From positions 8,052-72,051 of the forward strand of contig JBQCIO010000106.1 in assembly GCA_051953655.1 (NCBI GenBank): a stretch of DNA of 64,000 nt. Direction: 5' to 3'. The translations under genes and the position numbers were made by a program. How positions within the stretch are numbered: position 1 is the first letter of the stretch; each line of letters begins with the position of its first letter. Below are positions 1-64,000 of the stretch, in pieces. Below the pieces are notes generated by a model. It did no database searches and was not told the DNA's origin. It worked only from the letters and a program-made list of their open reading frames with translations. This DNA comes from Motilibacteraceae bacterium. Lineage in GTDB: Bacteria; Actinomycetota; Actinomycetes; Motilibacterales; Motilibacteraceae.

Positions 1-786
1 CTCGACGCCCTTGATGGCCTGGATGCCCATCAGCGCGCCAGCGAGGCGCGCGTCGAGCCGGCGGTCCCAGTGCACGTGGCTGCCCAGGCCCGGCGGGAGG
101 CCGTGCACGACCACCTCGACGACGCCACCGAGGGTGTCGCCGTCCTTTCGGGCGGCCTCGACCTCCTCGATCATCGCCTTGCTGGCCTCGGGGTCGAGGC
201 AGCGGACCGGGTCGGCGTCGATGCGCTCGAGGTCGCCGGGCTGCGGGACGAGTCCGTCGGGGGCGTCGGCCTCGCCCAGGCTGACGACGTGCGAGAGCAC
301 GTGCGCGCCGACGGCCTGCTCGAGGAACGCGACGGCGACAGCGCCGAGGGCAACACGCGCGGCGGTCTCCCGGGCGCTGGCCCGCTCGAGCACCGGGCGG
401 GCGTCGTCGAAGCCGTACTTCTGCATGCCGACCAGGTCGGCGTGGCCCGGGCGGGGACGGGTGAGCGGGGCGTTGCGGCCCAGGCCCTCGAGCTCGGCGG
501 CGTCGACCGGGTCGGCCGACATCACCTTCTCCCACTTGGGCCACTCGGTGTTGCCGACGCGGATGGCAACCGGCCCACCGATGGTGCTCCCGTGGCGGAC
601 GCCGCCGAGGAACTCGACCGCATCCTGCTCGAAGCTCATCCGCGCGCCGCGGCCGTAGCCGAGGCGGCGGCGCGCCAGGGCGTGCCCGACGTCGGTGGTG
701 GAGGTCTGGACCCCGGCGGGCAGGCCCTCCAGGATCGCGACGAGAGCGGGGCCGTGGGACTCCCCTGCGGTGAGCCAGCGCAGCAT
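1..786 (-). CDS. aroC: chorismate synthase (N-terminal ~262 aa; 3' end runs off the left window edge)
   Basis: Absent from the ORF track because no stop lies inside the window. My reverse-complement translation from the ATG at 784-786 reads [26 protein letters not shown]...[12 protein letters not shown]...[37 protein letters not shown]...[13 protein letters not shown], the conserved chorismate synthase N-terminus and signatures. The plus-strand ORFs 11-658 and 70-891 are antisense shadows. Confidence 0.93.
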
Positions 787-880
787 GCCCGCAGTCTCCC
801 AGACGCCGACGGGCGGCTCCCCCTGCGGGGTGCGGCCCGTCTCGCTGGTCGGGACGCTGCGTCCCAGTTGCTGGTCCTGC

Positions 881-1588
881 TCAGGGGATGATGAGCCCCT
901 GGTTCAGGCACGCCTTGCCGCCGACGACGTCGCCGTACTGCACCGTGGCGCAGCTCTTGTCCAGCGCCGTCACCTTGAAGTAGGTGTCAAAGACCGACCC
1001 GACCTTGGTCAGGTACGGCGTGCCGTTGACGCCGATCCAGGCGCTCTTGCCGTCGCTGGTCACCTTGAGCAGCTGGACCAGGAACGGGGGCTTCTCCGGC
1101 TGGGCTGTGGTGCCGCCGCTCGGTGCGGGCACCGGAGCCGGGGCGGAGGTCGGGAACGGGAACGGGTTGGTCGGCGTGGTGGTGCCGCCGGTCGTCGTTC
1201 CGCCGGTGGTGGTGGAGCCTCCGGTGGTCGTCGTCCCGCCCGTGGTGCCGCCGGCGGACGGTGCCTGGGAGGGCTGGGCAAGCGGCTTGAACGGGTCGAC
1301 GCCGACGCTGGCGTCCAGCGCCTTGGGGGCCGGGGTGGCGACCGACGACGCCGAGGGCGAGGCGCTCGCGGCCGGCTTCGGCTTGGGCAGGGCCACCGGA
1401 CCGCCGGCGGGCTCCTCGCTGGAGCCGCCGGAGAGCAGGAAGAACCACGCGGCGGCGCCGACCACGGCCAGGCCGAGCACGCCGAGCAGCACGAACAGGA
1501 GGCGGTTGTCCTTCTTCGGGGCCTCGTCCTGCGGCTGCTCGGGAGCAGGCGCCTGCGCCGGCACGAAGGGGAAGGTCGTCTGGCTCAT
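881..1588 (-). CDS. pilus-locus membrane protein (single N-terminal TM, Pro/Thr/Gly-rich linker, small C-terminal beta-rich domain; possible PilP analogue)
   Basis: 235-aa ORF 11 nt downstream of pilO. It has a TM segment [23 protein letters not shown] and a low-complexity linker [27 protein letters not shown]. The C-terminus reads [32 protein letters not shown]. Function is assigned by position only. Confidence 0.55.
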
Positions 1589-1598
1589 CGTCCTGCTC

Positions 1599-2312
1599 CT
1601 ACTTGGCCGGGGCGGGGGCCGGGCTCGCGACCGGCTTGACGGCGGTGGCGGGCGTCGCGGTCGTCGGGGCGACGAACACGCGGCCGTCCAGCTGGAGGTC
1701 GAGGTCGCGGCTGGCGCTGGTGTCGGCGCTACCGGCCGAACCGGCGTCCTTGGTCTGGCCGAGCTGGAACCCGGTGACTAGGAACGAGCGCTTGAGCCCC
1801 TCGAGCTGGTTGATGAACAGCTCGACCTGCGGATAGGTGCCGGTCACGTGCAGCTGGACGGGCACCGCGAACAGCGGCGAGGCGGCGCCAGCGGCGGACG
1901 TACCGGCCGCCGCGCCCGAGGCAGGGGCGACCGGGGCGGTGGCCGCGGCCGGGGTCAGCGCAGCTGGCTGGCCCGGCGCCAGCGAGACCAGGTCGGTCCC
2001 GGCGGCCTTGGTGGCCTTGGTGAGGTCGCGCACCAGGGTGGGAAGCGCGGGGTTGTCCGGGATCCTCAGGTGGAAGTCCGCCAGCTTGGCCTGCTGGGCC
2101 GGCAGGTCCTTGGCCTGGGCCTTGAGCTGCTCGAGCTTGGCCTGCAGCTGCTGGTTCTGCTGCTGCTGGGAGACTGTTTGGGCCCGCAGGTCCGAGGCCT
2201 CACCGCGCTTGGGCGAGACGAGCAGGAACCAGCCGGCCGCCAGCACAGCGACCACGGCCAGGCCAGCGAGCAGGGACCACTGACGCATCTTGGTCATGTC
2301 AGTTCCCCGCAT
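1599..2312 (-). CDS. pilO: type IV pilus assembly protein PilO
   Basis: 237-aa ORF with an N-terminal TM (WSLLAGLAVVAVLAAGWFLLV), then a coiled coil (QQQQNQQLQAKLEQLKAQAK) and the PilO-like core LPTLVRDLTKA...VPVQLHVTGTYPQVELFINQLEGLKRSFLV. It follows pilN. An alternative start at 2297 (MTKMRQW) would leave a 1-nt gap to the pilN stop. Confidence 0.8.
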   Translation of the reverse strand: MRGTDMTKMRQWSLLAGLAVVAVLAAGWFLLVSPKRGEASDLRAQTVSQQQQNQQLQAKLEQLKAQAKDLPAQQAKLADFHLRIPDNPALPTLVRDLTKATKAAGTDLVSLAPGQPAALTPAAATAPVAPASGAAAGTSAAGAASPLFAVPVQLHVTGTYPQVELFINQLEGLKRSFLVTGFQLGQTKDAGSAGSADTSASRDLDLQLDGRVFVAPTTATPATAVKPVASPAPAPAK

Positions 2313-2979
2313 TCTGCGTGTACCGCCCGGAGAGCGCGACGCTCGTCACCGTCACGGTGGAGTCGAATTTCACCGTCGGCCGGGACAGCGTGTCGTCCTC
2401 CTCGGACTTGCTGAAGTAGGCGTCCGCGTAGCCCTTCTGCTTGGCCAGGGCGTCCAGCCAGGCGGCGACGTCGTTGTGCGCGTAGGCGACACCGCTGAAC
2501 TTGACGCTGCCGATGCCCGGAGTAGTGAGGCTGGCCTGCGCACCGGCCGCCGGGTTGGCGGCGGCAGCAGCGTCGGTGGTGGTCACCTGCAGCTGGGTCA
2601 GCCAGACGTGCGGCGGGATGGTGAGCGACAAGTCGTTGAGGTAGTACGACCAGCGCACCTCCTGCCCCATGGCCTGCTCCAGCTGCGCCTGAGCAGCAGC
2701 GACCTGGGCGTAGACCCGTGGGACGTCGGAGTACTTGGCGGTCTCGGCGTTGATCTGGGACGTGCGTGCCTGCGCCGCCGTCAGCTGGTCCTGGGCGTCG
2801 TTCACCGCGCCGGTGGCCTGCACGTAGAGCAGGCCGACGACGGCTACGGCGCCGACCACGACGGCTCCCAGACCGGCCTTGACCTTGCGCAGCCGGGCCG
2901 CCTCGGCGATCTCCGGCGGGAGGAGGTTGACCCGCGGCAGCGCTGCGGTGCGCGCCGGGGTGAGGGTGCTGGTGCTCAT
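2299..2979 (-). CDS. pilN: type IV pilus assembly protein PilN
   Basis: 226 aa. It carries the hallmark N-terminal motif VNLLPPEI, then a TM (GLGAVVVGAVAVVGLLYV) and a coiled coil. It overlaps the pilM stop by 4 nt. Confidence 0.85.
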   Translation of the reverse strand: MSTSTLTPARTAALPRVNLLPPEIAEAARLRKVKAGLGAVVVGAVAVVGLLYVQATGAVNDAQDQLTAAQARTSQINAETAKYSDVPRVYAQVAAAQAQLEQAMGQEVRWSYYLNDLSLTIPPHVWLTQLQVTTTDAAAAANPAAGAQASLTTPGIGSVKFSGVAYAHNDVAAWLDALAKQKGYADAYFSKSEEDDTLSRPTVKFDSTVTVTSVALSGRYTQNAGN

Positions 2980-4040
2980 GAAGCCGCTCCGAGGGCGAGG
3001 CCGACGGGCACCGCGGCGAGCGGGGCCACGAACTGCAGCTGGTCGTCGGACAGGCCGGTCTTGCCGACCTGCACGCGGGCGATCGGGGTGCCGATCTCGA
3101 CCGGCACCCGGGTGGCGGCCTGCAGCCGCTCGGCCAGGCCGCCGAGCCGGGAGCCACCGCCTGTGATCACCAGCCGGGCGATGGGCGCGGAGCCCGACGA
3201 CGCGAGGTAGTAGTCGAGCGAACCCCGGACCTCGTCGACCAGCTGCGAGCCGGTCGCCTCGACGACGCGGGCCGCGGCCTGCGTCTCGGGAGCAGCACCG
3301 GCGCCACCGAGCCCGAGGGACTGCTTGATGGCCTCGGCCTGCTCGGTCGGCACGCCCATGCGGTCGGCTACGGCGTCGGTGACGTCCTTGCCGCCCATCA
3401 GCAGGATGCGGACGAAGCGGGGCACACCGCCCTGGTGGACCACGATGTTGGTGACCCGGGCGCCGACGTCGACGAGGGCCTCCACCGGAGCGCCCATGGC
3501 GAGGTCATCGGTCTCCCCCATGGCACGCAGGACCGCGAAGGAGGACAGGTCCACCATCGTCGGGGTGAGTCCGGCCTTCTGGACCGCCTCGAGGCTGTTG
3601 TTCACCATCTCCCGCGAGGCGGCGACGAGCAGGCCGCGGACGAGCCGCTGGCCGCCGTCGGCCTGCAGGTCCTCCAGCGGGTGGAAGTCCAGCACCGCGC
3701 TCTCGATCGGCATCGGAACGAAGTCCTGGGCCTGGAAGCTGAGGGACTTCTTCAGCTCGTCGATCGGCAGCCACGGCAGGTCGACCTGACGGACGACCAC
3801 CTTCGCGTTGGCGACGCCGACGACGACCTTCTTGCTCGAGAACTTGGTGTGCGACCAGAGCTGCTTGATGGCGCCGGCGACGGTGTCGGGGTCGACGACC
3901 TCGCCGTCACGCACAGCACCCTCCGGCAGGGCGACCTGACCGAAGCGGTCGAGCGTCACGCCCCCCTTGCCGAACGACAGCTCGGCGGCACGCACGCCGG
4001 AGGTCCCGATGTCGAGACCGATGGCGGATCGTCCAGCCAC
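2976..4040 (-). CDS. pilM: type IV pilus assembly ATPase-fold protein PilM
   Basis: 354 aa with an actin/FtsA-like fold signature IGLDIGTSGVRAAEL at the N-terminus and LVITGGGSRLGGLAERL near the C-terminus. It lies directly upstream of pilN and pilO. Confidence 0.9.
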   Translation of the reverse strand: MAGRSAIGLDIGTSGVRAAELSFGKGGVTLDRFGQVALPEGAVRDGEVVDPDTVAGAIKQLWSHTKFSSKKVVVGVANAKVVVRQVDLPWLPIDELKKSLSFQAQDFVPMPIESAVLDFHPLEDLQADGGQRLVRGLLVAASREMVNNSLEAVQKAGLTPTMVDLSSFAVLRAMGETDDLAMGAPVEALVDVGARVTNIVVHQGGVPRFVRILLMGGKDVTDAVADRMGVPTEQAEAIKQSLGLGGAGAAPETQAAARVVEATGSQLVDEVRGSLDYYLASSGSAPIARLVITGGGSRLGGLAERLQAATRVPVEIGTPIARVQVGKTGLSDDQLQFVAPLAAVPVGLALGAAS

Positions 4041-4221
4041 GACGCTCCCCTTCCCAGCCGGCGCACGCCGTGCTGTGACCTGTCTGTCGCTTTCCCAAGG
4101 ACCGGATCGGACAGACGGGGTGGGGGCTTGAGCGTGAACGCGCTAGGTCCTTGGACCCACGATCAGCAGGAAGGGTGTCACCACCCGTTCGGCGCAGCGC
4201 TCGGGCCGCCGAGGACGACGC

Positions 4222-5028
4222 TCAGAGTGCGAGGGTGCCGAGGTAGAGGTCGGCCAGGTGCTGCCCGACGAGGATGCCCACCGCGGTGCCGGCGAGCATG
4301 AAGGGCCCGAACGGCAGGGCGGTCTTCCGGCCGGCGCGCCCCACGGCCATGAGAGCGCCGCCGACGACTCCGCCGAAGAGGAAGCCCGCGAACGCGCCGA
4401 CGAGGAGTGCGCCCCAGCCGATCCAGCCAAGGCACAGGCCCAGGACGCCGGCGAGCTTCACGTCACCGAATCCCATACCTGCGGGGTAGATGAAGGCGAG
4501 CAGGAAGTAGAAGGCGAAGAGCGCCACCGCCCCGAGCAGTGCCCGGAGGTAGTCGTCCCACCGGCCATCGACGACAGCCGGGATGAGCAGCAGAGCGGCG
4601 ACGACGCCGTAGGAGGGCAGCACGATGACGTTCGGCAGCCGGTGGACGTCGATGTCGATGAGCGCGAGCGCCACGCCGATGGCTGCCAGGTAGAGGAACG
4701 CCGGCAGCGCCCAGTCGGCCCCGATGACGGCGGCGGTGACGCCGAAGGCCACCGCGGTGCCGGCCTCGACGAGCGGGTAGCGCACGCTGATCGGCGAGCC
4801 GCAGTCCCGGCATCGGCCGCGCAGCAGGACCCAGCTGAGCACGGGCACGTTGTCGCGCGGCCGGACCGGCCTCCCGCACGCCGGGCAGTGCGAGGGCGGG
4901 CTGGCCACCGACTCGCCCCTCGGCACGCGCCAGACGACGACGTTGAGGAACGAGCCGATGACAAGGCCCACGACGGCGGCGAAGACGACGACGAACGGGC
5001 CCAGGTTCACGATCAGCACCCTAGGCAT
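4222..5028 (-). CDS. pilD: prepilin peptidase (A24 family)
   Basis: 268 aa and polytopic. It has an N-terminal Cys box (HCPACGRPVRPRDNVPVLSWVLLRGRCRDCGSPISVRYPLVE) and the catalytic Asp motifs IDIDVHRLPN and GMGFGDVKLAG. Confidence 0.93.
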   Translation of the reverse strand: MPRVLIVNLGPFVVVFAAVVGLVIGSFLNVVVWRVPRGESVASPPSHCPACGRPVRPRDNVPVLSWVLLRGRCRDCGSPISVRYPLVEAGTAVAFGVTAAVIGADWALPAFLYLAAIGVALALIDIDVHRLPNVIVLPSYGVVAALLLIPAVVDGRWDDYLRALLGAVALFAFYFLLAFIYPAGMGFGDVKLAGVLGLCLGWIGWGALLVGAFAGFLFGGVVGGALMAVGRAGRKTALPFGPFMLAGTAVGILVGQHLADLYLGTLAL

Positions 5029-5077
5029 TCCGTCCGTCGTGGAGCGCCGCCCGCCCGCAGGACACGCGGGCGGAACG

Positions 5078-6619
5078 TCACGACGTCGTCTCGCGCTTGT
5101 AGAGAATGTCCATCGAGTAGTACTTGACCTTGTTGGTCGTGTTGCTCAGGCCCCAGACCGGCAGCGGCCGGTAGTACATGGTCAGCTGGTTGTCGACCTG
5201 GGCCACGCCGCCGGCGTAGATCTGGCCGTAGTGGTCGGTGTTGTTGGCCTTGCGGATGGTGCAGGGCGAGTACAGCAGCTCATTGATCGTGCTGGAGATG
5301 CTCACCTGGTTGTCCAGGTTGATGCCCTGGCTGGTGCACGGGTGCGTGCTCACCGCGTTGTAGGGCTGGATCAGGTACAGATTCCGCGTCGTCGTGTTGG
5401 TGCTGGTGATCGTGAGCGTGTTGGAGATCGTGACGCCACCCGATGCGAACACGGCCAAGTTATTGTTCAGGCACACAGTCTTGTTGCCGCACGCGTTGTT
5501 CTTGTTGGGGTTCTGGATGACCACCTGGCAGCTCGTCAGCAGTACGGTGGGCCCGGAGAGGCTGTTCCCGTGGTCGACCATCCATTGCCCCGGTCCGTTC
5601 GAGCTGCTGCCCGAGTATCCGCAGTCGTTGTTCGTCACCACGTTCGTGTAGCCGTTGGCGGCCCATTGAGCCGCCGTGTTGCTGTCCCAGTTGAGGATCG
5701 GGAAGGCCTGGCTCGGCGGGTCGGAGACCACTCCGTTGCCGGTGGTGCACTTGCCGGGGTGGCTGGTGCACCAGCTGCTCGGCGAGACGCTCTGGGCGAT
5801 CACCTTGCCACCGATGGTGCCAGCGTCGATCTGTGCAGTGCCGCTGGAGACCTTGACGTCGCCGCTCACGGTGCTCTGCGGATTGGTCGAGTTGAACCCG
5901 GTCTTGGCCCAGGCGTCCACGTCGATGGTGCACGAGTTGGACAGCGAGATCGAGCCCTGGGCGTAGACCGACCCACGGAAGTGCTCGTTGTTCTGGCAGG
6001 CGAAGTTGCCGTTGGTGTAGATGTCCGCGTCTGGCGAGGTCCCCTGACCGTAGAGCTCGGTCTTGTTCGCGAGGGTCACCCCGGCGTCGCCGAAGATGGC
6101 CTTGTCCAGGCCCTGTGCGAAGGACGGCGTCAGGCGGACCTCGGACTCGATCGTCCGCACCGCGGGAGCCTGCCCGGCGATCGGAGTAGTGGTCGACGTG
6201 CTCTTGATCAGGGCGGTGGCAGCGGCGACGTTGGACGACGGGTTCTGCACATCACTGCAGCTGAGCTGGACACCGTTGACGTCGAAGTAGGTGACCGTGG
6301 TGGCGATGGTCATCGTGTCGGGCTTGGACTGCGTGTTCGTGACCGCCGTGGTGTCGCAGGGCAGTGTGGTGGGGTCCTGCTGCTGGATGGACGCCATCGC
6401 CACGTCCACCGCACCCTCGGCGCTGGTGATCGCCTCGCTGCGCTGCCGGTCGCGACCGGTTTGGGCGCTCTCGCGCAGCGTGAACACGAGCAGGGTGGCG
6501 ACGAACACCGAGACCAGGCCGACGATGGCGATGGCCATGACCAGGGCGACACCGTCGTCGGTGCCGGCGCGACCGCGCACCCCGACCGTCAGCCGAGCAC
6601 GCATGCTGGTTCTCCTCAT
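5078..6619 (-). CDS. PilX-N-domain pilus-associated protein (large, Ser/Thr/Asn-rich, probably a pilus tip or minor component)
   Basis: The track ORF is 5078-6640. I place the start at the ATG at 6619, which forms an ATGA overlap with the upstream stop. The N-terminus GVALVMAIAIVGLVSVFVATLLVFTL is a PilX-like hydrophobic helix without Glu5. The remaining ~480 aa are polar with repetitive beta-rich character. GC is visibly lower than the window average. Confidence 0.65.
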   Translation of the reverse strand: MRRTSMRARLTVGVRGRAGTDDGVALVMAIAIVGLVSVFVATLLVFTLRESAQTGRDRQRSEAITSAEGAVDVAMASIQQQDPTTLPCDTTAVTNTQSKPDTMTIATTVTYFDVNGVQLSCSDVQNPSSNVAAATALIKSTSTTTPIAGQAPAVRTIESEVRLTPSFAQGLDKAIFGDAGVTLANKTELYGQGTSPDADIYTNGNFACQNNEHFRGSVYAQGSISLSNSCTIDVDAWAKTGFNSTNPQSTVSGDVKVSSGTAQIDAGTIGGKVIAQSVSPSSWCTSHPGKCTTGNGVVSDPPSQAFPILNWDSNTAAQWAANGYTNVVTNNDCGYSGSSSNGPGQWMVDHGNSLSGPTVLLTSCQVVIQNPNKNNACGNKTVCLNNNLAVFASGGVTISNTLTITSTNTTTRNLYLIQPYNAVSTHPCTSQGINLDNQVSISSTINELLYSPCTIRKANNTDHYGQIYAGGVAQVDNQLTMYYRPLPVWGLSNTTNKVKYYSMDILYKRETTS

Positions 6620-7275
6620 CCCGCGGGTTCCGGGCTGCACTGGCCCGGGTCGTAGCCGTAGTTGGTGTTGCGCCCCGAGAGGGAGGACTCGATGACCGTG
6701 GACTTGCCGCGGCGGGTGTCGAGCGCCTCGAACTTCACATCGAGCAGGCGTCTGCTGTAGGCGGTGGTGGCCCCTTGCAGGGTGAAGGGAGCACCGGCGC
6801 TGGGGTTGAGCCCGCGGGCCACGATCCCCCAGTCGGTGACCTTGCCGTCGGTCTGCCAGTCCGGCGACCAGGCCCGACTACGCAGCAGGTTGGTGCCGGC
6901 GTGGTCAGGGTCGGTCAGAACCTGCCACTGCACGCACCTCTCCTCGCCGTTGGCCTGGGTGTAGACGCGCATGCAGCTTCCGGCGTTGCTGCCGGAGGCG
7001 GTGCAGGAGGCCAGTTGCGCCGGCTCGTTGGCAGGGCTGTAGAGCACGTTGCCCGAGCGAACCTGCCGGTCGATCTGCGCCAGGGCGATCCGGACCTCGG
7101 AGGCGCTGTCCGCGGTGGCCTCGAGGTCCCGGGTGAGCGTCTGCGAGCGGATCAGCGCCGTGGTGATCATCGCCAGGGCGAGGCTGAGGACGACCATCGC
7201 CACCATCATCTCGATGAGCGTGTAGCCGCCGTCCTCCCGTCCTCTCCGGCGCACCAGGCGCGTGAATGTCGTCAT
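6616..7275 (-). CDS. minor pilin, prepilin-type N-terminal cleavage/methylation domain (PilW-like)
   Basis: Trimmed from track ORF 6616-7455 to the ATG at 7275, which is preceded by GGAG. The sequence reads MTTFTRLVRRRGREDGG|YTLIEMMVAMVVLSLALAMITTAL, with Gly-1, an aromatic residue at +1 and Glu+5. Confidence 0.8.
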   Translation of the reverse strand: MTTFTRLVRRRGREDGGYTLIEMMVAMVVLSLALAMITTALIRSQTLTRDLEATADSASEVRIALAQIDRQVRSGNVLYSPANEPAQLASCTASGSNAGSCMRVYTQANGEERCVQWQVLTDPDHAGTNLLRSRAWSPDWQTDGKVTDWGIVARGLNPSAGAPFTLQGATTAYSRRLLDVKFEALDTRRGKSTVIESSLSGRNTNYGYDPGQCSPEPAG

Positions 7276-7286
7276 CTCTCCACCCC

Positions 7287-9083
7287 TCAGGAGGCCGGCG
7301 CGGCCTGGTAGGAGGACTGGGCCAGCACCGAGCCAAGGTCGGTCACCACGACGAACTGCGTCAGCGGGACACCGTTGAGCGTCACGACGTAGCGGGTGCT
7401 GGACCGGAGGACGCTCGCCCCGGTGGAGGACACCGCGCACGCGGCGGCCTGACACGGGCTGGCCCCGGTCGAGGCAGCAGAGGCCTTGGCGCTAGCGGTG
7501 ATCGTCGACTCGACGGAAACGCTGACGTAGAGCGAGGCCAGGTTGTAGTAGAAGGCGTTGACGACCGGTGTTGAGATCGAAGTGTCCGCCGTCAACGTCG
7601 TGAGGTTGAGCGTGCTGTAGCCGCTGCCGTTCCAGTAGGACAGGGTGCCGCCCGTCCGGGAGTACGCGGACGCCGGACTGCGGGTACCGGTACCGCTCTC
7701 GGCGTAGGCAGTCTCGGTCAGGCCCGAGACCTTGAAGGAGTAGTCGTAGCCGGCCGGCACGTTGTCGCCGGGCGAGGCGGCCGGGATGCGGCCGACGGTG
7801 ACGTCGCCCAGGGAGCGGGTCACCCCCGAAGTGATGCATCCGGTGCCGCTCGGCGACGGGCAGGCGCTGCCGGCCGTGCTGAGCAGGCGCGAGACGTAGG
7901 CCCTCGACGCCGCCGGCGCGGCGCCGACGCTGGCCAGCGAGAACGTCGGCAGCGACCGGACCGCCGCCGCGCCGCTGAGGTTGAGCGTGATGCTCCCGGC
8001 CGTCCCGGACGCCTGGACACTGCCGGAGGTGCACGGCTGCCCGAGCGGGTTGATCGTCGTGCCGCTGTCGTTGACGCAGCCGGTGCTGGTCGACACGGCG
8101 TAGGCACCAGCCGAGCCGGTGTCACCGGTCGTCGGCGTCACCGCAAGGGTGCCCGCGAGACCGGTCAGGGACTGGGTGCCGCTGGACTGGCTGGCAGTGG
8201 TGCCGCTGGACGTGGTCTGGGCGGTGGATGACGGGTCGGTGTCCGCACTCGCGGTGACCGCCTGGCCTCCTGAGCTGCTGGTGGTGCCGTCGGCGTAGGT
8301 GACGGCGGCCTGCGTCGTCTGCGCGCCGCCGTTGAGCTTCGTCGTCTGCTCGACGCCCACGCCGGCGGTGAGCGAGGGCAGGCTCAGCAGAGCCTTGAGC
8401 CCGTTCAGACCGCTGATCGGCTGGGTGGAGTCGACGTCGTTGGTGACGCTGATGCCCGCGGTCGACAGACCCGCCTGGCCGTTGAAGAAGGCCTGGCACG
8501 GCCCGGAGTACGGGTGCGTGGCGCTGGAGAGGCAGCCGCTCGGCGAGTAGGAGGTCGAGCGCTGCACGACCGTCTTGGTGGTGCCCTTGGTGACGTTGGA
8601 GCTCCACGACACCAGCACGGTGAGGTTGTACGCCGGATTCGCCGTACCGGCGTGGGTGACGTAGGTGCCGACCGTGTAGTTCACGCCATCCACCGACTCG
8701 GTGGTGCGGTGGGGGAACAGCGGGCTCTGATCGGCCCCGGTGGCGTAGGTGACCAGCGTCTCGCCGCTGATCCCGCCGACGGTTGGGCTGAACGTCGAGC
8801 CGCTGATGTTCGGGTCGCCGCTGGTGTCGGTGCTCTTCAGGCCGCCGGTCACGGTCGCGTAGGGCAGTGCGCGCAGCTCTTCCATGACGTGCGTGGCGAG
8901 CGCAGTCGCGGTCTGCCGCTGCTTGGAGAGCGTAACAGTGGAGAGGGTGCTCACGAAGGCGACAAGAAGGACCGCCATTACCACGAATGTGATAGCCATC
9001 GCGAGGACCGTCTCAACGAGGGTAAAACCCGCGTCTTTCCGAGCAGCGGATGGCCATTGCCTCCCTTGGGAAGTCACGCGCAA
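7287..9083 (-). CDS. large minor pilin / putative pilus adhesin with prepilin-type N-terminus
   Basis: 598 aa. It reads ...ARKDAG|FTLVETVLAMAITFVVMAVLLVAF (G-1, F+1, E+5), followed by a ~550-aa Ser/Thr/Gly-rich region (e.g. SSTAQTTSSGTTASQSSGTQS). The start is TTG 9083 or GTG 9077; the latter gives a GTGA overlap with the upstream stop. Confidence 0.75.
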   Translation of the reverse strand: MRVTSQGRQWPSAARKDAGFTLVETVLAMAITFVVMAVLLVAFVSTLSTVTLSKQRQTATALATHVMEELRALPYATVTGGLKSTDTSGDPNISGSTFSPTVGGISGETLVTYATGADQSPLFPHRTTESVDGVNYTVGTYVTHAGTANPAYNLTVLVSWSSNVTKGTTKTVVQRSTSYSPSGCLSSATHPYSGPCQAFFNGQAGLSTAGISVTNDVDSTQPISGLNGLKALLSLPSLTAGVGVEQTTKLNGGAQTTQAAVTYADGTTSSSGGQAVTASADTDPSSTAQTTSSGTTASQSSGTQSLTGLAGTLAVTPTTGDTGSAGAYAVSTSTGCVNDSGTTINPLGQPCTSGSVQASGTAGSITLNLSGAAAVRSLPTFSLASVGAAPAASRAYVSRLLSTAGSACPSPSGTGCITSGVTRSLGDVTVGRIPAASPGDNVPAGYDYSFKVSGLTETAYAESGTGTRSPASAYSRTGGTLSYWNGSGYSTLNLTTLTADTSISTPVVNAFYYNLASLYVSVSVESTITASAKASAASTGASPCQAAACAVSSTGASVLRSSTRYVVTLNGVPLTQFVVVTDLGSVLAQSSYQAAPAS

Positions 9084-9499
9084 CTCCCTAAACCAAGCCC
9101 ATTTTGAGCTTCGTACTTGAAGGTCTTATCGCGCCCCTTGGGGTCAGTAAGGCTCACACACCATGTGTCCGGTGACCCCAGGTTTGACCCTGCTCCACTG
9201 GTGGGAGCGACAGTGCCGTTAGTCAGGTTCACCATGGCGACCCATCCGCTACCGTCGCTGAGAAGTGCTTTGCCCGGACTTGTGTCGAAGTCGAGAAGGA
9301 CTGTCCCGCCGCCGTCGACGAAGTAAGTGGCGACCTCCTTTGCGAGCGTATTCACGTCAGCCTTCGTCGAGGCGTCACGCGCCTTGGCACGCTGATTGAG
9401 GAAGACCGGGATTGCAATAGCAGAGAGCACTCCCACGATGGTCAACACAACGAGAAGCTCGATGAGAGAGAATCCCGCGGAACACGCACCCTTTCGCAT
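9074..9499 (-). CDS. type IV pilin, second tandem paralogue
   Basis: 141 aa. It reads MRKGACSAG|FSLIELLVVLTIVGVLSAIAIPVFLNQRAKARD, then KADVNTLAKEVATYFVD, and has a C-terminal Cys pair (WCVSL...GLGSCA). A 120-nt sample I counted (9121-9240) is about 60% G+C. Confidence 0.88.
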   Translation of the reverse strand: MRKGACSAGFSLIELLVVLTIVGVLSAIAIPVFLNQRAKARDASTKADVNTLAKEVATYFVDGGGTVLLDFDTSPGKALLSDGSGWVAMVNLTNGTVAPTSGAGSNLGSPDTWCVSLTDPKGRDKTFKYEAQNGLGLGSCA

Positions 9500-9570
9500 C
9501 GCTCCTCACTCCGCCCTTCGGCTTTCGTTGCTTGTCCCGACTTCCTGCCGCCTTGACGACCTTGCAGAGT

Positions 9571-9609
9571 GCAGGGAGGGCTGCGCAACGTTCACGTAGC
9601 CCTCCCTGC
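9571..9609 (-). terminator. perfect 12-bp stem hairpin between the two pilin genes (attenuator / partial terminator candidate)
   Basis: GCAGGGAGGGCT (9571-9582), a 15-nt loop, then AGCCCTCCCTGC (9598-9609). It lies 27 nt downstream of the major pilin stop at 9636. There is no U-tract, which is common for high-GC actinobacterial terminators. Confidence 0.5.
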
Positions 9610-9635
9610 CGCCGTGTCAGCGCTATCGCTACCGA

Positions 9636-10091
9636 CTAGTAGTCAGTGGTGGCAACGCAGTCGGCACCGTTGACGAGGCCCGCCTGGGCCGTGTACTTGA
9701 ACAGCTGGACGGAACCCTGCGTGTTCTGGACCGCGACGCACCAGTGGGTGGCGTCAGTGAAGTGCTGCGACTTGAGCGTCACATTCGCACTCGCGGCACC
9801 GATGTCCTGAGCCGTCGCCCCCGTGGTACCAGCCGTGAGCGTGTAGCGGCCACCAGTCGTGAGGGCGAGGGTCGGCGCCGTCGTGTTGTCGACGTAGTAG
9901 GTCGCCACCTCCTTGCCAATCGTGCTGACGTCAGCCTTCGCCGCCGTGTCCTGCGCCTTCTTGCGCTGGTTCAGGAAGACCGGGATGGCGATGGCGGCAA
10001 GGATGCCGATGATGATCATGACGACCAGGAGCTCGATGAGCGTGAAGCCCTGCTCCTTCTCGTCCATGGCCTTGCGGATGCGAGCGAGCAT
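9636..10091 (-). CDS. pilA: major type IV pilin (prepilin)
   Basis: Trimmed from track ORF 9636-10433 to the ATG at 10091. It reads MLARIRKAMDEKEQG|FTLIELLVVMIIIGILAAIAIPVFLNQRKKAQD. An ATG at 10067 (MDEKEQG|F) is an alternative start. It has a C-terminal Cys pair (HWCVAVQ...GADCVATTDY), is first in the pilin block and is preceded by a long leader. Confidence 0.88.
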   Translation of the reverse strand: MLARIRKAMDEKEQGFTLIELLVVMIIIGILAAIAIPVFLNQRKKAQDTAAKADVSTIGKEVATYYVDNTTAPTLALTTGGRYTLTAGTTGATAQDIGAASANVTLKSQHFTDATHWCVAVQNTQGSVQLFKYTAQAGLVNGADCVATTDY

Positions 10092-10169
10092 TCGCGTCTG
10101 TCCTTTCCGGACCGGATCGAGTGAGCGCCACGGACCCGGTCCTTGCCCAGTCGCAGTGCGACTGACCGA

Positions 10170-10260
10170 GGCAGCTGGGCCGGCCGCTCCAGGTGGAGCG
10201 CCCCCCTGGCTTTGCGGCCCCACCTCGCGGTGGGTGTGCCGTTTCTGGCCGTGGAGCTCG
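10170..10260 (-). ncRNA. candidate c-di-GMP-I (GEMM-I, type 2) riboswitch aptamer in the pilA 5' leader
   Basis: The minus-strand reading is CACGGCCAGAAAC-GGCACACC-CACC-GCGA-GGUG-GGGCCGCAAAGCC-AGGGGGGCGCUCC-ACCU-GGAGCGGCCGGCCC. Hairpin 1 (CCCACC/GGUGGG) has a GNRA (GCGA) loop. It is flanked 5' by GGCACACC and 3' by CCGCAAAGCC. These align with GGCAAACC...GAAA...GGGACGCAAAGCC of the V. cholerae Vc2 aptamer as I recall it. A second imperfect hairpin follows immediately. This is a visual alignment only; no covariance model was run. Confidence 0.4.
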
Positions 10261-10351
10261 ATGACATCCACGATGTCGGCGCTCTTTCGGCGGCGCTTAA
10301 GCATCCGAGAACGCGACGCTACGAACCACCCTCTCGGACTAGCCCTAACGG

Positions 10352-10390
10352 CTGTGGCCCCGACCAGTCGCACGACTGACGGGGCCACAG
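10352..10390 (-). terminator. 11-bp stem hairpin downstream of pilC
   Basis: CTGTGGCCCCG (10352-10362) pairs with CGGGGCCACAG (10380-10390). The loop itself contains the small palindrome CAGTCGCACGACTG. It lies about 80 nt after the pilC stop. Confidence 0.45.
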
Positions 10391-10469
10391 GAGCGTGACG
10401 ATGAGCAGGCGTCGCTAGCGGCGATGTCCTCAAGGCGGTATAACGACCGGTGAGGCACGACCCAGCGTC

Positions 10470-11693
10470 CTACTTGATGAGGTCAAACACCTTGAAGATG
10501 GGCATGTAGAGCGCGACGATCATCGATCCGATGATCCCGCCCAGGAAGGCGATCATCAGCGGCTCGATCAGGCTGGTGAGCGCCTCAGCTGTCGCCTCCA
10601 CCTCCTGGTCGTAGAAGTCAGAGATCTTGTGCAGCATGGTGTCAAGGGCGCCGGTGTCCTCGCCCACCGCCATCATCTGCACGACCATCGGTGGGAACAC
10701 CTTGTGCTGCTCAAGGGGCTTGGTCAGCGACTCGCCCTTCCGCACGCTCTCCTGGACGTCGCGCACTGCTCGTTCCAGGACGATGTTGCCCGTCGTGGCG
10801 GCGACGATCTCGAGGGACTGCAGGATCGGCACGCCGGAGCGCATCATGGTGCCGAGGTTCCGACTGAAACGGCTGAGTGCGATCTTCCCGAAGAGCGGGC
10901 CGAAGACCGGCATCTTCAGCTTGATGGGGTCCACGACGCTTCGGACGTTCTCCTGGTGCTTGACGCGTCGCCAGACGGCCACCCCGACGATCAGCCCGAC
11001 GAGGATGACCGGACCGAGCAGTTGGAGCGAATGCGAGAGGAAGACCAGCACACGGGTCGGCGCGGGCAGGGTGCCGCCCAGCTGGGCGAACATCTTTGCG
11101 AACACCGGCACGATGAACAGCAGCATGCCGATGACAGCGATGATCGACAGGACGAAGACGACCACCGGATACGTCATCGCCGACTTGATCTTGCCCTTGA
11201 GCTTGACCTCGGCCTCGTAGTTCTCGGCGATCTGCAGCAGGACTGAGTCGAGGAAGCCGCCAACCTCGCCGGCCCGGCACATGTTGACCATGAGCGGCGG
11301 GAAGGCCTTCGGGTGCTTCGCCATCGCCGCCGAGAGCGCGACGCCGGTCTCGACGTCGTTGCGGACCGAGGCGAGGACCTTGGCCAGCTCCTTGTTCTCG
11401 GTCTGGTTGGCGAGGATGTCCAACGCGCGCAGCAGGGACAGACCGGAGTTGATCATCGTCGCGAACTGGCGCGACATGACGGCGAGGTCCTTGAGCTTGA
11501 TCCGACCACCGAGACCAGGGATCTTGAGCTCGGTGTTCACGCCGGTGTTGGCCTTGGTGATGCTGACCGGCGCGTAGCCCATCTGCCGCAGCTTGTTGAC
11601 GACCGCGGCCTGCGACTCGGCCTCGAGCTTGCCGTTGACGATCTTCCCGGCCCGGTCGCGGACCGAGTACTGGAAGGTGGCGGTGGCTGCCAT
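10470..11693 (-). CDS. pilC: type IV pilus platform protein PilC (GspF family)
   Basis: Trimmed from 10470-11960 to the ATG at 11693. It reads MAATATFQYSVRDRAGKIVNGKLEAESQAAVVNKLRQMGYAPV, has two GspF repeats (LSRQFATMINSGLSLLRAL and FSRNLGTMMRSGVPILQSL) and TM segments. The C-terminus is ...MPIFKVFDLIK. Confidence 0.93.
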   Translation of the reverse strand: MAATATFQYSVRDRAGKIVNGKLEAESQAAVVNKLRQMGYAPVSITKANTGVNTELKIPGLGGRIKLKDLAVMSRQFATMINSGLSLLRALDILANQTENKELAKVLASVRNDVETGVALSAAMAKHPKAFPPLMVNMCRAGEVGGFLDSVLLQIAENYEAEVKLKGKIKSAMTYPVVVFVLSIIAVIGMLLFIVPVFAKMFAQLGGTLPAPTRVLVFLSHSLQLLGPVILVGLIVGVAVWRRVKHQENVRSVVDPIKLKMPVFGPLFGKIALSRFSRNLGTMMRSGVPILQSLEIVAATTGNIVLERAVRDVQESVRKGESLTKPLEQHKVFPPMVVQMMAVGEDTGALDTMLHKISDFYDQEVEATAEALTSLIEPLMIAFLGGIIGSMIVALYMPIFKVFDLIK

Positions 11694-11704
11694 GCGTATC
11701 CCTC

Positions 11705-13438
11705 TCAAGCCCGGCCGGTGAGCCGGTTGAAGTCCTCGACGTGGTGGCACTTCTCGAGACCGTGCTCGTAGGTGATCTGACCGCGCCGCACCAGGTCGGC
11801 GAGGTGCTGGTCGAGCGTGTGCATGCCGTGCTGCTGGCCGGCCTGCATCGCGGAGTAGATCTGATGGGTCTTGCCCTCGCGGATGAGGTTGCGGATGGCC
11901 GGGGTGGCCATCATGACCTCGGTGGCGACGACGCGGCCCTTGCCGTCGGGCGTCTTGCACAGGGTCTGGCAGACGACGCCCTGGATGGCGCCGGCCAGCT
12001 GCACGCGCACCTGCTGCTGCTGGTGCGGCGGGAAGACGTCGATGACGCGGTCGATGGTCTGCGCGGCGTCCTGGGTGTGCAGGGTGGCGAAGACCAGGTG
12101 GCCGGTCTCGGCGGCGGTGAGGGCCACCGAGATGGTCTCCAGGTCGCGCATCTCGCCGACCAGGATGATGTCGGGGTCCTGGCGCAGGACGTGCTTGAGC
12201 GCGTTCTGGAAGGACCAGGTGTCCTCCCCCACCTCGCGCTGGTTGACCACGCAGCTCTGGTGGCGGTGGAGGAACTCGATCGGGTCCTCCACCGTCATGA
12301 TGTGGTCCTTGCGGGTCCGGTTAGCCAGGTCGACGATCGCGGCCAGCGTCGTCGACTTGCCCGAGCCCGTGGGACCGGTGACCAGGACGAAGCCGCGCGG
12401 CAGCTGGGCGAAGTTCGCCACCACCGGGGGGACGCCGAGGTCCTCGAGCTTCTTGATCTCGTAGGGGATGAGCCGGAACGCGGCGCCCAGGGCGTCGCGC
12501 TGGCGGTAGAGGTTCACGCGGAAGCGGGCCCGGCCCGGGACCGAGTAGGAGAAGTCGAGCTCGAGCTCCTCCTCGAACTTCTCCCGCTGCTTCTGGGTGA
12601 GGATCGCGTACATGACCCGCTGGATGACCGGCGGCGTCATGACCGGGTAGTCCTCGAGCTGGGTCAGCTCGCCGTGCAGCCGGATGGTCGGGCGGGTGCC
12701 GCTGGTGATGTGCAGGTCCGAGGCCTTGAGCTCGAGGACCTTCTCCAGGATCTCGTTGAGGTTGAGGTCGTCCTCGGTCTGCTGCGCCTCGGTGGAGGCG
12801 CGCGAGTACGCCTCCTCGTCGGCCTCGGACTCCTCCACGACCACCGGGCCGAGGGTGAACGTCTCCGGCTCCGGTTCCGGGACCAGCGACAGCGGCGTCG
12901 ACGCGGGCGCGGCGGCCTCGGGGGCGAGCAGGTACGACGTCGACGACGGCTGCTCGACGGGCGGGATCGTGTAGGTCTGGTCGTACGACGGCTGGTAGGA
13001 CAGGTCCTCGACCTGGCGGACCTGCGGCGCGTACGCCGACGTCTCCCCCGCCGGCTGGTAGCCGGTCTGGGCCAGCGCCTCGAACGAGGACGGCGCGAAC
13101 GGCTGGGTCTCCCCCGCCGGGTCGAAGTGCACCGCCTCGTAGGAAGGGGGCGCGGCGGCGGGCTCGGGCTGCCACGACGCGGCGTAGGACTGCCACTCCG
13201 AGCCAGCGCCCGCGGTGTAGGAGGACGCCGGCGCGCTGAGCGCGTCGTCGACCGGAGCCGCCGGCGCGGGCGGCTGGTAGCCACCGGTGGCGTCGAAGGA
13301 GTAGCTCCAGCCACCGGCGCCGCCGTCGGCGGCGAGCGGCGACGGCCCGGGCGCGAAGCCGCCGGCCAGCTGCTCGGGCTCCTCGCCCGTCGGGTATCCC
13401 GGAGTGGTCACCGTCGCATCCCCTCGTGCTCGTCCCAC
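11705..13438 (-). CDS. pilT: twitching-motility retraction ATPase PilT with a ~224-aa low-complexity N-terminal extension
   Basis: The C-terminal ~350 aa is a canonical PilT: ASDLHITSGTRPTIRLHGEL, Walker A GPTGSGKSTT, DPDIILVGEMRDLETI, HLVFATLHT, and AIRNLIREGKTHQIYSAMQ. The preceding 224 aa are Pro/Ala/Tyr/Gln/Ser-rich but keep strong G/C third-position bias. They also fill what would otherwise be a 770-nt gap. Confidence 0.88.
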   Translation of the reverse strand: MGRARGDATVTTPGYPTGEEPEQLAGGFAPGPSPLAADGGAGGWSYSFDATGGYQPPAPAAPVDDALSAPASSYTAGAGSEWQSYAASWQPEPAAAPPSYEAVHFDPAGETQPFAPSSFEALAQTGYQPAGETSAYAPQVRQVEDLSYQPSYDQTYTIPPVEQPSSTSYLLAPEAAAPASTPLSLVPEPEPETFTLGPVVVEESEADEEAYSRASTEAQQTEDDLNLNEILEKVLELKASDLHITSGTRPTIRLHGELTQLEDYPVMTPPVIQRVMYAILTQKQREKFEEELELDFSYSVPGRARFRVNLYRQRDALGAAFRLIPYEIKKLEDLGVPPVVANFAQLPRGFVLVTGPTGSGKSTTLAAIVDLANRTRKDHIMTVEDPIEFLHRHQSCVVNQREVGEDTWSFQNALKHVLRQDPDIILVGEMRDLETISVALTAAETGHLVFATLHTQDAAQTIDRVIDVFPPHQQQQVRVQLAGAIQGVVCQTLCKTPDGKGRVVATEVMMATPAIRNLIREGKTHQIYSAMQAGQQHGMHTLDQHLADLVRRGQITYEHGLEKCHHVEDFNRLTGRA

Positions 13439-13541
13439 CCGCGGCGCGGGTGCGGTCCGTCCTGAGGAGGCATCGGCGGGGGCGGGAGGCGGCTTGAGGC
13501 TCTACGCCCCACGCAGCAGGGCGAAGGACCTACGTCGACAG

Positions 13542-15257
13542 TTACACGACGACGCGGAGGATCTCGTCGATGGACGTGACGCCCTGGCGCACCTTGTCCA
13601 TCCCGTCGTTCCGCAGCGTGATCATGCCCTGCTCGCGGGCGACCTCGCCGACGGCGGAGGCCGAGGCGCGCTCGACGCAGAGCCGCTCGATCTCCTCGGT
13701 GACCGGCATGACCTCGTGCAGCGCGAGCCGGCCCTTGTAGCCGGTTTTCGCGCACACCGAGCAGCCCACCGGGCGGAACAGCTCGGGCAGCTCCTCGCCG
13801 TCCTGCCACGGGTAGCGGGTGGACAGCAGCTGCTCCGGCGTCGGCGTGTAGGGCTCCTTGCACTTGCTGCACAGCCGGCGCGCGAGCCGCTGGGCCAGCA
13901 CGCAGTCAAGCGCGGAGCCGACGAGGAACGGCTCGATGCCCATCTCGGTCAACCGGGTCACCGCCGACGGCGCGTCGTTAGTGTGCAGCGTGGAGAGCAC
14001 GAGGTGACCGGTGAGGGCGGCCTCGACCGCGATCTGCCCGGTCTCGTGGTCACGGATCTCACCGATGAGCACGACGTCGGGGTCCGAGCGAAGGATCGAG
14101 CGCAGCGCCGCGGCGAACGTCAGGCCGGCCTTCTGGTTGGTCTGCACCTGGTTGATGCCCGGCAGCCGGTACTCGACCGGGTCCTCGACCGTGATGACGT
14201 TGATCTCCGGCCGGCTGACGATGTTCATCGTCGCGTAGAGCGTGGTCGACTTGCCCGAACCGGTCGGGCCGGTGACCAGGATCATCCCGTAGGGCTTGGT
14301 GAAGCTCACCGAGTAACGGTCGTAGTTGGACGGCGAGAAGCCGAGGTCGGCCAGGTCCAGCCGTGCGGTGGAGTTGTCCAGGATTCGCATGACGACCTTC
14401 TCGCCCCACACCGTGGGGAGGGTCGCGACGCGGAGGTCGACCTTCTTGCCGTGCGCGTTCACCGACAGGCGGCCGTCCTGCGGGATGCGCCGCTCGGCGA
14501 TGTTGATGTCCGCCATGATCTTGAGGCGGCTGATGACGCCGGACTGGATCGCCTTGGGCGAGCGCATGACCTCGTGCAGCACGCCGTCGATGCGGAAGCG
14601 CACCCGCAGGTCGTGCTCGGTCGGCTCGAGGTGGATGTCGGAGGCGCGGTCCTGGATGGCCTGGGTGATGAGCAGGTTGACGTACTTGACGATCGGCGCG
14701 TCCTCGACGATCTCCTTGACCTTGGAGAGGTCGTCCTCGTCCTCGGCCTGCGCGTCGAGCACGCTGGTGAGGTCGTCGAGGTCGGAGTCCGCGCGGTAGA
14801 AGCGGTCGATGGCCGCGAGCACGTCGCCGCGGGTGGCGACGACGGCGCGCACCTCCATGCCGGTGATGGAGCGCAGGTCGTCGATGGCGAAGACGTTGGC
14901 CGGGTCGGCCATCGCCACCAGCAGCCGGCCCTCCTCGAACCCGATCGGCAGCGCGGTGTGCCGGCGCGCGACGGTGCCGGGCACGCGGCCGATCGCGGAG
15001 CCGTCGACGGCGTAGTCGGTGAGCTCGACGAAGCGCAGCCCGATCTGCGTGGCCAGGGCGGCGACGAGCTGGGCCTCGGTGAGCACGCCGGAGTCGACCA
15101 GCACCCGACCGAGGCTGCGGCCCTGCCGCTGCTGCTCCTCGTAGGCGCCGACCAGCTGGTCCTCGCTGACCAATCCCCCCTCGAGGAGGATGTCGCCGAG
15201 CTGCTTCACCCCGCGCTCCCGTCCGTCACGTCGTCCACTCCACCATCGGGCGGACAC
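13542..15257 (-). CDS. pilB: type IV pilus extension ATPase PilB (GspE family)
   Basis: It has an N-terminal MshEN/GSPII_E_N-like region (LGDILLEGGLVSEDQL...LGRVLVDSGVLTEAQL), Walker A GPTGSGKSTT, and DPDVVLIGEIRDHET. It also has a tetracysteine motif (CSKC...CSVC). The more likely start is GTG 15209 (VKQLGDILL), which has GGGAG upstream. Confidence 0.93.
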   Translation of the reverse strand: MSARWWSGRRDGRERGVKQLGDILLEGGLVSEDQLVGAYEEQQRQGRSLGRVLVDSGVLTEAQLVAALATQIGLRFVELTDYAVDGSAIGRVPGTVARRHTALPIGFEEGRLLVAMADPANVFAIDDLRSITGMEVRAVVATRGDVLAAIDRFYRADSDLDDLTSVLDAQAEDEDDLSKVKEIVEDAPIVKYVNLLITQAIQDRASDIHLEPTEHDLRVRFRIDGVLHEVMRSPKAIQSGVISRLKIMADINIAERRIPQDGRLSVNAHGKKVDLRVATLPTVWGEKVVMRILDNSTARLDLADLGFSPSNYDRYSVSFTKPYGMILVTGPTGSGKSTTLYATMNIVSRPEINVITVEDPVEYRLPGINQVQTNQKAGLTFAAALRSILRSDPDVVLIGEIRDHETGQIAVEAALTGHLVLSTLHTNDAPSAVTRLTEMGIEPFLVGSALDCVLAQRLARRLCSKCKEPYTPTPEQLLSTRYPWQDGEELPELFRPVGCSVCAKTGYKGRLALHEVMPVTEEIERLCVERASASAVGEVAREQGMITLRNDGMDKVRQGVTSIDEILRVVV

Positions 15258-15291
15258 CCCCCGACCTTGACCAGTCCTGGGCGCGAGCCCC

Positions 15292-15648
15292 TCAGTCCCT
15301 GGGCTGCAGCAACCTCGTGGCGGCGGCGAGCAGCGCCGCGGCCTGCGGCGAGGCCGCGGGCATCCGCTCGCTGCGGCCGTCGGTGAAGCCGAGCTCGACG
15401 ACGGGCTCGTCGGGCTCCGCAGCGGGCGCAGCGGGTGGTTGCGGCGCGGGCCGGCGCGGGAGCACGGCGTCGTCCGCGGATGTCCTCGGGACCGGCACGA
15501 AGACGGGTTCGGCCGCGAGGGCGGCGGCCAGCGGCGTCGACGGCGGCTCAGCCGCGCGGGATGCCCCTACCGACCGCACCGACGACGTCGGCCGTCCGGC
15601 CGCGTGCCGACCGGCGGCCCGCCGCGACCACAGCCGGGACCAGCGCAC
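15292..15648 (-). CDS. hypothetical small Pro/Ala-rich protein between the GTPase gene and pilB
   Basis: 118-aa ORF whose GTG start lies 1 nt after the GTPase stop. It has strong GC3 bias. I recognise no family. Confidence 0.4.
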   Translation of the reverse strand: MRWSRLWSRRAAGRHAAGRPTSSVRSVGASRAAEPPSTPLAAALAAEPVFVPVPRTSADDAVLPRRPAPQPPAAPAAEPDEPVVELGFTDGRSERMPAASPQAAALLAAATRLLQPRD

Positions 15649-15649
15649 G

Positions 15650-16237
15650 TCAGGCCCGCACCGCTTCGGCCTCGAGCTGGTCGAGGACGCCGAACAGCAG
15701 GGACAGCACCACGTTTTTCACCGACTCGCGGTCGGTCGCGTCGCACGGCACGATCGCCACGCTGCCGTCGACGTCGAGCGCGGCCCGTACCTGCTGCTCC
15801 ACGGCCGGGTCCAGCGACGCGGCGCGGTTGAGCGCCACCACGAACGGCACGGTGGCCATGGCGCGGAAGGCGTCGAGGATGCCGCGGCCCTCGGCGAAGG
15901 ACTCGGGGCGGGAGGCGTCCAGGAGCAGGACGTAGCCGAGCATCCCCTCGCCGAGGATCTCCCACATGAAGTCGAAACGCTCCTGCCCGGGCGTGCCGAA
16001 CAGGTAGAGGACGAGCTCGCGGTCGATGGTGATCCGGCCGAAGTCCATCGCGACGGTGGTCTCGGCCTTGCGGGCGCGCTCGCTGCCGTCGCTGGTGCCG
16101 CGTTCGGTGCTGAGCACGGTGATCTCGCTGATGGTGCGGATCAGCGTGGTCTTGCCGGCCGCGTAGGGGCCGGTCACCACCACCTTGACCGCCTGGCCGC
16201 CGTGCCGGCGCCGGGGGCGTCCCTGCCGTGCGGTCAC
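15650..16237 (-). CDS. small Ras-like GTPase, MglA/CvnD (COG2229-like) family
   Basis: 195 aa with P-loop VVVTGPYAAGKTTLI and a switch-I-like region ETTVAMDFGRI. Switch II is LFGTPGQERF; the TPGQ form replaces DxxG, as in MglA-type GTPases. The degenerate G4 motif is VVALNRA. Its GTG start abuts the TAG stop of the upstream gene (TAGGTG). Confidence 0.85.
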   Translation of the reverse strand: MTARQGRPRRRHGGQAVKVVVTGPYAAGKTTLIRTISEITVLSTERGTSDGSERARKAETTVAMDFGRITIDRELVLYLFGTPGQERFDFMWEILGEGMLGYVLLLDASRPESFAEGRGILDAFRAMATVPFVVALNRAASLDPAVEQQVRAALDVDGSVAIVPCDATDRESVKNVVLSLLFGVLDQLEAEAVRA

Positions 16238-17524
16238 CTAGAGACCCCTCACGCCGGCGATGAGACGAAGCATGAGGCTGCGGTTGATGCTCGGGTCCCG
16301 CTCGACCATCGGGGCGCGGTCGGCCGCCATCGCGACGCTGCCGACCACTCCCCCGACCGACGGGGTGCGGGTGGGCAGCGGCGGCAGGGCGGCGCGGGCG
16401 GCCGCGAGCTCGTTCTCGCGCTCGTCGGTGTCGTGCTCCGGGCGGCGCTGGGGCAGGAACGGCTCGGGGCGCGGCGGGATGACGTCGCGCTCGGACGGGG
16501 GCACGAACGGCTGCCCGACCGGCTGCGGAGGAAGGTGCGGCTCGGGGCCCCAGTCGCCGTTCCAGTCGTCGGCGGAGCCATTGGAGTCAGCAGCCTCGTC
16601 GTCCCAGACCTCGACCTGCGGCTCCTCGCCGGGGTCGTCGGGCTGCTCGTCGGGCTGGTCGCCCGGCTCGGTCCCGTTCTCGACGGCGGCGAGGTCGGCC
16701 CGGTCCGCCCGGGCCTCAGCGAAAGGGGGCGCCTCCGGAGCGGGGGCCAGGGGCACTCGCAGGGTGGGCCGTTCCAGGCCGTCGACGACGGCGAGCCGGC
16801 GGGATCGGGCATCGCCGGCGGCGGCGCCGTCGGCGGGCGCGGCCAGACCGCGGCGCTGCAGCTCGCCGAGGGCGGTGAGCACGGTGACCGGGCTGTCTCC
16901 GGCCAGCTCGACGACGTCGGCCACCGTGCGGTGCCCGTCGAGCAGCGCCAGCAGCGCCCACTCCTGCGGCTCGGCGGTCACGGCCTCGGCCACCGGGGCG
17001 AGGCGCAGCACGGCGTCGAGCGGCACCGAGGCGGACAGCGCCTCCCAGGCGGCGGCGCGCTCGCGGGCGGCGGCGACCAGCTGGTCGACCGGCAGGCCGA
17101 GCGAGAGACCCTCCGGCTCGAGCTCGTCGGCGTCGAGGGCGAACTCGCCCTCGTTCCAGTCGAGCAGGTCCACCACGGCGTCGACGGCGTGCTCGCGGGC
17201 CAGCGCCGACACGGCGTCAGAGCCCAGTGCGCCGGCGTCGAGCAGCGAGCGGAGCACTCCTCCCCCAGCACCGACCGCCACCGCTCCGGCGACGGCCGTG
17301 GCCAGGGCGGCGTCGTCGACCGGCAGGGCGGCTACGACGCGGCGTAGGAGGGTGGGGCGGGACAGGTCGGCGCTGGCGTTGGCGACCAGCCCGGCGTCGA
17401 ACCAGACCGCGCCCTCGAGGCCGTCGGCCGCGCGAACGCGCAGTCCACCGGTCTTGCGGGTGGCGGCGAGCAGCTGGAAGACGTCGGGGAGTCCGAACGC
17501 GTCCAGCGAGCCCTCGAGCTTCAC
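16238..17524 (-). CDS. DUF4388 (PATAN)-domain protein with a wHTH-like middle region, acidic Pro-rich linker and conserved-looking C-terminal helix
   Basis: 428 aa. The N-terminus MKLEGSLDAFGLPDVFQLLAATRKTGGLRVR...WNEGEFALD matches my recollection of the DUF4388/PATAN consensus. The middle region LLALLDGHRTVADVVELAGDSPVTVLTALGELQRRGL resembles the wHTH of conservon DUF742 proteins. A DE/P-rich disordered stretch follows, and the protein ends ...SINRSLMLRLIAGVRGL. Confidence 0.75.
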   Translation of the reverse strand: MKLEGSLDAFGLPDVFQLLAATRKTGGLRVRAADGLEGAVWFDAGLVANASADLSRPTLLRRVVAALPVDDAALATAVAGAVAVGAGGGVLRSLLDAGALGSDAVSALAREHAVDAVVDLLDWNEGEFALDADELEPEGLSLGLPVDQLVAAARERAAAWEALSASVPLDAVLRLAPVAEAVTAEPQEWALLALLDGHRTVADVVELAGDSPVTVLTALGELQRRGLAAPADGAAAGDARSRRLAVVDGLERPTLRVPLAPAPEAPPFAEARADRADLAAVENGTEPGDQPDEQPDDPGEEPQVEVWDDEAADSNGSADDWNGDWGPEPHLPPQPVGQPFVPPSERDVIPPRPEPFLPQRRPEHDTDERENELAAARAALPPLPTRTPSVGGVVGSVAMAADRAPMVERDPSINRSLMLRLIAGVRGL

Positions 17525-17566
17525 GGCGGCCTCGTCTGCGTGCAGGTGGGGTGGGACGGGAAGGGA

Positions 17567-18193
17567 CTACCAGGCCGGCGGCGGCGTGGGGTGCCCGTTG
17601 ACCGGCTGTCCGTTCACGGGCTGGCCGTTGAGCACGGGCGCTGCCTGCTGCGGGGCCCACTCGCCGGCCGGCCAGCCGGTGCCCGGAGCGCGGTCGGCGG
17701 TCTTCTCGGCGTAGGCGGGCTCGTAGGGGACGGCCGCGGCGGCGACGCCCTCGAGCACCTCGGCGGCCTCGTCCAGCGAGGTGAACGGGTCGTCGGCGCG
17801 CAGGGCGGCGGCCACCGCGGCGGCGGCGTGGCGGACCTCGTAGAGCATCAGACCGGTCTTGGCGCCCTTGGCGGCCACGGCCACCAGGACGGCCTCGTCG
17901 TCGGCGGAGACCAGGAAGACGGTGCCCTCCTCGGCCTCGACGAAGACCTGCGACAGGTCGCCGCGGCCCAGGCCCTCGGCGGCCCGCTCGCCCAGCGAGA
18001 GCAGCGCGGCGCTCATCGCGGCCACCCGGTCCTCGTCCATGAACGGCGGCAGCGCCGAGGCCATCGGCAGGCCGTCGAAGGTGACGACCGCGGCGGCCTC
18101 GAGCTCGGGGGCCTGCGCGAGCAGGTCACCCAGCACGCGGGCCAGCCGGGAGGCCCGGCCGGGGCCGGCAGGCAGGTCGTACGACTCGGGCAC
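17567..18193 (-). CDS. Roadblock/LC7 (MglB/CvnB-like) protein with a Pro-rich repeat tail
   Basis: Trimmed from 17567-18355 to GTG 18193, which has GAAGAGG 6 nt upstream. The core reads LARVLGDLLAQAPELEAAAVVTFDGLPMASAL...LSQVFVEAEEGTVFLVSADDEAVLVAVAAKGAKTGLMLYEV. The tail reads ...VLNGQPVNGQPVNGHPTPPPAW. Confidence 0.8.
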   Translation of the reverse strand: MPESYDLPAGPGRASRLARVLGDLLAQAPELEAAAVVTFDGLPMASALPPFMDEDRVAAMSAALLSLGERAAEGLGRGDLSQVFVEAEEGTVFLVSADDEAVLVAVAAKGAKTGLMLYEVRHAAAAVAAALRADDPFTSLDEAAEVLEGVAAAAVPYEPAYAEKTADRAPGTGWPAGEWAPQQAAPVLNGQPVNGQPVNGHPTPPPAW

Positions 18194-18322
18194 GGGGCAC
18201 CTCTTCGCTGCGCGGGGCGCACCCGTCGGCGCGCCGTCACCCCTCCCATCGGCCGGGCGGTGGCTCGTCTTGACCCTGCTGAACGGGCTACCTGCGGCGA
18301 GCGTTACAGGGGGCAAGTCCAT

Positions 18323-18418
18323 TTCGGAACGATCACGTCCCCGCGATCGATTCATGCTTACCGCGCCAGATCTGTCGCGGTAAGCAGGTAAGGACCACGC
18401 CCCCGTGATCGTTCCGAA
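18323..18418. repeat. 96-nt nested inverted-repeat element in the aroE / Roadblock intergenic region
   Basis: The outer arms are a perfect 15 bp: TTCGGAACGATCACG (18323-18337) and CGTGATCGTTCCGAA (18404-18418). The inner hairpin has a perfect 9-bp stem, CTTACCGCG (18357-18365) and CGCGGTAAG (18376-18384), with the loop CCAGATCTGT. Confidence 0.7.
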
Positions 18419-18431
18419 CGGGCCCGGGGGG

Positions 18432-19271
18432 TCAGGCGCGGGCGGCGAGGGCGCGCTCGCCGGCGGCGCGCATGACGTCGACCAGGCGACCGGTCCCGTC
18501 GGCGGGCTCCTGGCCGGTCATCAGGGCGACCTGCAGGACCGCCTGGTGGACCAGCAGGTCCAGGCCGCCGACGACGAGGCCGCCGGAGCGCTGCCAGGCC
18601 GCGGCCAGGGCGGTGGGCCAGGGGTGGTAGACGACGTCGAAGAGGGTGCGCGGCGCGATAGGCAGGGCGGCCGCCAGGCCGGCGGCGGCGTCGCCGGGGA
18701 CGGTGCTGACCACCAGGTCGCGGGCGAGCAGGCCGCTGGAAGGGTCGGCCGCCTCGGCCCAGGGGCGGACGTCCGGCCGCACCCCCAGCCGGGCCGCGGC
18801 GTCGAGCAGCTCGCCCACCGCCTCCGGCCGGCGCACGACGACGGCCGCCTCGCGGACCCCGAGGTCGGACAGCGCGGCCAGCGCGGAGGTGGCGGTCGCT
18901 CCCCCGCCGACAACGGTGGCCGACGCCGCACCGAAGACCCCGCGCTCGCGCAGCGCCGCCACCATGCCAGGGACGTCGGTGTTCGCCCCCAGCCGGCGAC
19001 CTCGGCCGAGCACGACCGTGTTCACCGCGTGCACCTGCCGGGCCAGCGGGCTGACCCAGTCCAGCAGCGGGATGACCGCGCGCTTGAGCGGCATGGTGAG
19101 CGACAGCCCGGCCCACGAGGCGTCCAGCCCGGCGAGGAACCCCGGGAGATCGGTCTCCGTCACGTCGTAGGAGTCGTAGCTCCAGTCCAGCCCGAGCTCG
19201 GCGTAGGCGGCGCGGTGCAGCACCGGGGACAGGCTGTGGGCGATCGGCGACCCGAGGACGGCGGCTCTCAC
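18432..19271 (-). CDS. aroE: shikimate dehydrogenase
   Basis: Trimmed from 18432-20594 to GTG 19271, which forms a GTGA overlap with the mltG stop. It reads [28 protein letters not shown]...SLTMPLKRAV...HAVNTVV...GANTDVPG...VVGGGATATSA. Confidence 0.9.
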   Translation of the reverse strand: MRAAVLGSPIAHSLSPVLHRAAYAELGLDWSYDSYDVTETDLPGFLAGLDASWAGLSLTMPLKRAVIPLLDWVSPLARQVHAVNTVVLGRGRRLGANTDVPGMVAALRERGVFGAASATVVGGGATATSALAALSDLGVREAAVVVRRPEAVGELLDAAARLGVRPDVRPWAEAADPSSGLLARDLVVSTVPGDAAAGLAAALPIAPRTLFDVVYHPWPTALAAAWQRSGGLVVGGLDLLVHQAVLQVALMTGQEPADGTGRLVDVMRAAGERALAARA

Positions 19272-20395
19272 TGACCCGGGTGGTCCCGCAGCCACTTCTG
19301 GAACTCGGCCACGTTCTTCTGGTGCTCGGCGTCGGTGACCGCGAACTTGGTCTCGCCGGTGTCCGGGTTGACCGTGACGAAGTAGAGCCACGGGCCGTCG
19401 GCCGGGTTGAGCGCGGCCTTGATCGCGTTCTCGCCGGGCGAGTCGATCGGGCCCGGCGGCAGCCCGTCGTGCACGTAGGTGTTGTACGGCGACTTGGAGG
19501 CGCGGTCCTGGTCCGAAGTGGTGATGCCCGGCTTGCCGGTGGCGTAGGACACCGTGGAGTCCAGCTGCAGCCGCATGCCCTTGTTCAGCCGGTTGTAGAG
19601 CACCCGCGCCACCTTGGCCTGGTCGGCCGGCGGGGCCTCCTTCTCGGCGATGCTGGCCACGGTGAGGATCTGCAGCGGGGTGTACCGCTTGCCGTCGATG
19701 GTCGCGCCGTCGCCCAGCCCGGTGTCCTGCGCCGCCTGGTCGAAGCGCTTCACCGCCGCGGCCAGCACGTCCTGCGCCTTCACCCCCGGCTTGAAGGTGT
19801 AGGTGGCCGGGAAGACGAAGCCCTCGAGGTTGCCCTTGGGCGTCCAGTCCGGCGCCCCCAGCGCGGCCGGGTCCTTGGCCGCGGCCTGCAGGTCGGTCAG
19901 CCGGATGTCGGTGGCCTTCGCGATGGCCTGCAACGACTCCTTGAGCCGCAGCCCCTCGCGCAGCAGCACCCGCTCCTGCACCCGGCTCGTCGGGTCGAGC
20001 AGCAACGACACGGCGTCGGAGGCCTTCATCTTCTGCTTGAGCGCGTAGACGCCAGGCTGCACCGAGGCGGCCTTGGGGTTGACCTTCGCCGCGTCCACGA
20101 ACGCACCCACGCTGGCGACGACGTCGGCCTTGGCCAGCGTCTGCCCGATGGCCGTGAGGGTGGACCCGCTGGCCACCTCGACCTGCACCTGGCCGGTGCC
20201 GGGCCCGGGGTAGTCCTCCGGCCCGCCGTGCGGGATCAGCCCGCGCAGGGCGTAGGCCCCGGCGCCGACCACGCCGAGCACGAGCAGCAGCACGACGAGC
20301 ATCGCGATGCCCACCGCGCGCCGCCCGCGGCGGCGGTGGCGCCGCTGGCGCTCCTGCTCCTCGCTCTCGGACAGCCCGAGGCCCAGCGAGCTCAT
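19268..20395 (-). CDS. mltG: endolytic murein transglycosylase MltG (YceG family)
   Basis: Trimmed from 19268-21619 to the ATG at 20395. It has an N-terminal TM ([21 protein letters not shown]) and the YceG core LREGLRLKE...[11 protein letters not shown]...[12 protein letters not shown]...VLYNRL...LQLDSTVSY...[20 protein letters not shown]. Confidence 0.9.
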
Positions 20396-20955
20396 CGCGT
20401 CCCTCCGTCCGTGCTGCCGGTCGTGTCGCTGTCCCCGTGGCTGCTGTGCTGGTTCCCGCTGCCGGCACTGCCCACCCCAGCATCGACCACGGTGCCGGGC
20501 GGCCGCCCGCTGCCGCGCTCGGCGTCGCGCGCGGACTGCAGGATGACGACGGCCGCGGCCTGGTCGACCACGTCGCGCCGGGTGCGGGCTGCACGCTTCC
20601 CGGTGAGGCCCGAGTCGCGCAAGCCCCGCTGGGCGGTGACCGTGCTCAGCCGCTCGTCCACCAGCCGCACCGGCACCGGCGCGAGCCGGCGGGCCAGCGC
20701 GGCGGCGAAGGTGCGGGCGTCGCCGGCCGAGGCGCCCTCGGCGCCGGACAGGTGCCGGGGCAGCCCGACGACCACCTCGAGCACCTCGTGCTCGGCGGCC
20801 AGCGCCACCACCCGGTCGAGGTCGCCGCGTCCGCGCCGGACGGTCTCCAGCGGGGTGGCCAGCAGGGCCGAGGGGTCGCAGGCCGCGACGCCGATGCGCA
20901 CCGTGCCGACGTCGACGCCGAGCCTGACCCCCCGCCGCACCTCGCCGGGCGTCAC
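20392..20955 (-). CDS. ruvX: Holliday junction resolvase-like nuclease RuvX (YqgF)
   Basis: 187 aa with [18 protein letters not shown]...[11 protein letters not shown]...VDERLSTV. It has an ATGA-type overlap with mltG. Confidence 0.88.
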
Positions 20956-20958
20956 CGC

Positions 20959-23679
<2,721 letters not shown>

Positions 23680-23681
23680 GC

Positions 23682-24050
23682 TCAGTGCTCTCCGATGGGT
23701 CGGGGCTCCTGCGCGGACGGGGGCGTCGGCAGGTGCGGACGGTTGAGCGGGGTGCCGTCGACGTCGACCGTCGCGGTGACCGGGGGCAGCGCCGGCGAGA
23801 GGCTGCCCGGCATGACCCGGGGCCGGCCGGTCTCGATGCCCAGGGCGTCGACGAGCAGGGCCTCCCGCTCGGCGGAGCCGGCGCGGACGTCGTCGGCGAA
23901 GTCGCGCACCGCGTCGCCGAGGATGGCCAGGGACTCGGCCAGGCTGGTGGCGATGCCCTGCGGGGTGAACGACTCGGCGGTCTGGGCGACCTTGCGGGCC
24001 AGGTAGATGCCGGCGGCCGCGCCCATGCCGAGCCAGAACAGCCGCTTCAC
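23682..24050 (-). CDS. small membrane protein conserved upstream of alaS (DUF6167-like)
   Basis: Trimmed to GTG 24050. It begins [21 protein letters not shown]... and is 122 aa. It has a 4-nt overlap with the upstream gene. The family name is from memory and is tentative. Confidence 0.6.
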
Positions 24051-24532
24051 GAGCCGGCCCCGTTCTGCGCGGCGGCGTGGGCCCGGGCGGCCTCGGCGGC
24101 GCTGCGGGCGGCCGCCCGCTCGGCGGCGCGGCGGGCCCGCCGCTCGGCGCGGATGCGCGCGCCGGCGGTGCTCTCGACCTTGGCGGTGCGCCGCTGGGCG
24201 ATCGCCCGCTGCACCCCGTAGGAGAAGGCGGAGACCTTGATCGCCGGACCACCCAGCCCGCTGGTGACCAGGCCGGTGAGCCCGGAGACGTTGGAGCTCA
24301 TGTCGTGCACGTCGGAGGCGATGCCCTCGGTCTGGGCCAGCGAGGCGTTGACGCTGCGCATGGCCGCGGTGGCCTCCTGCAGCGTGGGCAGCGTCTTCTC
24401 GGTGAGCTCCTCGAGCGAGCGCTGGGCCTGGGCGATGGTGCGCGTGAGGCGCAGCAGCGGCAGCGCCAGCAGCCCCACGAGCACGACGAAGGCGAGGGCC
24501 GCGATGAGCCCCGCCACCTCTCCTGCCGACAT
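24047..24532 (-). CDS. DUF948-like membrane-anchored coiled-coil protein
   Basis: Trimmed from 24047-25072 to the ATG at 24532. It reads [54 protein letters not shown] and has an Arg/Ala-rich tail. Confidence 0.65.
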
Positions 24533-24593
24533 GGGGCTTGACCCTACCGCCCGGGGCGTGGGCGGGCTGAGGGGGAAAGGGGCGGGGGCGCCT

Positions 24594-24650
24594 CGAGTGG
24601 AAGGTTGTTGCGGGACACGCTGGCGTGTCGTGACATCGCCGTTCCACTCG
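24594..24650. repeat. 57-bp palindromic repeat, copy A (degenerate)
   Basis: CGAGTGGAAGGTTGTTGCGGGACACGCTGGCGTGTCGTGACATCGCCGTTCCACTCG. The outer (GAGTGGAA/TTCCACTC) and inner (GACACGC/GCGTGTC) arms are intact and the middle arms have decayed. It ends 5 nt from the DUF559 gene stop. Confidence 0.8.
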
Positions 24651-24654
24651 TGGG

Positions 24655-25617
24655 TCACGCGGCCGAGGGGTCCCGCCAGCTCCAGCGGCCGCGCGGGCGG
24701 CTCGCAGCCTCGGCCCAGGCCGCCTTGAGCCGGGTCACCGTCCGCAGCCGATGGGCCAGGTCGAGCCCCGTGGCGCGGACGACGACCAGACCGGCGCGTT
24801 CCAGCCCTTCCTCGCGGCCGTTGTCCGCAGTGTGGCGCTCGGCCGTCCGGTGGTCTGAGCCGTCGTACTCGCCGACGAGCCCCACCTCGGGATCGAGCAG
24901 GTCGGCCAGCGCGAGCAGGTGGCCTCGCCCGTTGCGCACCTCGACATTGACCTGCGGCGCGGGGAGCTTGGCGTCGCATCGCCACAGCACCCGGAGCCGG
25001 CTCTCCCCGCGCGACCGAGTGCGCACATCGACGAGCGCGACCGCTCGCAGGACCAGAGGGACGCCTCGCCACCGTGGCCGCTGGCGTGCGTACTCCGCCA
25101 CTTCGCCGGGACTGACCCCCACATCGCGGCAGACCGCATCGAGGTCAGCGACTGCGTCGGCCAGCGACGGAGCCAGCCGGGCGACGTCGAAAGCCGTCCG
25201 AACCGGGCTGGTGATCAGCACGCCGTCGACGGTGACCACGTCGTCCGGCAGCAGGCGGCTGCGGAAGGGGCACAGCCCGGCACGACGGACGATCCGAGCG
25301 GCGGGCTCGAGGCAGACCAGGACCGGGTCACCCGGCCCACCACCACGCCGGCCGTCCAGCTCTCGCGTGCCGAGCAGCCAGGCCGCCGCCCACCCGCCGA
25401 TCGCCGTCCCGGGTACAAGCGCCGCAGCGGCCTCGAGCAGGCGCAGGTGCGGGTGGGTTGGGTCCTGACCTTCGGGGCTGTGCACCCCCCGGAACGGGGA
25501 GCGCCAGAGCGGGCCCTCGAGGTCGGTGCGGGTGAAACCCTCGGCAGTCGCTTGCTGCCGGCTCCGCGGCCGCGCGGCTGGGAGGAGCGGGAGCTGCTGT
25601 GGGGACGGAGTCCGCAT
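24655..25617 (-). CDS. DUF559 / Vsr-fold endonuclease-domain protein
   Basis: Trimmed from 24655-25941 to the ATG at 25617, because the upstream part of the track ORF runs through two palindromic repeats. The C-terminal region SRGESRLRVLWRCDAKLPAPQVNVEVRNGRGHLLALADLLDPEVGLVGEYDGSDHR...DNGREEGLERAGLVVVRATGLDL matches the DUF559 pattern as I recall it. Confidence 0.7.
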   Translation of the reverse strand: MRTPSPQQLPLLPAARPRSRQQATAEGFTRTDLEGPLWRSPFRGVHSPEGQDPTHPHLRLLEAAAALVPGTAIGGWAAAWLLGTRELDGRRGGGPGDPVLVCLEPAARIVRRAGLCPFRSRLLPDDVVTVDGVLITSPVRTAFDVARLAPSLADAVADLDAVCRDVGVSPGEVAEYARQRPRWRGVPLVLRAVALVDVRTRSRGESRLRVLWRCDAKLPAPQVNVEVRNGRGHLLALADLLDPEVGLVGEYDGSDHRTAERHTADNGREEGLERAGLVVVRATGLDLAHRLRTVTRLKAAWAEAASRPRGRWSWRDPSAA

Positions 25618-25732
25618 GAGGCCGACACTGAGCCGCCGCTGACGGACATGCTGATCTTGAAAAGCAGGCTGTTGACGGTGACGACGTGGCCCGGCCGGGT
25701 GTGGACGGTGACCGTCAGTACGGACTTCGACC

Positions 25733-25789
25733 CGAGTGGAGACCTGTTGCACGCCACGCCGCGCGTGTCGCGCGACGACCTTCCACTCG
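25733..25789. repeat. 57-bp palindromic repeat, copy B
   Basis: CGAGTGGAGACCTGTTGCACGCCACGCCGCGCGTGTCGCGCGACGACCTTCCACTCG. It has the same length and orientation as copies A and C, and starts 116 nt upstream of the DUF559 start. Confidence 0.8.
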
Positions 25790-25895
25790 AGGCGGGGCGG
25801 AGGTGAAGGGGGCAGCAGGAGCCTGGTGGCGCCCACCTCCCCCGTCACCAGCGCCTTTGACCTTCCCCAGCTCCTCGCCACCTGCCGAGGGCCCG

Positions 25896-25952
25896 CGAGT
25901 GGAGACTTGTTGTTCGACACGCCGAGCGTGTCGGACAACAAGCCTCCACTCG
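25896..25952. repeat. 57-bp palindromic repeat, copy C (best-preserved hairpin)
   Basis: CGAGTGGAGACTTGTTGTTCGACACGCCGAGCGTGTCGGACAACAAGCCTCCACTCG. It has three nested arm pairs: GAGTGGAG/CTCCACTC, TTGTTGT/ACAACAA and GACACGC/GCGTGTC. It ends 12 nt before the rarA stop. Confidence 0.85.
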
Positions 25953-25963
25953 AACCGCCCCCC

Positions 25964-27406
25964 TCAGCTCCCCCGCACCACCGCCCGCAACCGGGCCACG
26001 CGCTCGGCGAGCACGCGCTCGGCGCCGTGGTCGGTGGGGGCGTAGTAGTCGGTGCCGTGGACGGCGTCGGGGGCGTACTGCTGGGCGACGACGCCGTGGG
26101 GGGCGTCGTGGGCGTAGCGGTAGCCCTTGCCGTGCTCGAGCTTCTGCGCCCCGGAGTAGTGCGCGTCGCGCAGGTGCGGGGGCACCGGTCCGGCCAGGCC
26201 GCGGCGGACGTCGGCCAGGGCGGCGTCGATGGCGAGGTAGGCGGCGTTGGACTTGGGCGCGAGGGCCAGGTGGATGGTGGCCTGGGCCAGGGTGATCCGG
26301 GCCTCCGGGAAGCCGATCATCTGCACCGCCTGGGCGGCGGCCACCGCCACCGGCAGCGCGGTCGGGTCGGCCAGGCCGATGTCCTCGCTGGCCGAGATCA
26401 TGAGCCGGCGGGCGATGAACCGCGGGTCCTCCCCCGCCTCCACCATCCGGGCCAGGTAGTGCAGCGCGGCGTCGACGTCGGAGCCGCGGACGGACTTGAT
26501 GAAGGCGCTGGCGACGTCGTAGTGCTGGTCGCCGGTCTTGTCATAGCGCACCGCGGCCCGGTCGACCGCGAGCTCCAGCGTCTCGACGTCGAGGACCGGC
26601 AGGCCCGCCTCGATCGCCGCCCCGGCGCCGGCCTCCAGCGCGGTGAGCGCGCGCCGCGCGTCGCCCCCGGCGATCCGCAGCAGGTGGTCCTCCGCCTCCG
26701 GCGCGAGCTCCACCGCCCCGCCGAGCCCGCGCTCGTCGGCGACCGCGCGGCGCACCAGCACGCGCAGGTCGTCGTCGGTGAGCGGCTCGAGGGTGAGCAG
26801 GAGGGAGCGGGACAGCAGCGGCGAGATGACGCTGAAGTACGGGTTCTCGGTGGTGGCCGCCACCAGCGTGACCCACCGGTTCTCCACGCCCGGCAGCAGC
26901 GCGTCCTGCTGGCTCTTGGAGAAGCGGTGCACCTCGTCGACGAACAGCACCGTCTCCGGACCGCCTGCGCCGATGGTGCGCCGCGCGTCCTCGATGACCG
27001 AGCGCACGTCCTTCACCCCGGCCGTCACCGCCGACAGCTCGACGAAGCGGCGACCGGTGGAGGTGCTGACCAGGTAGGCGAGGGTCGTCTTGCCGGTGCC
27101 CGGCGGCCCCCACAGCACCACGCTCGCCGGGGCGGCCGGCCCGGCGTCGGCGGGGGCGACCAGCCGGCGCAGCGGGGAGCCGGGGCGCAACAGGTGCTGC
27201 TGCCCGACCACCTCGTCCACCGCGCGCGGGCGCATCCGCACCGGCAGCGGCGGACGGCCCGCGCCGGCCCCTCCCGACGTCGACGCCGTCGCCTCGGTGA
27301 ACAGGTCCTCGCCCACGGGCTGGACCCTACGTCGCCGCGCCCCGCGCACCGGCACCCCGCGGGGCGGACCGGACGAACCGCCCCTAGGGTCGGAGCCGTG
27401 AGCCAC
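25964..27406 (-). CDS. rarA: replication-associated recombination protein A (MgsA/RarA AAA+ ATPase)
   Basis: It contains [16 protein letters not shown], Walker [14 protein letters not shown], Walker [12 protein letters not shown], and the C-terminal MgsA domain [26 protein letters not shown]...YRYAHD. The start is uncertain: GTG 27406 would overlap the divergent gene, and GTG 27325 (VQPVGEDLF) is an alternative. Confidence 0.9.
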
Positions 27407-28579
27407 GGGGACGCCATAGCGTCAGACCTGCCCGCCGCGGTGGCGACCGCCGTCGCTCCGCTCGACCACCCGGCGGCCGTGGCCGCGCACCCGGCGGTGC
27501 AGCGGGCCGCGGTGCTCGCCCGCGTGCTGGAACCGACCGCGCAGGACGTCGACGTCGAGGGCGTCACGCGCGACCGGGTGGACCTGGTGGCCGAGGCCGG
27601 GCTGCTGGGGCTCGCCGCGCCGGCCCCCGACGGCGGCGAGGGCGCCTCGGCCGACGTCGTCCGCGCGGTCACCGAGGAGCTGTCCGGCGCCTGCGGGTCC
27701 ACCTGGTTCGTCGCCACCCAGCACGGCATGCCGCTGCAGTACGCCCTGCGCACCGAGAACGCCGCCCTGCGCGACCGCCTGCTTCCGGCCATGGGCCGCG
27801 GCGAGCTGCTGGCCGGCGTCGCCGTCTCGCACCTCCGCCGCCCTGTCACAGCCGGCGGCACTCCCCCGGTGCGCGCCCGCCGCGACGGCGACGGCTGGGT
27901 GGTGGACGGCACGGTGGGCTGGTTCACCGGCTGGGGCCTGGCCGACGTGCTCCTGCTCGGCGCCGTGACCGAGGACGCTCGCGCGCTCTTCGCGTTCCTT
28001 CCGGCCCGCGAGCAACCCGGTCTCACCCCCGGAAGCCCGATGCGGCTGGCCGCCATGGAGGCCACCGGCACCACCACGCTGCACCTGGACGGGCTGCGGA
28101 TACCGGACGCCGACGTCGCCGACCTGGCCCCGCTCGCGCCGTGGCTGGAGGCCGACGCGGCCAAGACGGCGAACGTCACGCCGGCCGTGTTCGGCCTGCT
28201 GCGCACCATCGTGCGCCGGCTGGCCGGCTGGGCCTACGCCACCGGCAGCGCCGAGGGGCTCGAGCTCGCCGCCGCCCTCGCCGCCGAGGGAGGCGGGCTG
28301 CGCAGCGAGGCGTACGGCCTGATCGACGACCTGCCGCCCGAGGCGGCCGTGGAGGACCGCCTCGCTCTGCGGGCCGCGGCGCTGGAGCTGCTCAACCGCT
28401 CTGCCGCGGCGCTGGTCGCCAGCGGCGCCGGCCTGTCGATGAGCCGGCGCTCGCCCAACCAGCGCCTCGCTCGCGAGGCGCTGTTCCACCTCATCCAGGC
28501 CCAGACCGCACCGGTGCGGGCGGCCCTGGTGCGCCGCTACGCCGACCTCGCACCCACGCTGCCCAGCCGGCCGGCCTGA
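27398..28579 (+). CDS. acyl-CoA dehydrogenase family protein
   Basis: This is the C-terminal portion of track ORF 25736-28579. It reads ...[16 protein letters not shown]...[11 protein letters not shown]...[20 protein letters not shown]...[17 protein letters not shown]. The exact start (GTG 27398 or further in) is uncertain. Confidence 0.7.
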
Positions 28580-28721
28580 CCGGCATCCCATCCGCAGGCG
28601 CACCTGCTCCGAACCGGCGTCGACACGCTGACAAACGCCCGTTGATGCGCCCGGCCTGCGCCGGCACTAGCCTTCCGCCGCCCACCCGCACCGCGCGACG
28701 GGCCAGCTGACAAGGATTCAT

Positions 28722-29960
28722 GTGACGATCGCCCCCAAGCTCGCCGCGCTGGCCGCCGGCGCCGCCCTGCTCCTCTCCGCCTGCGGCGGCTCGGGCAGCA
28801 GCGCCGCCGCGAGCAAGGCCCTGGACCCCGCCGACTGGTCATCGGTCCTGGCCGCGGCCAAGGGCCAGACGGTCAACTGGTACATGTACGGCGGCGACGA
28901 CAACCTCAACGGCTACGTCAACGGCTACGTGAAGAAGAAGGCCGCCGAGGCCGGCGTCACCCTCAACGAGGTGAAGATCAACGACACCGTCGAGGCGGTG
29001 AACAAGGTCCTCGGCGAGAAGCAGGCCGGCAAGACCTCCGGCGGTTCGGTCGACCTCATCTGGATCAACGGCGAGAACTTCGCCACCGGCAAGCAGGCCG
29101 ACCTCTGGTACTGCGGCTACCCGCAGAAGGTTCCGAACGCGACGTACTACGACTTCGGCGACCCCTCGCTCAGCACCGACTTCGGTGTGCCGGTGGACGA
29201 CTGCGAGGCGCCGTGGAACCGCGCCCAGTCCGTCCTGGTCTACGACTCGGCCAAGGTGAAGGCCGACGACGTCGACACCGTCGACAAGCTCACGACGTGG
29301 GTCGCCGCGCACCCGGGCAAGTTCACCTATCCCGCCCCGCCGGACTTCACCGGCTCGATGGCCGTGCGCACCTTCGCCTACAACGCCGCCGGCGGCTACC
29401 AGAACATCCCCGCCTACAGCCAGCAGTCCTACGACCAGCTCGCCCCCAAGGTGTGGTCCGAGCTGAACGGGCTGGAGAAGAACCTGTGGCGCGGCGGGTC
29501 GACGTACCCGAAGGACCAGCCCAGCGTCACCAAGCTCTACGGCGACGGCGAGATCGACGCGTTCCTGTCCTACGACTCCGGCTCCATCTCCGCGCAGGTG
29601 GACAAGGGCGCGTTCCCGGCCACCACCCGCGAGCTGGTGTTCGAGGAAGGCACCATCGGCAACGTCAACTACGTGTCGATCCCGAAGAACGCCGGGCACC
29701 TGGCCGGGGCGATGGTCGTGGCGAACATCCTCATGAGCCCCGACGCCCAGTACGAGAAGCTGGCCAACCCGCCGGGCTACTACCCGGCCCTCGACGTCGA
29801 CAAGCTCGACGCCACGGACAAGCAGAAGTTCACCTCGCTCAAGACCCCCGAGTCGCAGCTGCCGTTCTCCGAGCAGACGAAGAACGCCAACCCCGAGCTG
29901 CCCAAAGCGTGGCTCGAGGCGCTGGAGAAAGGCTGGACCGCCGAGGTGGAGCAGAAGTAG
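28722..29960 (+). CDS. ABC transporter substrate-binding lipoprotein (PotD/AfuA/YnjB-like class)
   Basis: 412 aa with a lipobox signal, AALLLSAC|GGSGSS. The mature domain reads GQTVNWYMYGGDDNLNGYVNGYV...VDLIWINGENF. It is the first gene of the operon. Confidence 0.85.
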   Translation: MTIAPKLAALAAGAALLLSACGGSGSSAAASKALDPADWSSVLAAAKGQTVNWYMYGGDDNLNGYVNGYVKKKAAEAGVTLNEVKINDTVEAVNKVLGEKQAGKTSGGSVDLIWINGENFATGKQADLWYCGYPQKVPNATYYDFGDPSLSTDFGVPVDDCEAPWNRAQSVLVYDSAKVKADDVDTVDKLTTWVAAHPGKFTYPAPPDFTGSMAVRTFAYNAAGGYQNIPAYSQQSYDQLAPKVWSELNGLEKNLWRGGSTYPKDQPSVTKLYGDGEIDAFLSYDSGSISAQVDKGAFPATTRELVFEEGTIGNVNYVSIPKNAGHLAGAMVVANILMSPDAQYEKLANPPGYYPALDVDKLDATDKQKFTSLKTPESQLPFSEQTKNANPELPKAWLEALEKGWTAEVEQK

Positions 29961-29982
29961 CCGAGCAGACCTAGCGCTGACC

Positions 29983-30924
29983 GTGACCACCGTGCTGCAG
30001 CCGACGGCGACCGCGACCTCTCCGGGTCCCGGCCGCCGCCGGCTGCTGCCACGGCAGCCGCTGCCCCGGCCCCTGCGCACCGCGCTGCTGCTCGCCCCCG
30101 CACTCCTCGTGGTGGTGGTGCTGTTCCTGGGCGGGCTCGTCCTGGGAGCGCTGCAGTCATTCGGCTACCAGCCGTTCCTGCCCGGCTGGCACTGGACCCT
30201 GTCCAGCTACACCGGCCTGTGGCACGACCCGGCGGTGCGCGCCTCGCTGGCCCTGACCCTGCGGGTGTCGGTGCTGGCGACCGCCGTGTCCGCGGTGCTG
30301 GCGGTGGCCTGCGCGCTGCTGATCCGCCGCACGCGGCGCGGCAGGCACGCGCTGACGGTGCTGTTCCAGTCCACGCTTCCGGTGCCGCACGTCGTCGGCG
30401 CGGTGGCGATGCTGCTGCTGCTCGGCCAGAGCGGGTTCCTGGCGCGGCTCCTGCACGTCGTCGGGCTCGTCGGCGCGCCGGCGTCCGCCCCGGCCCTGGT
30501 CGCCGACGGCTTCGGCTGGGGGATCCTCGCGGAGTACGTCTGGAAGGAGACCCCGTTCATCGGCGTCGTCGTGCTGGCCGCGCTCTCGCGCGGGGTGGAC
30601 GAGCTCGAGGACGTAGCCCGGGTGCTCGGCGCGACCGCGTGGCAGCGGTTCCGCTCGGTCACCCTGCCCCTGGTCGCGCCCGCGGTGCTGTCCGGCTCGG
30701 TCATCGTGCTCGCCTTCGCCTTCGGCTCCTACGAGGTGCCGTACCTGCTCGGCCGCACCTACCCCGCCACGCTGCCGGTCGTGGCCTACCAGCGGTTCAC
30801 CGACTCGGACCTCACCGCCCGCCCGCAGGCGATGGCCATCAGCATGGTCGTCGCCCTGGTCGCGACCGTGCTGGTGCTGGCCTACGTGCGCATCACCGCG
30901 TCGCTGCTGGGCAGGCGCTCGTGA
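29983..30924 (+). CDS. ABC transporter permease
   Basis: 313 aa with about 6 TM segments and an EAA-like loop (LEDVARVLGATAWQRFRSVTLPLVAP). Confidence 0.88.
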   Translation: MTTVLQPTATATSPGPGRRRLLPRQPLPRPLRTALLLAPALLVVVVLFLGGLVLGALQSFGYQPFLPGWHWTLSSYTGLWHDPAVRASLALTLRVSVLATAVSAVLAVACALLIRRTRRGRHALTVLFQSTLPVPHVVGAVAMLLLLGQSGFLARLLHVVGLVGAPASAPALVADGFGWGILAEYVWKETPFIGVVVLAALSRGVDELEDVARVLGATAWQRFRSVTLPLVAPAVLSGSVIVLAFAFGSYEVPYLLGRTYPATLPVVAYQRFTDSDLTARPQAMAISMVVALVATVLVLAYVRITASLLGRRS

Positions 30925-31727
30925 GGCGCGCCGTCGGGGTGCCCCTGCTGCTGCTCGGGCTGCTGGTGCCGTTCGTGCCGCTGGTCGTCTGGGCCTTCTC
31001 CGCCACCTGGCGCTTCCCCGCGCTGCTGCCGCAGCGCTACAGCCTGCGTCCCCTGCGGATCGTCTCCGACCCCTCGTCGGACGTGCTCACCGGGCTGGTG
31101 ACCTCGACGACGATCGCCGTCGTCGTCGCCCTGGTGTCCGGCGCCGTCGGGCTGGCCGCCGGACGGGCGCTCGGGCTGCACTCGTTCCGCGGGCGGCGGC
31201 TGGTGCAGTTCCTGCTGCTGGCGCCGGTGATCGTGCCCGGCATCGCGGTGAGCGTCGGGATCCAGGTCATCTTCATCCGCTACGGACTCGCCGACACCGT
31301 GCCCGGCGTGGTGCTGGCCCACCTCATCCCGACCACCCCCTACGTGTGCCTGGTGATGGCCAGCACGTTCGCCGGGTTCGACACCTCCTTCGAGGATCAG
31401 GCGAGAGTGCTCGGCGCCTCCCCCTGGCAGGTGCTGCGGCACGTCACGCTGCCGGCGGTGCTGCCGGGGCTCGCCGTGGCGATGACCTTCGCGTTCCTCA
31501 TCTCCTGGAGCGAGTACGTCCTGACGCTGCTCATCGGCGGCGGGGTGGTGAAGACGCTGCCGCTGCTGCTGTTCGCCTACGTCGGCAGCTCGGACACTCC
31601 CGTGGCGGCGATGCTCTCGCTCGTCGTGGTGCTGCCGCCGCTGCTGCTGCTGGTGCTCACCTCGCGGGCGCTCGCCGGCCGCGGCGCCGCACCGACGGGC
31701 GCTGTCGTCGGGCTGGGAGGCTTGTGA
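30921..31727 (+). CDS. ABC transporter permease (second)
   Basis: Trimmed from 30219-31727 to GTG 30921, which forms a GTGA overlap. It has an EAA loop (FEDQARVLGASPWQVLRHVTLPAVLP) and is polytopic. Confidence 0.85.
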   Translation: MRRAVGVPLLLLGLLVPFVPLVVWAFSATWRFPALLPQRYSLRPLRIVSDPSSDVLTGLVTSTTIAVVVALVSGAVGLAAGRALGLHSFRGRRLVQFLLLAPVIVPGIAVSVGIQVIFIRYGLADTVPGVVLAHLIPTTPYVCLVMASTFAGFDTSFEDQARVLGASPWQVLRHVTLPAVLPGLAVAMTFAFLISWSEYVLTLLIGGGVVKTLPLLLFAYVGSSDTPVAAMLSLVVVLPPLLLLVLTSRALAGRGAAPTGAVVGLGGL

Positions 31728-31728
31728 G

Positions 31729-32775
31729 GTGACCGGCAGCACGCACGTCGCCCTGCGCGGCCTGGTGAAGCGCTACGACGGGACGTCGGAGAACGTCGTC
31801 GACGGCGTCGATCTCGACCTCGAGCGCGGCACGCTCACCACCCTGCTCGGGCCCAGCGGGTGCGGGAAGACCACCGCGCTCAAGCTGCTCGCCGGGCTGC
31901 TCGAACCCACCGGCGGGGACATCCTCTTCAACGGCACGTCCGTCGTGGGACTCCCGGCCGAGCGCCGGCCGGTCGCCATGGTGTTCCAGAAGCCCTTGCT
32001 GTTCCCGCACCTCTCGGTCGGCGAGAACGTGGCCTTCGGGCTGCGGATGCGCCGGGTGCCGGCCGCCGAACGGCGCCGGCGGGTGGCCGAGATGCTCGAG
32101 CTGGTGCGGCTGCCCGGCTATGAGGGGCGCCGCGCCGGCGAGCTCTCCGGCGGCCAGGAGCCGCGGGTGTCGCTGGCACGCCCACTGGTGGTGGAGCCGC
32201 AGGTGCTGCTGCTGGACGAGCCGCTCTCCCAGCTCGACGCCGGGTTGCGGGTGGAGATGCGAGACCTGGTGCGGCGGGTCCAGCGCGAGGTCGGGGTGAC
32301 CACGCTGTTCGTGACCCACGACCAGGAGGAGGCTGTCGCCGTGTCCGACCGGGTGGCTCTGATGCTGGACGGGAAGGTCGAGCAGGAGGGCGCGCCCGAG
32401 GTGTTCTACGAGCGGCCGGCGTCCCTGCGGGTGGCCCGGTTCTTCGGCACCGCCAACCTGGTCCCCGGGTCGGTGCGCGCCGGCTGGTGGCAGGGACCGC
32501 TGGGACCGGTGGCCGCGCCCGAGGTGCCCGACGGGCCGGCGACGCTCGTGGTCCGCCAGGAGGCGCTGGCCGTCTCCACGGCTGCAGACGCGCCGGGCCT
32601 GCCGGCCACAGTCGTCGAGAGCCGCTACCTCGGCACGGCCTGGGACCTGCAGCTCGCCGTCGGGGGGACGACGCTCCGTGCGGTGACTCCCCCGACGGCC
32701 AAGGCCGCCCCGGGCGACGAGGTGCGCGTGTCGCTTCCCGAGGCCCACGGGCACGTCCTGGGCGGTCACCCGTGA
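31729..32775 (+). CDS. ABC transporter ATP-binding protein with C-terminal TOBE-like domain
   Basis: Walker A is GPSGCGKTT, the signature is LSGGQEPRV and Walker B is LLLDEPLS. It also has the H-loop VTHDQEEA and a C-terminal beta domain. Confidence 0.93.
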   Translation: MTGSTHVALRGLVKRYDGTSENVVDGVDLDLERGTLTTLLGPSGCGKTTALKLLAGLLEPTGGDILFNGTSVVGLPAERRPVAMVFQKPLLFPHLSVGENVAFGLRMRRVPAAERRRRVAEMLELVRLPGYEGRRAGELSGGQEPRVSLARPLVVEPQVLLLDEPLSQLDAGLRVEMRDLVRRVQREVGVTTLFVTHDQEEAVAVSDRVALMLDGKVEQEGAPEVFYERPASLRVARFFGTANLVPGSVRAGWWQGPLGPVAAPEVPDGPATLVVRQEALAVSTAADAPGLPATVVESRYLGTAWDLQLAVGGTTLRAVTPPTAKAAPGDEVRVSLPEAHGHVLGGHP

Positions 32776-33596
32776 CCCGCGCCTGGCGCGTGCTCGGCGC
32801 GGACTGGAACCACTGGCCGGACGGGCTCGACGACCTCGCTACCTGGGAGCTGCTGGCCGGGCTCGGCGTGGCCGGTGTGGAGGTGGGCGTCTACGTCGCC
32901 TCCGTCGAGCTCTCCCCGCGGCGCACCGCAGCCCGTGCCGCGGCAGCCGAACGGACCGGGCTGCCGGTGGCCTCGGTCCTGCTGTCGCTCCCGGCGGCCC
33001 GCTGGCCCGGCGGCGCGCTGACCCACCCGGGCCCGGCCGTGCGCGAGCGCCTGGTGGCCGAGGTGTCGGCGTGCGCCGGGGCGGTGCGCTCGCTGGGCCT
33101 GGACCGTCTCGGCCTATGGCCCGGCGCGGACCTCTTCGACGCCGCGTGGGAGCTGCTGGTCGGCACCCTGGCCCGGGCCCGCGACGCGGCCGCCGCGCAC
33201 GAGGTGCTGGTCGACGTCGAGTACAAGCCGGGAACGGTGGTGCCTGACTGCACCGCCGCGCTGCGGCTGGCGAAGGACGTCCCCGGCACGGGTGTGCTGC
33301 TGGACACCGGGCACGCCTGGGCGCTCGGCGAGGACCCGGCCGAGTCGGTGCGCCGGCTCGGGCCGCTGCTCACCGGTGTGCACCTGGGCGATGCGAACCC
33401 GGGCCGGTCCGACGACGACCTGCCGCTCGGGCGGGTGCATGACGTGGCCGCGCTGGTCCGCGCGCTGGACGACACCGGCTACGCCGGCACCGCGGCGTTC
33501 GACCTCTACGGCGCGGTGTCCGAGGCCGGGCAGAGCGGCGAGTCCGCGGTGGCCGAGTCGCTCGCTGCGCTGCGCGGCGCGGGGTGGGCGCCGTGA
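32772..33596 (+). CDS. sugar phosphate isomerase/epimerase (xylose-isomerase-like TIM barrel)
   Basis: Trimmed from 32487-33596 to GTG 32772, which forms a GTGA overlap. It contains VDVEYKPGT, VLLDTGHAW and GVHLGDANPG, the typical AP_endonuc_2 metal-ligand motifs. Confidence 0.75.
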   Translation: MTRAWRVLGADWNHWPDGLDDLATWELLAGLGVAGVEVGVYVASVELSPRRTAARAAAAERTGLPVASVLLSLPAARWPGGALTHPGPAVRERLVAEVSACAGAVRSLGLDRLGLWPGADLFDAAWELLVGTLARARDAAAAHEVLVDVEYKPGTVVPDCTAALRLAKDVPGTGVLLDTGHAWALGEDPAESVRRLGPLLTGVHLGDANPGRSDDDLPLGRVHDVAALVRALDDTGYAGTAAFDLYGAVSEAGQSGESAVAESLAALRGAGWAP

Positions 33597-34597
33597 GGGC
33601 GCTGGTCGCCCACGGTCCCGGCTCCTACGCGGTGCAGGAGGGTCCCGAGCCGGAGCTCGTGGCGGGCGGGCTGCTGGTCGAGGTGGAGGCGGCCGGCGTG
33701 TGCGCCGCGGACCGCATGCTCTGGACCGGCAGGCACCCGTGGGGCGAGCTGCCCTGGCCGTTCGTGCCCGGGCACGAGCTGCTCGGCCGCGTGGTCGCCT
33801 CGTCCCGCGACGACGTCGCCGTCGGCACCCGGATGACGGCCGAGGTGAAGGTGCCGTGCGGCGCCTGCGGAATGTGCCGTCGCGGACGGCCGCACCTGTG
33901 CGCCACCGGCCCGCACCTCGGCTCGGGCATCCCCGGCGCCTTCGCCGAGCGGCTGGCCCTCCCGCCGGGAGCGCTCGTGCACGCGGTGCCCGACGCGCTG
34001 CCGCGGGAGGTCGCGGTGCTGGCCGAACCCTCGGCGTGCGCGGTGCACGCCGTGCAGCGGGGCAGCGTGCAGCCCGGCGACGACGTGCTGGTGTGGGGGC
34101 TCGGCCCGGTGGGGGCGCTGGCGGGGCTCGCGGCGCGGGCCGCGGGGGCGGGCCGGGTCCGGGTCGTGGTCCGGTCGCGGGCCAAGGCGGACCTGGCGCG
34201 GTCGCTCGGGCTGCCGCCGGTGCTCCTCGACGACGTCCCTGCCTCCCCCGCCGACGGCGTCGATGCCCCCGACGTCGTCGTCGAGTGCAGCGGCGACGGC
34301 GACGCCGCGGTCCGGGCGGTCCACGCCGTCGCACCCGGCGGGGTCGTCGTCCTCTACTCGGTCTACCGGGAGCCGGTCCCCCTCGACCTCAACCTGCTGG
34401 CCGAGCACAAGGGGATCGACGTGCGCGGCGGGCACCTGGCGCCCGGCGCCTTCCCCGCTGCCGTCGCGATGCTCTCCGACCCCGTGCTCTCCGACGTGCT
34501 GTCGGAGCTGGTGACGGCGGTCCGCCCGCTGAGAGACTTCCGAGCGGCGCTCGACCCCTCGAAGACCCCGAGACTGAAGGAGGTGCTCGTCCCGTGA
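33584..34597 (+). CDS. zinc-dependent alcohol/polyol dehydrogenase (MDR family)
   Basis: It has GVCAADR, PFVPGHELLGRV and the structural Zn cluster CGACGMCRRGRPHLC, plus the Rossmann motif VWGLGPVGALA. GTG 33593, which forms a GTGA overlap with the upstream stop, is the more likely start. Confidence 0.88.
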   Translation: MGAVRALVAHGPGSYAVQEGPEPELVAGGLLVEVEAAGVCAADRMLWTGRHPWGELPWPFVPGHELLGRVVASSRDDVAVGTRMTAEVKVPCGACGMCRRGRPHLCATGPHLGSGIPGAFAERLALPPGALVHAVPDALPREVAVLAEPSACAVHAVQRGSVQPGDDVLVWGLGPVGALAGLAARAAGAGRVRVVVRSRAKADLARSLGLPPVLLDDVPASPADGVDAPDVVVECSGDGDAAVRAVHAVAPGGVVVLYSVYREPVPLDLNLLAEHKGIDVRGGHLAPGAFPAAVAMLSDPVLSDVLSELVTAVRPLRDFRAALDPSKTPRLKEVLVP

Positions 34598-35280
34598 GCT
34601 ACCCCACCGGCGACGTCCGCGACCTGCTCGCGCACGTCGGCCGTGAGGCCGTGCGGGCCGGCCTGGTGATCGGCAGCGGCGGCAACCTGTCCGCCCGCGA
34701 GCCCGGCGCCGAGGCCTGCTGGGTGACCGCGAGCGGGACGTGGCTGGACCGGCTGGACCGCGAGTCGTTCAGCCTGGTGCGCATCGCCGACGGGGCCGTC
34801 CTGGACGGCAACCCCAAGCCGTCCAGCGAGGTGCTCCTGCACCTGCACACCTACCGGCGCCGGGACGACGTCAACGCGCTGGTGCACCTGCACCCGCAGA
34901 CGTCGGTGCTGCTGGACGCGATGGGCTACGACGTCTCGCTGGTCACCATCGACCACGCCTACTACCTGCGCGAGGTGCGCCGCACGCCGTTCGTGCAGTC
35001 CGGCACCGAGGAACTGGCGGTCACCGGAGCCGAGGCGGTGGCCGACGGCGCCAACGCGGTGGTCCTGGGGCACCACGGGTGCTCGGTGCTCGGCGGCACC
35101 GTGGAGGAGGCGCACAAGCGCGCCTTCAACCTGGAGGAGGCGGCCAAGGCGACCTACGCCGCGCTCGTGCTCACCGGGGGCGACGCCTCGAAGGTGCCGA
35201 GCTGCCCCCCGGAGTACCTGGAGACGGTGCGGCGCAACGAGAACGCCGCGGCCGACGGCGGGGTCACCGCGGGTGCGTGA
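34594..35280 (+). CDS. class II aldolase/adducin-family protein (aldolase or 4-epimerase)
   Basis: Trimmed from 33292-35280 to GTG 34594, which forms a GTGA overlap. It contains GSGGNLSAR, KPSSEVLLHLHTY, VHLHP and VVLGHHG, the metal-binding His pattern. Confidence 0.85.
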   Translation: MSYPTGDVRDLLAHVGREAVRAGLVIGSGGNLSAREPGAEACWVTASGTWLDRLDRESFSLVRIADGAVLDGNPKPSSEVLLHLHTYRRRDDVNALVHLHPQTSVLLDAMGYDVSLVTIDHAYYLREVRRTPFVQSGTEELAVTGAEAVADGANAVVLGHHGCSVLGGTVEEAHKRAFNLEEAAKATYAALVLTGGDASKVPSCPPEYLETVRRNENAAADGGVTAGA

Positions 35281-36664
35281 GGTCGTCCTCTGCGTCGACC
35301 TGGGAGGCTCCGCGGCGAAGGTGAGCACGGTCGGGGCGGACGGCCAGGTGCGCACCGACGTCGTCGAGCTGCCGCTCGACCGGCAGGGGCACCGGGTGGA
35401 GGCGGACCTCGCCGCCTGGTGGGGGTTGCTGGCCGACCGTCCCTCGGTGCTGCGGGACGACGAGCAGGTGCGCGCCGTCGTCGTCGCCTCGCTGCGCCAG
35501 GGCTACGTGCTCACCGACGGCATGTCGGAGATCGCGCCGGCCGTGCTGAACAGCGACCGCCGCGGAGCGCCGGCGCTCCGCCGGCTGCGCGAGATCGACG
35601 ACCTGTACGAGCTCACCGGCCACTGGGCCGCACCCGAGCTCACCCTGCCCAAGCTGCTCGTCACCGCCGAGCGCCGGCCGGAGCTGTGGCGGCGCACCGA
35701 GCGGGTGCTGTTCCTGCACGACTGGCTGGTCTGGCGGCTGACCGGCGTCGAGGTCACCGAGGTGTCCTATGCCTGCGCCGGGCAGCTGGCCGACGTCGAC
35801 GCCCGGACCTGGGCCAAAGACCTGTTGGAGCGGCTGGGGCTCGGGACCGGGTGGTGCGCGCCGCTGGTGGAGGCCGGAACCGTCGTCGGCGCGACCCGTC
35901 AGCCGTTCCTCGGCGCCCCCGCGGGCACGCCGGTGGTGGCCGGGTGCGGTGACACCCAGCTGGCGGCGATGGCCGCGGGCGGATTGGGCGACGGCGTCGT
36001 GACCGTGGTGGCCGGGTCCAGCACCCCGGTGCAGGCCGCGACCGCGGCGCCGGTCCGGGACCCGCTGCGGCACCCGTGGCTCTCGACCCATGCGCGGCCG
36101 GACCGGTGGGCGGCCGAGACGAACTGCGGCTACCCCGGCACGATGCAGGGCTGGGGCGCTGGGCTGATGGGAGCCGCTCCGTCGGGCGAGCCCGGCGCGC
36201 GCGGTGTCGTCGCGGTCACGGGCGCGCCGGCCTGGACCGAGGAGGGCTGGGCGGTCAAGGCGCCGATGTCCCTGGTCGGGCTGCGCCCGGACACCACCGC
36301 CGCCGACGTCGCCCAGGCGCTGCTCGAGGCGCACCTGGCCACGATCCGCGCCAACGTGGAGGACCTCGAGCGGGCGCTGGGGCGGGACGCTGCGGAGGTG
36401 GTGCTGGCCGGCGGGGCGGCCGAGCGGGACCCTCGCTTCGCCACGGAGCTCTCCCGGATGCTGGGGCGGCCGATCCGGGTCGCACGGTCCGACGCGGCCG
36501 CCGCTGCCTGGCAGCTGGCCACCGGCGAGCAGCTGCCGGTGCGGGCCGAGCTGGTGGAGCCGAGCGGGACCGGGGCGTACGAGTCGTCCTACGCTCGCTA
36601 CCTCGAGGTGTGGGGGGCACTGCGCGCGGCGCTGCCCGAGCAGGACGAGGAGGCGCAGGCGTGA
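35273..36664 (+). CDS. FGGY-family carbohydrate kinase
   Basis: 463 aa with VLCVDLGGSAAKV at the N-terminus, then GCGDTQLAAMAAG and VLAGGAAERDP. It overlaps the upstream gene by 8 nt. Confidence 0.85.
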   Translation: MREVVLCVDLGGSAAKVSTVGADGQVRTDVVELPLDRQGHRVEADLAAWWGLLADRPSVLRDDEQVRAVVVASLRQGYVLTDGMSEIAPAVLNSDRRGAPALRRLREIDDLYELTGHWAAPELTLPKLLVTAERRPELWRRTERVLFLHDWLVWRLTGVEVTEVSYACAGQLADVDARTWAKDLLERLGLGTGWCAPLVEAGTVVGATRQPFLGAPAGTPVVAGCGDTQLAAMAAGGLGDGVVTVVAGSSTPVQAATAAPVRDPLRHPWLSTHARPDRWAAETNCGYPGTMQGWGAGLMGAAPSGEPGARGVVAVTGAPAWTEEGWAVKAPMSLVGLRPDTTAADVAQALLEAHLATIRANVEDLERALGRDAAEVVLAGGAAERDPRFATELSRMLGRPIRVARSDAAAAAWQLATGEQLPVRAELVEPSGTGAYESSYARYLEVWGALRAALPEQDEEAQA

Positions 36665-37635
36665 AGGCCGTCGTGACCTGTGAGCTGACGGACGAGGGTG
36701 CGCGGTCCTTGCGCGAGCTGGGCTTCGACGTCGACCGCACCGGCTGGGGGGCGACCCGGCAGCCGCTGGACGCCGCCGAGTACGCCGGCGCGGCGGCCGG
36801 CGCCCGCCTGCTGCTCACCGAGATCGAGACGGTGGGCGCCGCGGTGCTCGACGCCTGTGCCGACCTGATCGCGGTGGGCACCGCCCGTGGCGGGCCGGTG
36901 AACGTCGACATCGTCGAGTGCAGCCGGCGTGGTCTGCCCGTGCTGTTCACCCCCGCCCGCAACGCCGAGTCGGTGGCCGACTTCGTCGTCGGCCTGCTGC
37001 TCGGCCTGGTGCGGGGGGTGGTCGCCGGCGAACGGCATCTGCGCTCGGTCGGCTGGGGCGTGCCCACCCGCTACGGCGAGGAGCTGCCCTACCTGCACTT
37101 CCGCGGGCCGGAGCTGTCGCGCCTCACGGTCGGCCTGGTCGGCTACGGCGCCGTGGGCCGGGCGGTGGCCCGGCGGCTGCAGGGCGGGTTCGGCACCGAC
37201 GTGCTGTTCCACGACCCGAACGTGGAGGGATCGGTCCCGCTCCAGCAGCTGCTCGCGCAGAGTGACGTGGTGTCGCTGCACTGCCCGCGCCGGCCGGAGA
37301 CGCAGCGGCTGATGCGCGCCGAGACGTTCGCCCTCATGAAGCCGGGGTCCTGGCTGGTGAACACCGCCGGCGGCGCGTGCGTGGACGAGGACGACCTCGT
37401 CGCGGCGCTCGACGCGGGGCAGCTGGCCGGCGCCGCACTGGACGTCTTCGACACCGAGCCGCTGCCGCGGGAATCCCCGCTGCTGCGGCGGGCCGACGTC
37501 GTGCTCACCCCGCACCTGGCCGGGGCCGCCGACGACGTCGTGCGCCACCACACCGAGATGCTGGTCGGCGACGTCGCCCGGCTGCTGCGCGGCGAACGCC
37601 CGCTGCACTGCGCCAACCCGGAGGTGCTCGCGTGA
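36661..37635 (+). CDS. D-isomer-specific 2-hydroxyacid dehydrogenase
   Basis: Trimmed from 36076-37635 to GTG 36661, which forms a GTGA overlap. It contains GLVGYGAVGRAVARRL, LVNTAGGACVDEDDL, AALDVFDTEP and TPHLAGA. Confidence 0.88.
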   Translation: MKAVVTCELTDEGARSLRELGFDVDRTGWGATRQPLDAAEYAGAAAGARLLLTEIETVGAAVLDACADLIAVGTARGGPVNVDIVECSRRGLPVLFTPARNAESVADFVVGLLLGLVRGVVAGERHLRSVGWGVPTRYGEELPYLHFRGPELSRLTVGLVGYGAVGRAVARRLQGGFGTDVLFHDPNVEGSVPLQQLLAQSDVVSLHCPRRPETQRLMRAETFALMKPGSWLVNTAGGACVDEDDLVAALDAGQLAGAALDVFDTEPLPRESPLLRRADVVLTPHLAGAADDVVRHHTEMLVGDVARLLRGERPLHCANPEVLA

Positions 37636-39740
37636 CCCGCCGCCACGAGTTCGGCTCGTCCTACTACCCGGCCCACCACGACCGCGCGGACTGGGCGCGG
37701 GACCTGGACCGGATGCGGGCGGCCGGGCAGACCGTGGTGCGCACCGCGGAGCTGCTGGCCAGCTGGGACCGGCTGGAGGTCGCCAAGCACTCCTACGACT
37801 GGTCGTGGCTGGACGAGTTCTTCGACCTGGTCGAGGAGCGCGGCATGCGCATCCTGCTGGGGACGGGCTCGCAGAACCCGCCGATCTGGATGCTGGACGA
37901 GCACGACGACCTGCAGATCGTCACCGCCGACGGTGCGAGGTACCCGACCGCGGCGATGTGGTCCTGGGCGTGCAAGGAGCACCCGGCCTACCGCACCGAG
38001 GTGGAGCGGCACGTGCGCACGCTGGCCGAGCGGTACGGAGGCCGGCCCAGTCTCTACGGCTGGCAGGTGGACAACGAGCCGGGCTACCCGTTCATCCCGT
38101 GGCGGGAGCGGCAGGTCGAGCTCTACGACTACAACCCGCACACCGAGGCCGCGTTCGTGCGCTGGCTGCAGGAGCGCTACGCGACGCTGGAGGCGCTGTC
38201 CGACGCCTGGCGGTGGGACCCGACGAACCACCGGTACTCGGCCTGGACCCAGGTGCGGGCGCCGCGCGCCATGCCGATGGCCTGGGCGGTGCACACCGCC
38301 TGGCTGGACTGGAAGGAGTTCACCGCGCAGCGCCTGGCCGAGTTCGTCGGCTGGCAGGCCTCGATCCTTCGCTCGCTGACGCCGGGGCTGCCAGTCTCGT
38401 CCAACATGAACGTGTGGGGCCGCGAGGACCCGTTCCACGTGCTCATGGGGCAGGACGCGCGGCAGATCGCGCGGCACGTGGACGCCATCGGGTTCGACCT
38501 CTACCCGGGCATCGGCAAGCGGCACCTGCGCGAGCCGGGGTTCGAGGCGATGCACCTCTCCTACGCCCGGTCGGTGGCGCGGGCCGCGGGGGTCGAGCTC
38601 TGGTACCCGGAGATCGAGTCCGGGCCGCTGAACGGCTGGGTCATGGGTCCGGACCACTCGACCACGCCCGACGACATCACCCGGCTGTGCGTGGCGGTCG
38701 TCGGCGCCGGCTCGCGGCTCACCCTGTTCCAGGGCTGGCGGGAGTGGCCGTGCATCCCTATCCACTGGGGCGCGCTGGTCGACCTCGAAGGCGAGCCGAC
38801 GCCGCGCCGGGACGCAGCGGCGGCCGTCGCCGACGCGCTGTCGGAGCCGTCGGTGGCCGCGGTCCTGGCGGCTGCTGAGCCGGCCGAGCCGTCGGTCGCG
38901 CTGTACGTGGACCGGACGAACGCGGTGTCGCTGCAGGGGTTCGGCAACGGAGCCGACCTCTACGACGCGATGCTGGGCGCGTTCCGGGGGCTGCACGGCT
39001 TCGAGGTCGGCTTCGTCGACCCGTCCACGGTGGCGTCCACGTCGGCGCGGCTGCTGGTGCTCCCGCTGGCCCCGCTGCTGCCGACGTCGGTGGGGGCTGC
39101 GCTCACGTCCTACGTCCGCCGCGGCGGGCACCTGCTCGTGCAGGCCAAGGCCGGCACGGTGGACGGTCGCGGCTGGTCGCACCCGCGGCGCCCGGGTGCG
39201 GGACTGGACGCGCTGCTCGGCGTCGTGGAGGACGACGTCGACACCACCGACGAGCCGGTGCCGGTGATCCTCGCCGACGGTCGGGTGCTGGTCGGGGCCC
39301 ACCATATGCAGAAGCTTCGGGTGGTCGCCGACGACGCCGAGGTCGTCGGGCGCTTCGCCGACGGCTCCCCCGCCCTGGTCCGCCGACGCGTGGGCGACGG
39401 CGTGGCCTGGGTGTGCGGGACGCACCTGGACCTCGGTCTGGTCCGGGACGGCGCGGTCGAGAACCGCTCGTTCCTCACCGCCCTGGCACGTGAGGCTGGC
39501 GCCCCCCGGCTGTGGGACGTCGAGCCCGGCGGCGACGACCTGCACCGCGTGTGGGCCCAGGCCCGGCACGCCGACGGCCGCACCCTGGTGGCGCTGACCT
39601 CGACCGACTCCTCACCCCGCTGGGTGGCCGTGCACCTGCCCGGCGCGACGAGCGCCGTCGACGTCCTCACCGGCGAGCGCCACCCGCTGTCCGCGGTTCC
39701 GGTGCCGCCGATGGGTGCCGTCATGCTGCTGACGGACTGA
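37632..39740 (+). CDS. glycoside hydrolase family 42-like beta-galactosidase
   Basis: Trimmed from 37377-39740 to GTG 37632, which forms a GTGA overlap. It reads FGSSYYPAHHDRADWARDLDRMRAAGQTVVRTAEL.SWDRLE and has the acid/base motif WQVDNEPGY and WYPEIESGP. It has three-domain length (702 aa). Confidence 0.8.
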   Translation: MTRRHEFGSSYYPAHHDRADWARDLDRMRAAGQTVVRTAELLASWDRLEVAKHSYDWSWLDEFFDLVEERGMRILLGTGSQNPPIWMLDEHDDLQIVTADGARYPTAAMWSWACKEHPAYRTEVERHVRTLAERYGGRPSLYGWQVDNEPGYPFIPWRERQVELYDYNPHTEAAFVRWLQERYATLEALSDAWRWDPTNHRYSAWTQVRAPRAMPMAWAVHTAWLDWKEFTAQRLAEFVGWQASILRSLTPGLPVSSNMNVWGREDPFHVLMGQDARQIARHVDAIGFDLYPGIGKRHLREPGFEAMHLSYARSVARAAGVELWYPEIESGPLNGWVMGPDHSTTPDDITRLCVAVVGAGSRLTLFQGWREWPCIPIHWGALVDLEGEPTPRRDAAAAVADALSEPSVAAVLAAAEPAEPSVALYVDRTNAVSLQGFGNGADLYDAMLGAFRGLHGFEVGFVDPSTVASTSARLLVLPLAPLLPTSVGAALTSYVRRGGHLLVQAKAGTVDGRGWSHPRRPGAGLDALLGVVEDDVDTTDEPVPVILADGRVLVGAHHMQKLRVVADDAEVVGRFADGSPALVRRRVGDGVAWVCGTHLDLGLVRDGAVENRSFLTALAREAGAPRLWDVEPGGDDLHRVWAQARHADGRTLVALTSTDSSPRWVAVHLPGATSAVDVLTGERHPLSAVPVPPMGAVMLLTD

Positions 39741-39755
39741 CGCCCGCCCCCTGTT

Positions 39756-39812
39756 GCGGATCTTGCTGCACGGCCACGCTCAGGGTGGGTGCAGGAGGTC
39801 TCAAGATCCGGC
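39756..39812. terminator. nested hairpin between convergent genes (bidirectional terminator candidate)
   Basis: The outer stem is GCGGATCTTG (39756-39765) with CAAGATCCG(G)C (39802-39812). The inner stem is CTGCAC (39766-39771) with GTGCAG (39789-39794). It lies between the GH42 stop (39740) and the immunity-like gene stop (39823). Confidence 0.55.
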
Positions 39813-39822
39813 GTCGATGGCG

Positions 39823-40179
39823 CTAAGGAACCGGCTGATCGTCGACCGAGCCAGGACGCAGCCCTTGCGCCTCCTCCGGCGGAGGGCCGACGAGGAACTG
39901 CCGTTCACCTGGCTGAGGCACCAGCCACGCTGACCGGTCCCTGAGGTCGAGCGATCGCGCCGACGAGGCGAGCGGCTCTGGCACGCCGTCCATCCCCTCG
40001 CGGACATAGAGCGTGACCATCCTCTTTTCGATGAGGGACTCGATGACGTCCGCGCACTCGCCGGGAGCCGCTAGTGGGTCCACTCCGCAGGCAGACCTGA
40101 TGCGCCAACCGACCTCCCAGAGGCCGTAGAGGTCCTCGTCCGCGAGTTCCAGAATCTCGCGCTCGATGTCCTGCTTCAC
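39823..40179 (-). CDS. putative immunity protein (small acidic cytoplasmic protein)
   Basis: 118 aa. Its GTG start overlaps the toxin stop (GTGA). It is acidic (EREILELADEDLYGLWEVGW...), has no signal peptide and lies in the AT-richer segment. I recognise no family. Confidence 0.55.
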   Translation of the reverse strand: MKQDIEREILELADEDLYGLWEVGWRIRSACGVDPLAAPGECADVIESLIEKRMVTLYVREGMDGVPEPLASSARSLDLRDRSAWLVPQPGERQFLVGPPPEEAQGLRPGSVDDQPVP

Positions 40180-41363
40180 AACGCTGGATTCCCCATGAGA
40201 GGGATGGGGTCAGAGACCTCACCGTTACGACTGATACGCATATACGGCCCCTGCTTGACTGGATTCGGATCGGAGCGCTTTCCAGGCATGATCCGGATCT
40301 GCTCACCGAGGACTTCGGGATTGGAGTAGCGGATACCTAGGCCACCCTTCTTGGCATTTGTGGCCGACTTGATCCAATTCGAAGGTATCAGGCGCTCGAC
40401 GTCGGCAGGTGTGGCGCCGCGCAGACTTGCGATGTCCGCGAGATCTCGCGTCGCCTGGTGAGGTGCTCGCCCGACGCCATGCTCAGCGCCCTCTTTCGCC
40501 GACCTTTCCGCCGCCTTCTCCGCGCCCCTCGCCGCCTCCCCTCCCTTGCCGACCGGGCCGAGCACCATCCCGGCGAGCGTGCCGGCCGTGATGCCGAGCG
40601 AGTGGGTCCAGTCGCCGCCGTCGTCGCGCCAGACGTCCAGCCCGAGGGACTCCTCGGTGGTGCGTACCGGGTGGACGACCTGGTCCCACATCGCCGCCGG
40701 CAGGCCGGCCACGTTCCGAGCCCATCGCCCGCGGTCGACCAGCGCCTCGCCGGTCAGCGCCCACACGCCCTTCGCCGGGTCGACGACGGAGGACTGGAAG
40801 AAGCCGCGGAAGCCCTGGGTGGCGCGGTCCCCCGCGCTCATCCCTCGTGCGTGGGCCGGCACCTGCCCCCACAGCGTGTCCAGAGCCCGGGCGGCGGCGC
40901 CGACGGCCGTCCGGTACGCCTCCAGCGCCCGCTCGTGGCGGGCGTGCGCCGCCCGCCACCGCTGGTCCAGGTCCGCGCTGCCCGGATCCGGCAGTCCGGC
41001 GGCCACCAGCACCGCCCTGCGCTGCCGCTCGGCCTCGACGTCGGCCAGCTCCCGCGAGCACGCCGCCACCTCGGCCTGGGCCCGCTCGACCACCTGCGCA
41101 TACGCGCTGAGGGTCTCGGCCGCCCGAGCCGCCACCCCGGCCGCCAGCCCCAGCCGCTGGCCGACGTCGTCGCGGCCCGCGCCGAACGCCGTGGCCGCGG
41201 GCCCGGTCCAGACCGGGTCGGCTGTCGGCAGCGCGTCCGACGCGGCTGCAGCCAGCGACGAGACCTGCCGCAGCCGGAGCACGACCTGCCAGAGCGCCGC
41301 TGCATCCACCCGCGGCGCGGGCAACACCTCCCCCGCGTAGCCGCCCCCGACCCCTGCCCGCAC
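40176..41363 (-). CDS. polymorphic-toxin-like protein: WXG100/LXG-like helical N-terminal domain + variable C-terminal module
   Basis: 395 aa. The N-terminal ~170 aa are Ala-rich and helical, with a W-x-G turn (DPVWTGPAATAFGAGRDD) and coiled helices (AETLSAYAQVVERAQAEVAACSRELADVEAERQRR). A Gly/Ala/Lys linker follows. The C-terminus reads PSNWIKSATNAKKGGLGIRYSNPEVLGEQIRIMPGKRSDPNPVKQGPYMRISRNGEVSDPIPLMGN. The C-terminal coding DNA is about 57% G+C in the 120-nt sample I counted (40181-40300). Confidence 0.6.
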   Translation of the reverse strand: MRAGVGGGYAGEVLPAPRVDAAALWQVVLRLRQVSSLAAAASDALPTADPVWTGPAATAFGAGRDDVGQRLGLAAGVAARAAETLSAYAQVVERAQAEVAACSRELADVEAERQRRAVLVAAGLPDPGSADLDQRWRAAHARHERALEAYRTAVGAAARALDTLWGQVPAHARGMSAGDRATQGFRGFFQSSVVDPAKGVWALTGEALVDRGRWARNVAGLPAAMWDQVVHPVRTTEESLGLDVWRDDGGDWTHSLGITAGTLAGMVLGPVGKGGEAARGAEKAAERSAKEGAEHGVGRAPHQATRDLADIASLRGATPADVERLIPSNWIKSATNAKKGGLGIRYSNPEVLGEQIRIMPGKRSDPNPVKQGPYMRISRNGEVSDPIPLMGNPAL

Positions 41364-41456
41364 CCGCCCGCACCCCCGTCCCTGCCGCGACCGGACAGGA
41401 CGCTAGAGCGATCCGGCGCTCACGCGCCGAGCGCTGTCCACAGGCCGGGCCCGGAA

Positions 41457-41554
41457 GGGGTGAGGGTGAGCCTCACTCCGTCCGGGTGGCGGGAGACGTT
41501 CGGACTGAGGGTGACCCCGGTTCCTTCGCTGTGCACCAGGGTCACCCTCACCCC
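41457..41554. repeat. three copies of GAGGGTGA (two direct, one inverted) forming mutually exclusive long hairpins
   Basis: The copies are GGGGTGAGGGTGA (41457-41469), TGAGGGTGACCCC (41506-41518) and GGGTCACCCTCACCCC (41539-41554). The third can pair with either of the first two. The element lies just downstream of the reductase stop (41567) and about 100-190 nt upstream of the toxin gene start. Confidence 0.6.
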
Positions 41555-41566
41555 AACCGGTGCGAA

Positions 41567-42706
41567 CTACGGCGCGTAGGAGAGGTTCCGCGCAGCGGCG
41601 AGGAGCGTGCGAGCGCTCAATGTGCCGCGCTCGAGCCCCATGCGCACCAAGGCGTCGAACACCCGCTGGTCATCGGCGGCGCCGCGGATGGTGGCAGCCA
41701 CCAGGGCGGGGCGGCGCGAGAGCGCTGCGGTCAGCCGGACGTCGCGCAGGTGGCGACCGAGCACCCGCCGGAGCGAGGCGCGGTAGACCGCGCCGGCGTC
41801 GAGCCCGGACAACCCTTGGACCGCGGCCGCTCCGGCCAGCGCCCCGGACAGGACGGCCTCGTGGATGCCCTCGCCCGTCAGCGGGTTGACCAGCGAGAGC
41901 GCGTCGCCGGCCAGCAGCACCGGGCCGTCGGGCTGGTGGGGTCGGTGCGAGGACAGCGGCAGGTGGTGCCCGCGCCACGCCTCCCCGTCCGCTCCCGCGC
42001 CGGGCAGCAGCTCCTCGAGCCGCTCGAGCATCCCGGCCCTTGTCGGCGACGCGGCTCCGAGCACCTCGCCGTAGCCGACGTTGGCCCGGCCGTCGCCGAT
42101 GGGGAACGACCAGGCGTAGGAGGGTGTCTTCCCCTTGCCCAGCACGATGATCTGGCTGCCGGACCGCCCGGCGCTCACCGGCGCGTAGCCGCGGAGCGCC
42201 ACCGCGACGGTGCCCGGAGGGTTCGGCCCGAGATCCAGCGACCGCCGGACCGCCGAGCCCGCTCCGTCGGCTCCGACGACCACCCGCGCGGCGAGCACGC
42301 CGTCCAGCACCACCTGGTCGCCCCGCCGGACCACCGACCGCACCCGGTGCCGGACCGGGACCGCACCGGCGACCACCGCGGCCGCGGCGATGCGCGCGTC
42401 CAGCACGCGTCGCGGCACGACGTAGGCCGCCCGCGCCATGTCCCGCCGCACCGACGGCCCACCCTGCTGGCCGAGGGCCAGTTCGCGCACCGGCCGGAAC
42501 CCGGCTGCGACGTCGTGGGTGCCCAGCGCCGCGAGCAGGTCGAGCGCCTGCGGGGCGACGCCGTCGCCGCAGGCCTTGTCCCGCGGGTGCTCGGCCCGGT
42601 CCAGCAGCGCGACCCGCACCTGCGGGCGGGCCCGCAGCACGGCGAGCGCCGCCGCCGCACCGGCCGGTCCCGCGCCGACGACGGCCACGTCGAACACGTC
42701 GTCCAC
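41567..42706 (-). CDS. geranylgeranyl reductase-family FAD-dependent oxidoreductase
   Basis: 379 aa with the FAD fold motif FDVAVVGAGPAGAAAA, then DKACGDGV and LAGDALSLVNPLTGEGI. Confidence 0.85.
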   Translation of the reverse strand: MDDVFDVAVVGAGPAGAAAALAVLRARPQVRVALLDRAEHPRDKACGDGVAPQALDLLAALGTHDVAAGFRPVRELALGQQGGPSVRRDMARAAYVVPRRVLDARIAAAAVVAGAVPVRHRVRSVVRRGDQVVLDGVLAARVVVGADGAGSAVRRSLDLGPNPPGTVAVALRGYAPVSAGRSGSQIIVLGKGKTPSYAWSFPIGDGRANVGYGEVLGAASPTRAGMLERLEELLPGAGADGEAWRGHHLPLSSHRPHQPDGPVLLAGDALSLVNPLTGEGIHEAVLSGALAGAAAVQGLSGLDAGAVYRASLRRVLGRHLRDVRLTAALSRRPALVAATIRGAADDQRVFDALVRMGLERGTLSARTLLAAARNLSYAP

Positions 42707-42807
42707 CGCGGCCTCCCCTGGTCCTCCCCCACCCTGACAGGACGCGAGCAGGTCGGCACCCGAGGGCAGCCGCGGCCGTCGACGGCTGGGACCGTACAGT
42801 CGGCGGC

Positions 42808-43575
42808 GTGAGCGCCCTGCCGACGTCCAGCGAGGGCGAGGAGCTCTACGCCTCGCTGCTGCACCTCACCGACCAGGACCCCTACGTCCGCTGGCACATC
42901 TCGCCCGACCGGCTGCTGCACGTGCGCCGGCACGGGGACGCCACCGTGTGGAGCTCGCGCCGCCACGGCCCCGACGCCCCGGTGTGGCTGCAGGCGATGG
43001 GCGACCCGAACACCGTGGCCGAGCTCGTCCTCGACGTCGCCACCGACCTCGAGGCGCAGGGTCTGGTCCCCCGCGGGGCGACCCTTCCGCGTGACAGCTT
43101 CCCGCTGCTCCCCGACCACCTCCGGGGCGACCACGACGAGTGGGACTGGTGGTTCCTCACGCAGGCCCCGCCGGTGCAGCGCGGCGAGGCGCAGGTGCGC
43201 TGGCTCGACGACGTCGACCCCGCGCGCATCAAGGCCTTCCTCGAGGCGCACAGCCCCCGGCACTCGGCCAGCCCGGGTGACCCGCACGTGCAGCGGTGGG
43301 CCGGCGTCGTCGACGGCCAGGGCGAGCTGCTCGCCACCGCGGCGCACGAGGTGCTCGCCACCGCGACCCCGCACCTGGCCTCGGTGGCAACGCACACCGG
43401 CGCACGCGGGCAGGGCTGGGGCGGCGCCGTCACGGCGTGGATCAGCCGGCAGCTGCTGGCCGACGCGGGCGTGGTGACCCTCGGCATGTACGCCGACAAC
43501 GAGCCGGCGCGGCGGGTCTACCGGCGGCTGGGCTTCGTGGACCGGCACCGGTGGACCAGCATGCGCTGGTCCTGA
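42808..43575 (+). CDS. GNAT-family N-acetyltransferase with an N-terminal accessory domain
   Basis: 255 aa. The C-terminal acetyl-CoA motif is VATHTGARGQGWGGAVTAWI...MYADNEPARRVYRRLGF. Confidence 0.8.
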   Translation: MSALPTSSEGEELYASLLHLTDQDPYVRWHISPDRLLHVRRHGDATVWSSRRHGPDAPVWLQAMGDPNTVAELVLDVATDLEAQGLVPRGATLPRDSFPLLPDHLRGDHDEWDWWFLTQAPPVQRGEAQVRWLDDVDPARIKAFLEAHSPRHSASPGDPHVQRWAGVVDGQGELLATAAHEVLATATPHLASVATHTGARGQGWGGAVTAWISRQLLADAGVVTLGMYADNEPARRVYRRLGFVDRHRWTSMRWS

Positions 43576-43584
43576 CGCGGTTCC

Positions 43585-45822
43585 TCAGGAGGCGACAGCC
43601 GCGCGGGCCTGCAGGTCCGCCCCCAGCAGCCCGGCCAGGTGCGCCAGGTCCACCGGTCTGGACCACAGGAACCCTTGCCCCAGCGGACATCCCATCGCTG
43701 CCAGCACCGACGCCTGCTCCGGGTGCTCCACGCCCTCGGCCACGATCTGCAGCCCCAGGCTGCGGCCCAGCGTGACGATCGCCTCGGCCACCGCGGTGTC
43801 CTCCCCGCCGTGCTGCACCCGGTCCACGAACGCCTTGTCGATCTTCAGGACGTCGAGCGGCAGGTCGTGCAGGTACGACAGGGACGAATAGCCGGTGCCG
43901 AAGTCGTCCACGGCGATCCGGACCCCGTGCTCGCGCAGCGCGCGCAGCCGGGCGACGACGCCGGGCAGGTCCTCGAGCAGGGCCGACTCGGTCACCTCGA
44001 GCACCAGCAGCTCGGGCGCCAGCCGGGCGGCCCGCAGCGCTTCCACGACGTCGTCGACGAGGGAGTCCTCGGTCAGCTGGCGGGCAGCCACGTTCACGCT
44101 CATCCGCAGCGACCGGTCCGGCCGCTGCAGCCCTGCAGCCGTGCGGCAGGCCTCCTGCAGCACCCAGCGCCCGAGCGGAACGACGAGCCCGGTCTCCTCG
44201 GCCAGAGGCACGAACTCCAGCGGTGGCACCATCCCTCGCTCCGGGTGCGGCCAGCGCACCAGCGCCTCCAGACCCCGGAGCTCGCCGGTCTCGAGCGACA
44301 CGATCGGCTGGTAGTGCACGGTGAGCTTGCCCTCGCGCAGCGCGTGCTGCAGGTCTGCGCGCAGGTCCAGCCGGCGCATCGCCTCCTCGTGCATGCGCTG
44401 CTCGAAGACCGTGTAGGTCCCTCCCCGGCGTCCCTTGGACAGGTACATCGCGACGTCCGCGTTGCGCAGCAACGCCTCCGCGGTGTCCGTGCCCGGGTGG
44501 CCCAGCGCGATGCCGACGCTCGCCCCGACCGACACCTCGACGCCCTCCACCACGACGCCGGGGGCCAGCGCCTCGGCCAGCCGGGTGGCGCTCGCCTCGG
44601 CGTCGGCGAGGCGCACGTCCTCGAGCAGGACGGCGAACTCGTCGCCACCGAAGCGCGCGATCGTGTCGCCCGCCCGGACCGAATCGCGCAGCCGTTGAGC
44701 CACCGCGACCAGCACCTGGTCCCCGGCCGCGTGGCCGAGTCCGTCGTTGACCGCCTTGAAGTCGTCGAGGTCGCAGAAGAGCACGGCGACGTCGCCGGTC
44801 CCCCGCCGCTCCAGGGCGTGCGCCAGCCGGTCGCCGAACAGCACCCGGTTGGCCAGGCCGGTGAGCGGGTCGTGGAAGGCCTGGTGGGCCAGGCGTTCCT
44901 CCAGCGCCGCACGCTCGGAGACGTCCCGCACGGTGACCACGAGCCCGTCCACCGCGGCGGAGTCGAAGTGGTTGCGGATGCTCCCCTCCACCGGCACGGT
45001 GCTGCCGTCCGGGCGGCGGACCCGCAGCGACAGCTCCTCGCCGGCACCGACGCAGGCGCTGCCCAGCAGCGCGACGAACGTGGCGACGTCCGGGTCGTCC
45101 ACCAGCTCCACCCAGCGGGTGCCGACCAGGTGCTCGGGGTCGCGGCCCAGCACGGCGAGAGCCGACGGGCTGGCGTAGGCGATGGTCGAGTCGGCGTCGA
45201 CCACGCACACGACGTCGACGCCGTCCTCCACCAGCGCGCGGAACCGGGCCTGGCTGGCCACCAGCGCCTCCTGCTCGGCGACGAGCCGGGCCGCGGCCCG
45301 CCGGTCGCGCACGAAGCGGCGGAAGGTGAACGACCAGAGCACGGTCGCGAACAGCACGACCCCGGCGACGCCGAGCTCGGCGATCCAGCGCCAGCGTCCG
45401 GCGCGGTCGGACAGCTTGCCGTCCAGCACGTCCAGCCGCACCCGCACGTCGTTCAGCGCGGCGACGGACTGCTGGGGCGTCGCGGTGCTGAGCACGGTGG
45501 CCGCCTGCCGCGAGGGGGCGAGCAGCCGGTCGGGCACGCCCTCGCGGTGCAGGGCGTCGAGCCCGGCGACGACCCAGGCGGCGGTGGCCCCCTGGGTGGC
45601 CGGCTCGAGGCTGCCGTCGCCGCGGTGCGGGACGGCGGCCTGCTGCTGCACCCCGGCGGCCAGGCGCACGTACTCGACCTGGTCGCGCACCGCGCCGGTC
45701 GACTGGCTCACGAGCGCGACCAGGCCGCCGATCTCGAGCACGACGAGCAGCGCCGACACGGCGAGCTGCACGACGAGCCGGCGCGTCTCACCGTGGGCGG
45801 CCCCGGGCGCAGAGGTCGGCAC
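43585..45822 (-). CDS. membrane sensor PAS-GGDEF-EAL protein (c-di-GMP cyclase/phosphodiesterase)
   Basis: 745 aa with two TM segments flanking an extracytoplasmic region, then a PAS domain (FRALVEDGVDVVCVVDADSTIAYASPS). The intact GGDEF motif is ARFGGDEFAVLL, preceded by DPLTGLANR. The EAL domain has LEALVRWPHPERG, VNVAARQL and DDFGTGYSSLSYL. Confidence 0.93.
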   Translation of the reverse strand: MPTSAPGAAHGETRRLVVQLAVSALLVVLEIGGLVALVSQSTGAVRDQVEYVRLAAGVQQQAAVPHRGDGSLEPATQGATAAWVVAGLDALHREGVPDRLLAPSRQAATVLSTATPQQSVAALNDVRVRLDVLDGKLSDRAGRWRWIAELGVAGVVLFATVLWSFTFRRFVRDRRAAARLVAEQEALVASQARFRALVEDGVDVVCVVDADSTIAYASPSALAVLGRDPEHLVGTRWVELVDDPDVATFVALLGSACVGAGEELSLRVRRPDGSTVPVEGSIRNHFDSAAVDGLVVTVRDVSERAALEERLAHQAFHDPLTGLANRVLFGDRLAHALERRGTGDVAVLFCDLDDFKAVNDGLGHAAGDQVLVAVAQRLRDSVRAGDTIARFGGDEFAVLLEDVRLADAEASATRLAEALAPGVVVEGVEVSVGASVGIALGHPGTDTAEALLRNADVAMYLSKGRRGGTYTVFEQRMHEEAMRRLDLRADLQHALREGKLTVHYQPIVSLETGELRGLEALVRWPHPERGMVPPLEFVPLAEETGLVVPLGRWVLQEACRTAAGLQRPDRSLRMSVNVAARQLTEDSLVDDVVEALRAARLAPELLVLEVTESALLEDLPGVVARLRALREHGVRIAVDDFGTGYSSLSYLHDLPLDVLKIDKAFVDRVQHGGEDTAVAEAIVTLGRSLGLQIVAEGVEHPEQASVLAAMGCPLGQGFLWSRPVDLAHLAGLLGADLQARAAVAS

Positions 45823-45891
45823 GTCCTTGTCATCGGCATGCGCGACGCGAGCCTGAGCGGCAGCCGGCTCAGGCGGACCTGGTGTCGACAG

Positions 45892-46932
45892 TCATCCAAG
45901 GTCCGTCCAACGGTCAGGGAACCTGCCGGCTGCCGGCCGACACGCCTTGATCCTGGCCGGTGCGCCAGCGGTGAGGAAGCGGCCCCAGGCGACGGCGATC
46001 AGTACCAGCGCGGTTCCGGCCCAGCCGGCGGGGCCGAGCGGGGCACCGAGGAACGCGCCGAGGACGGCAGCGAAGACGGGTTCGGTGCCCAGCAGCAGGC
46101 CGACCTGGGAGGGGCGGATCGTGGCCAGGGCGCGGTTCTGCACGAGGAACGGCAGCACGGTGCAGCCGAGCGTGAGGTAGCCGAGCGAGGCCCAGCCGCC
46201 GGTGTCTGCTGGAAAGCCTCCGTGCCGGGTCGCGGGCACGAGAAGCGCCAGAGCTGCGGTCAAGGTGGCCACCAGGGCCAGTTGGATGGTGCTGTCGGCG
46301 AGGGGATCAGGTTGGCGGTGGCCGCTGCTGCGGGCGGTGAGGGACAGGTGGCCGGCCCGGGCGACAGCTGCGGACAGAACGAGAAGGTCTCCACGCCAGG
46401 TACTGCTGCCGCCGGCGCGGGCCAGCAGCGCCACGCCGGCCACGCTGAGCGCCCCGGCCCCGAGCAAGCCGCGGGGCAGCGGGACCCGCTGCAGGACCGT
46501 CTCGGCCAGCGGGGTGAGGACGACGAAGACGCTGATGACGACGCCCGCGTGCGCGGGGCTGGTGCGGACGACGCCGTAGGTCTCCAGCAGGAAGACCGCG
46601 GTGAGCGCCGTGCCGGGCAGGACGTTCGCGCGCAGGCTCGCCGCGAGGCTCACCGGCTTCCGGTCAGCCCGCCGTCGGCGCCGCGCGGCAGCCAGTGCCA
46701 GCAGCACCACGACGGCGGCGCCGAAGCGGACTGCAAGGACCAGGGCCACAGACCCGCCTTCGGCGGCGTTCCGGGCGGCCAGGTAGCTCGACCCCCACAG
46801 GGCGGCGACGAGCAGGAGCAGGCCGTCGTCCACCCGCGGCTGGCGGCGTCGGGACGTGCTGGGTCGCTGGGTGGTGGGTCGGGCGTCGGTGTAGGTCGGA
46901 GCGCCGGAGATGTCGTTCACCTCGCCGCCCAC
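45892..46932 (-). CDS. EamA/DMT-family transporter
   Basis: It has about 10 TM helices and two EamA-like halves (LLLVAALWGSSYLAARN... and ...LGCTVLPFLVQNRALATIRPSQVGLLLGTEPVFAAVLG). The N-terminal ~35 aa and the exact start are uncertain. Confidence 0.8.
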   Translation of the reverse strand: MGGEVNDISGAPTYTDARPTTQRPSTSRRRQPRVDDGLLLLVAALWGSSYLAARNAAEGGSVALVLAVRFGAAVVVLLALAAARRRRRADRKPVSLAASLRANVLPGTALTAVFLLETYGVVRTSPAHAGVVISVFVVLTPLAETVLQRVPLPRGLLGAGALSVAGVALLARAGGSSTWRGDLLVLSAAVARAGHLSLTARSSGHRQPDPLADSTIQLALVATLTAALALLVPATRHGGFPADTGGWASLGYLTLGCTVLPFLVQNRALATIRPSQVGLLLGTEPVFAAVLGAFLGAPLGPAGWAGTALVLIAVAWGRFLTAGAPARIKACRPAAGRFPDRWTDLG

Positions 46933-47025
46933 GTTCCGTGGCGGGCGAAGGCGCGCGTGCGTGGCGCAGGCGTCGGACGCACGGGCCGTCCCTCACCGAT
47001 GGGTTCTGCGGGGGCACGTGCGGTC

Positions 47026-47771
47026 CTAGTGCTCACGGAGATGCGCGTCCTCAACCGTCACGGCGGGCAGGGCGATGAGGCCGACGGCCAGGAGCAGCAG
47101 GTCCTGACCGATCATGACCGTCCACAGAGCACCACCGTGCAGACCGGTGGTGTGCAAGAGCAGGTCGAGTACCGCATGGGTCACAGCCAACGCCCACAGG
47201 GCGTTGGTCCGTAGCCGCAGCACGCTGTACCCGAAGCCGAAGGCGGCGGCTCCGACGGCCTGGGCCGCGGTGACGGCGGCGTTCTGACCGAAGAGGACGT
47301 TCGCCAGGTGAGCGGCGCCGAAGACGGCAGCGGAGAGGGCAGCGGCTCTTCCCGCTCCCATCGGGAGCGCGGCGCGAGCACGACGCCGCGGAACCACAGC
47401 TCCTCGTAGACGCCGGTGGCGATGTAGCCAACGGTCAGCACGAGCAGGGTCGACGGCTCCGGCGACCAACCCCAGGCGAGCGGCACCAGAGCCAGTGTGA
47501 CCGGGACGACGAGCCAGCGCCTCGTCCGCCACGTGCTCGGGCCAGCGGCGGCCAGGGACGACCAGCCCACCCGCCGTGCCACGGCCAGGCTCAGCACGAG
47601 CAGTAGCAGCACGACGACCAACCGGCGAAGCGTCTCGTCCGAGTGAGGCGCGACCCACGCGAGCAGCAACCCACCCGCCAGCGTGGCGCCCACGCTGACC
47701 GCGGCCAGGGCGAACACGTCCCGGACAGGGCGGCTCCGACCGGCCTCGACCTCCAGCGCGAGGCCGGTCAC
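47026..47771 (-). pseudogene. CPBP-family intramembrane glutamic endopeptidase (CAAX protease-like), split by a 1-nt frameshift near 47365-47380
   Basis: Motif 1 (YEELWFRGVVL) is in the frame of ORF 47181-47900. Motifs 2 and 3 (SAAVFGAAHL and THAVLDLL) are in the frame of ORF 47026-48123. The two frames meet in a GC run (gcgcgccgcg). The N-terminal start is GTG 47771, which forms a GTGA overlap with the upstream stop. It could be a true pseudogene or an assembly error. Confidence 0.6.
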
Positions 47772-48298
47772 GATGCCACCCGCTGGGCCCCGGTCGCGGC
47801 CTCGGCCGTGAGCGGCGCCGGACGACGTGAGCGCAGAGCCACAGAGATCGTCCGCGACAGCACCATCGCGAGCGCCATGGCGACGAACGCCGCGGTCCAC
47901 GCGTCGGCTCCCGTGATGGCGTGGTCGCGGGAGAACTCACCGACGGTGTGGGCGCCCGGGCCGGTGGCCCACTCAGCGAAGGCGATGCGGCCGCCGATCG
48001 CGACGACCCAGGCCGCGGCGTATCCGACGCCGGTCGTGGCGACGAGTCGACCGCTTCGGTCGTGCAGTCGGGTGGACGCGCCGGCCGCCACGCCCAGGAC
48101 GAGGCCCACCGCACCGAGCACACCGATCAGCAGGAGATCGTGGCCTTGGGTCGGTAGCGGCAAGAGGAAGATCGACGCCACGACGACGATGGCCAGCGGC
48201 ACGACGAACGTGCCCTGCGTGATCGGCCTGGTCCCGAGGTTGCGCGCGAGGGCCCAGGTCAGGAGGGCCAGAGACAGGATCCACTGGGCGGTGCTCAT
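47768..48298 (-). CDS. small polytopic membrane protein (DUF1453-like, tentative)
   Basis: Trimmed from 47768-48328 to the ATG at 48298. It begins MSTAQWILSLALLTWALARN..., has about 4-5 TM helices and is translationally coupled to the CPBP gene. Confidence 0.6.
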   Translation of the reverse strand: MSTAQWILSLALLTWALARNLGTRPITQGTFVVPLAIVVVASIFLLPLPTQGHDLLLIGVLGAVGLVLGVAAGASTRLHDRSGRLVATTGVGYAAAWVVAIGGRIAFAEWATGPGAHTVGEFSRDHAITGADAWTAAFVAMALAMVLSRTISVALRSRRPAPLTAEAATGAQRVAS

Positions 48299-48379
48299 CG
48301 AGAGCTCCCTTCGAGGTTGATGCCTCAAAGGTGCCGCTCAGGGCTCGCCACGGCCTCGGTGACAAAGGCCGCCGCGGTG

Positions 48380-48417
48380 GTGACCATCGGCCGTCCCCCT
48401 CTCGGCCGGATGACGTA
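48380..48417 (-). promoter_or_regulatory. conserved 38-nt upstream block, copy 1 (TACGTCATCCGGCCGA-N7-ACGGC-N5-GTCAC)
   Basis: The minus-strand reading is TACGTCATCCGGCCGAgagggggACGGCcgatgGTCAC. It lies 81-118 nt upstream of the 48298 start and immediately after the response-regulator stop. Confidence 0.6.
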
Positions 48418-48423
48418 GTGGCC

Positions 48424-49104
48424 CTACTGCAGCGTTCCGACCCCCGCCGCGTCGATCAGCCCCTCGCGCACTGCCCACATGGCGGCCTGCGTGCGGCTGG
48501 CCAGGCCGAGCTTGGCGAGGATGTTGGAGACGTGGGTGCGGGCGGTGCGTTCTGCCACCCCCAGCGTCCGCGCGATGTCGCGATTGGTCTGCCCTTCGGC
48601 GATCAGCACGACCACCTCGCGCTCGCGGTCGGTCAGGTCGGCCGCCGCGGTCCTCGGCGTCCGTAGCCCTGCCGCCAGCGCGGCGGCCGCCGCCGGGTCC
48701 AGCCGGACCTCCCCTGCCACGGCGGCACGGATCGCGGCGACCACGTCCTCAGCGTCCGAGTCCTTGAGCAGGTAGCCGGTGGCCCCGGCCGCGAGCGCGG
48801 CGCGGATGCGCGCTTCCTCGACGAAGGACGTGACGGCGATGACCTCGATGCCGGGCCACGTGGCCTTCACCTGCGCCGTGGCGTCGACGCCGTCGAGGTG
48901 AGGCATCTGCAGGTCCATGAGGACGACGTCCGGCGTGCGCTCCTGTGACGCCAGGACGCTCAGCCGGGCCAGCGCCTCGCGGCCGTCGGCCGCCTGACCG
49001 ACGACCTCGATGCCGGGTTCGGTGCTGAGGTACGACTCCAGACCTGCCCGCACGACAGTGTGGTCGTCGACGAGGAACACCTCGATCGGCTGCCCGAGAT
49101 CCAC
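48424..49104 (-). CDS. NarL/FixJ-family response regulator (REC + LuxR HTH)
   Basis: Trimmed from 48424-49188 to GTG 49104. It reads IEVFLVDDHTVVRAGL, has the phospho-acceptor region PDVVLMDLQMP, and the HTH LTDREREVVVLIAEGQTNRDIARTLGVAERTARTHVSNILAKLG. Confidence 0.92.
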   Translation of the reverse strand: MDLGQPIEVFLVDDHTVVRAGLESYLSTEPGIEVVGQAADGREALARLSVLASQERTPDVVLMDLQMPHLDGVDATAQVKATWPGIEVIAVTSFVEEARIRAALAAGATGYLLKDSDAEDVVAAIRAAVAGEVRLDPAAAAALAAGLRTPRTAAADLTDREREVVVLIAEGQTNRDIARTLGVAERTARTHVSNILAKLGLASRTQAAMWAVREGLIDAAGVGTLQ

Positions 49105-49108
49105 GCAG

Positions 49109-49705
49109 TCATTGTGGCGTTCCCGACTCGCACGTGCCAGGACGTGTGCGCCCGGGCTCAGACACGTGCAGGACGGCGTAGCGGTCACCGGGGGCCTCCT
49201 CCGGCACCTGGCGAGACCATAGGGTCAGGGTGACGCGGTGCCAGGTCGACGGGTCGATGCCGGTCACCACGCAGGTGACGCCCGGATGCCTCGAGGCCCT
49301 CGCCGCCTCGGCCCCCATCCGGTCGCTGAGCTCGATGAGCGAGAGTCCTGGGCCGATGCTGTCGACCGTTCGTGTCGCGGCGACCGGCACGACGTCACGT
49401 GCAGGCCCCTCGCAGACGGCGATGGAGTGCCAGGTTCGGATGGTCGGGCGCCCGAAGTCGTTGCAGATGCCGTCGAAGCCGGGCCCGAAGACGAACTGGT
49501 TCATCCCGTCGACCTCCGCCCACAGGTAGAAGGGCGCGTACTGGTTCACAGGCGACCCGTCGCGGCCGCGTTCGCGCATCAGGTACGCCTTGAAGCCGAG
49601 CCCCGGGAAGTCGTCGGTGCGCGACCCGCGGCTCGCCACGCGTTCGTGGATGATGCCCATGTCGTAGTCGGCGGGCAGGGTGATCTCGTACTGCATCAGA
49701 TGCAT
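49109..49705 (-). CDS. DUF4865-like protein
   Basis: Trimmed from 49109-49963 to the ATG at 49705. It reads MHLMQYEITLPADYDMGIIHERVASRGSRTDDFPGLGFKAYLMRERG. The family is assigned from memory of this conserved N-terminus. Confidence 0.6.
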   Translation of the reverse strand: MHLMQYEITLPADYDMGIIHERVASRGSRTDDFPGLGFKAYLMRERGRDGSPVNQYAPFYLWAEVDGMNQFVFGPGFDGICNDFGRPTIRTWHSIAVCEGPARDVVPVAATRTVDSIGPGLSLIELSDRMGAEAARASRHPGVTCVVTGIDPSTWHRVTLTLWSRQVPEEAPGDRYAVLHVSEPGRTRPGTCESGTPQ

Positions 49706-50094
49706 CGGTGCTCCTGAAAGGGTCGCAGTTCCTCGGTGGTGAGCGCGCAGAAAAGGTTGCCCTCCGGGTCGGCGAACACCTGCCACCGGCCCTTCGGGTC
49801 CTGCCACTGAGGAACCGCGCCGAGCGACGTCAGCCGATCGAGGTCGGCAACGTCGTCGAGTCGGATGTCGAGGTGCACGCGCCCCGGGGGCGGTGAGAGC
49901 TGTTCCGCCGGGCTGATCCACACGTGCGGGCCGTCGCGCCGGCCGAGCAGCACCGACTCGCACTCGCCGAGTGTCCCGCGCTCGATCGCCTGGGCGTCCT
50001 GCGGATCGACGGGAAGGGCGAGCACAGCGGACCAGAAGGCGGCGAGCACGGCCGGACGCCGGCTGTGGATGGTGATCGCCTCAAGATGCGACAC
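49696..50094 (-). CDS. VOC (glyoxalase/bleomycin-resistance fold) family protein
   Basis: The track ORF is 49696-50130. The likely start is GTG 50094 (VSHLEAITIHSRRPAVLAAFW...). It also contains HLDIRLDD and FADPEGNLFC. Confidence 0.7.
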   Translation of the reverse strand: MSHLEAITIHSRRPAVLAAFWSAVLALPVDPQDAQAIERGTLGECESVLLGRRDGPHVWISPAEQLSPPPGRVHLDIRLDDVADLDRLTSLGAVPQWQDPKGRWQVFADPEGNLFCALTTEELRPFQEHRCI

Positions 50095-51295
50095 GGGTGC
50101 CTCGTTCGTCGTGAGTGGCCGTCCCTGCACCCCGCGGCAGAAAGGCGTCCAGTGCCCGGATCACGAGCCCCGGCGTCTCGAGCGTCGGCATGTGCGGTGC
50201 GCCAAGGAGCTCGACGTAGGTGGACCCAGGGACGTTGTCGGCGAGTCGGGTCATCACCGCCGGCCCGGTCGAGGCGTCCTGCTCACCGCACAGCACAAGC
50301 GTGGGGCGTGGCCAACCCCGGAGTCGGCCGGCCACATCGAGCCGCGAGAAGGAGCGCCACGCCGCGGCGACCTGGCGTGGCTCACCCCGCAGTACGCACT
50401 CGCGGGCGTACCGCACGCCCCAGCCGTTCTCGGCCAACGCCTCCGGCGTGAACCACCGTGTGAGAGAGGGAGCGACCTGCGCGGCCACACCGTCGTGCTC
50501 GACCGCTTCCGCCCGGCCGCCGAAGGAGTCGAAGGCTTGGTCGGTGGTGGCGGCAAGCGTCAGCGACAGCACGCTGTCCGGGTGCCGTACGGCGAAGGTC
50601 TGCGCCACGGCGCCGCCGTACGAGAGTCCGACGACGTGAGCGCGTTCGACGCCCGTCGCCGCCATCACTTCGAGCAGGTCGTCCGCCAGCTGCGAGAGCT
50701 CAGTAGGTGCCGGCGCTTCCGTGGCGGCGCCGTGTCCGCGTAGGTCGTAGGCGAACACCCGACGACCGACGGCCAGCTGCCGGATGATCGGCTCCCACAT
50801 GCGCCAGGTGAGTCCGAGAGCGTGCAACAGGACGACGGCCGGGCCGGTGTCTCCGTACTGCGCGAGCTGGGTGGTGTGGTCCGACAGGGTCAGAGGGCGC
50901 ACCGGCACGGCGACGCCGTCGTCGGCACCCAGGCCGTCGAGCACGTCTCGCACCACGTCCAGTCCGTTCAACGCCCGAGGGAAGCCGGCGTACACCGACG
51001 TGTGCTCAGCAAGGGCTCGCAGCTCGTCAGCCGTGACGCCGTGCTGCAGGGCCGCTTTCAGGTGCACGCGCAGCTGAGGCTCGACACCGCCGAGCGCGAT
51101 GAGCACGGCGACAGTGGCGACCTCGCGGTCGCGCCAGGACAGCCGCGGGTCCGCCAGTGGTTGGCTGAACGCGCCGTCGAGCAGCCAGCGGAACATCGCA
51201 GGAGCCTCGGCCCGCAGTGAGGCCAGAGAAGTCTCGGGGTCGGTCCCGACGAGCGACCGGAAGGTGCGCGGGCCTCGCGCGTCGACGGTGGTCAT
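50081..51295 (-). CDS. fusion protein: carboxymuconolactone decarboxylase (CMD) domain + alpha/beta-hydrolase (enol-lactonase-like) domain
   Basis: Trimmed from 50081-52294 to the ATG at 51295 (404 aa). The N-terminal CMD motif is LSWRDREVATVAVLIALGGVEPQLRVHLKAALQHGVTADELRALAEHTSVYAGFP. The C-terminal hydrolase has VVLLHALG, the nucleophile elbow VVGLSYGG, and GAPHM. Confidence 0.8.
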   Translation of the reverse strand: MTTVDARGPRTFRSLVGTDPETSLASLRAEAPAMFRWLLDGAFSQPLADPRLSWRDREVATVAVLIALGGVEPQLRVHLKAALQHGVTADELRALAEHTSVYAGFPRALNGLDVVRDVLDGLGADDGVAVPVRPLTLSDHTTQLAQYGDTGPAVVLLHALGLTWRMWEPIIRQLAVGRRVFAYDLRGHGAATEAPAPTELSQLADDLLEVMAATGVERAHVVGLSYGGAVAQTFAVRHPDSVLSLTLAATTDQAFDSFGGRAEAVEHDGVAAQVAPSLTRWFTPEALAENGWGVRYARECVLRGEPRQVAAAWRSFSRLDVAGRLRGWPRPTLVLCGEQDASTGPAVMTRLADNVPGSTYVELLGAPHMPTLETPGLVIRALDAFLPRGAGTATHDERGTRVAS

Positions 51296-51405
51296 ACAGT
51301 GCCTCTCGTAGGGGGGCGATGGGCCGGCGGCTGACCTGCCGCCTGGCCTCACCAGCGTTGCGGTCGCGCGACCCGCGCACCTCGGTGCTGCGACCGGGGC
51401 GGGCC

Positions 51406-51443
51406 GTGACGTTGTGCCGTCGGCCGGTCGGCCGGATGACGTA
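51406..51443 (-). promoter_or_regulatory. conserved 38-nt upstream block, copy 2
   Basis: The minus-strand reading is TACGTCATCCGGCCGAccggccgACGGCacaacGTCAC. The 16-mer is identical to copy 1 and the spacing of the ACGGC and GTCAC elements is the same. It lies 110-147 nt upstream of the 51295 start, just after the kinase stop. Confidence 0.6.
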
Positions 51444-51471
51444 CCTGCCGCTTCCTGCGAGGTCCGCGCTG

Positions 51472-52995
51472 CTACGCCACCGGCACGCTCACCGTGACGA
51501 CGCAGCCGGCACCCGGCGCGCTGTCCACGGTGAGGCGGCCGCCGATGGCCGTTGCGCGATCGCGCATCGTCACCTGGCCCAGGTGGCCCTCCTGCACGGA
51601 GGCGGGGTCGAAGCCCCGGCCGTCGTCGCGCACCTGCACGGTCAACAGGTGCGCCGCGTCGTCCGCGCGTACCTGGACGGCGACGGTGGTGGCCGCCGCG
51701 TGCTTGACGGTGTTGTGCAGCGCCTCCAGCACCAGGCGGTACAGGTGCTCCTCCGTTCGCGGATCCAGCGCGAGTCGGCGCTCGGGACCGGCGACGGTGA
51801 TAGTCAGCCCTTCCCGGGCGCTGAGCGCCGCCGCCTGCCGCGTCAGCGCGACCACGAGACCTTCGTTCTCCAGCGCCCCGGGGCGCAGCTCGAAGATCAG
51901 CGCCCTCATCTCGGCGAGCGCACCGCGCGTCAGTGCCGCCAAGGTCTCCAGGCTGGTGGCGAGAGGGTCGCTCGGCGCAACCCCGTGGCCGGCGAGGCGT
52001 CGCTGCGCAGCACGCGCGTGCATCGTCATCGAGAACAGCGCCTGGCTGACCGAGTCGTGCAGCTCTCGCGCGAGACGCTGCCGCTCGACGAGCGTGGCGT
52101 GCGACTCGGCTGCGCCGAACAGTCGCGAGTTCTCGACGGCGACTGCGGACTGGTCGGCGATCGCCTGCAGGAACGCGCGCTCGGCCCCGTCCAGCTGGTA
52201 GTCGGCTGCGACGTAGAGCAGCAGGCACCCCACGCACCGCCCTCGGGCGCCCAGCGGCACTACGACGACGTCCTGGAACTGCATCGCCACCCACGTCGAG
52301 TGCAACGGGCCATAGCGAGGGTCGGCCTCGGCGTGGCCACGAAAGTCTCGGATGACCGTGACGTCGGTCGCCAACGTGACATTGCGGATCGGCGAGTCGA
52401 CCCCGGCGGCGTAGGCGGCTTCGACCCGCTCGCGATAACCCTCGGGAAGCCCGTCATCGCCGTAGGCGGAGAGGTCCCGCAGCTCCTCGTCCTCCCACAC
52501 CACGACGGCTGCCGCCTCGGCACCCGTGGCAGAACGCACGCTGCGGGCGACCTGACGCAGCGTCCCTTCGAGCGGGTGCTCGAGCGTCATGGCATCGGCG
52601 ATCCCGGCGAAGGCCGCGATCCGGCGTTCCAGCTGCTCGTAGGCCGCCACCTGCTCTGTGACGTCGGTGGCGGTGACGAGAAGGCCGCGGGCCCCGCTCT
52701 CCAGCTCGATCGGGGCGAGGACCAGGTCCCAGTGGATCGCGGAGCCGTCCTGACCGGTCAGCGAGACTCTACGACGCCCGACGTCCGCGGAGGGCGCGCC
52801 AACCGCAGAGAGCCACCGACCGTCGAACCGGCTCCCGAAGAGCCCAGCCCACCCCGGGCTGCTACGCAGCACGCGGCCTTCGGCGTCGAGCAGAGCCACT
52901 GCTATCGGCAGATGACTGACAAGGCATTCCCACGACGGCAGCACCTCAGCGACACCGTGGCTTCGCGAGGGGGTCTCAGCCACCCAGTGGTCCAT
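51472..52995 (-). CDS. sensor histidine kinase (PAS + GAF + HisKA_3 + HATPase_c; cytoplasmic)
   Basis: Trimmed from 51472-53460 to the ATG at 52995 (507 aa). It has a PAS-like region (LPIAVALLDAEGRVLRSSPGW), a GAF-like middle, the H-box ERQRLARELHDSVSQALFS (the NarL-partner HisKA_3 type), and the ATPase motifs EALHNTVKHA and DDGRGF. Confidence 0.88.
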   Translation of the reverse strand: MDHWVAETPSRSHGVAEVLPSWECLVSHLPIAVALLDAEGRVLRSSPGWAGLFGSRFDGRWLSAVGAPSADVGRRRVSLTGQDGSAIHWDLVLAPIELESGARGLLVTATDVTEQVAAYEQLERRIAAFAGIADAMTLEHPLEGTLRQVARSVRSATGAEAAAVVVWEDEELRDLSAYGDDGLPEGYRERVEAAYAAGVDSPIRNVTLATDVTVIRDFRGHAEADPRYGPLHSTWVAMQFQDVVVVPLGARGRCVGCLLLYVAADYQLDGAERAFLQAIADQSAVAVENSRLFGAAESHATLVERQRLARELHDSVSQALFSMTMHARAAQRRLAGHGVAPSDPLATSLETLAALTRGALAEMRALIFELRPGALENEGLVVALTRQAAALSAREGLTITVAGPERRLALDPRTEEHLYRLVLEALHNTVKHAAATTVAVQVRADDAAHLLTVQVRDDGRGFDPASVQEGHLGQVTMRDRATAIGGRLTVDSAPGAGCVVTVSVPVA

Positions 52996-53082
52996 CCTCG
53001 ACTCCCGACTCGTGCCCCTGCACCGACCGAGCCTGCCATGCCGGTCGGCGGCGCGTCGACGCCTTGCGCCTGGTCCGTCTCG

Positions 53083-53095
53083 GTCATCCGGCCGA
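53083..53095 (+). promoter_or_regulatory. third, inverted partial copy of the locus motif (GTCATCCGGCCGA)
   Basis: It is a 13/13 match to the core of copies 1 and 2 but on the plus strand. It therefore has the same orientation relative to the plus-strand yciI-like gene (start 53211, 115 nt downstream) and lies 88-100 nt upstream of the divergent kinase start. Confidence 0.5.
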
Positions 53096-53210
53096 GCTGC
53101 TGGCGACGTATCCGCAGGGACGGGTCGAGCCATCCCGCCGAGGTGACGACGCGCGCAGCGGGAAAGACTGGGCGACGCGCAGATCATCCGACGACAGAGG
53201 AGTCCGCAGC

Positions 53211-53537
53211 ATGTCAGCCGAAAGCACGTCACCGGCCCCTGAGCTCTTCTCGGGAACCGCCTTCGTCCTCCTGGTCGACTACCTCTTTCCGTTGTCGCGG
53301 ATCGACCAGCTGCTGGACGACCACCGCGCCTGGCTGGACGGCCACTTCGCCGACGGCACCTTCCTGGTCTCGGGTCCGCGGGTTCCTCGCGTCGGCGGCA
53401 CGATCCTGGCGACCGGTACGTCGCGCGACGACCTGGAACGCAGGATCGCGTCCGATCCACTGGTCCTGGCGGGTGCGGCCCGCTACGAGGTCGTGGAGTT
53501 CAGCCCCACCCGCGGCCCCTACGCCACGGTGGCGTAA
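53211..53537 (+). CDS. YciI-family protein
   Basis: Trimmed from 53064-53537 to the ATG at 53211, which has AGAGGAG upstream. It is 108 aa and reads ...FVLLVDYL...HRAWLDGHFADGTFLVSGP...GGTILA...DPLVLAGAARYEVVEF. Confidence 0.7.
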   Translation: MSAESTSPAPELFSGTAFVLLVDYLFPLSRIDQLLDDHRAWLDGHFADGTFLVSGPRVPRVGGTILATGTSRDDLERRIASDPLVLAGAARYEVVEFSPTRGPYATVA

Positions 53538-53690
53538 CCGACGTCGTCGAGCCACCCCGCGCGGGCCGGGCGAATCCCGACACTGCTGACCGCTGGCCGG
53601 ACATTGTGGACAGGCCTACCAGGGCCATCCCCTGGTCGTTCACCCCTCGACCGATGTCGCCCTGTGCGGTCTGGCCCCCGACAGAACGGC

Positions 53691-56069
53691 TCAGGCGACG
53701 ACCGGCCGGCTGGCGGCCACCTGCCCCTGGCCGGGCAGCTGCGGCAGCGGCGACGGGCGCTCGTGCCGGGCCTGGTGCACGGCCACCGCGGCGCGGTGGT
53801 AGTCCTCCAGCTCGGCCACGAACGCCGGGTCGACGTAGCGCGCGCCGTCCACGGCCGGGCCCTGGGTGCCCTCGATGACCGCGACGACGTCCTCGCCGGA
53901 CAGCGTGAGCTGGGTCTCCAGGGCGTGGGTGACCGCGAGGACCTCGCGGCGGTTGGCCCGCAGGATCTCCGACGTCCTGTCGTAGAGCTCGCGCAGCTTG
54001 GCCTCGATGGCCTCGCCGGTGGCCGAGTCGTAGGGCAGGTCGCCGAGGTCGACGCCGGAACGCAGCTGCACGCCCATGTTGTGCGCGCGCAGCGTCGAGC
54101 CCATCGCGTGCGAGAGGAAGGCGCGGGTGACGATGGCGGTGGCGTTGGCCATGTCGCCGCCGACGCCCTGGGTGTGGTCGCCGTCGTAGAACAGCCGCTC
54201 GCCGGCAAGGCTGGCCAGGAAGGTCATGACGTCGACCTCGACCTCGCTGCGCCACTCGACGAAGCGCTCCTCCACCGGGATCGGGGAGACGAAGCCGCCG
54301 GTGTCGCCGCGCCGCTCGATGGTGGCGGTGTCGATGATCGAGGACTTCTGCAGCCGGTACATCACGACCGCGTGGCAGGCCTCGTGCAGCGCCACGCTGT
54401 GCCGCTCGCGGTCGACGTAGCTGAAGCCGTCGGCCAGGCCGTGCTCCTTGAGCGAGCGGGCGCGCAGCACGTCGGCGTAGGTGACGGTGTGCCGCCCGTC
54501 GCGCATGGCGGTGATGAGTGCCTCGTTGACGACGTCCTTGATGGTGGCACCGGTGGCGTAGGGCGTGATGGTGGCCAGCCGCTCGATCTGCGCCTCGGTG
54601 AGGTCGTGGTCGACCCGGTCCAGGTAGTTCCGGTAGGTGACGACCCGGCCCTCCTTGGTCGGGTAGCCCACCCGGTAGATCCGGTCGATGCGGCCCGGGC
54701 GCAGCAGCGCCGGGTCCAGCGAGTCGGGCATGTTGGTGGCCATCACCACGAGGATCCGGTACTTGGGCGGCGGCTTGGGCCGCATGCCGAGCACCTTGCG
54801 CAGCGAGCGGTTGAGGAACCCGCGCGGCTTCTTCAGGCCGGACAGCTCGGTGAGCAGCGCCTGCAGGGTGCCGTCGAACGAGCCGCGCCCGCCGTTCATA
54901 CCGCCGGGCATCACGAACTCCGCCTCGGCCCGCGCCATCTCCTGGCGGGTGAGGAAGTCGCGGGTCGGCGCGGAGACGTAACCACGGCCGCCGCACGCGT
55001 GCTCGTCCACCCACGGCGCCGGGCTGCCCATGGCCGCGGCCACCTTGCGCGCGTTGGCCACCGCGCCGCCGCGGCTGCCAAGGGTGTCGGCCTCGTCGAA
55101 GAACACGATGACGCCGCCGTAGCGCAGGGCGAGCTTGCGCAGCTTCCGGAACAGGCCCTTGACCTTGAGGACGCCGACCCCGAAGAACATGTTGATGAAC
55201 GCGCCCGGGTCGACGAAGACGTAGGGCTTGCCGGTCTCGCCGGCCATCGCCTCGGCCATCAGCGTCTTGCCGGTGCCCGGCGGTCCCCACAACAGGATCC
55301 CGCTGGGCACGTAGCCGCCGGCAGCCTCGATCTTCTCGGGGTCCTCCAGGAACACGACGTTCTCGCGAACCTTCTCCAGCACGCGGTCCTGGCCCCACAC
55401 GTCGGTGAACCGGGTGCGGATGTCGTCGGGCATGTAGGTCTCGACGCCGCCGCGGCTGAGGAACCAGAAGATGCCGGCGAACTGCAGGATCCCGAACAGC
55501 AGCGCGAAGGCGAGCTGGAAGGCCAGCGGCAGCGCGGAGTAGACCTTGGTGGGCAGGCTGAACAGGGCGCGCACCGGGGACTGGTGGGTGGCCTTGCCGA
55601 GCACGACCGCGAGCAGCACCACGAACAGCGCGAGCTTGAGGGCCCGGGCCAGCCGGTAGCGGTTCCAGTCGTCGATGCGGTGCGTCAGCCGGTCGGTGCC
55701 CGCGAACAGCCGGTTCCAGCGCCGGTGGTAGCGGGCGGAGCGCTCGGCCACCAGGAAGTGCAGCTGGCGCAGCACCTCCAGCCCGGCCAGCAGCAGCAGC
55801 CACCAGTAGGTGGTGGCGGTGGCGGGCAGCGCCGCGACAGGCGACTCCAGCCCGAGGGACTGGTCGTACTCGTACCACCACAGCACGCCGACGACGACGG
55901 CGAGCAGGAGCAGCAGCTTGGTGCGGTCCCACAGCGCGAGCTTGGGCCGGGTCGGCCGGTCCTCCAGCCGGGGGCGCGAGCCGACCGGACCGGTGTCCGG
56001 CGCGGCCAGGCCGGCCAGCGGGTGCTGCCCCTGCTCCGCCGTGGCCGTGGCGCTCTCGTCGTCGCTCAT
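53691..56069 (-). CDS. atypical FtsH-family AAA+ zinc metalloprotease (4 predicted N-terminal TM helices, insertion in the AAA module)
   Basis: Trimmed from 53691-56168 to the ATG at 56069, which has AGGAG upstream (792 aa). Walker A is [13 protein letters not shown] and Walker B is VIVFFDEADTLG. About 90 aa lie between Walker B and the sensor-1 region ILVVMATNMPDSLDPALLRPGRIDRIY. The M41 motif is ALHEACHAVV (HExxH), and downstream is GERLFYDGDHTQGVGGDMANAT. Confidence 0.8.
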   Translation of the reverse strand: MSDDESATATAEQGQHPLAGLAAPDTGPVGSRPRLEDRPTRPKLALWDRTKLLLLLAVVVGVLWWYEYDQSLGLESPVAALPATATTYWWLLLLAGLEVLRQLHFLVAERSARYHRRWNRLFAGTDRLTHRIDDWNRYRLARALKLALFVVLLAVVLGKATHQSPVRALFSLPTKVYSALPLAFQLAFALLFGILQFAGIFWFLSRGGVETYMPDDIRTRFTDVWGQDRVLEKVRENVVFLEDPEKIEAAGGYVPSGILLWGPPGTGKTLMAEAMAGETGKPYVFVDPGAFINMFFGVGVLKVKGLFRKLRKLALRYGGVIVFFDEADTLGSRGGAVANARKVAAAMGSPAPWVDEHACGGRGYVSAPTRDFLTRQEMARAEAEFVMPGGMNGGRGSFDGTLQALLTELSGLKKPRGFLNRSLRKVLGMRPKPPPKYRILVVMATNMPDSLDPALLRPGRIDRIYRVGYPTKEGRVVTYRNYLDRVDHDLTEAQIERLATITPYATGATIKDVVNEALITAMRDGRHTVTYADVLRARSLKEHGLADGFSYVDRERHSVALHEACHAVVMYRLQKSSIIDTATIERRGDTGGFVSPIPVEERFVEWRSEVEVDVMTFLASLAGERLFYDGDHTQGVGGDMANATAIVTRAFLSHAMGSTLRAHNMGVQLRSGVDLGDLPYDSATGEAIEAKLRELYDRTSEILRANRREVLAVTHALETQLTLSGEDVVAVIEGTQGPAVDGARYVDPAFVAELEDYHRAAVAVHQARHERPSPLPQLPGQGQVAASRPVVA

Positions 56070-56092
56070 GCTCGCTCCTGCCCTGATTCCGC

Positions 56093-56887
56093 TCAGTCCC
56101 GGATCCGCAGCGACGTCGCGACGTCGTCGATGACGCTGCGCTGCTCCTGCCAGCAGGCGACCGAGCACCGCACCCGCAACGTGTAGGCCTTGTCCTTCTT
56201 CTGGTCGACCACCACCGTCTGGTCGATCACCATCGGCTTCTCGCCGCCGAGCTGGACGACCATGACGTCGCGCGCCCCGACCCGGCTGCCGCCGGACAGG
56301 TCGGTGTCCTTCACGACCCCCAGCACGAGGCCGGGCAACGAGGTCTGGTGCAGCACCGGGCCGCCGGCGAAGGCGGGGCCGGAGGAGCGGCCGGCAAGGG
56401 CGGTCGCACTGGTCGTGGTGGTCGTGGCCGGAGTGGTCGTGGCGGTGCCGGAGGCCGCGGTGAGGTCAGCGGTGAGCGCGTCGGTGACCGGCACGAAGGC
56501 GTCACGCGCGGTGTCCGGGGTCATCGCGGCGGCGTCGGCGGCGCTGAGCGGGTAGACGCGCACGAGCACCACCGGGTGGTCGGTGGCCTCGGGGGTCAGC
56601 ACGTCGGCCGCATCGGTGCCGCGGCGCGCGGCGTAGGCGACCTGGTAGTCGACCGTCACCTCGGGCAGGCTGCCGGCCACCTGCTTGTTCGCCCTGGCGA
56701 CGGCCCGCTCCAGGTCGGCGGCGGTGTACTGCTGCCAGGACCAGGGCACCCGGAACGCCATGCCGGTCCCGGTGTTCGACGACACGCGGTAGGAGGGCGC
56801 GGCGCAGGCGGCCAGCGGCACCACGGTGGCCGCCGCGGCGACCCACGCCGCGCGTCGCACCGCCCCGCCGCGTGCCCGAGCGGACAC
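56093..56887 (-). CDS. hypothetical lipoprotein
   Basis: This is part of track ORF 56093-57040. It has a lipobox, AATVVPLAAC|AAPS. The likely start is GTG 56887 (ATG 56968 is possible). It has a Thr-rich linker (TATTTPATTTTTSAT). I recognise no family. It lies 24 nt upstream of the FtsH-like gene. Confidence 0.55.
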   Translation of the reverse strand: MSARARGGAVRRAAWVAAAATVVPLAACAAPSYRVSSNTGTGMAFRVPWSWQQYTAADLERAVARANKQVAGSLPEVTVDYQVAYAARRGTDAADVLTPEATDHPVVLVRVYPLSAADAAAMTPDTARDAFVPVTDALTADLTAASGTATTTPATTTTTSATALAGRSSGPAFAGGPVLHQTSLPGLVLGVVKDTDLSGGSRVGARDVMVVQLGGEKPMVIDQTVVVDQKKDKAYTLRVRCSVACWQEQRSVIDDVATSLRIRD

Positions 56888-57076
56888 CCACCCTCCAGCT
56901 CCCGCCCCGGCCCCTGCGGCCTCGCGAGGATCTGAGTATGGACCGCGCCGCGGTGATCCGCCCGCCATCCGTCCGAGCGTTGGACAGCCGCTGCGCGGGG
57001 CGTCTGCAGCACCCGGACGGCCGAACGCCCACCGCGACACGAGGTCGCGATGGGCGTCCAGGCCGATGCGCTCGGT

Positions 57077-58876
57077 TCAGTTGCGCTGGTCGTCCGCCAG
57101 GGTCTCGCGGTCGGGCCGGAACCCGCCCGGCGCGTGCCCCTCGGGCTTGGCGTCGATGCCGGCCTCCTTGCGCTGCTCCGGCGTGATCGGCGTCGGCGCG
57201 GAGGTCAGCGGGTCGTAGCCGGCCCCGGTCTTGGGGAACGCGATGACCTCGCGCAGCGAGTCGGCCCCGGCCAGCAGCATGCAGACCCGGTCCCAGCCGA
57301 AGGCGATGCCGCCGTGCGGCGGCGGACCGTACTGGAAGGCGTCGAGCAGGAAGCCGAACTTCTCCTGCGCCTCCTCGGAGGTGAGCCCGATGACGTCGAA
57401 CACCCGCTGCTGCATCTCGCGGCGGTGGATACGGATGGATCCGCCGCCGATCTCGTTGCCGTTGCAGACGATGTCGTAGGCGTAGGCCAGCGCCTCACCC
57501 GGCGCGTCCTGGAAGCGGTCGGCCCACTCGGCGTTGGGCGAGGTGAACGGGTGGTGCACGGCGGTCCAGCCGCCCTCGCCGTCCTCCTCGAACATCGGCG
57601 CGTCGACGACCCACAGGAACGACCACTGCGACTCGTCGATGAGCCCGCAGCGCCGGCCGATCTCCAGCCGGGCCGCGCCGAGCAGCGCGAGGGCGTCGTT
57701 CCGCTTGCCGGCGGCGAAGAACACCGCGTCGCCAGGCTGGGCGCCGACGTGCTCGGCGACCCGGGCCCGCTCGTCGTCGCTGATGTTCTTGGCCACCGGG
57801 CCGGTCAGCTCGCCGTCGGGCTGCACCAGGACGTAGGCAAGCCCCTTGGCGCCGCGGGCCTTGGCCCAGTCCTGCCAGCCGTCGAGCTCCTTGCGGGTCT
57901 GCCCCGCACCGCCGGGCATGACCACCGCGCCGACGTGCCCGCCGGACTCGACCGCCGCGGCGAACACCCGGAACGGCGTGGCCTTGAAGAACTCCGTGCA
58001 GTCCACGAGTTCTTGTCCGAACCGGTTGTCCGGCTTGTCGCTGCCGTAGCGCGACATCGCCTCGGCGTAGGTCAGGCGCGGCATCTCGCCGATCTCGTAG
58101 TCCAGGACGCCCTTCCACAGGGCGCGGACCACGGCCTCGCCGACCTCGATGACGTCGTCCTCCTCCACGAAGGACATCTCGATGTCGAGCTGGGTGAACT
58201 CGGGCTGGCGGTCCTTGCGGAAGTCCTCGTCCCGGTAGCAGCGGGCGATCTGGTAGTACCGCTCCAGGCCGCCGACCATGAGCAGCTGCTTGAACAGCTG
58301 CGGCGACTGCGGCAGGGCGTACCACTTGCCCGGCTGAAGGCGCACCGGGACCAGGAAGTCGCGCGCGCCCTCCGGGGTGGAGCGGGTGAGGGTGGGCGTC
58401 TCGATCTCGACGAACTCGCGCTGGGCCAGCACCTCGCGGGCGATCCGGCTGACCTCGCTGCGCATCCGGATGGCGCGGGCCGGACCCTGGCGGCGCAGGT
58501 CGAGGTAGCGGTAGCGCAGCCGCACCTCGTCGCCGACCTCGAGGTGCTCGTCGAGCGGGAACGGCAGCGGCGCGCTCTCGGACAGCACGTCGAGGGTCTC
58601 GACGACGACCTCCACCTCGCCGGTGGGGATGTTGGCGTTCTCGTTGCCCTCGGGGCGGCGCTGCACGGTGCCGGTGACCTTGACGCAGTACTCCGCGCGC
58701 AGCTCGTGCGCGGTGTCGGCGTCGCGGACGACCACCTGCACCACGCCGGAGGCGTCGCGCAGGTCCAGGAAGGCGACCCCGCCGTGGTCGCGGCGGCGGG
58801 CGACCCAGCCGGCCAGGGTGACGGTGGTGCCGGCGTCCTGCGCACGCAGGGAGCCGGCGGTGCGGGTGCGGATCAC
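57077..58876 (-). CDS. aspS: aspartate--tRNA ligase
   Basis: 599 aa. It reads [31 protein letters not shown] and contains [23 protein letters not shown] and GGGSIRIH. Its GTG start overlaps the hisS stop (GTGA). Confidence 0.96.
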
Positions 58877-60228
58877 GAGCTCTTCTTCTCCTGAGTCTCC
58901 CCGACCCTGCTCACGAGGGCCGGCACGGCGGAGTCCAGCGGCACGGCTTCCTGCTCGCCGGACGCGAGGTCCTTGACCTGGGCGTTGCCGCCCTCGAGAT
59001 CTCGCTCGCCGAGCACGAGCGCGAACCGGGCGCCGCTGCGGTCAGCCGCCTTCATCGCCCCCTTGAGCCCGCGGTCGCCGTAGGCGACGTCGACCCGCAC
59101 GCCCGCGCGGCGCAGCTGCGCGGCCATCACGACCACCCGGTCCTTGGCCGCAGCGCCCAGCGGCACCAGGAAGACGTCGACGCGGCTCTGCTCCCCCACC
59201 GCCAGGCCCTCGGCCCGGCAGGCCAGCAGGGTGCGGTCGGTGCCCAGCCCGAAGCCGATGCCGGAGAGCGACTGACCGCCCAGCTCGGCCATCAGGCCGT
59301 CGTAGCGCCCGCCGCCGCCGATCCCGGACTGCGAGCCCAGGCCGTCGTGGACGAACTCGAAGGTGGTGCGGGTGTAGTAGTCCAGCCCCCGCACCATGCG
59401 CGGGTTGAGCACGTAGGCCACGCCGAGGGCGTCGAGGTGGGCACGCACCGCCGCGAAGTGCTCGGCGCATGCCTCGCACAGGTGATCGAGCATGAGGGGG
59501 GCGTCGGCGAGCTGGCGGCGCACGTCCTCGCGCTTGTCGTCGAGCACCCGCAGCGGGTTCAGCTCGGCGCGAGCGCGGGTGGCCTCGTCCAGGTCCAGCC
59601 CGCGCAGGAACTCCACCAGCAGCTCGCGGTAGGCCGGACGGCAGGCGGGGTCGCCGAGACTGGTGAGCTCGAGCCGGTAGCCGGTGAGGCCGAGGGAGCG
59701 GTAGCCCTCGTCGGCGATGGCGACGACCTCGGCGTCCAGCGCCGGGTCGTCCACACCCACGGCCTCCACGCCGACCTGGTGGAACTGGCGGTACCGGCCG
59801 GCCTGCGGGCGCTCGGCGCGGAACTGCGGGCCGGCGTACCAGAGCTTGACCGGCAGCTGGCCGCGGTCCAGCCCGTGCTCGATGACGCCGCGGATGACGC
59901 CGGCGGTGCCCTCCGGGCGCAGGGTGATGGACCGCCCGCCACGGTCCTCGAACGTGTACATCTCCTTGCTCACGACGTCGGTGCTCTCGCCGACGCCGCG
60001 CACGAACAGCCCGGTGTCCTCGAACACCGGCAGCTCGGCGTAGCCGTAACCGGCCCGGCGGGCCGGGCCGGAGAGCGCCTCGCGCACCGCGAGGAACGCG
60101 GTGGACTCGGGCGGGAAGTACTCCGCGACGCCCTTGGGTGCGCGGAACTGCGCCGACTGGGTGTGCTGCTGGGGCTTGTCGACGCTCGGCGCAGCGGTCT
60201 GCTCCGGAGCGGTCGCCTGCTCGGTCAT
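58873..60228 (-). CDS. hisS: histidine--tRNA ligase
   Basis: Trimmed from 58873-60873 to the ATG at 60228 (451 aa). It contains [51 protein letters not shown] and GGGRYDGL. Confidence 0.95.
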
Positions 60229-60230
60229 GC

Positions 60231-60947
60231 TCACAGTCCTCGGGTGGGAGCGGCCGGGGCGCCCTCCCCCTCCTGCAGCTCGCGCAGGAACGGGTTGGTG
60301 GCGCGCTCGCGGCCGATGGTGGTCCGGTCGCCGTGGCCGGGCAGGACGAGGACGTCGTCGGGCAGCGGCAGGACCTTGGTGGCCAGGCTGCGCAGCATCG
60401 TCGCGGTGTCCCCGCCCGGCAGGTCGGTGCGTCCGATGCTGCCCGCGAACAGGACGTCGCCGGAGAAGCACAGCTGGCTGGCCTCGTCCGCGCTCGCCTG
60501 CTCGCCCGGCAGCCGGAACATCACCGACCCCCTGGTATGGCCGGGGGCGTGGTCGACGGTGATCTCCAGCCCGGCCAGGTGCAGCACCGCGCCGTCGTCC
60601 ATGCTGCGGACGTCGTCGGGCTCGCTCCAGGTGAGCTGGCCCATCATCGCCTGCAGCTGCGGGCCCATGCCCTTGGCCGGGTCCGCAAGCAGCTCGGCGT
60701 CGTCGGGGTGGATGAAGGCCGGCACGTCGCGGGCGCCGCAGACCGGGGTGACCGAGAAGGTGTGGTCGAGGTGCCCGTGGGTGAGCAGCACGGCCACCGG
60801 GCGCAGCCGGTGCTCGGCCAGCACCGCGTCCAGCTGCGGGACGACCTCGATGCCGGGGTCGACGACCACGCACTCCTCACCGGCACCGGGAGCGACGACG
60901 TAGCAGTTCGTGCCGAACGCTCTGGCGGGGAACCCGGCGACGAGCAC
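60231..60947 (-). CDS. MBL-fold metallo-hydrolase (glyoxalase II-like)
   Basis: Trimmed from 60231-61070 to GTG 60947, which has GAGG upstream. It reads [21 protein letters not shown] and has the metal motif [12 protein letters not shown], then HAPGHTRGS and LPGHG. Confidence 0.85.
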
Positions 60948-61125
60948 GCGTACGACCTCGCTGTCCGTGACGGCCCGCCTGCGCTGGGGCGGCGGGGAAG
61001 GGGGCGACCGACCGTCCGAGCCTACCGGCGCGGCGCGAGCCGGGGCGAACGAGAACGAGCCGCTGCGCACCTAGACTGCCCAGACCGGCGGCCGGGACCT
61101 GCCGGCGTGCGTCGAGGAGGGGTAC

Positions 61126-61923
61126 GTGGCGAGCAAGGACCGCGAGCGCGAGCTCGCGCGGGCCAAGTTCGAGCGCCAGCAGGCGCGCCGGGCCGAGCGG
61201 GCCCGCCGGCGGCGGCGCAACAACATCGTGGCCGCGGTGGCCGGCGTCGTCGTCGTCGCCCTGGTGGGCGTGGTCGTCTACGCCCTCAACCGCGGCTCGG
61301 ACACCACCACCACCCCCGCGGCGGCCGGCTCCCCCTCGCCCAGCGCCGCCTCGTGCACCTTCACCGCGGGCGGCACCCCGGCCAAGGGAGGCAGCGCGCT
61401 GGGCCGCCCGGCCGACGGACCTGCCGGCAACGAGCCGGGCTACACGGCCACGCTGGACACGAATGTGGGAACCATCGCGTTCACCGCGCTCACCGACAAG
61501 GCGCCGTGCGCCACCCGCAGCTTCGCCTACCTGGCCGGCAAGAACTACTTCGACGGCACGCCCTGCCACCGCCTCACCACCAGCGGCATCTACGTGCTGC
61601 AGTGCGGCGACCCCAGCGGCACCGGCTCGGGCGGGCCCGGCTACAGCTTCGGTGACGAGAACCTGCCCACGGCCTCGGGCAGCACCGCGGTCTACAAGGC
61701 CGGCACGGTGGCGATGGCCAACAGCGGCCCGTCCACCAACGGGAGCCAGTTCTTCCTGGTCTACAAGGACAGTCCGCTCCCGCCCGACTACACGGTCTTC
61801 GGCACCATCACCCAGGGCCTCGACGTCGTGACCAAGGTCGCGGCGGCAGGTGTCGCCGGGGGTGGCGGAGACGGGGCACCGCAGGACAAGGTGACCATCA
61901 AGACCGTGTCGATCTCCAAGTGA
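61126..61923 (+). CDS. membrane-anchored peptidyl-prolyl cis-trans isomerase (cyclophilin type)
   Basis: 265 aa with a basic N-terminus, a TM (IVAAVAGVVVVALVGVVVYAL), and the cyclophilin core FDGTPCHRLT...LQCGDPSGTGSGGPGYSF.DE...GTVAMANSGPSTNGSQFFLV. Confidence 0.9.
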   Translation: MASKDRERELARAKFERQQARRAERARRRRRNNIVAAVAGVVVVALVGVVVYALNRGSDTTTTPAAAGSPSPSAASCTFTAGGTPAKGGSALGRPADGPAGNEPGYTATLDTNVGTIAFTALTDKAPCATRSFAYLAGKNYFDGTPCHRLTTSGIYVLQCGDPSGTGSGGPGYSFGDENLPTASGSTAVYKAGTVAMANSGPSTNGSQFFLVYKDSPLPPDYTVFGTITQGLDVVTKVAAAGVAGGGGDGAPQDKVTIKTVSISK

Positions 61924-61949
61924 CGATCTCGAAGGCGTGAGGACGAGCG

Positions 61950-63179
61950 TTGAGCACTGACGAGTGGGGGCGGGTCGACGAGACCGGCGCCGTCTGGGTC
62001 CGCACTTCCGCCGGCGAGCGGTCGGTCGGCTCCTACCCGGGCGCCACGCCCGAGGAGGCGCTGGCCTACTTCGGCCGCAAGTACGACGAGCTGGCCGGGC
62101 AGGTCTCCCTGCTCGAGCAGCGGGTGCGGGGCACGGACCTGCCGGCCAAGGAGGCCACCGGGCTCATCGACAAGCTGCGCGCCGCCGTCACCGAGGCGCA
62201 CGCGGTCGGCGACCTCGACGGCCTCGCCGCGCGCCTGGACGCGCTGCGCCCCATCGTCGCTGCCCGGCAGGCCGAGCAGGACACCGCCCGGAGCAAGGCG
62301 CGCGAGGCGGCCCGCGAGCGCAAGGAGGCCATCGTCGCCGAGGCCGAGCAGCTGGCCGAGTCCACCCAGTGGAAGTCGACCGGCGAGCGCCTGCGCGCGC
62401 TGCTGGACGAGTGGAAGGCCGCCCCGCGGCTGGACCGCAAGACCGACGACGAGCTGTGGAAGCGGTTCAGCGCCGCCCGCAACGGCTTCGACAAGAAGCG
62501 CCGGCACCACTTCGCCACGCTCGACGCGCAGCGGGACGAGGCGAAGGCCAGCAAGGAGGCCATCGTCGCCGAGGCCGAGGAGCTGTCGACGTCGACCGAG
62601 TGGGGCGCCACCGCGTCGCGCTACCGCGACCTGATGACCCGCTGGAAGGCGGCCGGCCGCGCCGGCAAGAGCGAGGAGGAGGCGCTGTGGCAGCGCTTCC
62701 GCGCCGCGCAGGACGTCTTCTTCGCCGCCCGCTCGGCCACGTTCGCCGAGCGCGACGGCGAGCAGGCCGAGAACCTCAAGGCCAAGGAGGCGCTGGTCGT
62801 CGAGGCCGAGGCGCTGCTGCCGGTCAGCGACCTGCGCGCGGCCCGCGCCGCGCTGCGCGGCATCCACGAGCGCTGGGAGGCCATCGGGCACGTCCCGCGC
62901 GACGCCCGCCCGCGGATCGAGGGCCGGTTGCGCGCCGTCGAGGACGCCGTCCGCCACGCCGAGGAGGCCGAGTGGCGACGCACCAACCCCGAGGCCCGCG
63001 CCCGCGCCGAGGCCACCGTGGCCCAGCTCGAGGACTCCATCGCCAAGCTGGAGCGGGACCGCGACACCGCCCGCGCCGCCGGCCAGGACCGCAAGGCCGC
63101 CGACGCCGAGGCGGCCATCGAGGCCCGACGCAGCTGGCTCGCCGAAGCCCAGAAGACCCTGGCCGAGTTCACCCGGTGA
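61950..63179 (+). CDS. DUF349 repeat protein
   Basis: 409 aa with a TTG start. It has repeated about 75-aa helical units with the W..W/LW.RF motif (LLDEWKAAPRLDRKTDDELWKRFSAARNGFDKKRRHHF, LMTRWKAAGRAGKSEEEALWQRFRAAQDVFF, and IHERWEAIGHVPRD). Confidence 0.85.
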   Translation: MSTDEWGRVDETGAVWVRTSAGERSVGSYPGATPEEALAYFGRKYDELAGQVSLLEQRVRGTDLPAKEATGLIDKLRAAVTEAHAVGDLDGLAARLDALRPIVAARQAEQDTARSKAREAARERKEAIVAEAEQLAESTQWKSTGERLRALLDEWKAAPRLDRKTDDELWKRFSAARNGFDKKRRHHFATLDAQRDEAKASKEAIVAEAEELSTSTEWGATASRYRDLMTRWKAAGRAGKSEEEALWQRFRAAQDVFFAARSATFAERDGEQAENLKAKEALVVEAEALLPVSDLRAARAALRGIHERWEAIGHVPRDARPRIEGRLRAVEDAVRHAEEAEWRRTNPEARARAEATVAQLEDSIAKLERDRDTARAAGQDRKAADAEAAIEARRSWLAEAQKTLAEFTR

Positions 63180-63374
63180 CCCCGCCCCTCCCGCTGGTGA
63201 TCATGCACAAGATGTAGATCACCTCGCCGGCACCGGCGTCCTCCGACGCTGCCCGCCTCCTCGAGGGAACCGATCGAGCCGCTGCGACGACGAAGGTAGG
63301 GACAGACCGACCTCCCTCAGGGGGGCACCGAGCAGCGGGCCCGAAGGTTGGACCCGCACGGAGCCGGGAGCGGC

Positions 63375-64000
63375 ATGACCCTTTTCACGCACGGACGTCC
63401 AGACCTCCGCCACGGCCGGGCAGGCCGGCGAGCCCGGCGGCGCGGGCTTCCCGCGGCGGTCGGCCTGGTCCCCGCCCTGGCCCTGACGCTGGTCGTCGCG
63501 CCACCGGCGGCCGGCGGCCGGCCAGCACCCGCGCACGCGGCGGCAGCGGTCCGCACCGAGCGGCTGGCCGGCCAGGACCGCTATGCCACGGCCGTCGCCG
63601 TCGCTCGACGCGCCTTCCCGGACGGGGCGTCCACCGCGGTGCTCGCCGGCGGCGAGAGCTTCCCCGACGCGCTGTCCGCGGCCCCGCTCGCCGTCGCGGT
63701 GCACGCCCCGGTCCTGCTCACCGCGCACGACCGGCTGCCCACCAGCACCCGGGACGAGCTCGAGCGGCTCGGTGTCTCCCGCGTTCTCGTCCTGGGCGGT
63801 CCGGGCGCGATCAGCCCGCAGGTGGCCGATCAGGTCGCCAGGCTGGCCACCGTGGAGCGGATCGGCGGGGCGGACCGGTACGCCACATCGCGGGACGTGG
63901 CCCGGCGCCTGGGCCAGGAGTCCGACGTCGCACCGGCCGACGCCATCGTCGTCAGCGGCCGGGCCTTCCCGGACGGTCTGGTGGCCGGCGCCGCCGCCAC
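63375..64000 (+). CDS. secreted cell-wall-binding repeat (CWB2-type) protein, N-terminal part; continues beyond the right edge
   Basis: Absent from the ORF track because no stop lies in the window. My translation from the ATG at 63375 reads MTLFTHGRPDLRHGRAGRRARRRGLPAAVGLVPALALTLVVAPPAAGG...RLAGQDRYATAVAVARRAFPDGASTAVLAGGESFPDALSAAPLAVAVHAPVLLT...RIGGADRYATSRDVARRL...AIVVSGRAFPDGLVAG. That gives a signal peptide and at least two G.DRYAT / FPDAL repeats. Confidence 0.75.
   Translation, partial: MTLFTHGRPDLRHGRAGRRARRRGLPAAVGLVPALALTLVVAPPAAGGRPAPAHAAAAVRTERLAGQDRYATAVAVARRAFPDGASTAVLAGGESFPDALSAAPLAVAVHAPVLLTAHDRLPTSTRDELERLGVSRVLVLGGPGAISPQVADQVARLATVERIGGADRYATSRDVARRLGQESDVAPADAIVVSGRAFPDGLVAGAAA

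What the first reader, a model, noticed from the sequence alone, without database searches (positions are those of the whole stretch)
10092..10469. Candidate c-di-GMP-I (GEMM-I) riboswitch in the 378-nt leader of the major pilin gene
The pilC stop (10470) and the pilA start (10091) are separated by an unusually long non-coding stretch in an otherwise tightly packed operon.

Read on the minus strand, 10260-10170 gives ...GGCACACC CACC GCGA GGUG GGGCCGCAAAGCC AGGGGGGCGCUCC ACCU GGAGCGGCCGGCCC... The layout is:
- a 6-bp hairpin (CCCACC/GGUGGG) capped by a GNRA (GCGA) tetraloop;
- a 5' flank GGCAcACC and a 3' flank CCGCAAAGCC;
- a second imperfect hairpin immediately after.

This is the order, spacing and near-identical conserved sequence of the GEMM-I core as I remember it from the V. 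cholerae Vc2 aptamer (CAGGGCAAACCAUUC-GAAA-GAGUGGGACGCAAAGCCUCCGG...). A GYRA loop without an 11-nt receptor would make it a type-2 GEMM.

Downstream there is a 7-bp hairpin (CAGUCGC-ACU-GCGACUG) and a GUCC-GGAAA-GGAC hairpin that would occlude the likely SD (GGAAAGGA, about 9 nt before the ATG). This is a plausible expression platform. c-di-GMP riboswitches are known upstream of pilin genes in other phyla (class II in C. difficile pilA1). A PAS-GGDEF-EAL enzyme is encoded in this window. Riboswitch control of an actinobacterial T4 pilin would be notable.
Basis: partly seen in the sequence, partly recalled or inferred. Interest (0 to 1): 0.8.

Follow-up and report, generated by a model that had tools for sequence, protein, structure and literature searches.

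The report
c-di-GMP riboswitch before actinobacterial pilin
The long leader in front of the major type IV pilin gene holds a genuine, canonical class I cyclic-di-GMP riboswitch that is conserved in dozens of related Actinomycetota, so pilin production in this group is probably tied directly to the c-di-GMP second messenger through RNA.

Summary
Rfam's curated model RF01051 (c-di-GMP-I) hits window 10250-10167 (- strand) at 42.0 bits against a cut-off of 35. It is the only Rfam hit in the 64 kb. The sequence carries the equivalents of the ligand contacts G20, A47 and C92 and of the interhelical C-G pair. It has a GYRA tetraloop without a receptor (GEMM "type 2").

The element is not a chance match. 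58 of 80 related pilC loci from diverse Actinomycetota carry it at the same place, about 150 nt before a pilin that starts MLARIRK. 92.8% of cells pair, against 24-46% in slid registers, and 10 of 21 pairs show compensatory changes.

New details:
- a conserved WhiG/FliA-type promoter ends about 22 nt upstream of the aptamer, so pilA probably has its own transcript that begins at the riboswitch;
- a covarying outer helix (P0) joins the 5' end of the leader to a GGCUC box just upstream of the Shine-Dalgarno sequence (SD).

There is no U-tract terminator, so control is most likely translational. The direction (ON or OFF) is not resolved for the family; in this window the models lean weakly to ON. 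This is a new member of a well-known riboswitch class in an undescribed but unsurprising gene context.

The parts
10470..11690 (-). pilC (platform protein), the upstream gene. Its stop marks the start of the 378-nt leader.
   Evidence: Pfam T2SSF, E = 8.9e-68; ORF list.
10352..10390 (-). Strong stem-loop about 80 nt after the pilC stop: 11-bp outer stem CUGUGGCCCCG/CGGGGCCACAG with an inner stem. Probably the 3' end structure or terminator of the pilBTC transcript (inferred).
   Evidence: Present in the minimum-free-energy (MFE) fold of the leader; sequence read. No U-tract follows.
10273..10301 (-). WhiG/FliA (sigma-28 family)-type promoter-like box: -35 CTTAAG (10301-10296), 15-nt spacer, -10 GCCGACAT (10280-10273). 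It predicts a transcription start near 10266-10262.
   Evidence: The pattern T[CAT]AA-N14-16-N[CT]CGA occurs in 48 of 58 loci (shuffled mean 0.7). The strict pattern CTCA-N16/17-NCCGA occurs in 32 of 58 (shuffled mean 0.2). It always ends 18-29 nt before the aptamer. Published consensus: WhiG1 CTCA-N16-17-GCCGAACT, WhiG2 T(A/C)AA-N16-GCCGATAA (PMC12871210). The start site itself is inferred, not measured.
10261..10266 (-). Conserved TGTCAT box at or near the predicted 5' end of the mRNA. Function unexplained.
   Evidence: Conserved columns in leader alignment A2 and in the upstream listing.
10251..10259 (-). P0 5' strand, GAGCUCCAC. It abuts P1 with no linker.
   Evidence: RNAalifold predicts the outer helix. 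On A2, P0 and P1 counted together are 84% paired vs 24-39% in slid registers; P0 alone is 79.9% paired, and 6 of its pairs have changes on both sides.
10167..10250 (-). c-di-GMP-I (GEMM-I) aptamer. P1 is GGCCAG (10250-10245) with CUCGGUC (10170-10164). The first hairpin is 10239-10214 with a GCGA tetraloop. The AAA linker is 10213-10211. The second hairpin is 10211-10173. Equivalents of key residues: G20 = 10240, C44 = 10216, A47 = 10213, G83 = 10180, C92 = 10171.
   Evidence: RF01051: 42.0 bits, cut-off 35, model positions 1-87. Own model R1: 80.6 bits. Covariation. Residue roles from PMC5888326, PMC4744006 and PMC6140456. Residue mapping is by alignment columns 12, 36, 39, 74 and 83 of A1.
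10148..10164 (-). Hairpin HP immediately 3' of P1 (CAGUCGC-ACU-GCGACUG). It shares 1-2 nt with the P1 3' strand. A hairpin is present at this position in the leaders inspected, with different sequences (none was found in L053).
   Evidence: The closest relative L001 has GACGC-GCAA-GCGUC at the same place. No U-tract follows. No hairpin found in L053.
10133..10142 (-). Purine-rich 'box1' (GGACCGGGUC). It can pair with 10118-10109 (GAUCCGGUCC, 10 bp), an alternative to the SD hairpin that encloses the P0 3' strand in its loop.
   Evidence: Present in the MFE and constrained folds. A G-rich box after HP is conserved in A2. The pairing itself has no statistical support family-wide.
10123..10131 (-). 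P0 3' strand, GUGGCGCUC (family consensus GCGGCUCAC).
   Evidence: Near-invariant GG(C/U)UCAC box in A2; pairing statistics.
10098..10112 (-). Ribosome-binding region: hairpin GUCC(10112-10109)/GGAC(10103-10100), SD AAGGA (10105-10101). AGGaCAG (10104-10098) is complementary to the aptamer 3' strand CUGCCU (10174-10169).
   Evidence: Sequence. In the local folding model the SD is 0.39 unpaired when the aptamer 3' strand is free and 0.92 when it is locked, which ranks in the top 4% of lock positions.
9636..10091 (-). pilA, the major type IV pilin (MLARIRKAMDEKEQG|FTLIELLVV...) and the regulated gene.
   Evidence: Pfam N_methyl, E = 2.3e-9. A pilin with the same N-terminus follows the element in all complete loci.

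Best explanation
Window 10250-10167 (- strand) is a functional class I cyclic-di-GMP riboswitch aptamer (GEMM-I, 'type 2' with a GYRA tetraloop). It lies in the 5' untranslated leader of the major type IV pilin gene pilA.

Shown:
- family membership by the curated model;
- conservation of every ligand-contacting and tertiary-contact nucleotide;
- conservation and covariation in 58 related pil loci;
- a fixed position about 150 nt upstream of the pilin start codon;
- the leader is non-coding.

Inferred:
- pilA is transcribed from its own WhiG/FliA-type promoter (10301-10273), so the mRNA starts about 12-15 nt before the aptamer;
- c-di-GMP binding closes P1 (10250-10245 with 10170-10164), which stacks directly on an outer helix P0 (10259-10251 with 10131-10123);
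- this repartitions the downstream strands (hairpin HP, purine-rich box1, the P0 3' strand, the anti-SD and the SD) and changes access of the ribosome to AAGGA (10105-10101) and the AUG. Control is therefore translational, not by intrinsic termination.

For this window the most likely direction is ON. Without ligand, the aptamer's own 3' strand CUGCCU (10174-10169), which includes the C92 equivalent, can pair with AGGaCAG across the SD. Ligand binding takes that strand away.

My sub-confidences: genuine c-di-GMP-I riboswitch acting in cis on pilA, about 0.9; translational level, about 0.6; ON direction, about 0.5.
For: Rfam RF01051 scores 42.0 bits vs cut-off 35 over the full model, and is the only Rfam hit in 64 kb.

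The alignment shows GGCA (G20), CGCAAAGC (C44, A47), an invariant bulged G (G83) and GCUGCC (C92). The G20-C44-A47 spacing matches the Vc1 numbering G12/C36/A39 given, and the contact roles come. That G83 lies 9 nt before C92 in Vc2 I recall from memory; the papers read here do not state it.

A PilC-anchored scan found 80 loci. A clade model finds a full-length copy (54-98 bits) in 58 of them, on the pilC strand, 67-324 nt after pilC in 55. A pilin starting MLARIRK..G|FTLIELLVV follows at a near-constant distance.

On a MAFFT alignment, 92.8% of cells pair vs 24-46% in slid registers, and 10 of 21 pairs have changes on both sides; 0 of 500 shuffles reach the observed percentage paired, the count of pairs or of cells changed on both sides, or the covariation score (the count of further pair types is reached by 184 of 500). 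Rfam's own models recover 19 of 20 diverse loci.

The leader is non-coding: the G20-to-ATG distance falls in all three phases (17/12/12) and 17 of 41 leaders have in-frame stops.

Promoter. P0. No terminator-like site on the minus strand. Actinomycetota riboswitches tend to be translational (PMC12452182).

ON lean for the window. A PAS-GGDEF-EAL enzyme in the window shows the organism makes or degrades c-di-GMP.
Against: No binding or expression experiment exists.

Whole-leader equilibrium modelling shows no consistent ligand-dependent change in SD accessibility (34 of 41 leaders unchanged). The family-wide rise in SD accessibility in the local model is no greater than for arbitrary locked windows (p = 0.5).

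The SD hairpin has only 4 bp. The downstream pairings differ between lineages.

The window's bit score (42) is among the lowest in the family, because its second hairpin is unusually G-rich and can slip register.

About 18 related pilC loci with ample downstream sequence lack the element, so it is not obligatory for this pilus system.

The transcription start is predicted, not mapped. Read-through from pilC cannot be excluded.
Confidence: 0.85

Rival explanations
1. Same riboswitch, opposite sign: c-di-GMP turns pilin translation OFF. Ligand-closed P1 stacks on P0 and stabilises it. P0 is topologically incompatible with the box1:anti-SD helix (10142-10133 with 10118-10109), because the P0 3' strand sits in that helix's 14-nt loop. 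The anti-SD GUCC would then be left to pair with the SD. This would act in the same direction as the known RsiG-(c-di-GMP)-WhiG switch, in which high c-di-GMP shuts off WhiG-dependent pilus genes.
For: P0 is conserved and covaries, and abuts P1 with no linker. The box1:anti-SD helix appears in folds of the window and of the L003-type leaders. The promoter is WhiG-type, and c-di-GMP-armed RsiG sequesters WhiG, which controls type IV pili in Rubrobacter (PMC8325347).
Against: In the window, enforcing the aptamer raises rather than lowers predicted SD accessibility (0.44 to 0.80; 0.39 to 0.92). The SD hairpin has only 4 bp. Box1:anti-SD complementarity is not better than shuffled controls family-wide, although the test was flawed. 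Whether this organism has RsiG or a WhiG2 is unknown. PilB carries an MshEN domain, which in other bacteria links c-di-GMP to pilus assembly.
Confidence: 0.3
2. The aptamer is real, but it controls transcript elongation or stability rather than ribosome binding. HP (10164-10148), extended by pairing of CCUC with the G-run after it, would act as a U-tract-less terminator or Rho/RNase entry switch. Alternatively, P0 protects the mRNA 5' end from 5'-end-dependent RNases when ligand is bound.
For: A hairpin of conserved position but variable sequence follows P1 in nearly all leaders. In the local model the free CCUC strand pairs mainly with the G-run after HP in about 24 of 41 leaders. P0 would sequester the predicted 5' end.
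Against: No T-run follows HP in any leader inspected, and the terminator scan finds nothing on this strand. The distance to the SD and the conserved SD-proximal boxes argue for a translational read-out. There is no direct evidence for RNase or Rho involvement.
Confidence: 0.15
3. It is a specificity variant of GEMM-I, either the 'c-di-GMP-I-GGC' type or a cGAMP-sensing GEMM-Ib, and does not sense c-di-GMP.
For: The sister model RF03167 (GGC) scores slightly higher than RF01051 on the window (45.6 vs 42.0 bits). Three related loci pass that model's cut-off. Some related leaders have A or C in the G20 column.
Against: RF03167 is below its cut-off of 59 on the window. The nucleotide that distinguishes the two consensus sequences (CGCGAAGC vs CGCAAAGC) is the canonical A in the window and in all related copies. 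The G20 column is G in the window (10240); A at that position is what confers cGAMP or dual specificity. The higher RF03167 score most likely reflects that this model includes P1 and is G+C-rich.
Confidence: 0.04
4. Chance resemblance or decayed relic. The leader is long for other reasons: a pilC terminator, protein-binding inverted repeats, or an N-terminally extended pilin ORF (the mechanical ORF 9636-10433).
For: An open frame runs through the leader in the window. The aptamer alone does not fold better than shuffles in MFE terms (z = -0.86). CAGUCG..CGACUG palindromes occur twice in the leader.
Against: The curated-model hit is above threshold. The element is conserved in 58 loci with compensatory changes. 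The reading frame is not conserved. The HP palindrome sequence is not conserved even in the 97%-identical relative, whereas the hairpin is.
Confidence: 0.01

Closest known systems
Vibrio cholerae Vc2 / Vc1 c-di-GMP-I (GEMM-I) riboswitches (Rfam RF01051)
   Same: Same fold and family: a 2-bp plus 6-bp first hairpin with a GNRA loop, an AAA linker, a second hairpin, and a P1 closing helix. The G20, A47 and C92 ligand contacts and the interhelical C-G pair are all present. It sits in the 5' leader of a surface- or adhesion-related gene.
   Different: The tetraloop is GCGA (GYRA) with no 11-nt receptor and a bulged RG near the base of P2 ('type 2' in PMC1950547), whereas Vc2 has GAAA plus a receptor. 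The sequence is very G+C-rich. There is an additional covarying outer helix P0 that encloses the aptamer plus a hairpin. The host is an actinobacterium.
Clostridioides difficile pilA1 c-di-GMP-II riboswitch (Cdi2_4)
   Same: A c-di-GMP-sensing riboswitch directly upstream of the major type IV pilin gene of a monoderm bacterium. [quoted passage not shown]
   Different: It belongs to a different, structurally unrelated aptamer class (II); RF01786 gives no hit here. From my own knowledge, the C. difficile switch works by transcription antitermination (ON). Here no terminator is present and control is probably translational.
GEMM-I / GEMM-Ib upstream of pilus assembly genes in Geobacter
   Same: The same aptamer family associated with pilus genes (pilM, pilO, pilQ, pulF and others are listed in PMC1950547).
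   Different: Those Geobacter riboswitches carry A at position 20 and sense cGAMP; the window has G20. Their targets are assembly genes in a diderm proteobacterium, not the major pilin of an actinobacterium.
RsiG-(c-di-GMP)-WhiG sigma/anti-sigma switch controlling type IV pili in Rubrobacter, and WhiG/FliA-driven pilus genes in Actinoplanes
   Same: c-di-GMP-linked control of type IV pilus genes in Actinomycetota. The promoter upstream of this riboswitch matches the WhiG/FliA consensus.
   Different: That switch is protein-based and acts on transcription initiation. The element here is an RNA sensor acting after initiation. Neither paper mentions a riboswitch.

Membership tests
c-di-GMP-I riboswitch (GEMM-I, Rfam RF01051) | Score at or above the curated gathering threshold of the family covariance model, over the full model | tested here: met
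   42.0 bits vs 35, model positions 1-87 of 87, window 10250-10167 (-). Related loci score 48-61 bits.
c-di-GMP-I riboswitch (GEMM-I, Rfam RF01051) | [quoted passage not shown] | tested here: met
   GC/GC 2-bp stem, ACA internal loop, CCCACC/GGUGGG stem, GCGA loop, AAA at 10213-10211, second hairpin 10211-10173. Description in PMC1950547.
c-di-GMP-I riboswitch (GEMM-I, Rfam RF01051) | Ligand-contacting nucleotides G20, A47 and C92 (Vc2 numbering) | tested here: met
   G 10240, A 10213, C 10171 by alignment. The G-to-A spacing of 27 nt is as in Vc2 and Vc1. These positions are invariant in the 43-sequence alignment, though G20 was imposed there by the selection regex; it varies in 4 copies found only by the model.
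c-di-GMP-I riboswitch (GEMM-I, Rfam RF01051) | Universally conserved interhelical Watson-Crick C-G pair (C44-G83 in Vc2) | tested here: met
   C 10216 (column 36) and the bulged G 10180 (column 74, 9 nt before the C92 equivalent) are both invariant in A1. The feature is described in PMC4744006. The pairing itself is inferred from position, and the 9-nt G83-to-C92 spacing in Vc2 is recalled from memory.
c-di-GMP-I riboswitch (GEMM-I, Rfam RF01051) | Covariation supporting the helices in homologues | tested here: met
   92.8% paired vs 24-46% slid; 10 of 21 pairs have double changes; 0 of 500 shuffles reach the observed percentage paired, double-change counts or covariation score.
c-di-GMP-I riboswitch (GEMM-I, Rfam RF01051) | 5' regulatory configuration relative to a gene | tested here: met
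   Same strand as pilA, 76 nt from the aptamer end to the ATG. It holds the same position in all complete loci. A conserved promoter-like box lies upstream. The transcription start is not mapped.
c-di-GMP-I riboswitch (GEMM-I, Rfam RF01051) | Selective binding of c-di-GMP and ligand-dependent gene control | not testable with these tools
   Needs in-line probing or ITC and reporter assays.
GEMM 'type 2' subtype | GYRA tetraloop, no 11-nt tetraloop receptor, sometimes a bulge near the base of P2 | tested here: met
   The GCGA loop is GYRA. Across the family the loops include GCGA, GUGA, GCAA and GUAA (GYRA) as well as GAGA, GGGA and GGAA (GRRA). No receptor-like motif is present in the second hairpin. 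An (A/C/G)G bulge is conserved at columns 73-74.
c-di-GMP-I-GGC variant (Rfam RF03167) | Gathering score of the model, and G instead of A at the A47-equivalent (consensus CGCGAAGC) | tested here: not met
   45.6 bits vs 59. The window reads CGCAAAGC. I derived the meaning of the variant name by comparing the two Rfam consensus lines, not from a paper.
cGAMP riboswitch (GEMM-Ib) | Adenine at the G20 position | tested here: not met
   G at 10240; criterion from PMC6140456. Four related loci (L002, L054, L067 with A; L059 with C) do differ at this column.
c-di-GMP-II riboswitch (Rfam RF01786) | Match to the family covariance model | tested here: not met
   No match in 9900-10700 even at E <= 10, nor in the whole window at the gathering score.

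The most novel reading that the evidence does not exclude
In a broad set of Actinomycetota (the Frankiales, Motilibacterales, Sporichthyales and Mycobacteriales grade and relatives), type IV pilus production could be wired to c-di-GMP at up to three levels at once:
- a WhiG-family promoter that may be gated by the c-di-GMP-armed anti-sigma factor RsiG;
- a GEMM-I riboswitch at the very 5' end of the pilA mRNA;
- an MshEN-type domain in the PilB ATPase.

The riboswitch would be the first c-di-GMP-sensing RNA with a defined target in this phylum. It would use an unusual expression platform in which an outer 'clamp' helix (P0) pairs the mRNA 5' end with the sequence just upstream of the SD. Sister lineages with A at the G20 position would then be pilin riboswitches retuned to cGAMP or to dual specificity, outside the Geobacter lineage.
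Probability: 0.2. Interest if true: 0.6.

Novelty: new member of a known kind. Interest (0 to 1): 0.4.

Why it matters
c-di-GMP signalling in Actinomycetota is so far understood through protein effectors, such as the RsiG-WhiG switch read. I found no paper in the searchable library that describes a c-di-GMP riboswitch controlling an actinobacterial pilin.

This element gives a direct, testable RNA link between c-di-GMP and the major pilin in many mostly uncultured soil and freshwater actinobacteria. It sits behind a WhiG-type promoter, so it offers a natural system for asking how sigma-factor and riboswitch layers of the same second messenger combine.

Practically, it is a compact, G+C-rich, receptor-less GEMM-I aptamer with many natural variants. 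These could serve as c-di-GMP sensors in high-G+C hosts.

It does not change what is known about the riboswitch class itself. Standard Rfam-based annotation would already flag it.

Tried and rejected
1. Whole-leader equilibrium folding, unconstrained vs aptamer plus P1 enforced, for 41 leaders. SD accessibility was essentially unchanged in 34 of 41. My 'apo' constraint also probably forced both P1 strands to be single-stranded, so that column is unreliable. I did not use it to infer direction.

2. A four-strand relay hypothesis (P1-3' CCUCG, then box1 CGAGGGAC, then anti-SD GUCC, then SD GGAC), tested with duplex energies against shuffles. The first script crashed. The second used an automatic hairpin finder that mis-set the box1 boundaries in many leaders. 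The z-scores were near 0, so the hypothesis is not supported, and it was not properly tested either.

3. A local model of the segment downstream of the aptamer gave an apparently significant ON trend (p = 9e-5). The positional control showed that locking arbitrary windows does about as much family-wide (p = 0.5). I keep the result only for the window and a few relatives, where the effect is position-specific.

4. The sigma-70 promoter scan found nothing in the leader. The promoter is of the sigma-28/WhiG type instead.

5. The only terminator-like hit (10073-10096) is on the + strand inside pilA and is irrelevant.

6. MFE folding of the isolated aptamer gives z = -0.86. Thermodynamic stability alone does not reveal the element in this G+C-rich background, and the MFE does not reproduce the family's second helix.

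7. I considered pairing of the 5' CGAGC box with GCUCG in pilin codons 2-4, which is seen in several MFE folds. It is only 5 bp and cannot be tested by covariation because the coding sequence is invariant. Left as an aside.

8. I considered that the CAGUCG..CGACUG palindromes are DNA operators. I rejected this for HP because the closest relative keeps the hairpin but not the sequence.
Full report
**Observation.** The minus strand between the PilC ORF (T2SSF; ends 10470) and the pilin ATG (10091) is a 378-nt non-coding leader.
- the CCCACC-GCGA-GGUGGG hairpin (10234-10219);
- the GGCACACC and CCGCAAAGCC flanks;
- a second imperfect hairpin (10211-10173);
- the CAGUCGC-ACU-GCGACUG hairpin (10164-10148);
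- a GUCC-GGAAA-GGAC hairpin over the Shine-Dalgarno (SD) sequence AAGGA (10105-10101).

The window holds a complete type IVa pilus cluster: pilB with an MshEN domain, pilT, pilC, pilA, four further N_methyl proteins, pilD, pilM and pilO. It also holds the PAS-GGDEF-EAL protein at 43585-45891.

**Family assignment.** A scan of the whole window against Rfam 15 at gathering thresholds gives exactly one hit: RF01051 (c-di-GMP-I) at 10250-10167 (-), 42.0 bits vs 35, over the full model. At permissive thresholds the sister model RF03167 (c-di-GMP-I-GGC) scores 45.6 bits but misses its own cut-off of 59. The one consensus position that separates the two models (CGCGAAGC vs CGCAAAGC) is the canonical A here. 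RF01786 (class II) gives nothing.

G20, A47 and C92 contact the ligand, and a C-G interhelical pair is universally conserved. In my alignment the equivalents are G 10240, A 10213, C 10171, C 10216 and G 10180. The G20-C44-A47 spacing matches the Vc1 numbering; the G83-to-C92 spacing in Vc2 I recall from memory. G at the G20 position argues for c-di-GMP rather than cGAMP specificity. The GCGA loop, the absence of a receptor and the bulge near the base of the second hairpin fit the GYRA subtype described with the original GEMM motif.

**Comparative evidence.** Using PilC as the anchor, I fetched 80 loci from species-representative genomes. Nearly all are Actinomycetota MAGs. The closest is a Motilibacteraceae bin (97% PilC identity); the others are at 70-78%.
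- A strict core regex found the element in 43 loci.
- A covariance model built from these found full-length copies in 58 of 80 loci and only one in the window.
- The copies lie on the pilC strand, 67-324 nt after pilC in 55 loci. All are followed, at a near-constant distance, by a pilin beginning MLARIRK..G|FTLIELLVV.
- On the MAFFT alignment, which was not fitted to the structure, 92.8% of cells pair against 24-46% for slid registers. 10 of 21 pairs show changes on both sides. No shuffle out of 500 reaches the observed percentage paired, double-change counts or covariation score.
- Rfam's curated models independently recover 19 of 20 diverse loci.
- The leader is not coding: the distance from G20 to the ATG falls in all three phases, and 17 of 41 leaders have in-frame stops.

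A chance match, a relic and an extended ORF are therefore excluded.

**Promoter.** Upstream of the aptamer there is a conserved CTCAAG-N15-GCCGAnnn box. In the window it reads CTTAAG (10301-10296) and GCCGACAT (10280-10273). It matches the published WhiG1 (CTCA-N16-17-GCCGAACT) and WhiG2 (T(A/C)AA-N16-GCCGATAA) consensus sequences. It occurs in 48 of 58 loci with a loose pattern (shuffled mean 0.7) and in 32 of 58 with a strict pattern (shuffled mean 0.2). It always ends 18-29 nt before the aptamer.

WhiG/FliA-family sigma factors are known to drive type IV pilus genes in Rubrobacter and Actinoplanes. I infer that pilA has its own transcript starting about 12-15 nt before the aptamer, near a conserved TGTCAT box. 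A strong stem-loop after pilC (10390-10352) is consistent with a separate upstream transcript. The start site is not mapped.

**Expression platform.** No T-run follows any hairpin, and the terminator scan is empty on this strand. Actinomycetota riboswitches tend to be translational.

The leader alignment shows, after P1:
- a hairpin of fixed position but variable sequence;
- a purine-rich box (GCGAGGGAC or related);
- a near-invariant GG(C/U)UCAC box;
- the SD region.

RNAalifold predicts, and pair counts support, an outer helix P0 between GAGCC(GC) just 5' of P1 and the GGCUC box. Counted together with P1 it is 84% paired vs 24-39% slid, and six of its pairs have double changes. In the window P0 is 10259-10251 with 10131-10123, and it abuts P1 with no linker.

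The window also offers two other pairings: a 10-bp alternative helix (10142-10133 with 10118-10109) whose loop contains the P0 3' strand, and a pairing between the aptamer's own 3' strand CUGCCU (10174-10169) and AGGaCAG across the SD.

**Direction of the switch.**
- Whole-leader modelling gave no consistent answer.
- A local model suggested that removing the P1 3' strand opens the SD. A positional control showed this is not specific family-wide.
- It is specific for the window (SD unpaired 0.39 to 0.92; top 4% of positions) and for its nearest relative.

I therefore lean to ON for this window with about even odds. The OFF model (the P0 clamp, coherent with RsiG-WhiG logic) remains a serious rival.

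**Comparison and novelty.** By every testable criterion this is a member of the c-di-GMP-I family. Pilus genes were among the first GEMM-associated functions noted, and a class II c-di-GMP riboswitch controls the major pilin in C. difficile.

What I could not find described is this conserved riboswitch-pilA unit in Actinomycetota, its pairing with a WhiG-type promoter, or the P0 outer helix. It is a new member of a known kind. It is of moderate interest, mainly to people working on actinobacterial c-di-GMP signalling and type IV pili.

Noticed in passing
L079:1445-1522, L071:5163-5248, L062:4291-4375: These copies pass the gathering score of Rfam RF03167 (c-di-GMP-I-GGC; 59.7-61.5 bits vs 59) although they carry the canonical CGCAAAGC, not the variant's CGCGAAGC. 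The GGC model seems to cross-hit G+C-rich canonical GEMM-I sequences, so automatic annotation could mislabel them.
   Followed up: partly
L002:1519-1596, L054:4389-4470, L067:4387-4467, L059:4454-4536: In these pilA-leader copies the G20-equivalent column is A (L002, L054, L067) or C (L059). G20A is the change that gives cGAMP or dual specificity in GEMM-Ib. These may be pilin riboswitches with altered ligand preference.
   Followed up: partly
L071:4325-4413 and 5161-5249; L008:4456-4544 and 5222-5310: Two loci carry tandem duplications of the whole unit (riboswitch plus pilin gene). Each pilin paralogue keeps its own near-identical riboswitch.
   Followed up: no
window 13542-15257 (-), N-terminus of PilB: PilB has an MshEN domain (Pfam E = 3.4e-22). 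By eye it contains both 24-residue c-di-GMP-binding motifs with the exact 5-residue spacer (..KQLGDILLEGGLVSEDQLVGAYEEQ-QRQGR-SLGRVLVDSGVLTEAQLVAALATQ..). The leading Arg of each motif is replaced by Q or S, with a basic residue one position earlier (motif from PMC5013675). This is a possible second c-di-GMP input to the same pilus. Not tested.
   Followed up: partly
window 10352-10390 (-) and 10148-10164 (-): The stem-loop after pilC has an inner CAGUCG-(UG)-CGACUG palindrome that nearly repeats the hairpin CAGUCGC-ACU-GCGACUG just after the aptamer. It may be coincidence or a shared protein or RNA partner. The second one is not sequence-conserved in L001.
   Followed up: partly
window 10261-10266 (-): A TGTCAT(C) box 4-5 nt upstream of the P0 5' strand is conserved in most loci. 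It lies at the predicted transcription start. None of the helices I tested explains it.
   Followed up: no
window 10080-10091 (-) and the same codons in all loci: The first pilin codons ATG CTC GCT CGC are almost invariant at the nucleotide level, including a GCT or GCA alanine codon where, from general knowledge, GCC/GCG would be expected in such G+C-rich genomes (codon usage was not measured here). GCUCG there is complementary to the conserved 5' CGAGC box and pairs with it in several MFE folds. This could be an alternative partner for the P0 5' strand, or simply selection for weak structure at the start codon.
   Followed up: partly
L038 (CALQPL010000171.1) and L048 (JANLPG010000111.1): Short contigs labelled 'Bifidobacterium breve' MAG and 'Gemmatimonadota' MAG carry pilC-riboswitch-pilA loci nearly identical to those of freshwater or soil actinobacterial MAGs (L037/L044 and L046). 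They are probably mis-binned contigs.
   Followed up: no
window 15650-18517 (-): Directly upstream of pilB lie a small Ras-like GTPase (196 aa; called from its P-loop sequence, not Pfam-scanned), a DUF4388 protein and a Roadblock/LC7 protein. From my own knowledge this trio recalls MglA/MglB-type polarity modules that steer type IV pili in Myxococcus, or actinobacterial conservons.
   Followed up: no
L006, L010, L012, L022, L030, L031, L034, L055, L057, L060, L061, L073-L075, L078 and others: About 18 related pilC loci with at least 1.6 kb of downstream sequence have no copy of the riboswitch, including Kineosporiaceae and Angustibacter bins. The element is common but not universal in this pilus lineage. 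What replaces it was not examined.
   Followed up: no

What the first reader, a model, noticed from the sequence alone, without database searches (positions are those of the whole stretch)
15292..18193. MglA/MglB-like GTPase switch (Roadblock + PATAN/DUF4388 + small GTPase + small ORF) fused to the front of an actinobacterial type IV pilus operon
Seen in sequence:
- Four co-directional genes sit immediately upstream of pilB with almost no intergenic space. The gaps are 42 nt (Roadblock to PATAN), TAG|GTG abutting (PATAN to GTPase), 1 nt (GTPase to small ORF), and about 35-80 nt (small ORF to pilB).
- The products are a Roadblock/LC7 protein, and a 428-aa protein with an N-terminal DUF4388/PATAN-like domain, a wHTH-like segment, an acidic Pro-rich linker and a conserved-looking C-terminal helix.
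- They are followed by a 195-aa Ras-like GTPase with the MglA-style TPGQ switch II, and an unassignable 118-aa Pro/Ala-rich ORF.

Established knowledge:
- MglA (GTPase) and MglB (Roadblock GAP) set the polarity of T4P motility in Myxococcus.
- PATAN-domain regulators contact PilB/PilC in cyanobacterial phototaxis.
- Streptomyces conservons pair a Roadblock protein (CvnB) with a GTPase (CvnD) plus a sensor kinase (CvnA) and DUF742 (CvnC).

Inference: this looks like a hybrid. It is a conservon-like GTPase/Roadblock pair that lacks the kinase, has a PATAN protein in the DUF742 position, and is wired to a Gram-positive T4P motor. I am not aware of such a module being characterised for actinobacterial pili, so it is my best candidate for an undescribed regulatory system in this window.
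Basis: partly seen in the sequence, partly recalled or inferred. Interest (0 to 1): 0.85.

Follow-up and report, generated by a model that had tools for sequence, protein, structure and literature searches.

The report
GTPase switch module heading pilus operon
Four small regulatory genes (a Roadblock protein, a PATAN-domain adaptor, a Ras-like GTPase and a previously overlooked mini-protein) sit at the head of a type IV pilus operon in a group of soil and freshwater actinobacteria. They most likely act as a molecular on/off switch for pilus assembly; the parts are known, but this wiring has not been described.

Summary
The module is Roadblock, then PATAN(DUF4388)-wHTH-linker-C-helix protein, then a 195-aa GTPase, then a 118-aa ORF, followed by pilB-pilT-pilC.

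- **Conservation.** The order is kept in 63 of 68 related genomes that have enough downstream flank.
- **Small ORF.** The "unassignable" ORF is a real, conserved fourth gene. It has an N-terminal GRH motif and a C-terminal LGFxDG domain.
- **Promoter.** An exact match to the published actinobacterial WhiG/FliA (sigma-28) promoter consensus lies 54 nt upstream of the Roadblock gene, and a second lies upstream of pilT. None lies before pilB. In relatives without the module, the same motif sits directly before pilB. The module and pilB therefore look like one transcription unit.
- **GTPase.** It is 47% identical to the conservon GTPase CvnD and 43% identical to a Deinococcus "Group 5 MglA".
- **Prior knowledge.** The MglB-PATAN-MglA trio was already catalogued in 2014, including in Acidothermus, but without any pilus link.
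- **Not a conservon.** There is no kinase and no DUF742 protein.
- **PATAN-only variants.** Some pilB loci have only a PATAN gene upstream, and that protein keeps the same C-terminal helix motif. This marks PATAN as the pilus-proximal effector.

Verdict: a new, pilus-dedicated four-gene variant of a known but uncharacterised GTPase/Roadblock/PATAN module. Function is inferred, not shown.

The parts
18246..18273 (-). WhiG/FliA (sigma-28)-type promoter P1, TCAAGACGAGCCACCGCCCGGCCGATGG. It lies in the aroE-Roadblock intergenic region, 54 nt upstream of the Roadblock start.
   Evidence: It matches the published actinobacterial queries T(A/C)AA-N16-GCCGA and CTCA-N16-17-GCCGA exactly. The window holds 3 matches against 0.06 expected. 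The same motif lies 33-93 nt upstream of the Roadblock gene in 46 related loci. Across those loci it occurs 106 times on the pil strand and 0 times on the other strand.
17567..18193 (-). Roadblock/LC7 protein, 208 aa. The Robl domain spans about aa 23-106. A variable Pro/Ala-rich tail follows, ending in a conserved terminal Trp ('PAW' here; 'xWS-COOH' in most orthologues).
   Evidence: Pfam Robl_LC7 at 7e-16. PDB hits are 7f8m at 5e-18 and cvnB5 (3leq) at 2e-8. It is 39% identical to a Deinococcus Group 5 MglB and 29% identical to CvnB.
16238..17524 (-). PATAN adaptor protein, 428 aa. Layout: PATAN/DUF4388 (aa 4-160), MarR-like wHTH (about aa 183-232), acidic Pro-rich disordered linker (aa 234-408, containing the VIPPRPEPFLPQRR motif), and an invariant C-terminal amphipathic helix ERDPSINRSLMLRLIAGVRGL (aa 408-428; nt 16241-16303).
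   Evidence: Pfam; alignment A1; AlphaFold model with pLDDT above 85 for residues 1-230. The wHTH is acidic and its recognition helix has a median of 1 basic residue. The C-terminal motif is also kept in PATAN-only pilB-linked proteins.
15650..16237 (-). CvnD-like / 'Group 5 MglA' small GTPase, 195 aa. P-loop G23-T30; switch I T60-T61 (Thr where MglA has its Arg finger); G3 F80-GTPGQ85; G4 is LNRA (N137) rather than NKxD.
   Evidence: Pfam ATP_bind_1 at 1e-18 and Ras at 5e-6. 47% identical to CvnD and 43% to the D. proteolyticus Group 5 GTPase. Alignment to Thermus MglA. Motif conservation across 80 orthologues.
15292..15648 (-). Conserved small fourth component, 118 aa. It has an N-terminal basic W/R-rich segment with a GRH motif (aa 13-15), a variable Pro/Ala-rich spacer, and a C-terminal domain of about 32 aa, VVELGFTDG...LLAAATRLL (aa 83-114). 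Its start is 1 nt after the GTPase stop.
   Evidence: An ORF with coding-type GC3 starts 0-25 nt after the GTPase stop in nearly all loci. An HMM built from 20 short-type members was searched against 15,044 six-frame ORF segments; every hit is at this position, including the window (E 0.01). A second-round HMM gave 67 hits, all at this position. No Pfam family matches. The NCBI MAG annotates only a 68-aa piece, and another gene caller missed it.
13542..15257 (-). PilB extension ATPase with an N-terminal MshEN c-di-GMP-binding domain. The likely true start is GTG 15209.
   Evidence: TIGR02538 at 1e-197; MshEN at 3e-22; c-di-GMP motif NF053729 at 4e-16. Orthologues start at MKQLGD.
13470..13497 (-). 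Second WhiG/FliA-type promoter P2, between the pilB stop and the pilT start.
   Evidence: The same position carries the motif in 41 related loci.
10470..13438 (-). pilT (11705-13438, with an N-terminal low-complexity extension of about 220 aa) and pilC (about 10470-11690).
   Evidence: TIGR01420 at 2e-148; T2SSF at 5e-67.

Best explanation
The region encodes a four-protein G-protein switch that forms the promoter-proximal part of the pilB transcription unit and controls type IV pilus (T4P) extension after translation.

Proposed mechanism, with each step marked as shown or inferred:

1. A WhiG/FliA-type sigma factor transcribes Roadblock-PATAN-GTPase-small ORF-pilB as one mRNA, so the switch is made only when the pilus motor is made. 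The motif and its comparative placement are shown; transcription itself is inferred.
2. The CvnD-like GTPase cycles between two nucleotide states. It keeps the catalytic Gln (TPGQ) but lacks MglA's intrinsic Arg finger, so hydrolysis should depend on partners. The sequence features are shown; the rest is inferred.
3. The Roadblock protein, probably a dimer, acts as the GAP or nucleotide-state regulator, as MglB does for MglA. The translationally coupled small protein acts as a co-regulator, and its conserved GRH arginine is a candidate trans Arg finger. This step is inferred and speculative.
4. The PATAN-wHTH protein is the effector. Its PATAN domain contacts the N-terminal region of PilB and/or the cytoplasmic domain of PilC, as cyanobacterial PATAN domains do. 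Its invariant C-terminal amphipathic helix, at the end of a disordered tether of about 170 residues, anchors it to the pilus base or the membrane. This step is inferred. The C-helix motif survives in PATAN-only pilB loci that lack the GTPase and Roadblock, so its partner is not the G-module.
5. The nucleotide state of the GTPase decides whether the adaptor permits or blocks PilB engagement, or where in the cell it happens. This would work alongside c-di-GMP inputs on PilB (MshEN domain) and on the pilin mRNA (riboswitch).
For: - **Gene content and conservation.** Robl-PATAN-GTPase is followed by pilB-pilT-pilC on the same strand in 63 of 68 testable genomes. This holds across Motilibacteraceae, Acidothermaceae, Sporichthyaceae, Frankiaceae, Nanopelagicales and the cultured Longivirga aurantiaca.
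- **Independent PilB-seeded survey.** 17 of 43 pilB loci carry the full trio directly upstream.
- **Operon evidence.** Stops and starts abut (0, 1 and 42 nt). Across the related loci, the exact sigma-28/WhiG motif occurs 106 times on the pil strand and 0 times on the opposite strand. Of these, 46 lie upstream of the Roadblock gene, 41 upstream of pilT and only 8 between the GTPase and pilB, mostly where extra genes are inserted. In loci without the module, the motif sits directly upstream of pilB or of the gene that precedes it.
- **GTPase and Roadblock homology.**
- **Fourth gene.**
- **PATAN as the pilus-proximal element.** Eight of 43 pilB loci lack the GTPase but have a PATAN gene directly upstream of pilB (seven PATAN-only, one Roadblock+PATAN). 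The five translated in full show the same architecture, four with the C-terminal motif EPINRGLLLKFLSSVR.
- **Published precedent.** The PATAN domain alone binds the PilB1 N-terminal domain and the PilC N-terminal domain, and reverses motility, in Synechocystis (bioRxiv 10.1101/2021.06.11.447907). MglA-GTP stimulates T4P formation in Myxococcus (PMC7519303 and PMC7668184, listed). PATAN proteins were recovered near the T4P activator SgmX in Myxococcus (PMC11580455). T4P clusters are WhiG/FliA targets in other actinobacteria (PMC8325347 and PMC12871210).
- **Against a DNA-binding role.** The wHTH is acidic and lacks basic residues in its recognition helix.
Against: - There are no experimental data for any member of this family, and no multimer modelling could be run, so every protein-protein contact is inferred.
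- The module is not obligatory for these pili. 17 of 43 close pilB relatives have no module within 8 kb upstream.
- In 5 of 68 genomes the module is followed by polysaccharide-synthesis genes rather than pilB.
- The small gene is absent in at least three loci (L015, L017, L025), where pilB follows the GTPase directly.
- The GTPase lacks the NKxD aspartate (LNRA), so even its nucleotide specificity is unproven.
- The promoter assignment rests on motif matches only.
- No input sensor is evident.
Confidence: 0.6

Rival explanations
1. The module is a transcriptional regulator. The PATAN-wHTH protein would bind DNA through its MarR-like winged helix, the GTPase/Roadblock pair would modulate it, and it would control expression of pil or other genes, much as conservons alter gene expression in Streptomyces.
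For: A MarR_2-like wHTH is detected in 21 of 27 homologues. Conservon (Cvn8) mutants change transcription of target clusters (PMC13343842). The GTPase is 47% identical to CvnD.
Against: The wHTH region has a median net charge of -3, and its putative recognition helix has a median of one basic residue. The whole protein is strongly acidic. PATAN domains act by direct binding to PilB/PilC where this has been tested. The long tether and terminal helix look like an anchoring device, not a repressor. No conserved operator-like repeat was looked for or seen.
Confidence: 0.12
2. The module is a general cell-surface or polarity switch, for example for exopolysaccharide export or envelope growth zones. 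The pilus would be only one of several outputs, or only a neighbour.
For: In 5 of 68 genomes the module is followed by a Wzx-type flippase, a sugar transferase or GT2 genes instead of pilB. Wzy_C genes are inserted between the module and pilB in others. MglA in Myxococcus controls more than one machine (established knowledge; PMC4316618).
Against: 93% of testable loci have pilB next. The sigma-28 motif placement ties the module to pilB. PATAN-only genes are also tied to pilB. Wzy_C proteins next to pil genes may be pilin O-glycosyltransferases (my own knowledge of PilO/TfpO/PglL, not tested here).
Confidence: 0.15
3. The module is a kinase-less, degenerate conservon (AGPS) that happens to be retained next to pil genes by vertical inheritance and has no functional tie to the pilus.
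For: The GTPase and Roadblock are homologous to CvnD and CvnB. All carriers belong to related actinobacterial lineages, so shared ancestry explains some of the synteny.
Against: Roadblock (median 77% identity) and the GTPase (74%) are as conserved as PilB (79%). The PATAN protein keeps invariant motifs at about 40% overall identity, which indicates purifying selection. Start/stop coupling and the shared promoter are conserved. No DUF742 or CvnA remnants are present. The Roadblock is closer to non-conservon Group 5 MglB.
Confidence: 0.05

Closest known systems
'MglA Group 5' MglB-PATAN-MglA gene trios (Wuichet & Sogaard-Andersen 2014, Table S2; for example Acidothermus Acel_1323, Aquifex aq_1844, Deinococcus proteolyticus Deipr_2135)
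   Same: Same three gene types, and in many cases the same order (MglB>PATAN>MglA). The GTPase is about 175-195 aa and lacks the intrinsic Arg finger. The window GTPase is 43% identical and the Roadblock 39% identical to the D. proteolyticus pair.
   Different: In the window's family the trio is embedded as the leader of a pilB operon under a sigma-28-type promoter and has a conserved fourth small gene. The PATAN protein also carries a wHTH, a long acidic linker and an invariant C-terminal helix. The Deinococcus locus has no pil genes nearby. No Group 5 system has been characterised experimentally, as far as the library shows.
Actinobacterial conservons / AGPS (CvnA-CvnB-CvnC-CvnD)
   Same: The GTPase is 47% identical to CvnD, with identical TTVAMDFGRI and FGTPGQERF motifs and the same loss of NKxD. 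A Roadblock partner is encoded upstream. A wHTH-containing protein sits between the Roadblock and GTPase genes.
   Different: There is no CvnA kinase and no DUF742 protein. The middle gene is a PATAN protein. The output is apparently a pilus motor rather than gene expression or gyrase protection.
Myxococcus/Thermus MglA-MglB polarity module controlling T4P
   Same: A Ras-like GTPase with the TxxGQ G3 motif and a catalytic Gln, paired with a Roadblock partner. There is a functional link to T4P (MglA-GTP with SgmX stimulates T4P formation).
   Different: Sequence similarity is only marginal (E 3e-4 to Thermus MglA). Thr replaces the intrinsic Arg finger. The genes are in the pil operon, whereas mglBA is unlinked to pil genes in Myxococcus. 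No RomR/RomX/RomY or Frz homologues are seen in the operon.
Cyanobacterial PatA-type PATAN response regulators (PixG, PixE, LsiR)
   Same: An N-terminal PATAN/DUF4388 domain. In Synechocystis this domain alone binds the PilB1 N-terminal domain and the PilC N-terminal domain and sets the direction of T4P motility.
   Different: There is no receiver domain. The input would be a GTPase state rather than phosphorylation or photoreceptor binding. The protein has an extra wHTH, a disordered linker and a C-terminal helix.

Membership tests
MglA Group 5 MglB-PATAN-MglA trio | Adjacent genes for a Roadblock/MglB homologue, a PATAN (DUF4388) protein and a small MglA-family GTPase | tested here: met
   Pfam hits. 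The gene order is conserved in 76 of 76 loci for Roadblock and in all loci for the GTPase. The pattern matches Table S2.
MglA Group 5 MglB-PATAN-MglA trio | GTPase and Roadblock sequence-related to a listed Group 5 pair | tested here: met
   The D. proteolyticus pDEIPR01 locus (hypothetical protein-GTPase-Roadblock) gives 43% identity for the GTPase (E 1e-30) and 39% for the Roadblock (E 2e-23).
MglA Group 5 MglB-PATAN-MglA trio | Orthology to the listed actinobacterial member Acel_1323 | not tested
This is inferred from its identical neighbourhood and length (193 aa), and from Acidothermaceae MAG loci L015, L047 and L074 that carry the module.
Conservon / AGPS | CvnD-type GTPase | tested here: met
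   47% identity to the GTPase of a canonical Kitasatospora conservon; PF03029.
Conservon / AGPS | CvnB-type Roadblock protein | tested here: met
   29% identity (E 1e-7) to CvnB; PDB cvnB5 (3leq) at 2e-8. It is closer to non-conservon Roadblocks.
Conservon / AGPS | CvnC (DUF742) protein | tested here: not met
   No DUF742 hit in any of the 27 PATAN homologues. hhalign probability is below 1%. tblastn with CvnC finds nothing in the window or in 80 loci.
Conservon / AGPS | CvnA histidine-kinase-like sensor in synteny | tested here: not met
   tblastn with CvnA gives no hit in the 64-kb window or within 10 kb either side in 80 loci.
MglA/MglB sensu stricto (Group 1; Myxococcus, Thermus) | TxxGQ G3 motif with catalytic Gln | tested here: met
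   FGTPGQ is invariant in 80 orthologues.
MglA/MglB sensu stricto (Group 1; Myxococcus, Thermus) | Intrinsic arginine finger in switch I | tested here: not met
   In the HMMER alignment to Thermus MglA, the Arg position aligns with T60, which is invariant in orthologues.
MglA/MglB sensu stricto (Group 1; Myxococcus, Thermus) | Roadblock partner has GAP activity on the GTPase | not testable with these tools
   This needs biochemistry.
PatA-type PATAN response regulators | N-terminal PATAN domain | tested here: met
   DUF4388 at 3.5e-19; found in 27 of 27 homologues.
PatA-type PATAN response regulators | C-terminal CheY-like receiver domain | tested here: not met
   No Response_reg hit. The C-terminal half is a wHTH plus a disordered linker plus a helix.
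PatA-type PATAN response regulators | Direct binding of the PATAN domain to PilB / PilC | not testable with these tools
Supported only indirectly, by PATAN-pilB adjacency.
WhiG/FliA (sigma-28) regulon promoters of Actinomycetota | Match to T(A/C)AA-N16-GCCGA or CTCA-N16-17-GCCGA within 200 bp of a start codon | tested here: met
   Window 18246-18273 is an exact match, 54 nt upstream of the Roadblock start. The motif is strand- and position-specific across 160 loci.
WhiG/FliA (sigma-28) regulon promoters of Actinomycetota | Transcription start and sigma-factor dependence | not testable with these tools
   This needs 5' end mapping or in vitro transcription.

The most novel reading that the evidence does not exclude
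A kinase-less, four-component G-protein system is the dedicated spatial/temporal controller of type IV pilus extension in a broad set of monoderm actinobacteria. Its parts are a Roadblock regulator, a CvnD-like GTPase, a small GRH-motif co-GAP that supplies an arginine in trans, and a PATAN-wHTH adaptor tethered to the pilus base by an invariant C-terminal helix. It would be the first system in which a conservon-type GTPase has a directly readable molecular output. It would also be an evolutionary intermediate linking the ancient MglB-PATAN-MglA trios to the actinobacterial conservons.
Probability: 0.25. Interest if true: 0.8.

Novelty: new variant of a known kind. Interest (0 to 1): 0.6.

Why it matters
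Three lines of work have so far been connected only by hints:
- MglA/MglB GTPase switches steer type IV pili in Myxococcus.
- PATAN domains bind the PilB/PilC motor in cyanobacteria.
- Conservon (CvnD-type) GTPases are abundant in actinobacteria, but their outputs are largely unknown.

Here all three elements are encoded in one operon with the pilus extension ATPase and appear to be driven by one promoter. This gives a natural minimal system for three questions:
- How does a Roadblock/GTPase pair talk to a PATAN effector?
- What does the PATAN domain do to the motor?
- How do CvnD-like GTPases that lack an Arg finger hydrolyse GTP?

The finding also adds a conserved mini-protein that gene callers miss. 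Finally, it shows a three-layer control of an actinobacterial pilus: sigma-28, c-di-GMP and a G-protein.

Tried and rejected
- **Sigma-70 promoter and intrinsic terminator scan of 13000-19000.** Nothing was found, which is uninformative at 72% GC.
- **First WhiG scan.** I used the classical TAAA/GCCGATAA consensus with at most 2 mismatches and found nothing in the window. The site emerged only after comparative scanning at 3 mismatches showed the local variant TCAAG-N15-GCCGATGG.
- **Test of PATAN wHTH = DUF742/CvnC.** Negative at HMM and profile level. I did not pursue a deeper profile-profile test, because both are generic wHTH folds and a weak hit would not be specific.
- **Structure-based annotation of the PATAN protein.** A PDB profile search gave nothing. 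A Foldseek search of the AlphaFold model against PDB gave nothing significant; the best hits (E 0.2) were about 68-residue wHTH-like pieces of SEA/GATOR complexes.
- **Database search for the small protein.** Only one hit, a 68-aa fragment annotated in a Motilibacteraceae MAG. Pfam found nothing. I therefore used my own HMMs on the fetched loci.
- **Exact-sequence look-ups.** Look-ups of P0121 and of the PATAN ORF (translated with V as first residue) failed. The GTPase look-up worked.
- **Papers not held.** The Actinoplanes pilus and flagellar papers (Kimura 2019, Jang 2016) are not in the library.
- **Chance or hitch-hiking synteny.** Rejected on conservation and promoter placement.
- **Defence or mobile-element origin.** Rejected: no such genes are present, and the locus sits in the conserved alaS-ruvX-mltG-aroE chromosomal context.

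Full report
**1. Observation**

All genes lie on the minus strand. The ORF table and translations give the following:
- a Roadblock ORF at 17567-18193 (GTG start; the ORF is open up to 18355);
- a 428-aa ORF at 16238-17524;
- a 195-aa ORF at 15650-16237;
- a 118-aa ORF at 15292-15648;
- pilB at 13542-15257.

The gaps are 42 nt, 0 nt (TAG directly followed by GTG), 1 nt and 34 nt. The last gap becomes 82 nt if pilB starts at GTG 15209 ('VKQLGD'), which is where orthologues start. An independent gene caller on an identical metagenomic contig also calls Roadblock at 208 aa, PATAN at 428 aa and the GTPase at 195 aa.

Pfam confirms Robl_LC7 (7e-16) and DUF4388/PATAN (3.5e-19). For the GTPase it finds ATP_bind_1/PF03029 (1e-18) and Ras (5e-6). 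The small ORF matches no family. pilB, pilT and pilC are unambiguous, and PilB carries an MshEN c-di-GMP-binding N-terminus.

The cluster continues with two pilins, three large minor-pilin-like proteins, pilD and pilMNO. Upstream lie aroE, mltG, ruvX and alaS. The closest database relatives are Motilibacteraceae MAGs.

**2. Conservation of the arrangement**

I aligned 27 homologues of the PATAN protein (A1) and scanned one genome per species of GTDB. The scan found 211 loci, of which 80 were fetched. A tblastn search with the window's proteins gave these results:
- Roadblock is immediately upstream in 76 of 76 testable loci.
- The GTPase is immediately downstream in all loci.
- Of 68 loci with at least 3 kb of downstream sequence, 63 have pilB on the same strand, 57 of them within 800 nt, usually followed by pilT and pilC.
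- Median identity to the window is 77% for Roadblock, 74% for the GTPase, 79% for PilB and 39% for PATAN.

The five loci without pilB have polysaccharide genes instead: a Wzx-type flippase, a sugar transferase and GT2 enzymes. In at least two loci (L059, L074) a Wzy_C gene is inserted between the module and pilB.

The carriers are Motilibacteraceae, Acidothermaceae, Sporichthyaceae, Frankiaceae/Frankiales, 'Nanopelagicales' and unclassified Actinomycetes MAGs. One is a cultured strain, Longivirga aurantiaca.

**3. The small ORF is a gene**

In almost every locus an ORF with a coding-type GC1/GC2/GC3 pattern begins 0-25 nt after the GTPase stop. Lengths run from about 50 to 316 aa.

All versions share two features. 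The first is a basic, W/R-rich N-terminus with a G-R-H(R) motif. The second is a C-terminal segment of about 35 aa, h-x-L-x-F-x-D-G-x4-L-x2-D-x-P-x4-F-x3-A-x2-L. The short forms are essentially just these two elements (GRHRRPDPPVRVTLVLxDGxExxLPxDSAxARAMGQVAALLAHW).

I built an HMM from only the 20 short forms and searched all 15,044 six-frame ORF segments of at least 40 aa from the 81 sequences. Every one of its 54 hits was the ORF at this position. These included about 30 long forms that were not used to build the model, and the window's ORF (E 0.01). A second-round model gave 67 hits, again all at that position.

The gene is absent in at least three loci (L015, L017, L025), where pilB follows the GTPase directly. 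Databases barely know this protein. There is a single hit, a 68-aa fragment annotated in a Motilibacteraceae MAG, and another gene caller skipped the ORF entirely.

**4. The GTPase and Roadblock**

The GTPase motifs are nearly invariant across 80 orthologues: GP(F/Y)AAGKTT, KAETTVAMDFGRI, LFGTPGQ(D/E)RF, VPFVVALNR and VPCDA.

Against Thermus MglA the match is marginal (E 3e-4). In that alignment MglA's intrinsic Arg finger aligns with Thr60, and NKxD aligns with LNRA.

By contrast, the protein is 47% identical (E 3e-44) to the 'ATP/GTP-binding protein' of a canonical Kitasatospora conservon. That operon reads ATP-binding HK, roadblock, DUF742, GTPase, P450. Its GTPase has the same motifs and the same loss of NKxD. 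The window GTPase is also 43% identical to the GTPase of the Deinococcus proteolyticus locus hypothetical protein-GTPase-Roadblock. Wuichet and Sogaard-Andersen list that locus as 'MglA Group 5, PATAN>MglA>MglB'.

The Roadblock is closer to the Deinococcus one (39% identity, E 2e-23) than to CvnB (29%, E 1e-7). Its best PDB matches are stand-alone Roadblock proteins and cvnB5. Orthologues carry a variable Pro-rich tail that ends in a conserved Trp: 'xWS-COOH' in most, 'PAW' in the window.

No CvnA-like kinase and no DUF742 protein is found in the window or in any of the 80 loci.

**5. The PATAN protein**

AlphaFold, run with alignment A1, gives a confident model for residues 1-230 (pLDDT 85-96). 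This region is the PATAN domain with its helical insertion followed by a winged helix. Residues 234-408 are disordered, and a short C-terminal helix spans 411-422.

The alignment shows two islands of near-invariance in the otherwise unalignable acidic, Pro-rich half. These are V(V/I)PPRPEPFLPxRQ and the extreme C-terminus (I/V)ERDPx(V/I)NRSL(M/L)LRLIAGVRGL. The C-terminal motif forms an amphipathic helix with Arg on the polar side (my reading of the sequence).

The wHTH matches MarR_2 weakly in 21 of 27 members and never matches DUF742. Its median net charge is -3, and the recognition helix has a median of one basic residue. This argues for protein binding rather than DNA binding. No solved structure resembles the model significantly.

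**6. Reverse survey**

I scanned JGI metagenomes with the window's PilB and obtained 80 loci at 64-87% identity. Of the 43 loci with at least 3 kb upstream:
- 17 have the full trio;
- 1 has PATAN plus the GTPase;
- 1 has Roadblock plus PATAN;
- 7 have only a PATAN gene directly upstream of pilB;
- 17 have none. In those examined, pilB is preceded by aroE, mltG or a Wzy_C gene.

The PATAN-only proteins are confirmed DUF4388 proteins of about 300-435 aa. The five I translated in full have the same build: PATAN, a wHTH-like segment, an acidic low-complexity linker and a C-terminal motif. In four of them (L152, L154, L160, L161) the motif is (E/D)PINRGLLLKFLSSVR(N/S), clearly the same motif as in the window.

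Two conclusions follow:
- The module is an optional add-on to these pilus clusters. The PATAN protein is the element most tightly tied to pilB.
- The partner of the invariant C-terminal helix cannot be the GTPase, the Roadblock or the small protein, because the helix persists without them. It must be something common to all these loci, meaning a pilus-machine component or the membrane. This second conclusion is an inference.

**7. Transcription unit**

A scan for WhiG/FliA-type promoters in orthologous upstream regions revealed a local variant. The exact pattern TCAAG-N15-GCCGAT occurs three times in the window, all on the minus strand, against 0.06 expected:
- 18273-18248, 54 nt upstream of the Roadblock start, in the aroE-Roadblock spacer;
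- 13497-13472, between pilB and pilT;
- one N17 match inside the pilB coding sequence, which I take to be coincidental.

The extended consensus from 168 sites is gCTCAAG-N15-GCCGATg. Flanking positions that were not part of the search pattern are also conserved. This consensus is an exact match to both query motifs used for actinobacterial WhiG2 (T(A/C)AA-N16-GCCGA) and WhiG1/FliA (CTCA-N16-17-GCCGA) in PMC12871210. That preprint and PMC8325347 report T4P clusters as WhiG/FliA targets in Rubrobacter, Actinoplanes and other families.

Across the 80 genome loci there are 106 matches on the pil strand and none on the other strand. Of these, 46 lie 33-93 nt upstream of the Roadblock gene, 41 lie upstream of pilT, and only 8 lie between the GTPase and pilB. 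Most of those 8 are in loci where extra genes are inserted or the small ORF is missing.

In the independent PilB-seeded set there are 62 matches on the pil strand and none on the other. The motif heads the Roadblock gene in trio loci, the PATAN gene in a PATAN-only locus, and pilB itself (or the Wzy_C gene before it) in loci without the module.

The promoter therefore tracks the first gene of the pilB unit, whatever that gene is. This is strong comparative evidence that Roadblock, PATAN, GTPase, small ORF and pilB are co-transcribed.

**8. Comparison with what is known**

The gene trio is not new as a pattern. Makarova et al. 2006 and Wuichet and Sogaard-Andersen 2014 noted MglB/MglA homologues next to PATAN genes. 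Table S2 of the latter lists '<MglA<PATAN<MglB' for Acidothermus cellulolyticus Acel_1323 (193 aa), among many Group 5 entries. Han et al. remarked that it 'remains to be seen' whether PATAN domains have a conserved role in regulating pilus machines.

The held literature does not contain the following:
- the systematic fusion of this trio to pilB in actinobacteria;
- the fourth gene;
- the domain and motif architecture of the PATAN protein;
- the PATAN-only variants;
- the shared sigma-28 promoter.

The module fails two of the four defining features of a conservon (kinase and DUF742). It also fails the Arg-finger criterion of Group 1 MglA. I therefore file it as a member of the Group 5 trio family, with a GTPase close to CvnD. 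In other words, it is a new, pilus-dedicated four-gene variant of a known but uncharacterised kind.

**9. Mechanism and confidence**

| Claim | Confidence |
|---|---|
| The four genes are real | about 0.95 |
| They are co-transcribed with pilB | about 0.8 |
| They regulate the pilus | about 0.7 |
| The specific wiring described below | about 0.4 |

The specific wiring is that Roadblock, with or without the small protein, sets the GTPase state, and that state gates a PATAN adaptor which contacts PilB/PilC and is anchored by its C-helix. The suggestion that the GRH arginine acts in trans is speculation. It is prompted by the missing intrinsic Arg finger and by the tight translational coupling.

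The rival explanations are a wHTH-based transcriptional role, a broader surface or polarity role, and an inert conservon remnant. They are listed with their tests in the rival-explanations section.

**10. Limits**

- Nearly all carriers are MAGs.
- The taxonomy of the metagenomic contigs is unknown.
- Only the best 80 loci of each scan were inspected.
- No multimer modelling or expression data were available.
- The promoter assignment is by motif only.

Noticed in passing
window 10167-10250 (-): A c-di-GMP-I riboswitch (RF01051, 42 bits against a 35-bit gathering threshold, E 7.7e-5) lies in the 5' leader of the major pilin gene. The N_methyl pilin's real start is probably near 10094, 'MLARIRKAMDEKEQGFTLIELLVV'. 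Together with the MshEN c-di-GMP motif on PilB, this suggests that c-di-GMP controls the pilus at two further levels.
   Followed up: partly
window 13470-13497 (-): A second exact WhiG/FliA-type promoter motif lies between the pilB stop and the pilT start. The same position carries the motif in 41 related loci, so pilT-pilC appear to form a separate sigma-28 unit.
   Followed up: yes
window 11705-13438 (-): PilT carries an N-terminal extension of about 220 aa, rich in Pro, Ala and acidic residues, ahead of the PilT core. The TIGR01420 match starts at residue 226. It is unusual for a retraction ATPase.
   Followed up: no
L104, L151, L152, L154, L160, L161, L164 (metagenome loci): In these loci a stand-alone PATAN-wHTH-linker protein is encoded directly upstream of pilB, with no GTPase or Roadblock. 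Four of them (L152, L154, L160, L161) end in the C-terminal motif EPINRGLLLKFLSSVR(N/S). This is a simpler PATAN-only version of the same pilus regulator.
   Followed up: partly
L026, L037, L042, L048, L058; also L059, L074, L096, L108: In five genomes the module is followed by polysaccharide-synthesis genes (Wzx-type flippase, Bac_transf, GT2, sulfotransferase) instead of pilB. In other loci a Wzy_C (O-antigen-ligase-like) gene sits between the module or promoter and pilB. That gene might be a pilin glycosyltransferase or an EPS polymerase.
   Followed up: partly
window 17567-17790 (-), Roadblock C-terminal tail: The tail contains short tandem peptide repeats (NGQPV NGQPV NGHP) and ends in Trp. 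54 of 75 orthologues end in Ser, typically as '...xWS-COOH'. The short forms of the small protein also end in '...LLAHW'. These may be C-terminal Trp-based docking motifs.
   Followed up: partly
window 5078-9083 (-): Three large minor-pilin-like proteins are encoded here. Two, of 598 and 279 aa, have N_methyl motifs. A third, of 520 aa and Ser/Thr/Asn-rich, has no Pfam match. They are candidate pilus-tip or adhesin components.
   Followed up: no
window 1599-21000: The whole pil cluster (module, pilBTC, pilins, pilD, pilMNO) lies downstream of the conserved alaS-ruvX-mltG-aroE block. Relatives that lack the module have pilB directly after aroE or mltG.
   Followed up: partly

What the first reader, a model, noticed from the sequence alone, without database searches (positions are those of the whole stretch)
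24594..25952. Three same-orientation copies of a 57-bp triple-arm palindromic repeat bracket a DUF559 endonuclease-like gene
The copies are at 24594-24650, 25733-25789 and 25896-25952. All are exactly 57 bp. They share CGAGTGGAg.c.TGTTG..cGACACGCc..GCGTGTCG..CAACA..CTCCACTCG.

Copy C folds into a near-perfect hairpin of about 25 bp with three arm pairs. Copy A has lost the middle arms.

One copy abuts the 3' end of the DUF559 gene, and two lie in its 5' region, which is the space up to the rarA stop. The gene plus repeats sits between the conserved alaS-associated genes and rarA, so it looks like an insertion.

Possibilities include a REP/MITE-like family specific to this lineage, structured RNA (stabiliser or terminator), or recombination or target sites linked to the Vsr-fold nuclease. 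I cannot match it to a named repeat family.
Basis: seen in the sequence. Interest (0 to 1): 0.65.

Follow-up and report, generated by a model that had tools for sequence, protein, structure and literature searches.

The report
Hairpin repeats bracketing a nuclease gene
The three 57-bp palindromes belong to a large, apparently undescribed family of hairpin repeats scattered through actinobacterial genomes, and in at least ten unrelated genomic contexts two of them bracket a lone DNA-cutting-enzyme gene, which suggests a selfish "nuclease plus its target sites" system like the known REP/RAYT pairs but built on a different enzyme.

Summary
Exactly three copies exist in the 64-kb window, at the stated coordinates. 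C is a near-perfect 26-bp hairpin, and A and B are decayed in the middle.

They are not lineage-specific. The unit is (T)CGAGTGGA–N11-12–GACACGC–loop–GCGTGTC–N11-12–TCCACTCG(A). The outer and inner arms are constant, and the middle arm is genome-specific and fully compensated.

Solitary copies lie just past stop codons (37 convergent, 31 tandem, 4 divergent). They have no target duplication, no T-tail and no Rfam match.

Homologs of the window's 320-aa gene are flanked on both sides by copies in at least 10 unrelated genomic contexts. The protein has an AbiEi-like domain plus a DUF559/Vsr-type nuclease domain with intact catalytic motifs. The gene is vertically inherited at fixed loci and under purifying selection. 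Solitary copies at orthologous sites carry each genome's own middle arm, which indicates concerted evolution.

Best reading: the palindromes are this nuclease's DNA sites, and cutting plus recombinational repair spreads and homogenises them. This is inferred, not shown. About two-thirds of close homologs have no detectable hairpins.

The parts
25896..25952 (.). Copy C: the best-preserved hairpin repeat. It has a 26-bp stem and a 3-nt loop and lies 12 nt past the rarA stop. It behaves like a solitary copy.
   Evidence: 69 bits; -28.4 kcal/mol, z -9.9. It is absent from the orthologous interval of the Marmoricola MAG L125. A Jiangellales MAG has a solitary copy at the same place after rarA (L023 1165-1221).
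25733..25789 (.). Copy B: the hairpin repeat upstream of the nuclease gene, 115 nt before its start. The middle arm is decayed.
   Evidence: (55.5 bits). Its gene-distal half (the + strand right half, 25763-25789) is complementary to the + strand left half of A, 91% over 32 nt including 5 flanking nt (I2).
25647..25683 (-). Conserved block between copy B and the ORF start (CACCGTCAACAGCCTGCTTTTCAAGATCAGCATG on the gene strand). It is a candidate promoter or operator of the nuclease gene.
   Evidence: It is about 25 of 30 identical with the Marmoricola MAG, while the surrounding spacer does not align. No sigma-70 consensus was found. Function is inferred only.
24655..25617 (-). Gene for a 320-aa protein: a short N-terminal helix/strand module, an AbiEi-like middle domain, and a C-terminal DUF559/Vsr-type PD-(D/E)XK nuclease domain with motifs S202-x2-E205, D239, E250-Y-D252-G-x2-H256 intact.
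   Evidence: invariant columns; AF2 pLDDT 93.5; best domain-sized fold match is the I-Bth0305I catalytic domain, TM 0.72, not significant; 3hrl, E 5.9e-6; AbiEi, E 4e-6. GC3 is 0.85 against 0.97-0.99 in neighbours. dN/dS versus the Marmoricola ortholog is 0.28.
24594..24650 (.). Copy A: the hairpin repeat downstream of the nuclease gene, 4 nt after its stop. The middle arms no longer pair with each other.
   Evidence: (56.6 bits). The orthologous copy in L125 keeps a hairpin with a changed, compensated outer arm, AGAGTG(C/T)GAC.

Best explanation
The three palindromes are members of a large family of 56-57-bp hairpin repeats of Actinomycetota that seems not to have been described. I propose they are the DNA sites on which the nuclease encoded between copies A and B acts.

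Shown:
- The family exists in many genomes. It has constant outer (CGAGTGGA) and inner (GACACGC) arms about two helical turns apart on each half, and a freely covarying middle arm.
- Most copies are solitary and lie just beyond stop codons.
- The AbiEi-like/DUF559 nuclease gene is bracketed by two copies in at least 10 unrelated genomic contexts.
- The gene is a long-term, vertically inherited resident of fixed loci.
- Copies within one genome resemble each other more than they resemble their positional orthologs in other genomes.

Inferred mechanism:
1. The protein binds each half-site, with the DNA-binding part on the outer arm and the nuclease domain near the inner arm and centre. This resembles the homodimeric Vsr-like homing endonuclease I-Bth0305I, which footprints about 60 bp around a central pseudopalindrome.
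2. It cuts near the centre.
3. Recombinational repair from another copy then does two things. It copies the gene-bearing module into a solitary copy, which gives hybrid flanking palindromes whose outer halves match each other, as for A-left and B-right here. It also overwrites solitary copies with the genome's current master sequence, which is concerted evolution.

In this window the module is old. A and B are decayed, the gene is still under purifying selection, and C is a better-kept solitary-type copy at the rarA 3' end.
For: Family and structure:
- For the 27-pair stem, 90.6% of cells are paired against 79.3% in shuffles. There are 344 double-change cells against 132, and 0 of 500 shuffles reach these values. 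Slid controls give 28-45%.
- The right inner arm and the middle arms were not part of the search pattern.

Association, repeat-first:
- All 5 homologs present in the 115 blocks lie next to copies. The covariance model's extra, diverged hits in those five blocks all fall beside the homologs, so each is flanked on both sides.

Association, gene-first:
- L126, L128, L130, L132, L134, L214 and L215 are flanked.
- Of 47 metagenome loci with both flanks available, 12-13 are flanked on both sides and 4 on one side. Almost no model hits occur elsewhere in those 264 kb.

Independent contexts: rarA-DUF948, BrkB-sdhB, ppk-acetyltransferase, TusA-aat, NUDIX, folE-folP, MscS-globin, galK, SbcC-like and LuxR.

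Link to the genome's own repeat population:
- C. pakistanensis, the genome with the most solitary copies, has two pristine 72-bit copies of its own type around the gene at BrkB-sdhB.

Concerted evolution:
- 16 orthologous pairs have core identity 0.80, against 0.78 for non-orthologous copies between genomes and 0.85 within a genome. 17 of 27 copies are closer to their own genome's paralogs than to their ortholog.

Hybrid halves: cross-matches exceed self-matches in the window (18 versus 15), in L128 and in L050.

Nuclease:
- Motifs are intact and the model is confident.
- DUF559, Vsr and I-Bth0305I form one clade (PMC3424549).
- I-Bth0305I is a homodimer with a footprint of about 60 bp (PMC3239194).

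DNA level rather than RNA level: no strand asymmetry, no T-tail, no Rfam family.
Against: - No biochemistry exists. Binding, cleavage and the cut site are all inferred.
- About 31 of 47 gene-first homologs have no detectable hairpin of this family, yet they keep the catalytic residues (22 of 27 intact against 8 of 9 with hairpins). The protein therefore does not need these flanking copies to stay under selection.
- The hybrid-half pattern is seen in only 3 independent loci. L044 and L145 show self-complementary flanking copies and L159 shows direct copies.
- The model does not explain how solitary copies reach new sites.
- Two MAGs rich in copies (Motilibacteraceae bin705 and Jiangellales YX2bin44) showed no homolog in the sampled blocks. 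Whole genomes could not be scanned.
- Compensated middle arms could arise from quasi-palindrome template switching without selection (own knowledge).
- The invariance of the outer arms in my main alignment is partly imposed by the search pattern. Gene-first copies show variants such as CGACTGGA, AGAGTGTGA and CGAGTGAC.
- The gene calls used for context came from my own crude GC3-based caller.
Confidence: 0.5

Rival explanations
1. REP/RAYT-like transposition. The nuclease is a domesticated 'transposase' that excises or copies the 57-bp hairpins themselves, probably as single-stranded hairpins, and inserts them at new sites. The two copies around the gene are simply the element's ends, as in a REPtron. 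Gene conversion plays no special role.
For: - The gene is flanked by repeats, sits at one fixed locus per lineage, is vertically inherited and is under purifying selection. RAYTs are described the same way (abstracts).
- There are many solitary copies per genome with a genome-specific master sequence.
- There is no target-site duplication.
- Presence/absence at an orthologous site is seen for L078 and L123 against L108.
Against: - No PD-(D/E)XK nuclease of the Vsr/DUF559 clade is known to transpose DNA (own knowledge; TnsA is a distant PD-(D/E)XK).
- Many solitary copies sit at orthologous sites in different species yet carry species-specific sequence. This fits in-place conversion better than fresh insertion.
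- Hybrid halves are not predicted.
Confidence: 0.2
2. The hairpins are a host REP/terminator-like element spread by some other means. The nuclease gene is an unrelated selfish or accessory gene that merely tends to land in, or survive in, hairpin-bearing intergenic spots. The protein does not recognise the hairpin.
For: - Solitary copies are strongly biased to gene 3' ends, with a median of 27 nt from a stop.
- Two-thirds of homologs lack hairpins.
- Genes between other pairs of copies are ordinary.
Against: - Both-sided flanking recurs in at least 10 independent contexts. If about 2-3% of gene ends carry a copy, the chance of two per locus is about 1e-3 (inference).
- In the gene-first loci nearly all model hits are the ones beside the gene.
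- The flanking copies stay pristine and of the genome's own type at an ancient locus.
Confidence: 0.12
3. Regulatory or RNA-level role. The palindromes are operators bound by the AbiEi-like domain for autoregulation, or they are 3'-UTR RNA hairpins (stabilisers or terminators) bound or processed by a RAP-like Vsr-fold domain. Solitary copies would form a regulon.
For: - AbiEi antitoxins autoregulate through inverted repeats (own knowledge).
- The best whole-protein fold hits are Toxoplasma gondii mitoribosome large-subunit proteins, which I take (own knowledge) to be RAP-type RNA-binding proteins. Vsr-like RAP domains bind RNA (PMC11879112).
- The copies lie past stop codons.
Against: - There is no sense/antisense G·U asymmetry in 37 tandem-context copies.
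- There is no T-tail.
- Nuclease catalytic residues are conserved.
- The upstream copy lies 110-180 nt from the start with a separate conserved block nearer the gene.
- Genome-specific homogenisation of the middle arm is not expected for a regulon.
Confidence: 0.1

Closest known systems
REP / REPIN elements with their RAYT (REP-associated tyrosine transposase) gene ('REPtron')
   Same: - Short GC-rich palindromes are dispersed in tens of copies per genome, mostly extragenic at gene 3' ends, without target duplication.
- One resident, vertically inherited protein gene is flanked by copies of the repeat.
- The repeat population has genome-specific master sequences (RAYT properties from abstracts).
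   Different: - The flanked gene is an AbiEi-like + DUF559/Vsr PD-(D/E)XK nuclease, not an HUH/Y1 transposase.
- There is no GTAG or CGTC tag (PMC3733652 defines those super-families; the unit here starts (T)CGAG).
- The unit is one long 26-bp hairpin rather than a 20-40-nt REP or a REP doublet.
- Copies persist at orthologous sites and are homogenised in place.
I-Bth0305I and the 'EDxHD' Vsr-like homing endonucleases
   Same: - Both have a Vsr-type catalytic domain. DUF559, Vsr and 3r3p are one clade in PMC3424549, and 3r3p is the best domain-sized fold hit here.
- Both are multidomain proteins.
- I-Bth0305I is a homodimer that footprints about 60 bp with a central pseudopalindrome. That matches the size and symmetry of the 57-bp unit.
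- In both, the gene sits within or between its presumed target.
   Different: - The gene here is not in an intron or intein.
- The target would be a multi-copy intergenic palindrome rather than a unique site in a conserved gene.
- The N-terminal part is AbiEi-like.
- The fold match is not statistically significant for the whole protein (E 1.8).
AbiEi antitoxin of the AbiE (type IV) toxin-antitoxin / abortive-infection system
   Same: The middle domain matches AbiEi models (PADLOC E 4e-6; Pfam AbiEi_1 in 10 of 41 homologs). AbiEi binds inverted repeats (own knowledge).
   Different: No AbiEii nucleotidyltransferase partner is adjacent in any locus examined. A nuclease domain is fused instead.
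MITEs and IS elements that target REPs (e.g. IS1397, the IS110 family) and solo-LTR-like remnants
   Same: There are small non-coding palindromic copies plus a gene-carrying version. In 3 loci the flanking outer halves resemble a split target.
   Different: There is no target-site duplication, no DDE or serine/tyrosine recombinase, and the gene is flanked by whole palindromes rather than half-sites.

Membership tests
REP/RAYT (REPtron, REPIN) | Short palindromic repeats in many extragenic copies per genome | tested here: met
The bias to 3' ends is shown.
REP/RAYT (REPtron, REPIN) | Conserved GTAG (or CGTC) tetranucleotide at one end of the REP | tested here: not met
   The unit begins (T)CGAGTGGA and ends TCCACTCG(A). 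The tags are defined in PMC3733652 (abstract).
REP/RAYT (REPtron, REPIN) | Associated gene is an HUH/Y1 (IS200/IS605-like) transposase | tested here: not met
   The flanked gene matches AbiEi_1, DUF559 and MTES_1575 only. No Y1_Tnp hit was found.
REP/RAYT (REPtron, REPIN) | Associated gene flanked by copies of the repeat; single, vertically inherited locus | tested here: met
   Copy number per whole genome could not be counted.
DUF559 / Vsr-like PD-(D/E)XK nucleases | Match to the family profile and conserved catalytic motif (E..D..ExDG..H) | tested here: met
   The window protein itself is below Pfam cut-offs. However, 26 of 41 homologs hit DUF559, the family profile hits 3hrl at E 5.9e-6, and the motif columns are invariant.
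EDxHD homing endonucleases (I-Bth0305I type) | Gene resides in a self-splicing intron/intein or inside its own unique target site; cleavage of the empty allele | tested here: inconclusive
   There is no intron or intein. The gene lies between two copies of the presumed target, and hybrid halves occur in 3 loci. Cleavage is not testable here.
AbiE toxin-antitoxin system | abiEi-abiEii two-gene operon | tested here: not met
   The gene is alone between housekeeping genes in every locus.
MITE (DDE-transposon derivative) | Terminal inverted repeats with a target-site duplication | tested here: not met
   Direct 3-mer matches across the element are 3 against 0.9 expected, and 4-mers 1 against 0.4, among 104 copies.
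Intrinsic (Rho-independent) terminator | GC-rich hairpin followed by a T/U run | tested here: not met
   0 terminator-like sites in 24400-26100. The flanks are C-rich on the left and G-rich on the right.
Any Rfam RNA family | Score at or above gathering threshold | tested here: not met
   Only spurious miRNA-hairpin matches, at 16-28 bits against thresholds of 51-105.
Integron attC sites | R''/R' core sites (RYYYAAC / GTTRRRY) and a nearby IntI integrase | tested here: not met
   By inspection of the three copies the core sites are absent. No integrase lies among the neighbours.

The most novel reading that the evidence does not exclude
Lone 'AbiEi/DUF559' genes, a very large orphan family, may be a new class of repeat-associated nucleases. 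The family has 836 50%-identity clusters at E<=1e-30 and more than 8,000 at 1e-10. They would be the first non-HUH protein partners of REP-like palindromes. Each would keep a population of dispersed hairpins alive and uniform by cutting them and forcing copy-repair. Different subfamilies would have different cognate palindromes, as hinted by L191, where a 36%-identical homolog is flanked by an unrelated 36-38-nt palindrome.
Probability: 0.35. Interest if true: 0.85.

Novelty: new variant of a known kind. Interest (0 to 1): 0.72.

Why it matters
- REP-like repeats are known mainly from Proteobacteria, and their only established protein partner is the RAYT tyrosine transposase. If this link holds, a second, unrelated enzyme class has evolved the same life-style in high-GC Gram-positives.
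- It would give a first testable function to the abundant orphan AbiEi/DUF559 genes of Actinobacteria.
- It would provide a natural system in which dispersed short repeats evolve in concert at fixed chromosomal sites.
- The 57-bp site and its nuclease could also be a long-site-specific cutter of practical interest.

Tried and rejected
- **Rfam.** Gathering and permissive thresholds gave nothing but spurious miRNA hairpins.
- **Classical terminators and promoters.** None found.
- **RNA-strand test.** G·U pairs on the sense versus antisense strand in 37 tandem-context copies were 29 versus 31, so there is no signal.
- **Copy C as a segmental duplication.** The idea was that copy C arose by duplication of the rarA end plus a hairpin. 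The upstream similarity is not significant; 185 of 500 shuffles reach it.
- **Hairpins apparently 'inside' the gene in L186 and L179.** These turned out to be tandem paralogs or an over-extended match, not insertions.
- **Phage carriage.** 0 hits in viral contigs.
- **Loss of hairpins versus loss of catalytic residues.** No correlation.
- **Whole-protein Foldseek against PDB.** Nothing significant.
- **Alignment A2.** It was too diverse for the search for related loci, so the tighter A3 was used.
- **Genes lying between pairs of solitary copies (L059, L095, L119, L120).** They are ordinary.
- **Literature.** Searches on DUF559, REP in Actinobacteria, Cellulomonas palindromes and the arm sequences found no description of this family.
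- **attC, dif and MITE readings.** Rejected on missing core sites, recombinases and TSDs.
Full report
**1. The observation**

The three copies are real and are the only ones in the window.
- CGAGTGGA-N41-TCCACTCG matches at 24594-24650 (A), 25733-25789 (B) and 25896-25952 (C) with no mismatches. Chance expectation is 0.04.
- A family covariance model run without filters finds nothing else above 13 bits in 64 kb.
- Folded as DNA, C is a 26-bp hairpin (-28.4 kcal/mol, z -9.9). A and B keep only the outer and inner arms (z about -3).

All genes here are on the minus strand. In order they are:
- rarA (27406-25964);
- C, 12 nt past the rarA stop;
- B;
- a 320-aa ORF (25617-24655);
- A, 4 nt past the ORF stop;
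- DUF948, DUF6167 and alaS.

The ORF has atypical codon composition, with GC3 0.85 against 0.97-0.99 in its neighbours.

**2. The repeat is a widespread family**

I scanned one genome per species with CGAGTGGA-N13-15-CACGC-N21-23-TCCACTCG.

About 100 blocks hold true copies. They come from Cellulomonas (pakistanensis, sp. ACRRI, hominis, endometrii and several MAGs), Actinotalea, Cellulosimicrobium, and MAGs labelled Jiangellales, Motilibacteraceae, Kineosporiaceae and Frankiales. The few non-actinobacterial hits lack the internal palindrome and are chance matches.

The unit is 56-57 bp and has four parts:
- a constant outer arm;
- a middle arm of 10-12 bp that differs between genomes but is compensated on both sides, for example AGATCCGGCC, AGGTCTGGCC, GCGTTCTGCC, CAGTTTTTCGAG and TTGTTGCGC;
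- a constant inner arm, GACACGC/GCGTGTC;
- a loop of 3-5 nt.

For the 27-pair stem, 90.6% of cells pair against 79.3% in shuffles. There are 344 double-change cells against 132, and slid controls give 28-45%.

One caveat applies. The outer arms and CACGC were fixed by my search pattern, but the right inner arm and the middle arms were not. Copies found later from the gene side show that the outer arm also varies with compensation (CGACTGGA, AGAGTGTGAC, CGAGTGAC).

The base before the unit is T in 51 of 104 copies and the base after is A in 55 of 104, in genomes of about 72% GC. There is no target-site duplication. There is no Rfam family, no copy in 2.9 million viral contigs, and no description in the searched literature.

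**3. Where solitary copies sit**

I used a crude GC3-based gene caller of my own. Solitary copies fall between convergent genes 37 times, between tandem genes 31 times and between divergent genes 4 times. The median distance to the adjacent stop codon is 27 nt. Thirteen overlap a called ORF, and some of those calls are spurious.

This is the REP-like 3'-end bias. However, there is no T-run. In 37 tandem-context copies G·U pairs are equally frequent on the sense and antisense strands (29 versus 31). So there is nothing to indicate selection on an RNA.

**4. The gene**

The window protein gives only a sub-threshold AbiEi_1 Pfam hit and an AbiEi hit in PADLOC (E 4e-6). Its family is clearer.
- Of 41 homologs, 26 match DUF559, 13 match MTES_1575 and 10 match AbiEi_1.
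- The family profile hits PDB 3hrl ('endonuclease-like protein', E 5.9e-6) and PvuRts1I.
- The columns S202, E205, R209, D239, E250 and G253 are invariant, and Y251, D252 and H256 are nearly so. The window protein keeps all of them.
- The AlphaFold model is confident (pLDDT 93.5).
- Whole-protein Foldseek is not significant. The best domain-sized match is the catalytic domain of the Vsr-like homing endonuclease I-Bth0305I (TM 0.72 over the target, E 1.8). The top whole-chain hits are Toxoplasma gondii mitoribosome large-subunit proteins, which I take (own knowledge) to be RAP-type.
- A published classification places Vsr, DUF559, 3hrl and 3r3p in one PD-(D/E)XK clade (PMC3424549).
- The family is large: 836 50%-identity clusters at E<=1e-30.

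**5. The link between gene and repeat**

*Repeat-first.* tblastn of the window protein against the 115 blocks finds five homologs (L041, L044, L050, L092, L107). Every one lies beside a copy. The covariance model adds diverged copies in those five blocks, all next to the homologs, so each gene is flanked on both sides. It adds one further diverged copy elsewhere, in L120. The other blocks, roughly 95, have copies but no homolog.

*Gene-first.* I fetched loci for named homologs.
- L126 is flanked by copies of 53 and 56 bits.
- L134 is flanked by copies of 53 and 62 bits.
- L128 is flanked by copies of 22 and 33 bits.
- L132 is flanked by copies of 20 and 42 bits.
- L130 has a copy of 32 bits plus weak hits.
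- A distant canonical DUF559 gene from Pseudonocardia has none.

In 79 metagenome loci encoding relatives, 47 have both flanks available. Of these, 12-13 are flanked on both sides, 4 on one side and about 31 on neither. Almost no model hits occur elsewhere in those 264 kb.

The flanked modules lie in at least ten unrelated contexts:
- rarA-DUF948;
- BrkB-sdhB;
- ppk-acetyltransferase;
- TusA-aat;
- next to a NUDIX gene;
- folE-folP;
- MscS-globin;
- next to galK;
- next to an SbcC-like gene;
- next to a LuxR-type regulator.

The upstream copy is typically 110-180 nt before the start. The downstream copy is within about 100 nt of the stop.

**6. The gene is an old resident, not a recent hopper**

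Six of my first 'independent' cases (L041, L050, L092, L107, L130, L132) share one locus, BrkB-sdhB. C. pakistanensis (L214) and Actinotalea fermentans (L215) share it too.

The window's module is shared with a Marmoricola MAG. There RarA is 96.6% identical, AlaS 86% and the nuclease 70%. Copy C is absent there, and the two flanking hairpins survive with a changed, compensated outer arm.

A third genome, L134, has the module at the same DUF948/alaS locus but inverted. A Jiangellales MAG has a solitary copy right after rarA.

Among orthologs dN/dS is 0.24-0.6. The gene is therefore maintained but evolves fast.

**7. Concerted evolution**

Flank-to-flank BLAST shows many solitary copies at orthologous intergenic sites in different Cellulomonas-like genomes. 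There is one clear empty site (L108 against L078 and L123).

At the same site each genome carries its own middle-arm type.
- Core identity is 0.80 for 16 orthologous pairs.
- It is 0.78 for non-orthologous copies between genomes.
- It is 0.85 for different sites within one genome.
- 17 of 27 copies are closer to their own genome's paralogs than to their ortholog.

The two copies around the gene follow the same rule. In C. pakistanensis, the genome with the most copies in the scan, they are pristine (72 bits each) and of that genome's AGATCYGG type. Some process therefore keeps rewriting copies in place.

**8. Mechanism (inferred)**

Each half of the palindrome carries two fixed motifs about 20-21 bp apart, on the same face of the helix. 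The central spacing varies by 2-5 nt while total length stays at 56-57. This fits a multidomain protein bound to each half, or to the hairpin stem, which has the same duplex sequence.

I-Bth0305I, the characterised relative of the nuclease domain, is a homodimer that footprints about 60 bp around a central pseudopalindrome (PMC3239194).

I therefore propose that the encoded nuclease cuts these palindromes and that repair from another copy homogenises them. Repair from the gene-bearing module would copy the gene into a solitary copy.

That last step predicts flanking palindromes whose outer halves match each other better than their own partners. This is what the window shows:
- A-left against B-right is 91% complementary over 32 nt, including 5 nt of flank;
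- cross-matches are 18 of 21 against self-matches of 15 of 21.

L128 and L050 show the same pattern, but L044, L145 and L159 do not. This point has only moderate support.

**9. Weaknesses**

- Nothing is shown biochemically.
- Two-thirds of close homologs have no detectable hairpins yet keep the active site.
- How solitary copies reach new sites is unexplained.
- Perfect palindromy could be maintained by quasi-palindrome template switching rather than by selection (own knowledge).

The main rivals are:
- RAYT-like transposition of the hairpins by this nuclease;
- mere co-location with a host REP or terminator;
- an operator or RNA role.

**10. Verdict**

'Lineage-specific' and 'structured RNA' are not.

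The closest known system is REP/RAYT. This fails membership on the enzyme class and on the sequence tag, while sharing the architecture. I rate it a new variant of a known kind, of fairly high interest.

Noticed in passing
window 10167-10250 (-): c-di-GMP-I riboswitch aptamer (RF01051), 42 bits against a gathering score of 35. It is the only Rfam hit in the window.
   Followed up: no
L191 167-204 and 1388-1423 (metagenome contig CAEZXR010000056.1): A 36%-identical homolog of the nuclease gene (about 327-1277) is flanked on both sides by a different palindrome of 36-38 nt (GTGCAGGGATACCCGGTCGACCGGGTATCCC...). Other subfamilies may have their own cognate repeats.
   Followed up: partly
L134 2841-3906: The hairpin-gene-hairpin module sits at the same DUF948/DUF6167/alaS locus as in the window, but the gene is inverted relative to those genes. 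This is compatible with inversion between the flanking palindromes or with a second insertion at the same spot.
   Followed up: partly
L023 1165-1221 (Jiangellales MAG): A solitary copy of the repeat lies just past the rarA stop, the same position as copy C in the window, in a different order of Actinomycetota.
   Followed up: partly
L175 2822-4060; L136 1288-2484 and L159 1750-2953: One module lies directly beside an SbcC-like gene (SbcCD cuts DNA hairpins). Others are wedged between folE and folP, inside what is normally a folate operon.
   Followed up: no
window 24655-25617 (-): The nuclease ORF has GC3 of 0.85 and GC1 of 0.82, whereas flanking genes have GC3 of 0.97-0.99. A long antisense ORF (24919-25806 +) scores almost as well, which could mislead gene callers.
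   Followed up: partly
window 25647-25683: A block of about 35 nt between copy B and the ORF start is conserved with the Marmoricola MAG, although the rest of the spacer is not. A related 19-nt motif, GCAGGCTGTTGACGGTGAC, recurs at 25218, 25664 and 25694 (D3).
   Followed up: no
window 25793-25858: A further GC-rich inverted repeat (GGAGGTG...CACCTCC) lies between copies B and C. Its folding energy is no better than shuffles (z -0.55).
   Followed up: yes
L092 2235-2295 and L041 2727-2782: At the BrkB-sdhB locus some genomes carry a third copy, as the window does. In MAG SMAG_U11696 the third copy belongs to that genome's second repeat subfamily (ACGTTGTGAC), so two subfamilies coexist in one genome.
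   Followed up: partly
L186 1-1005: Two paralogous nuclease genes lie in tandem, separated by a single hairpin copy (483-539).
   Followed up: partly
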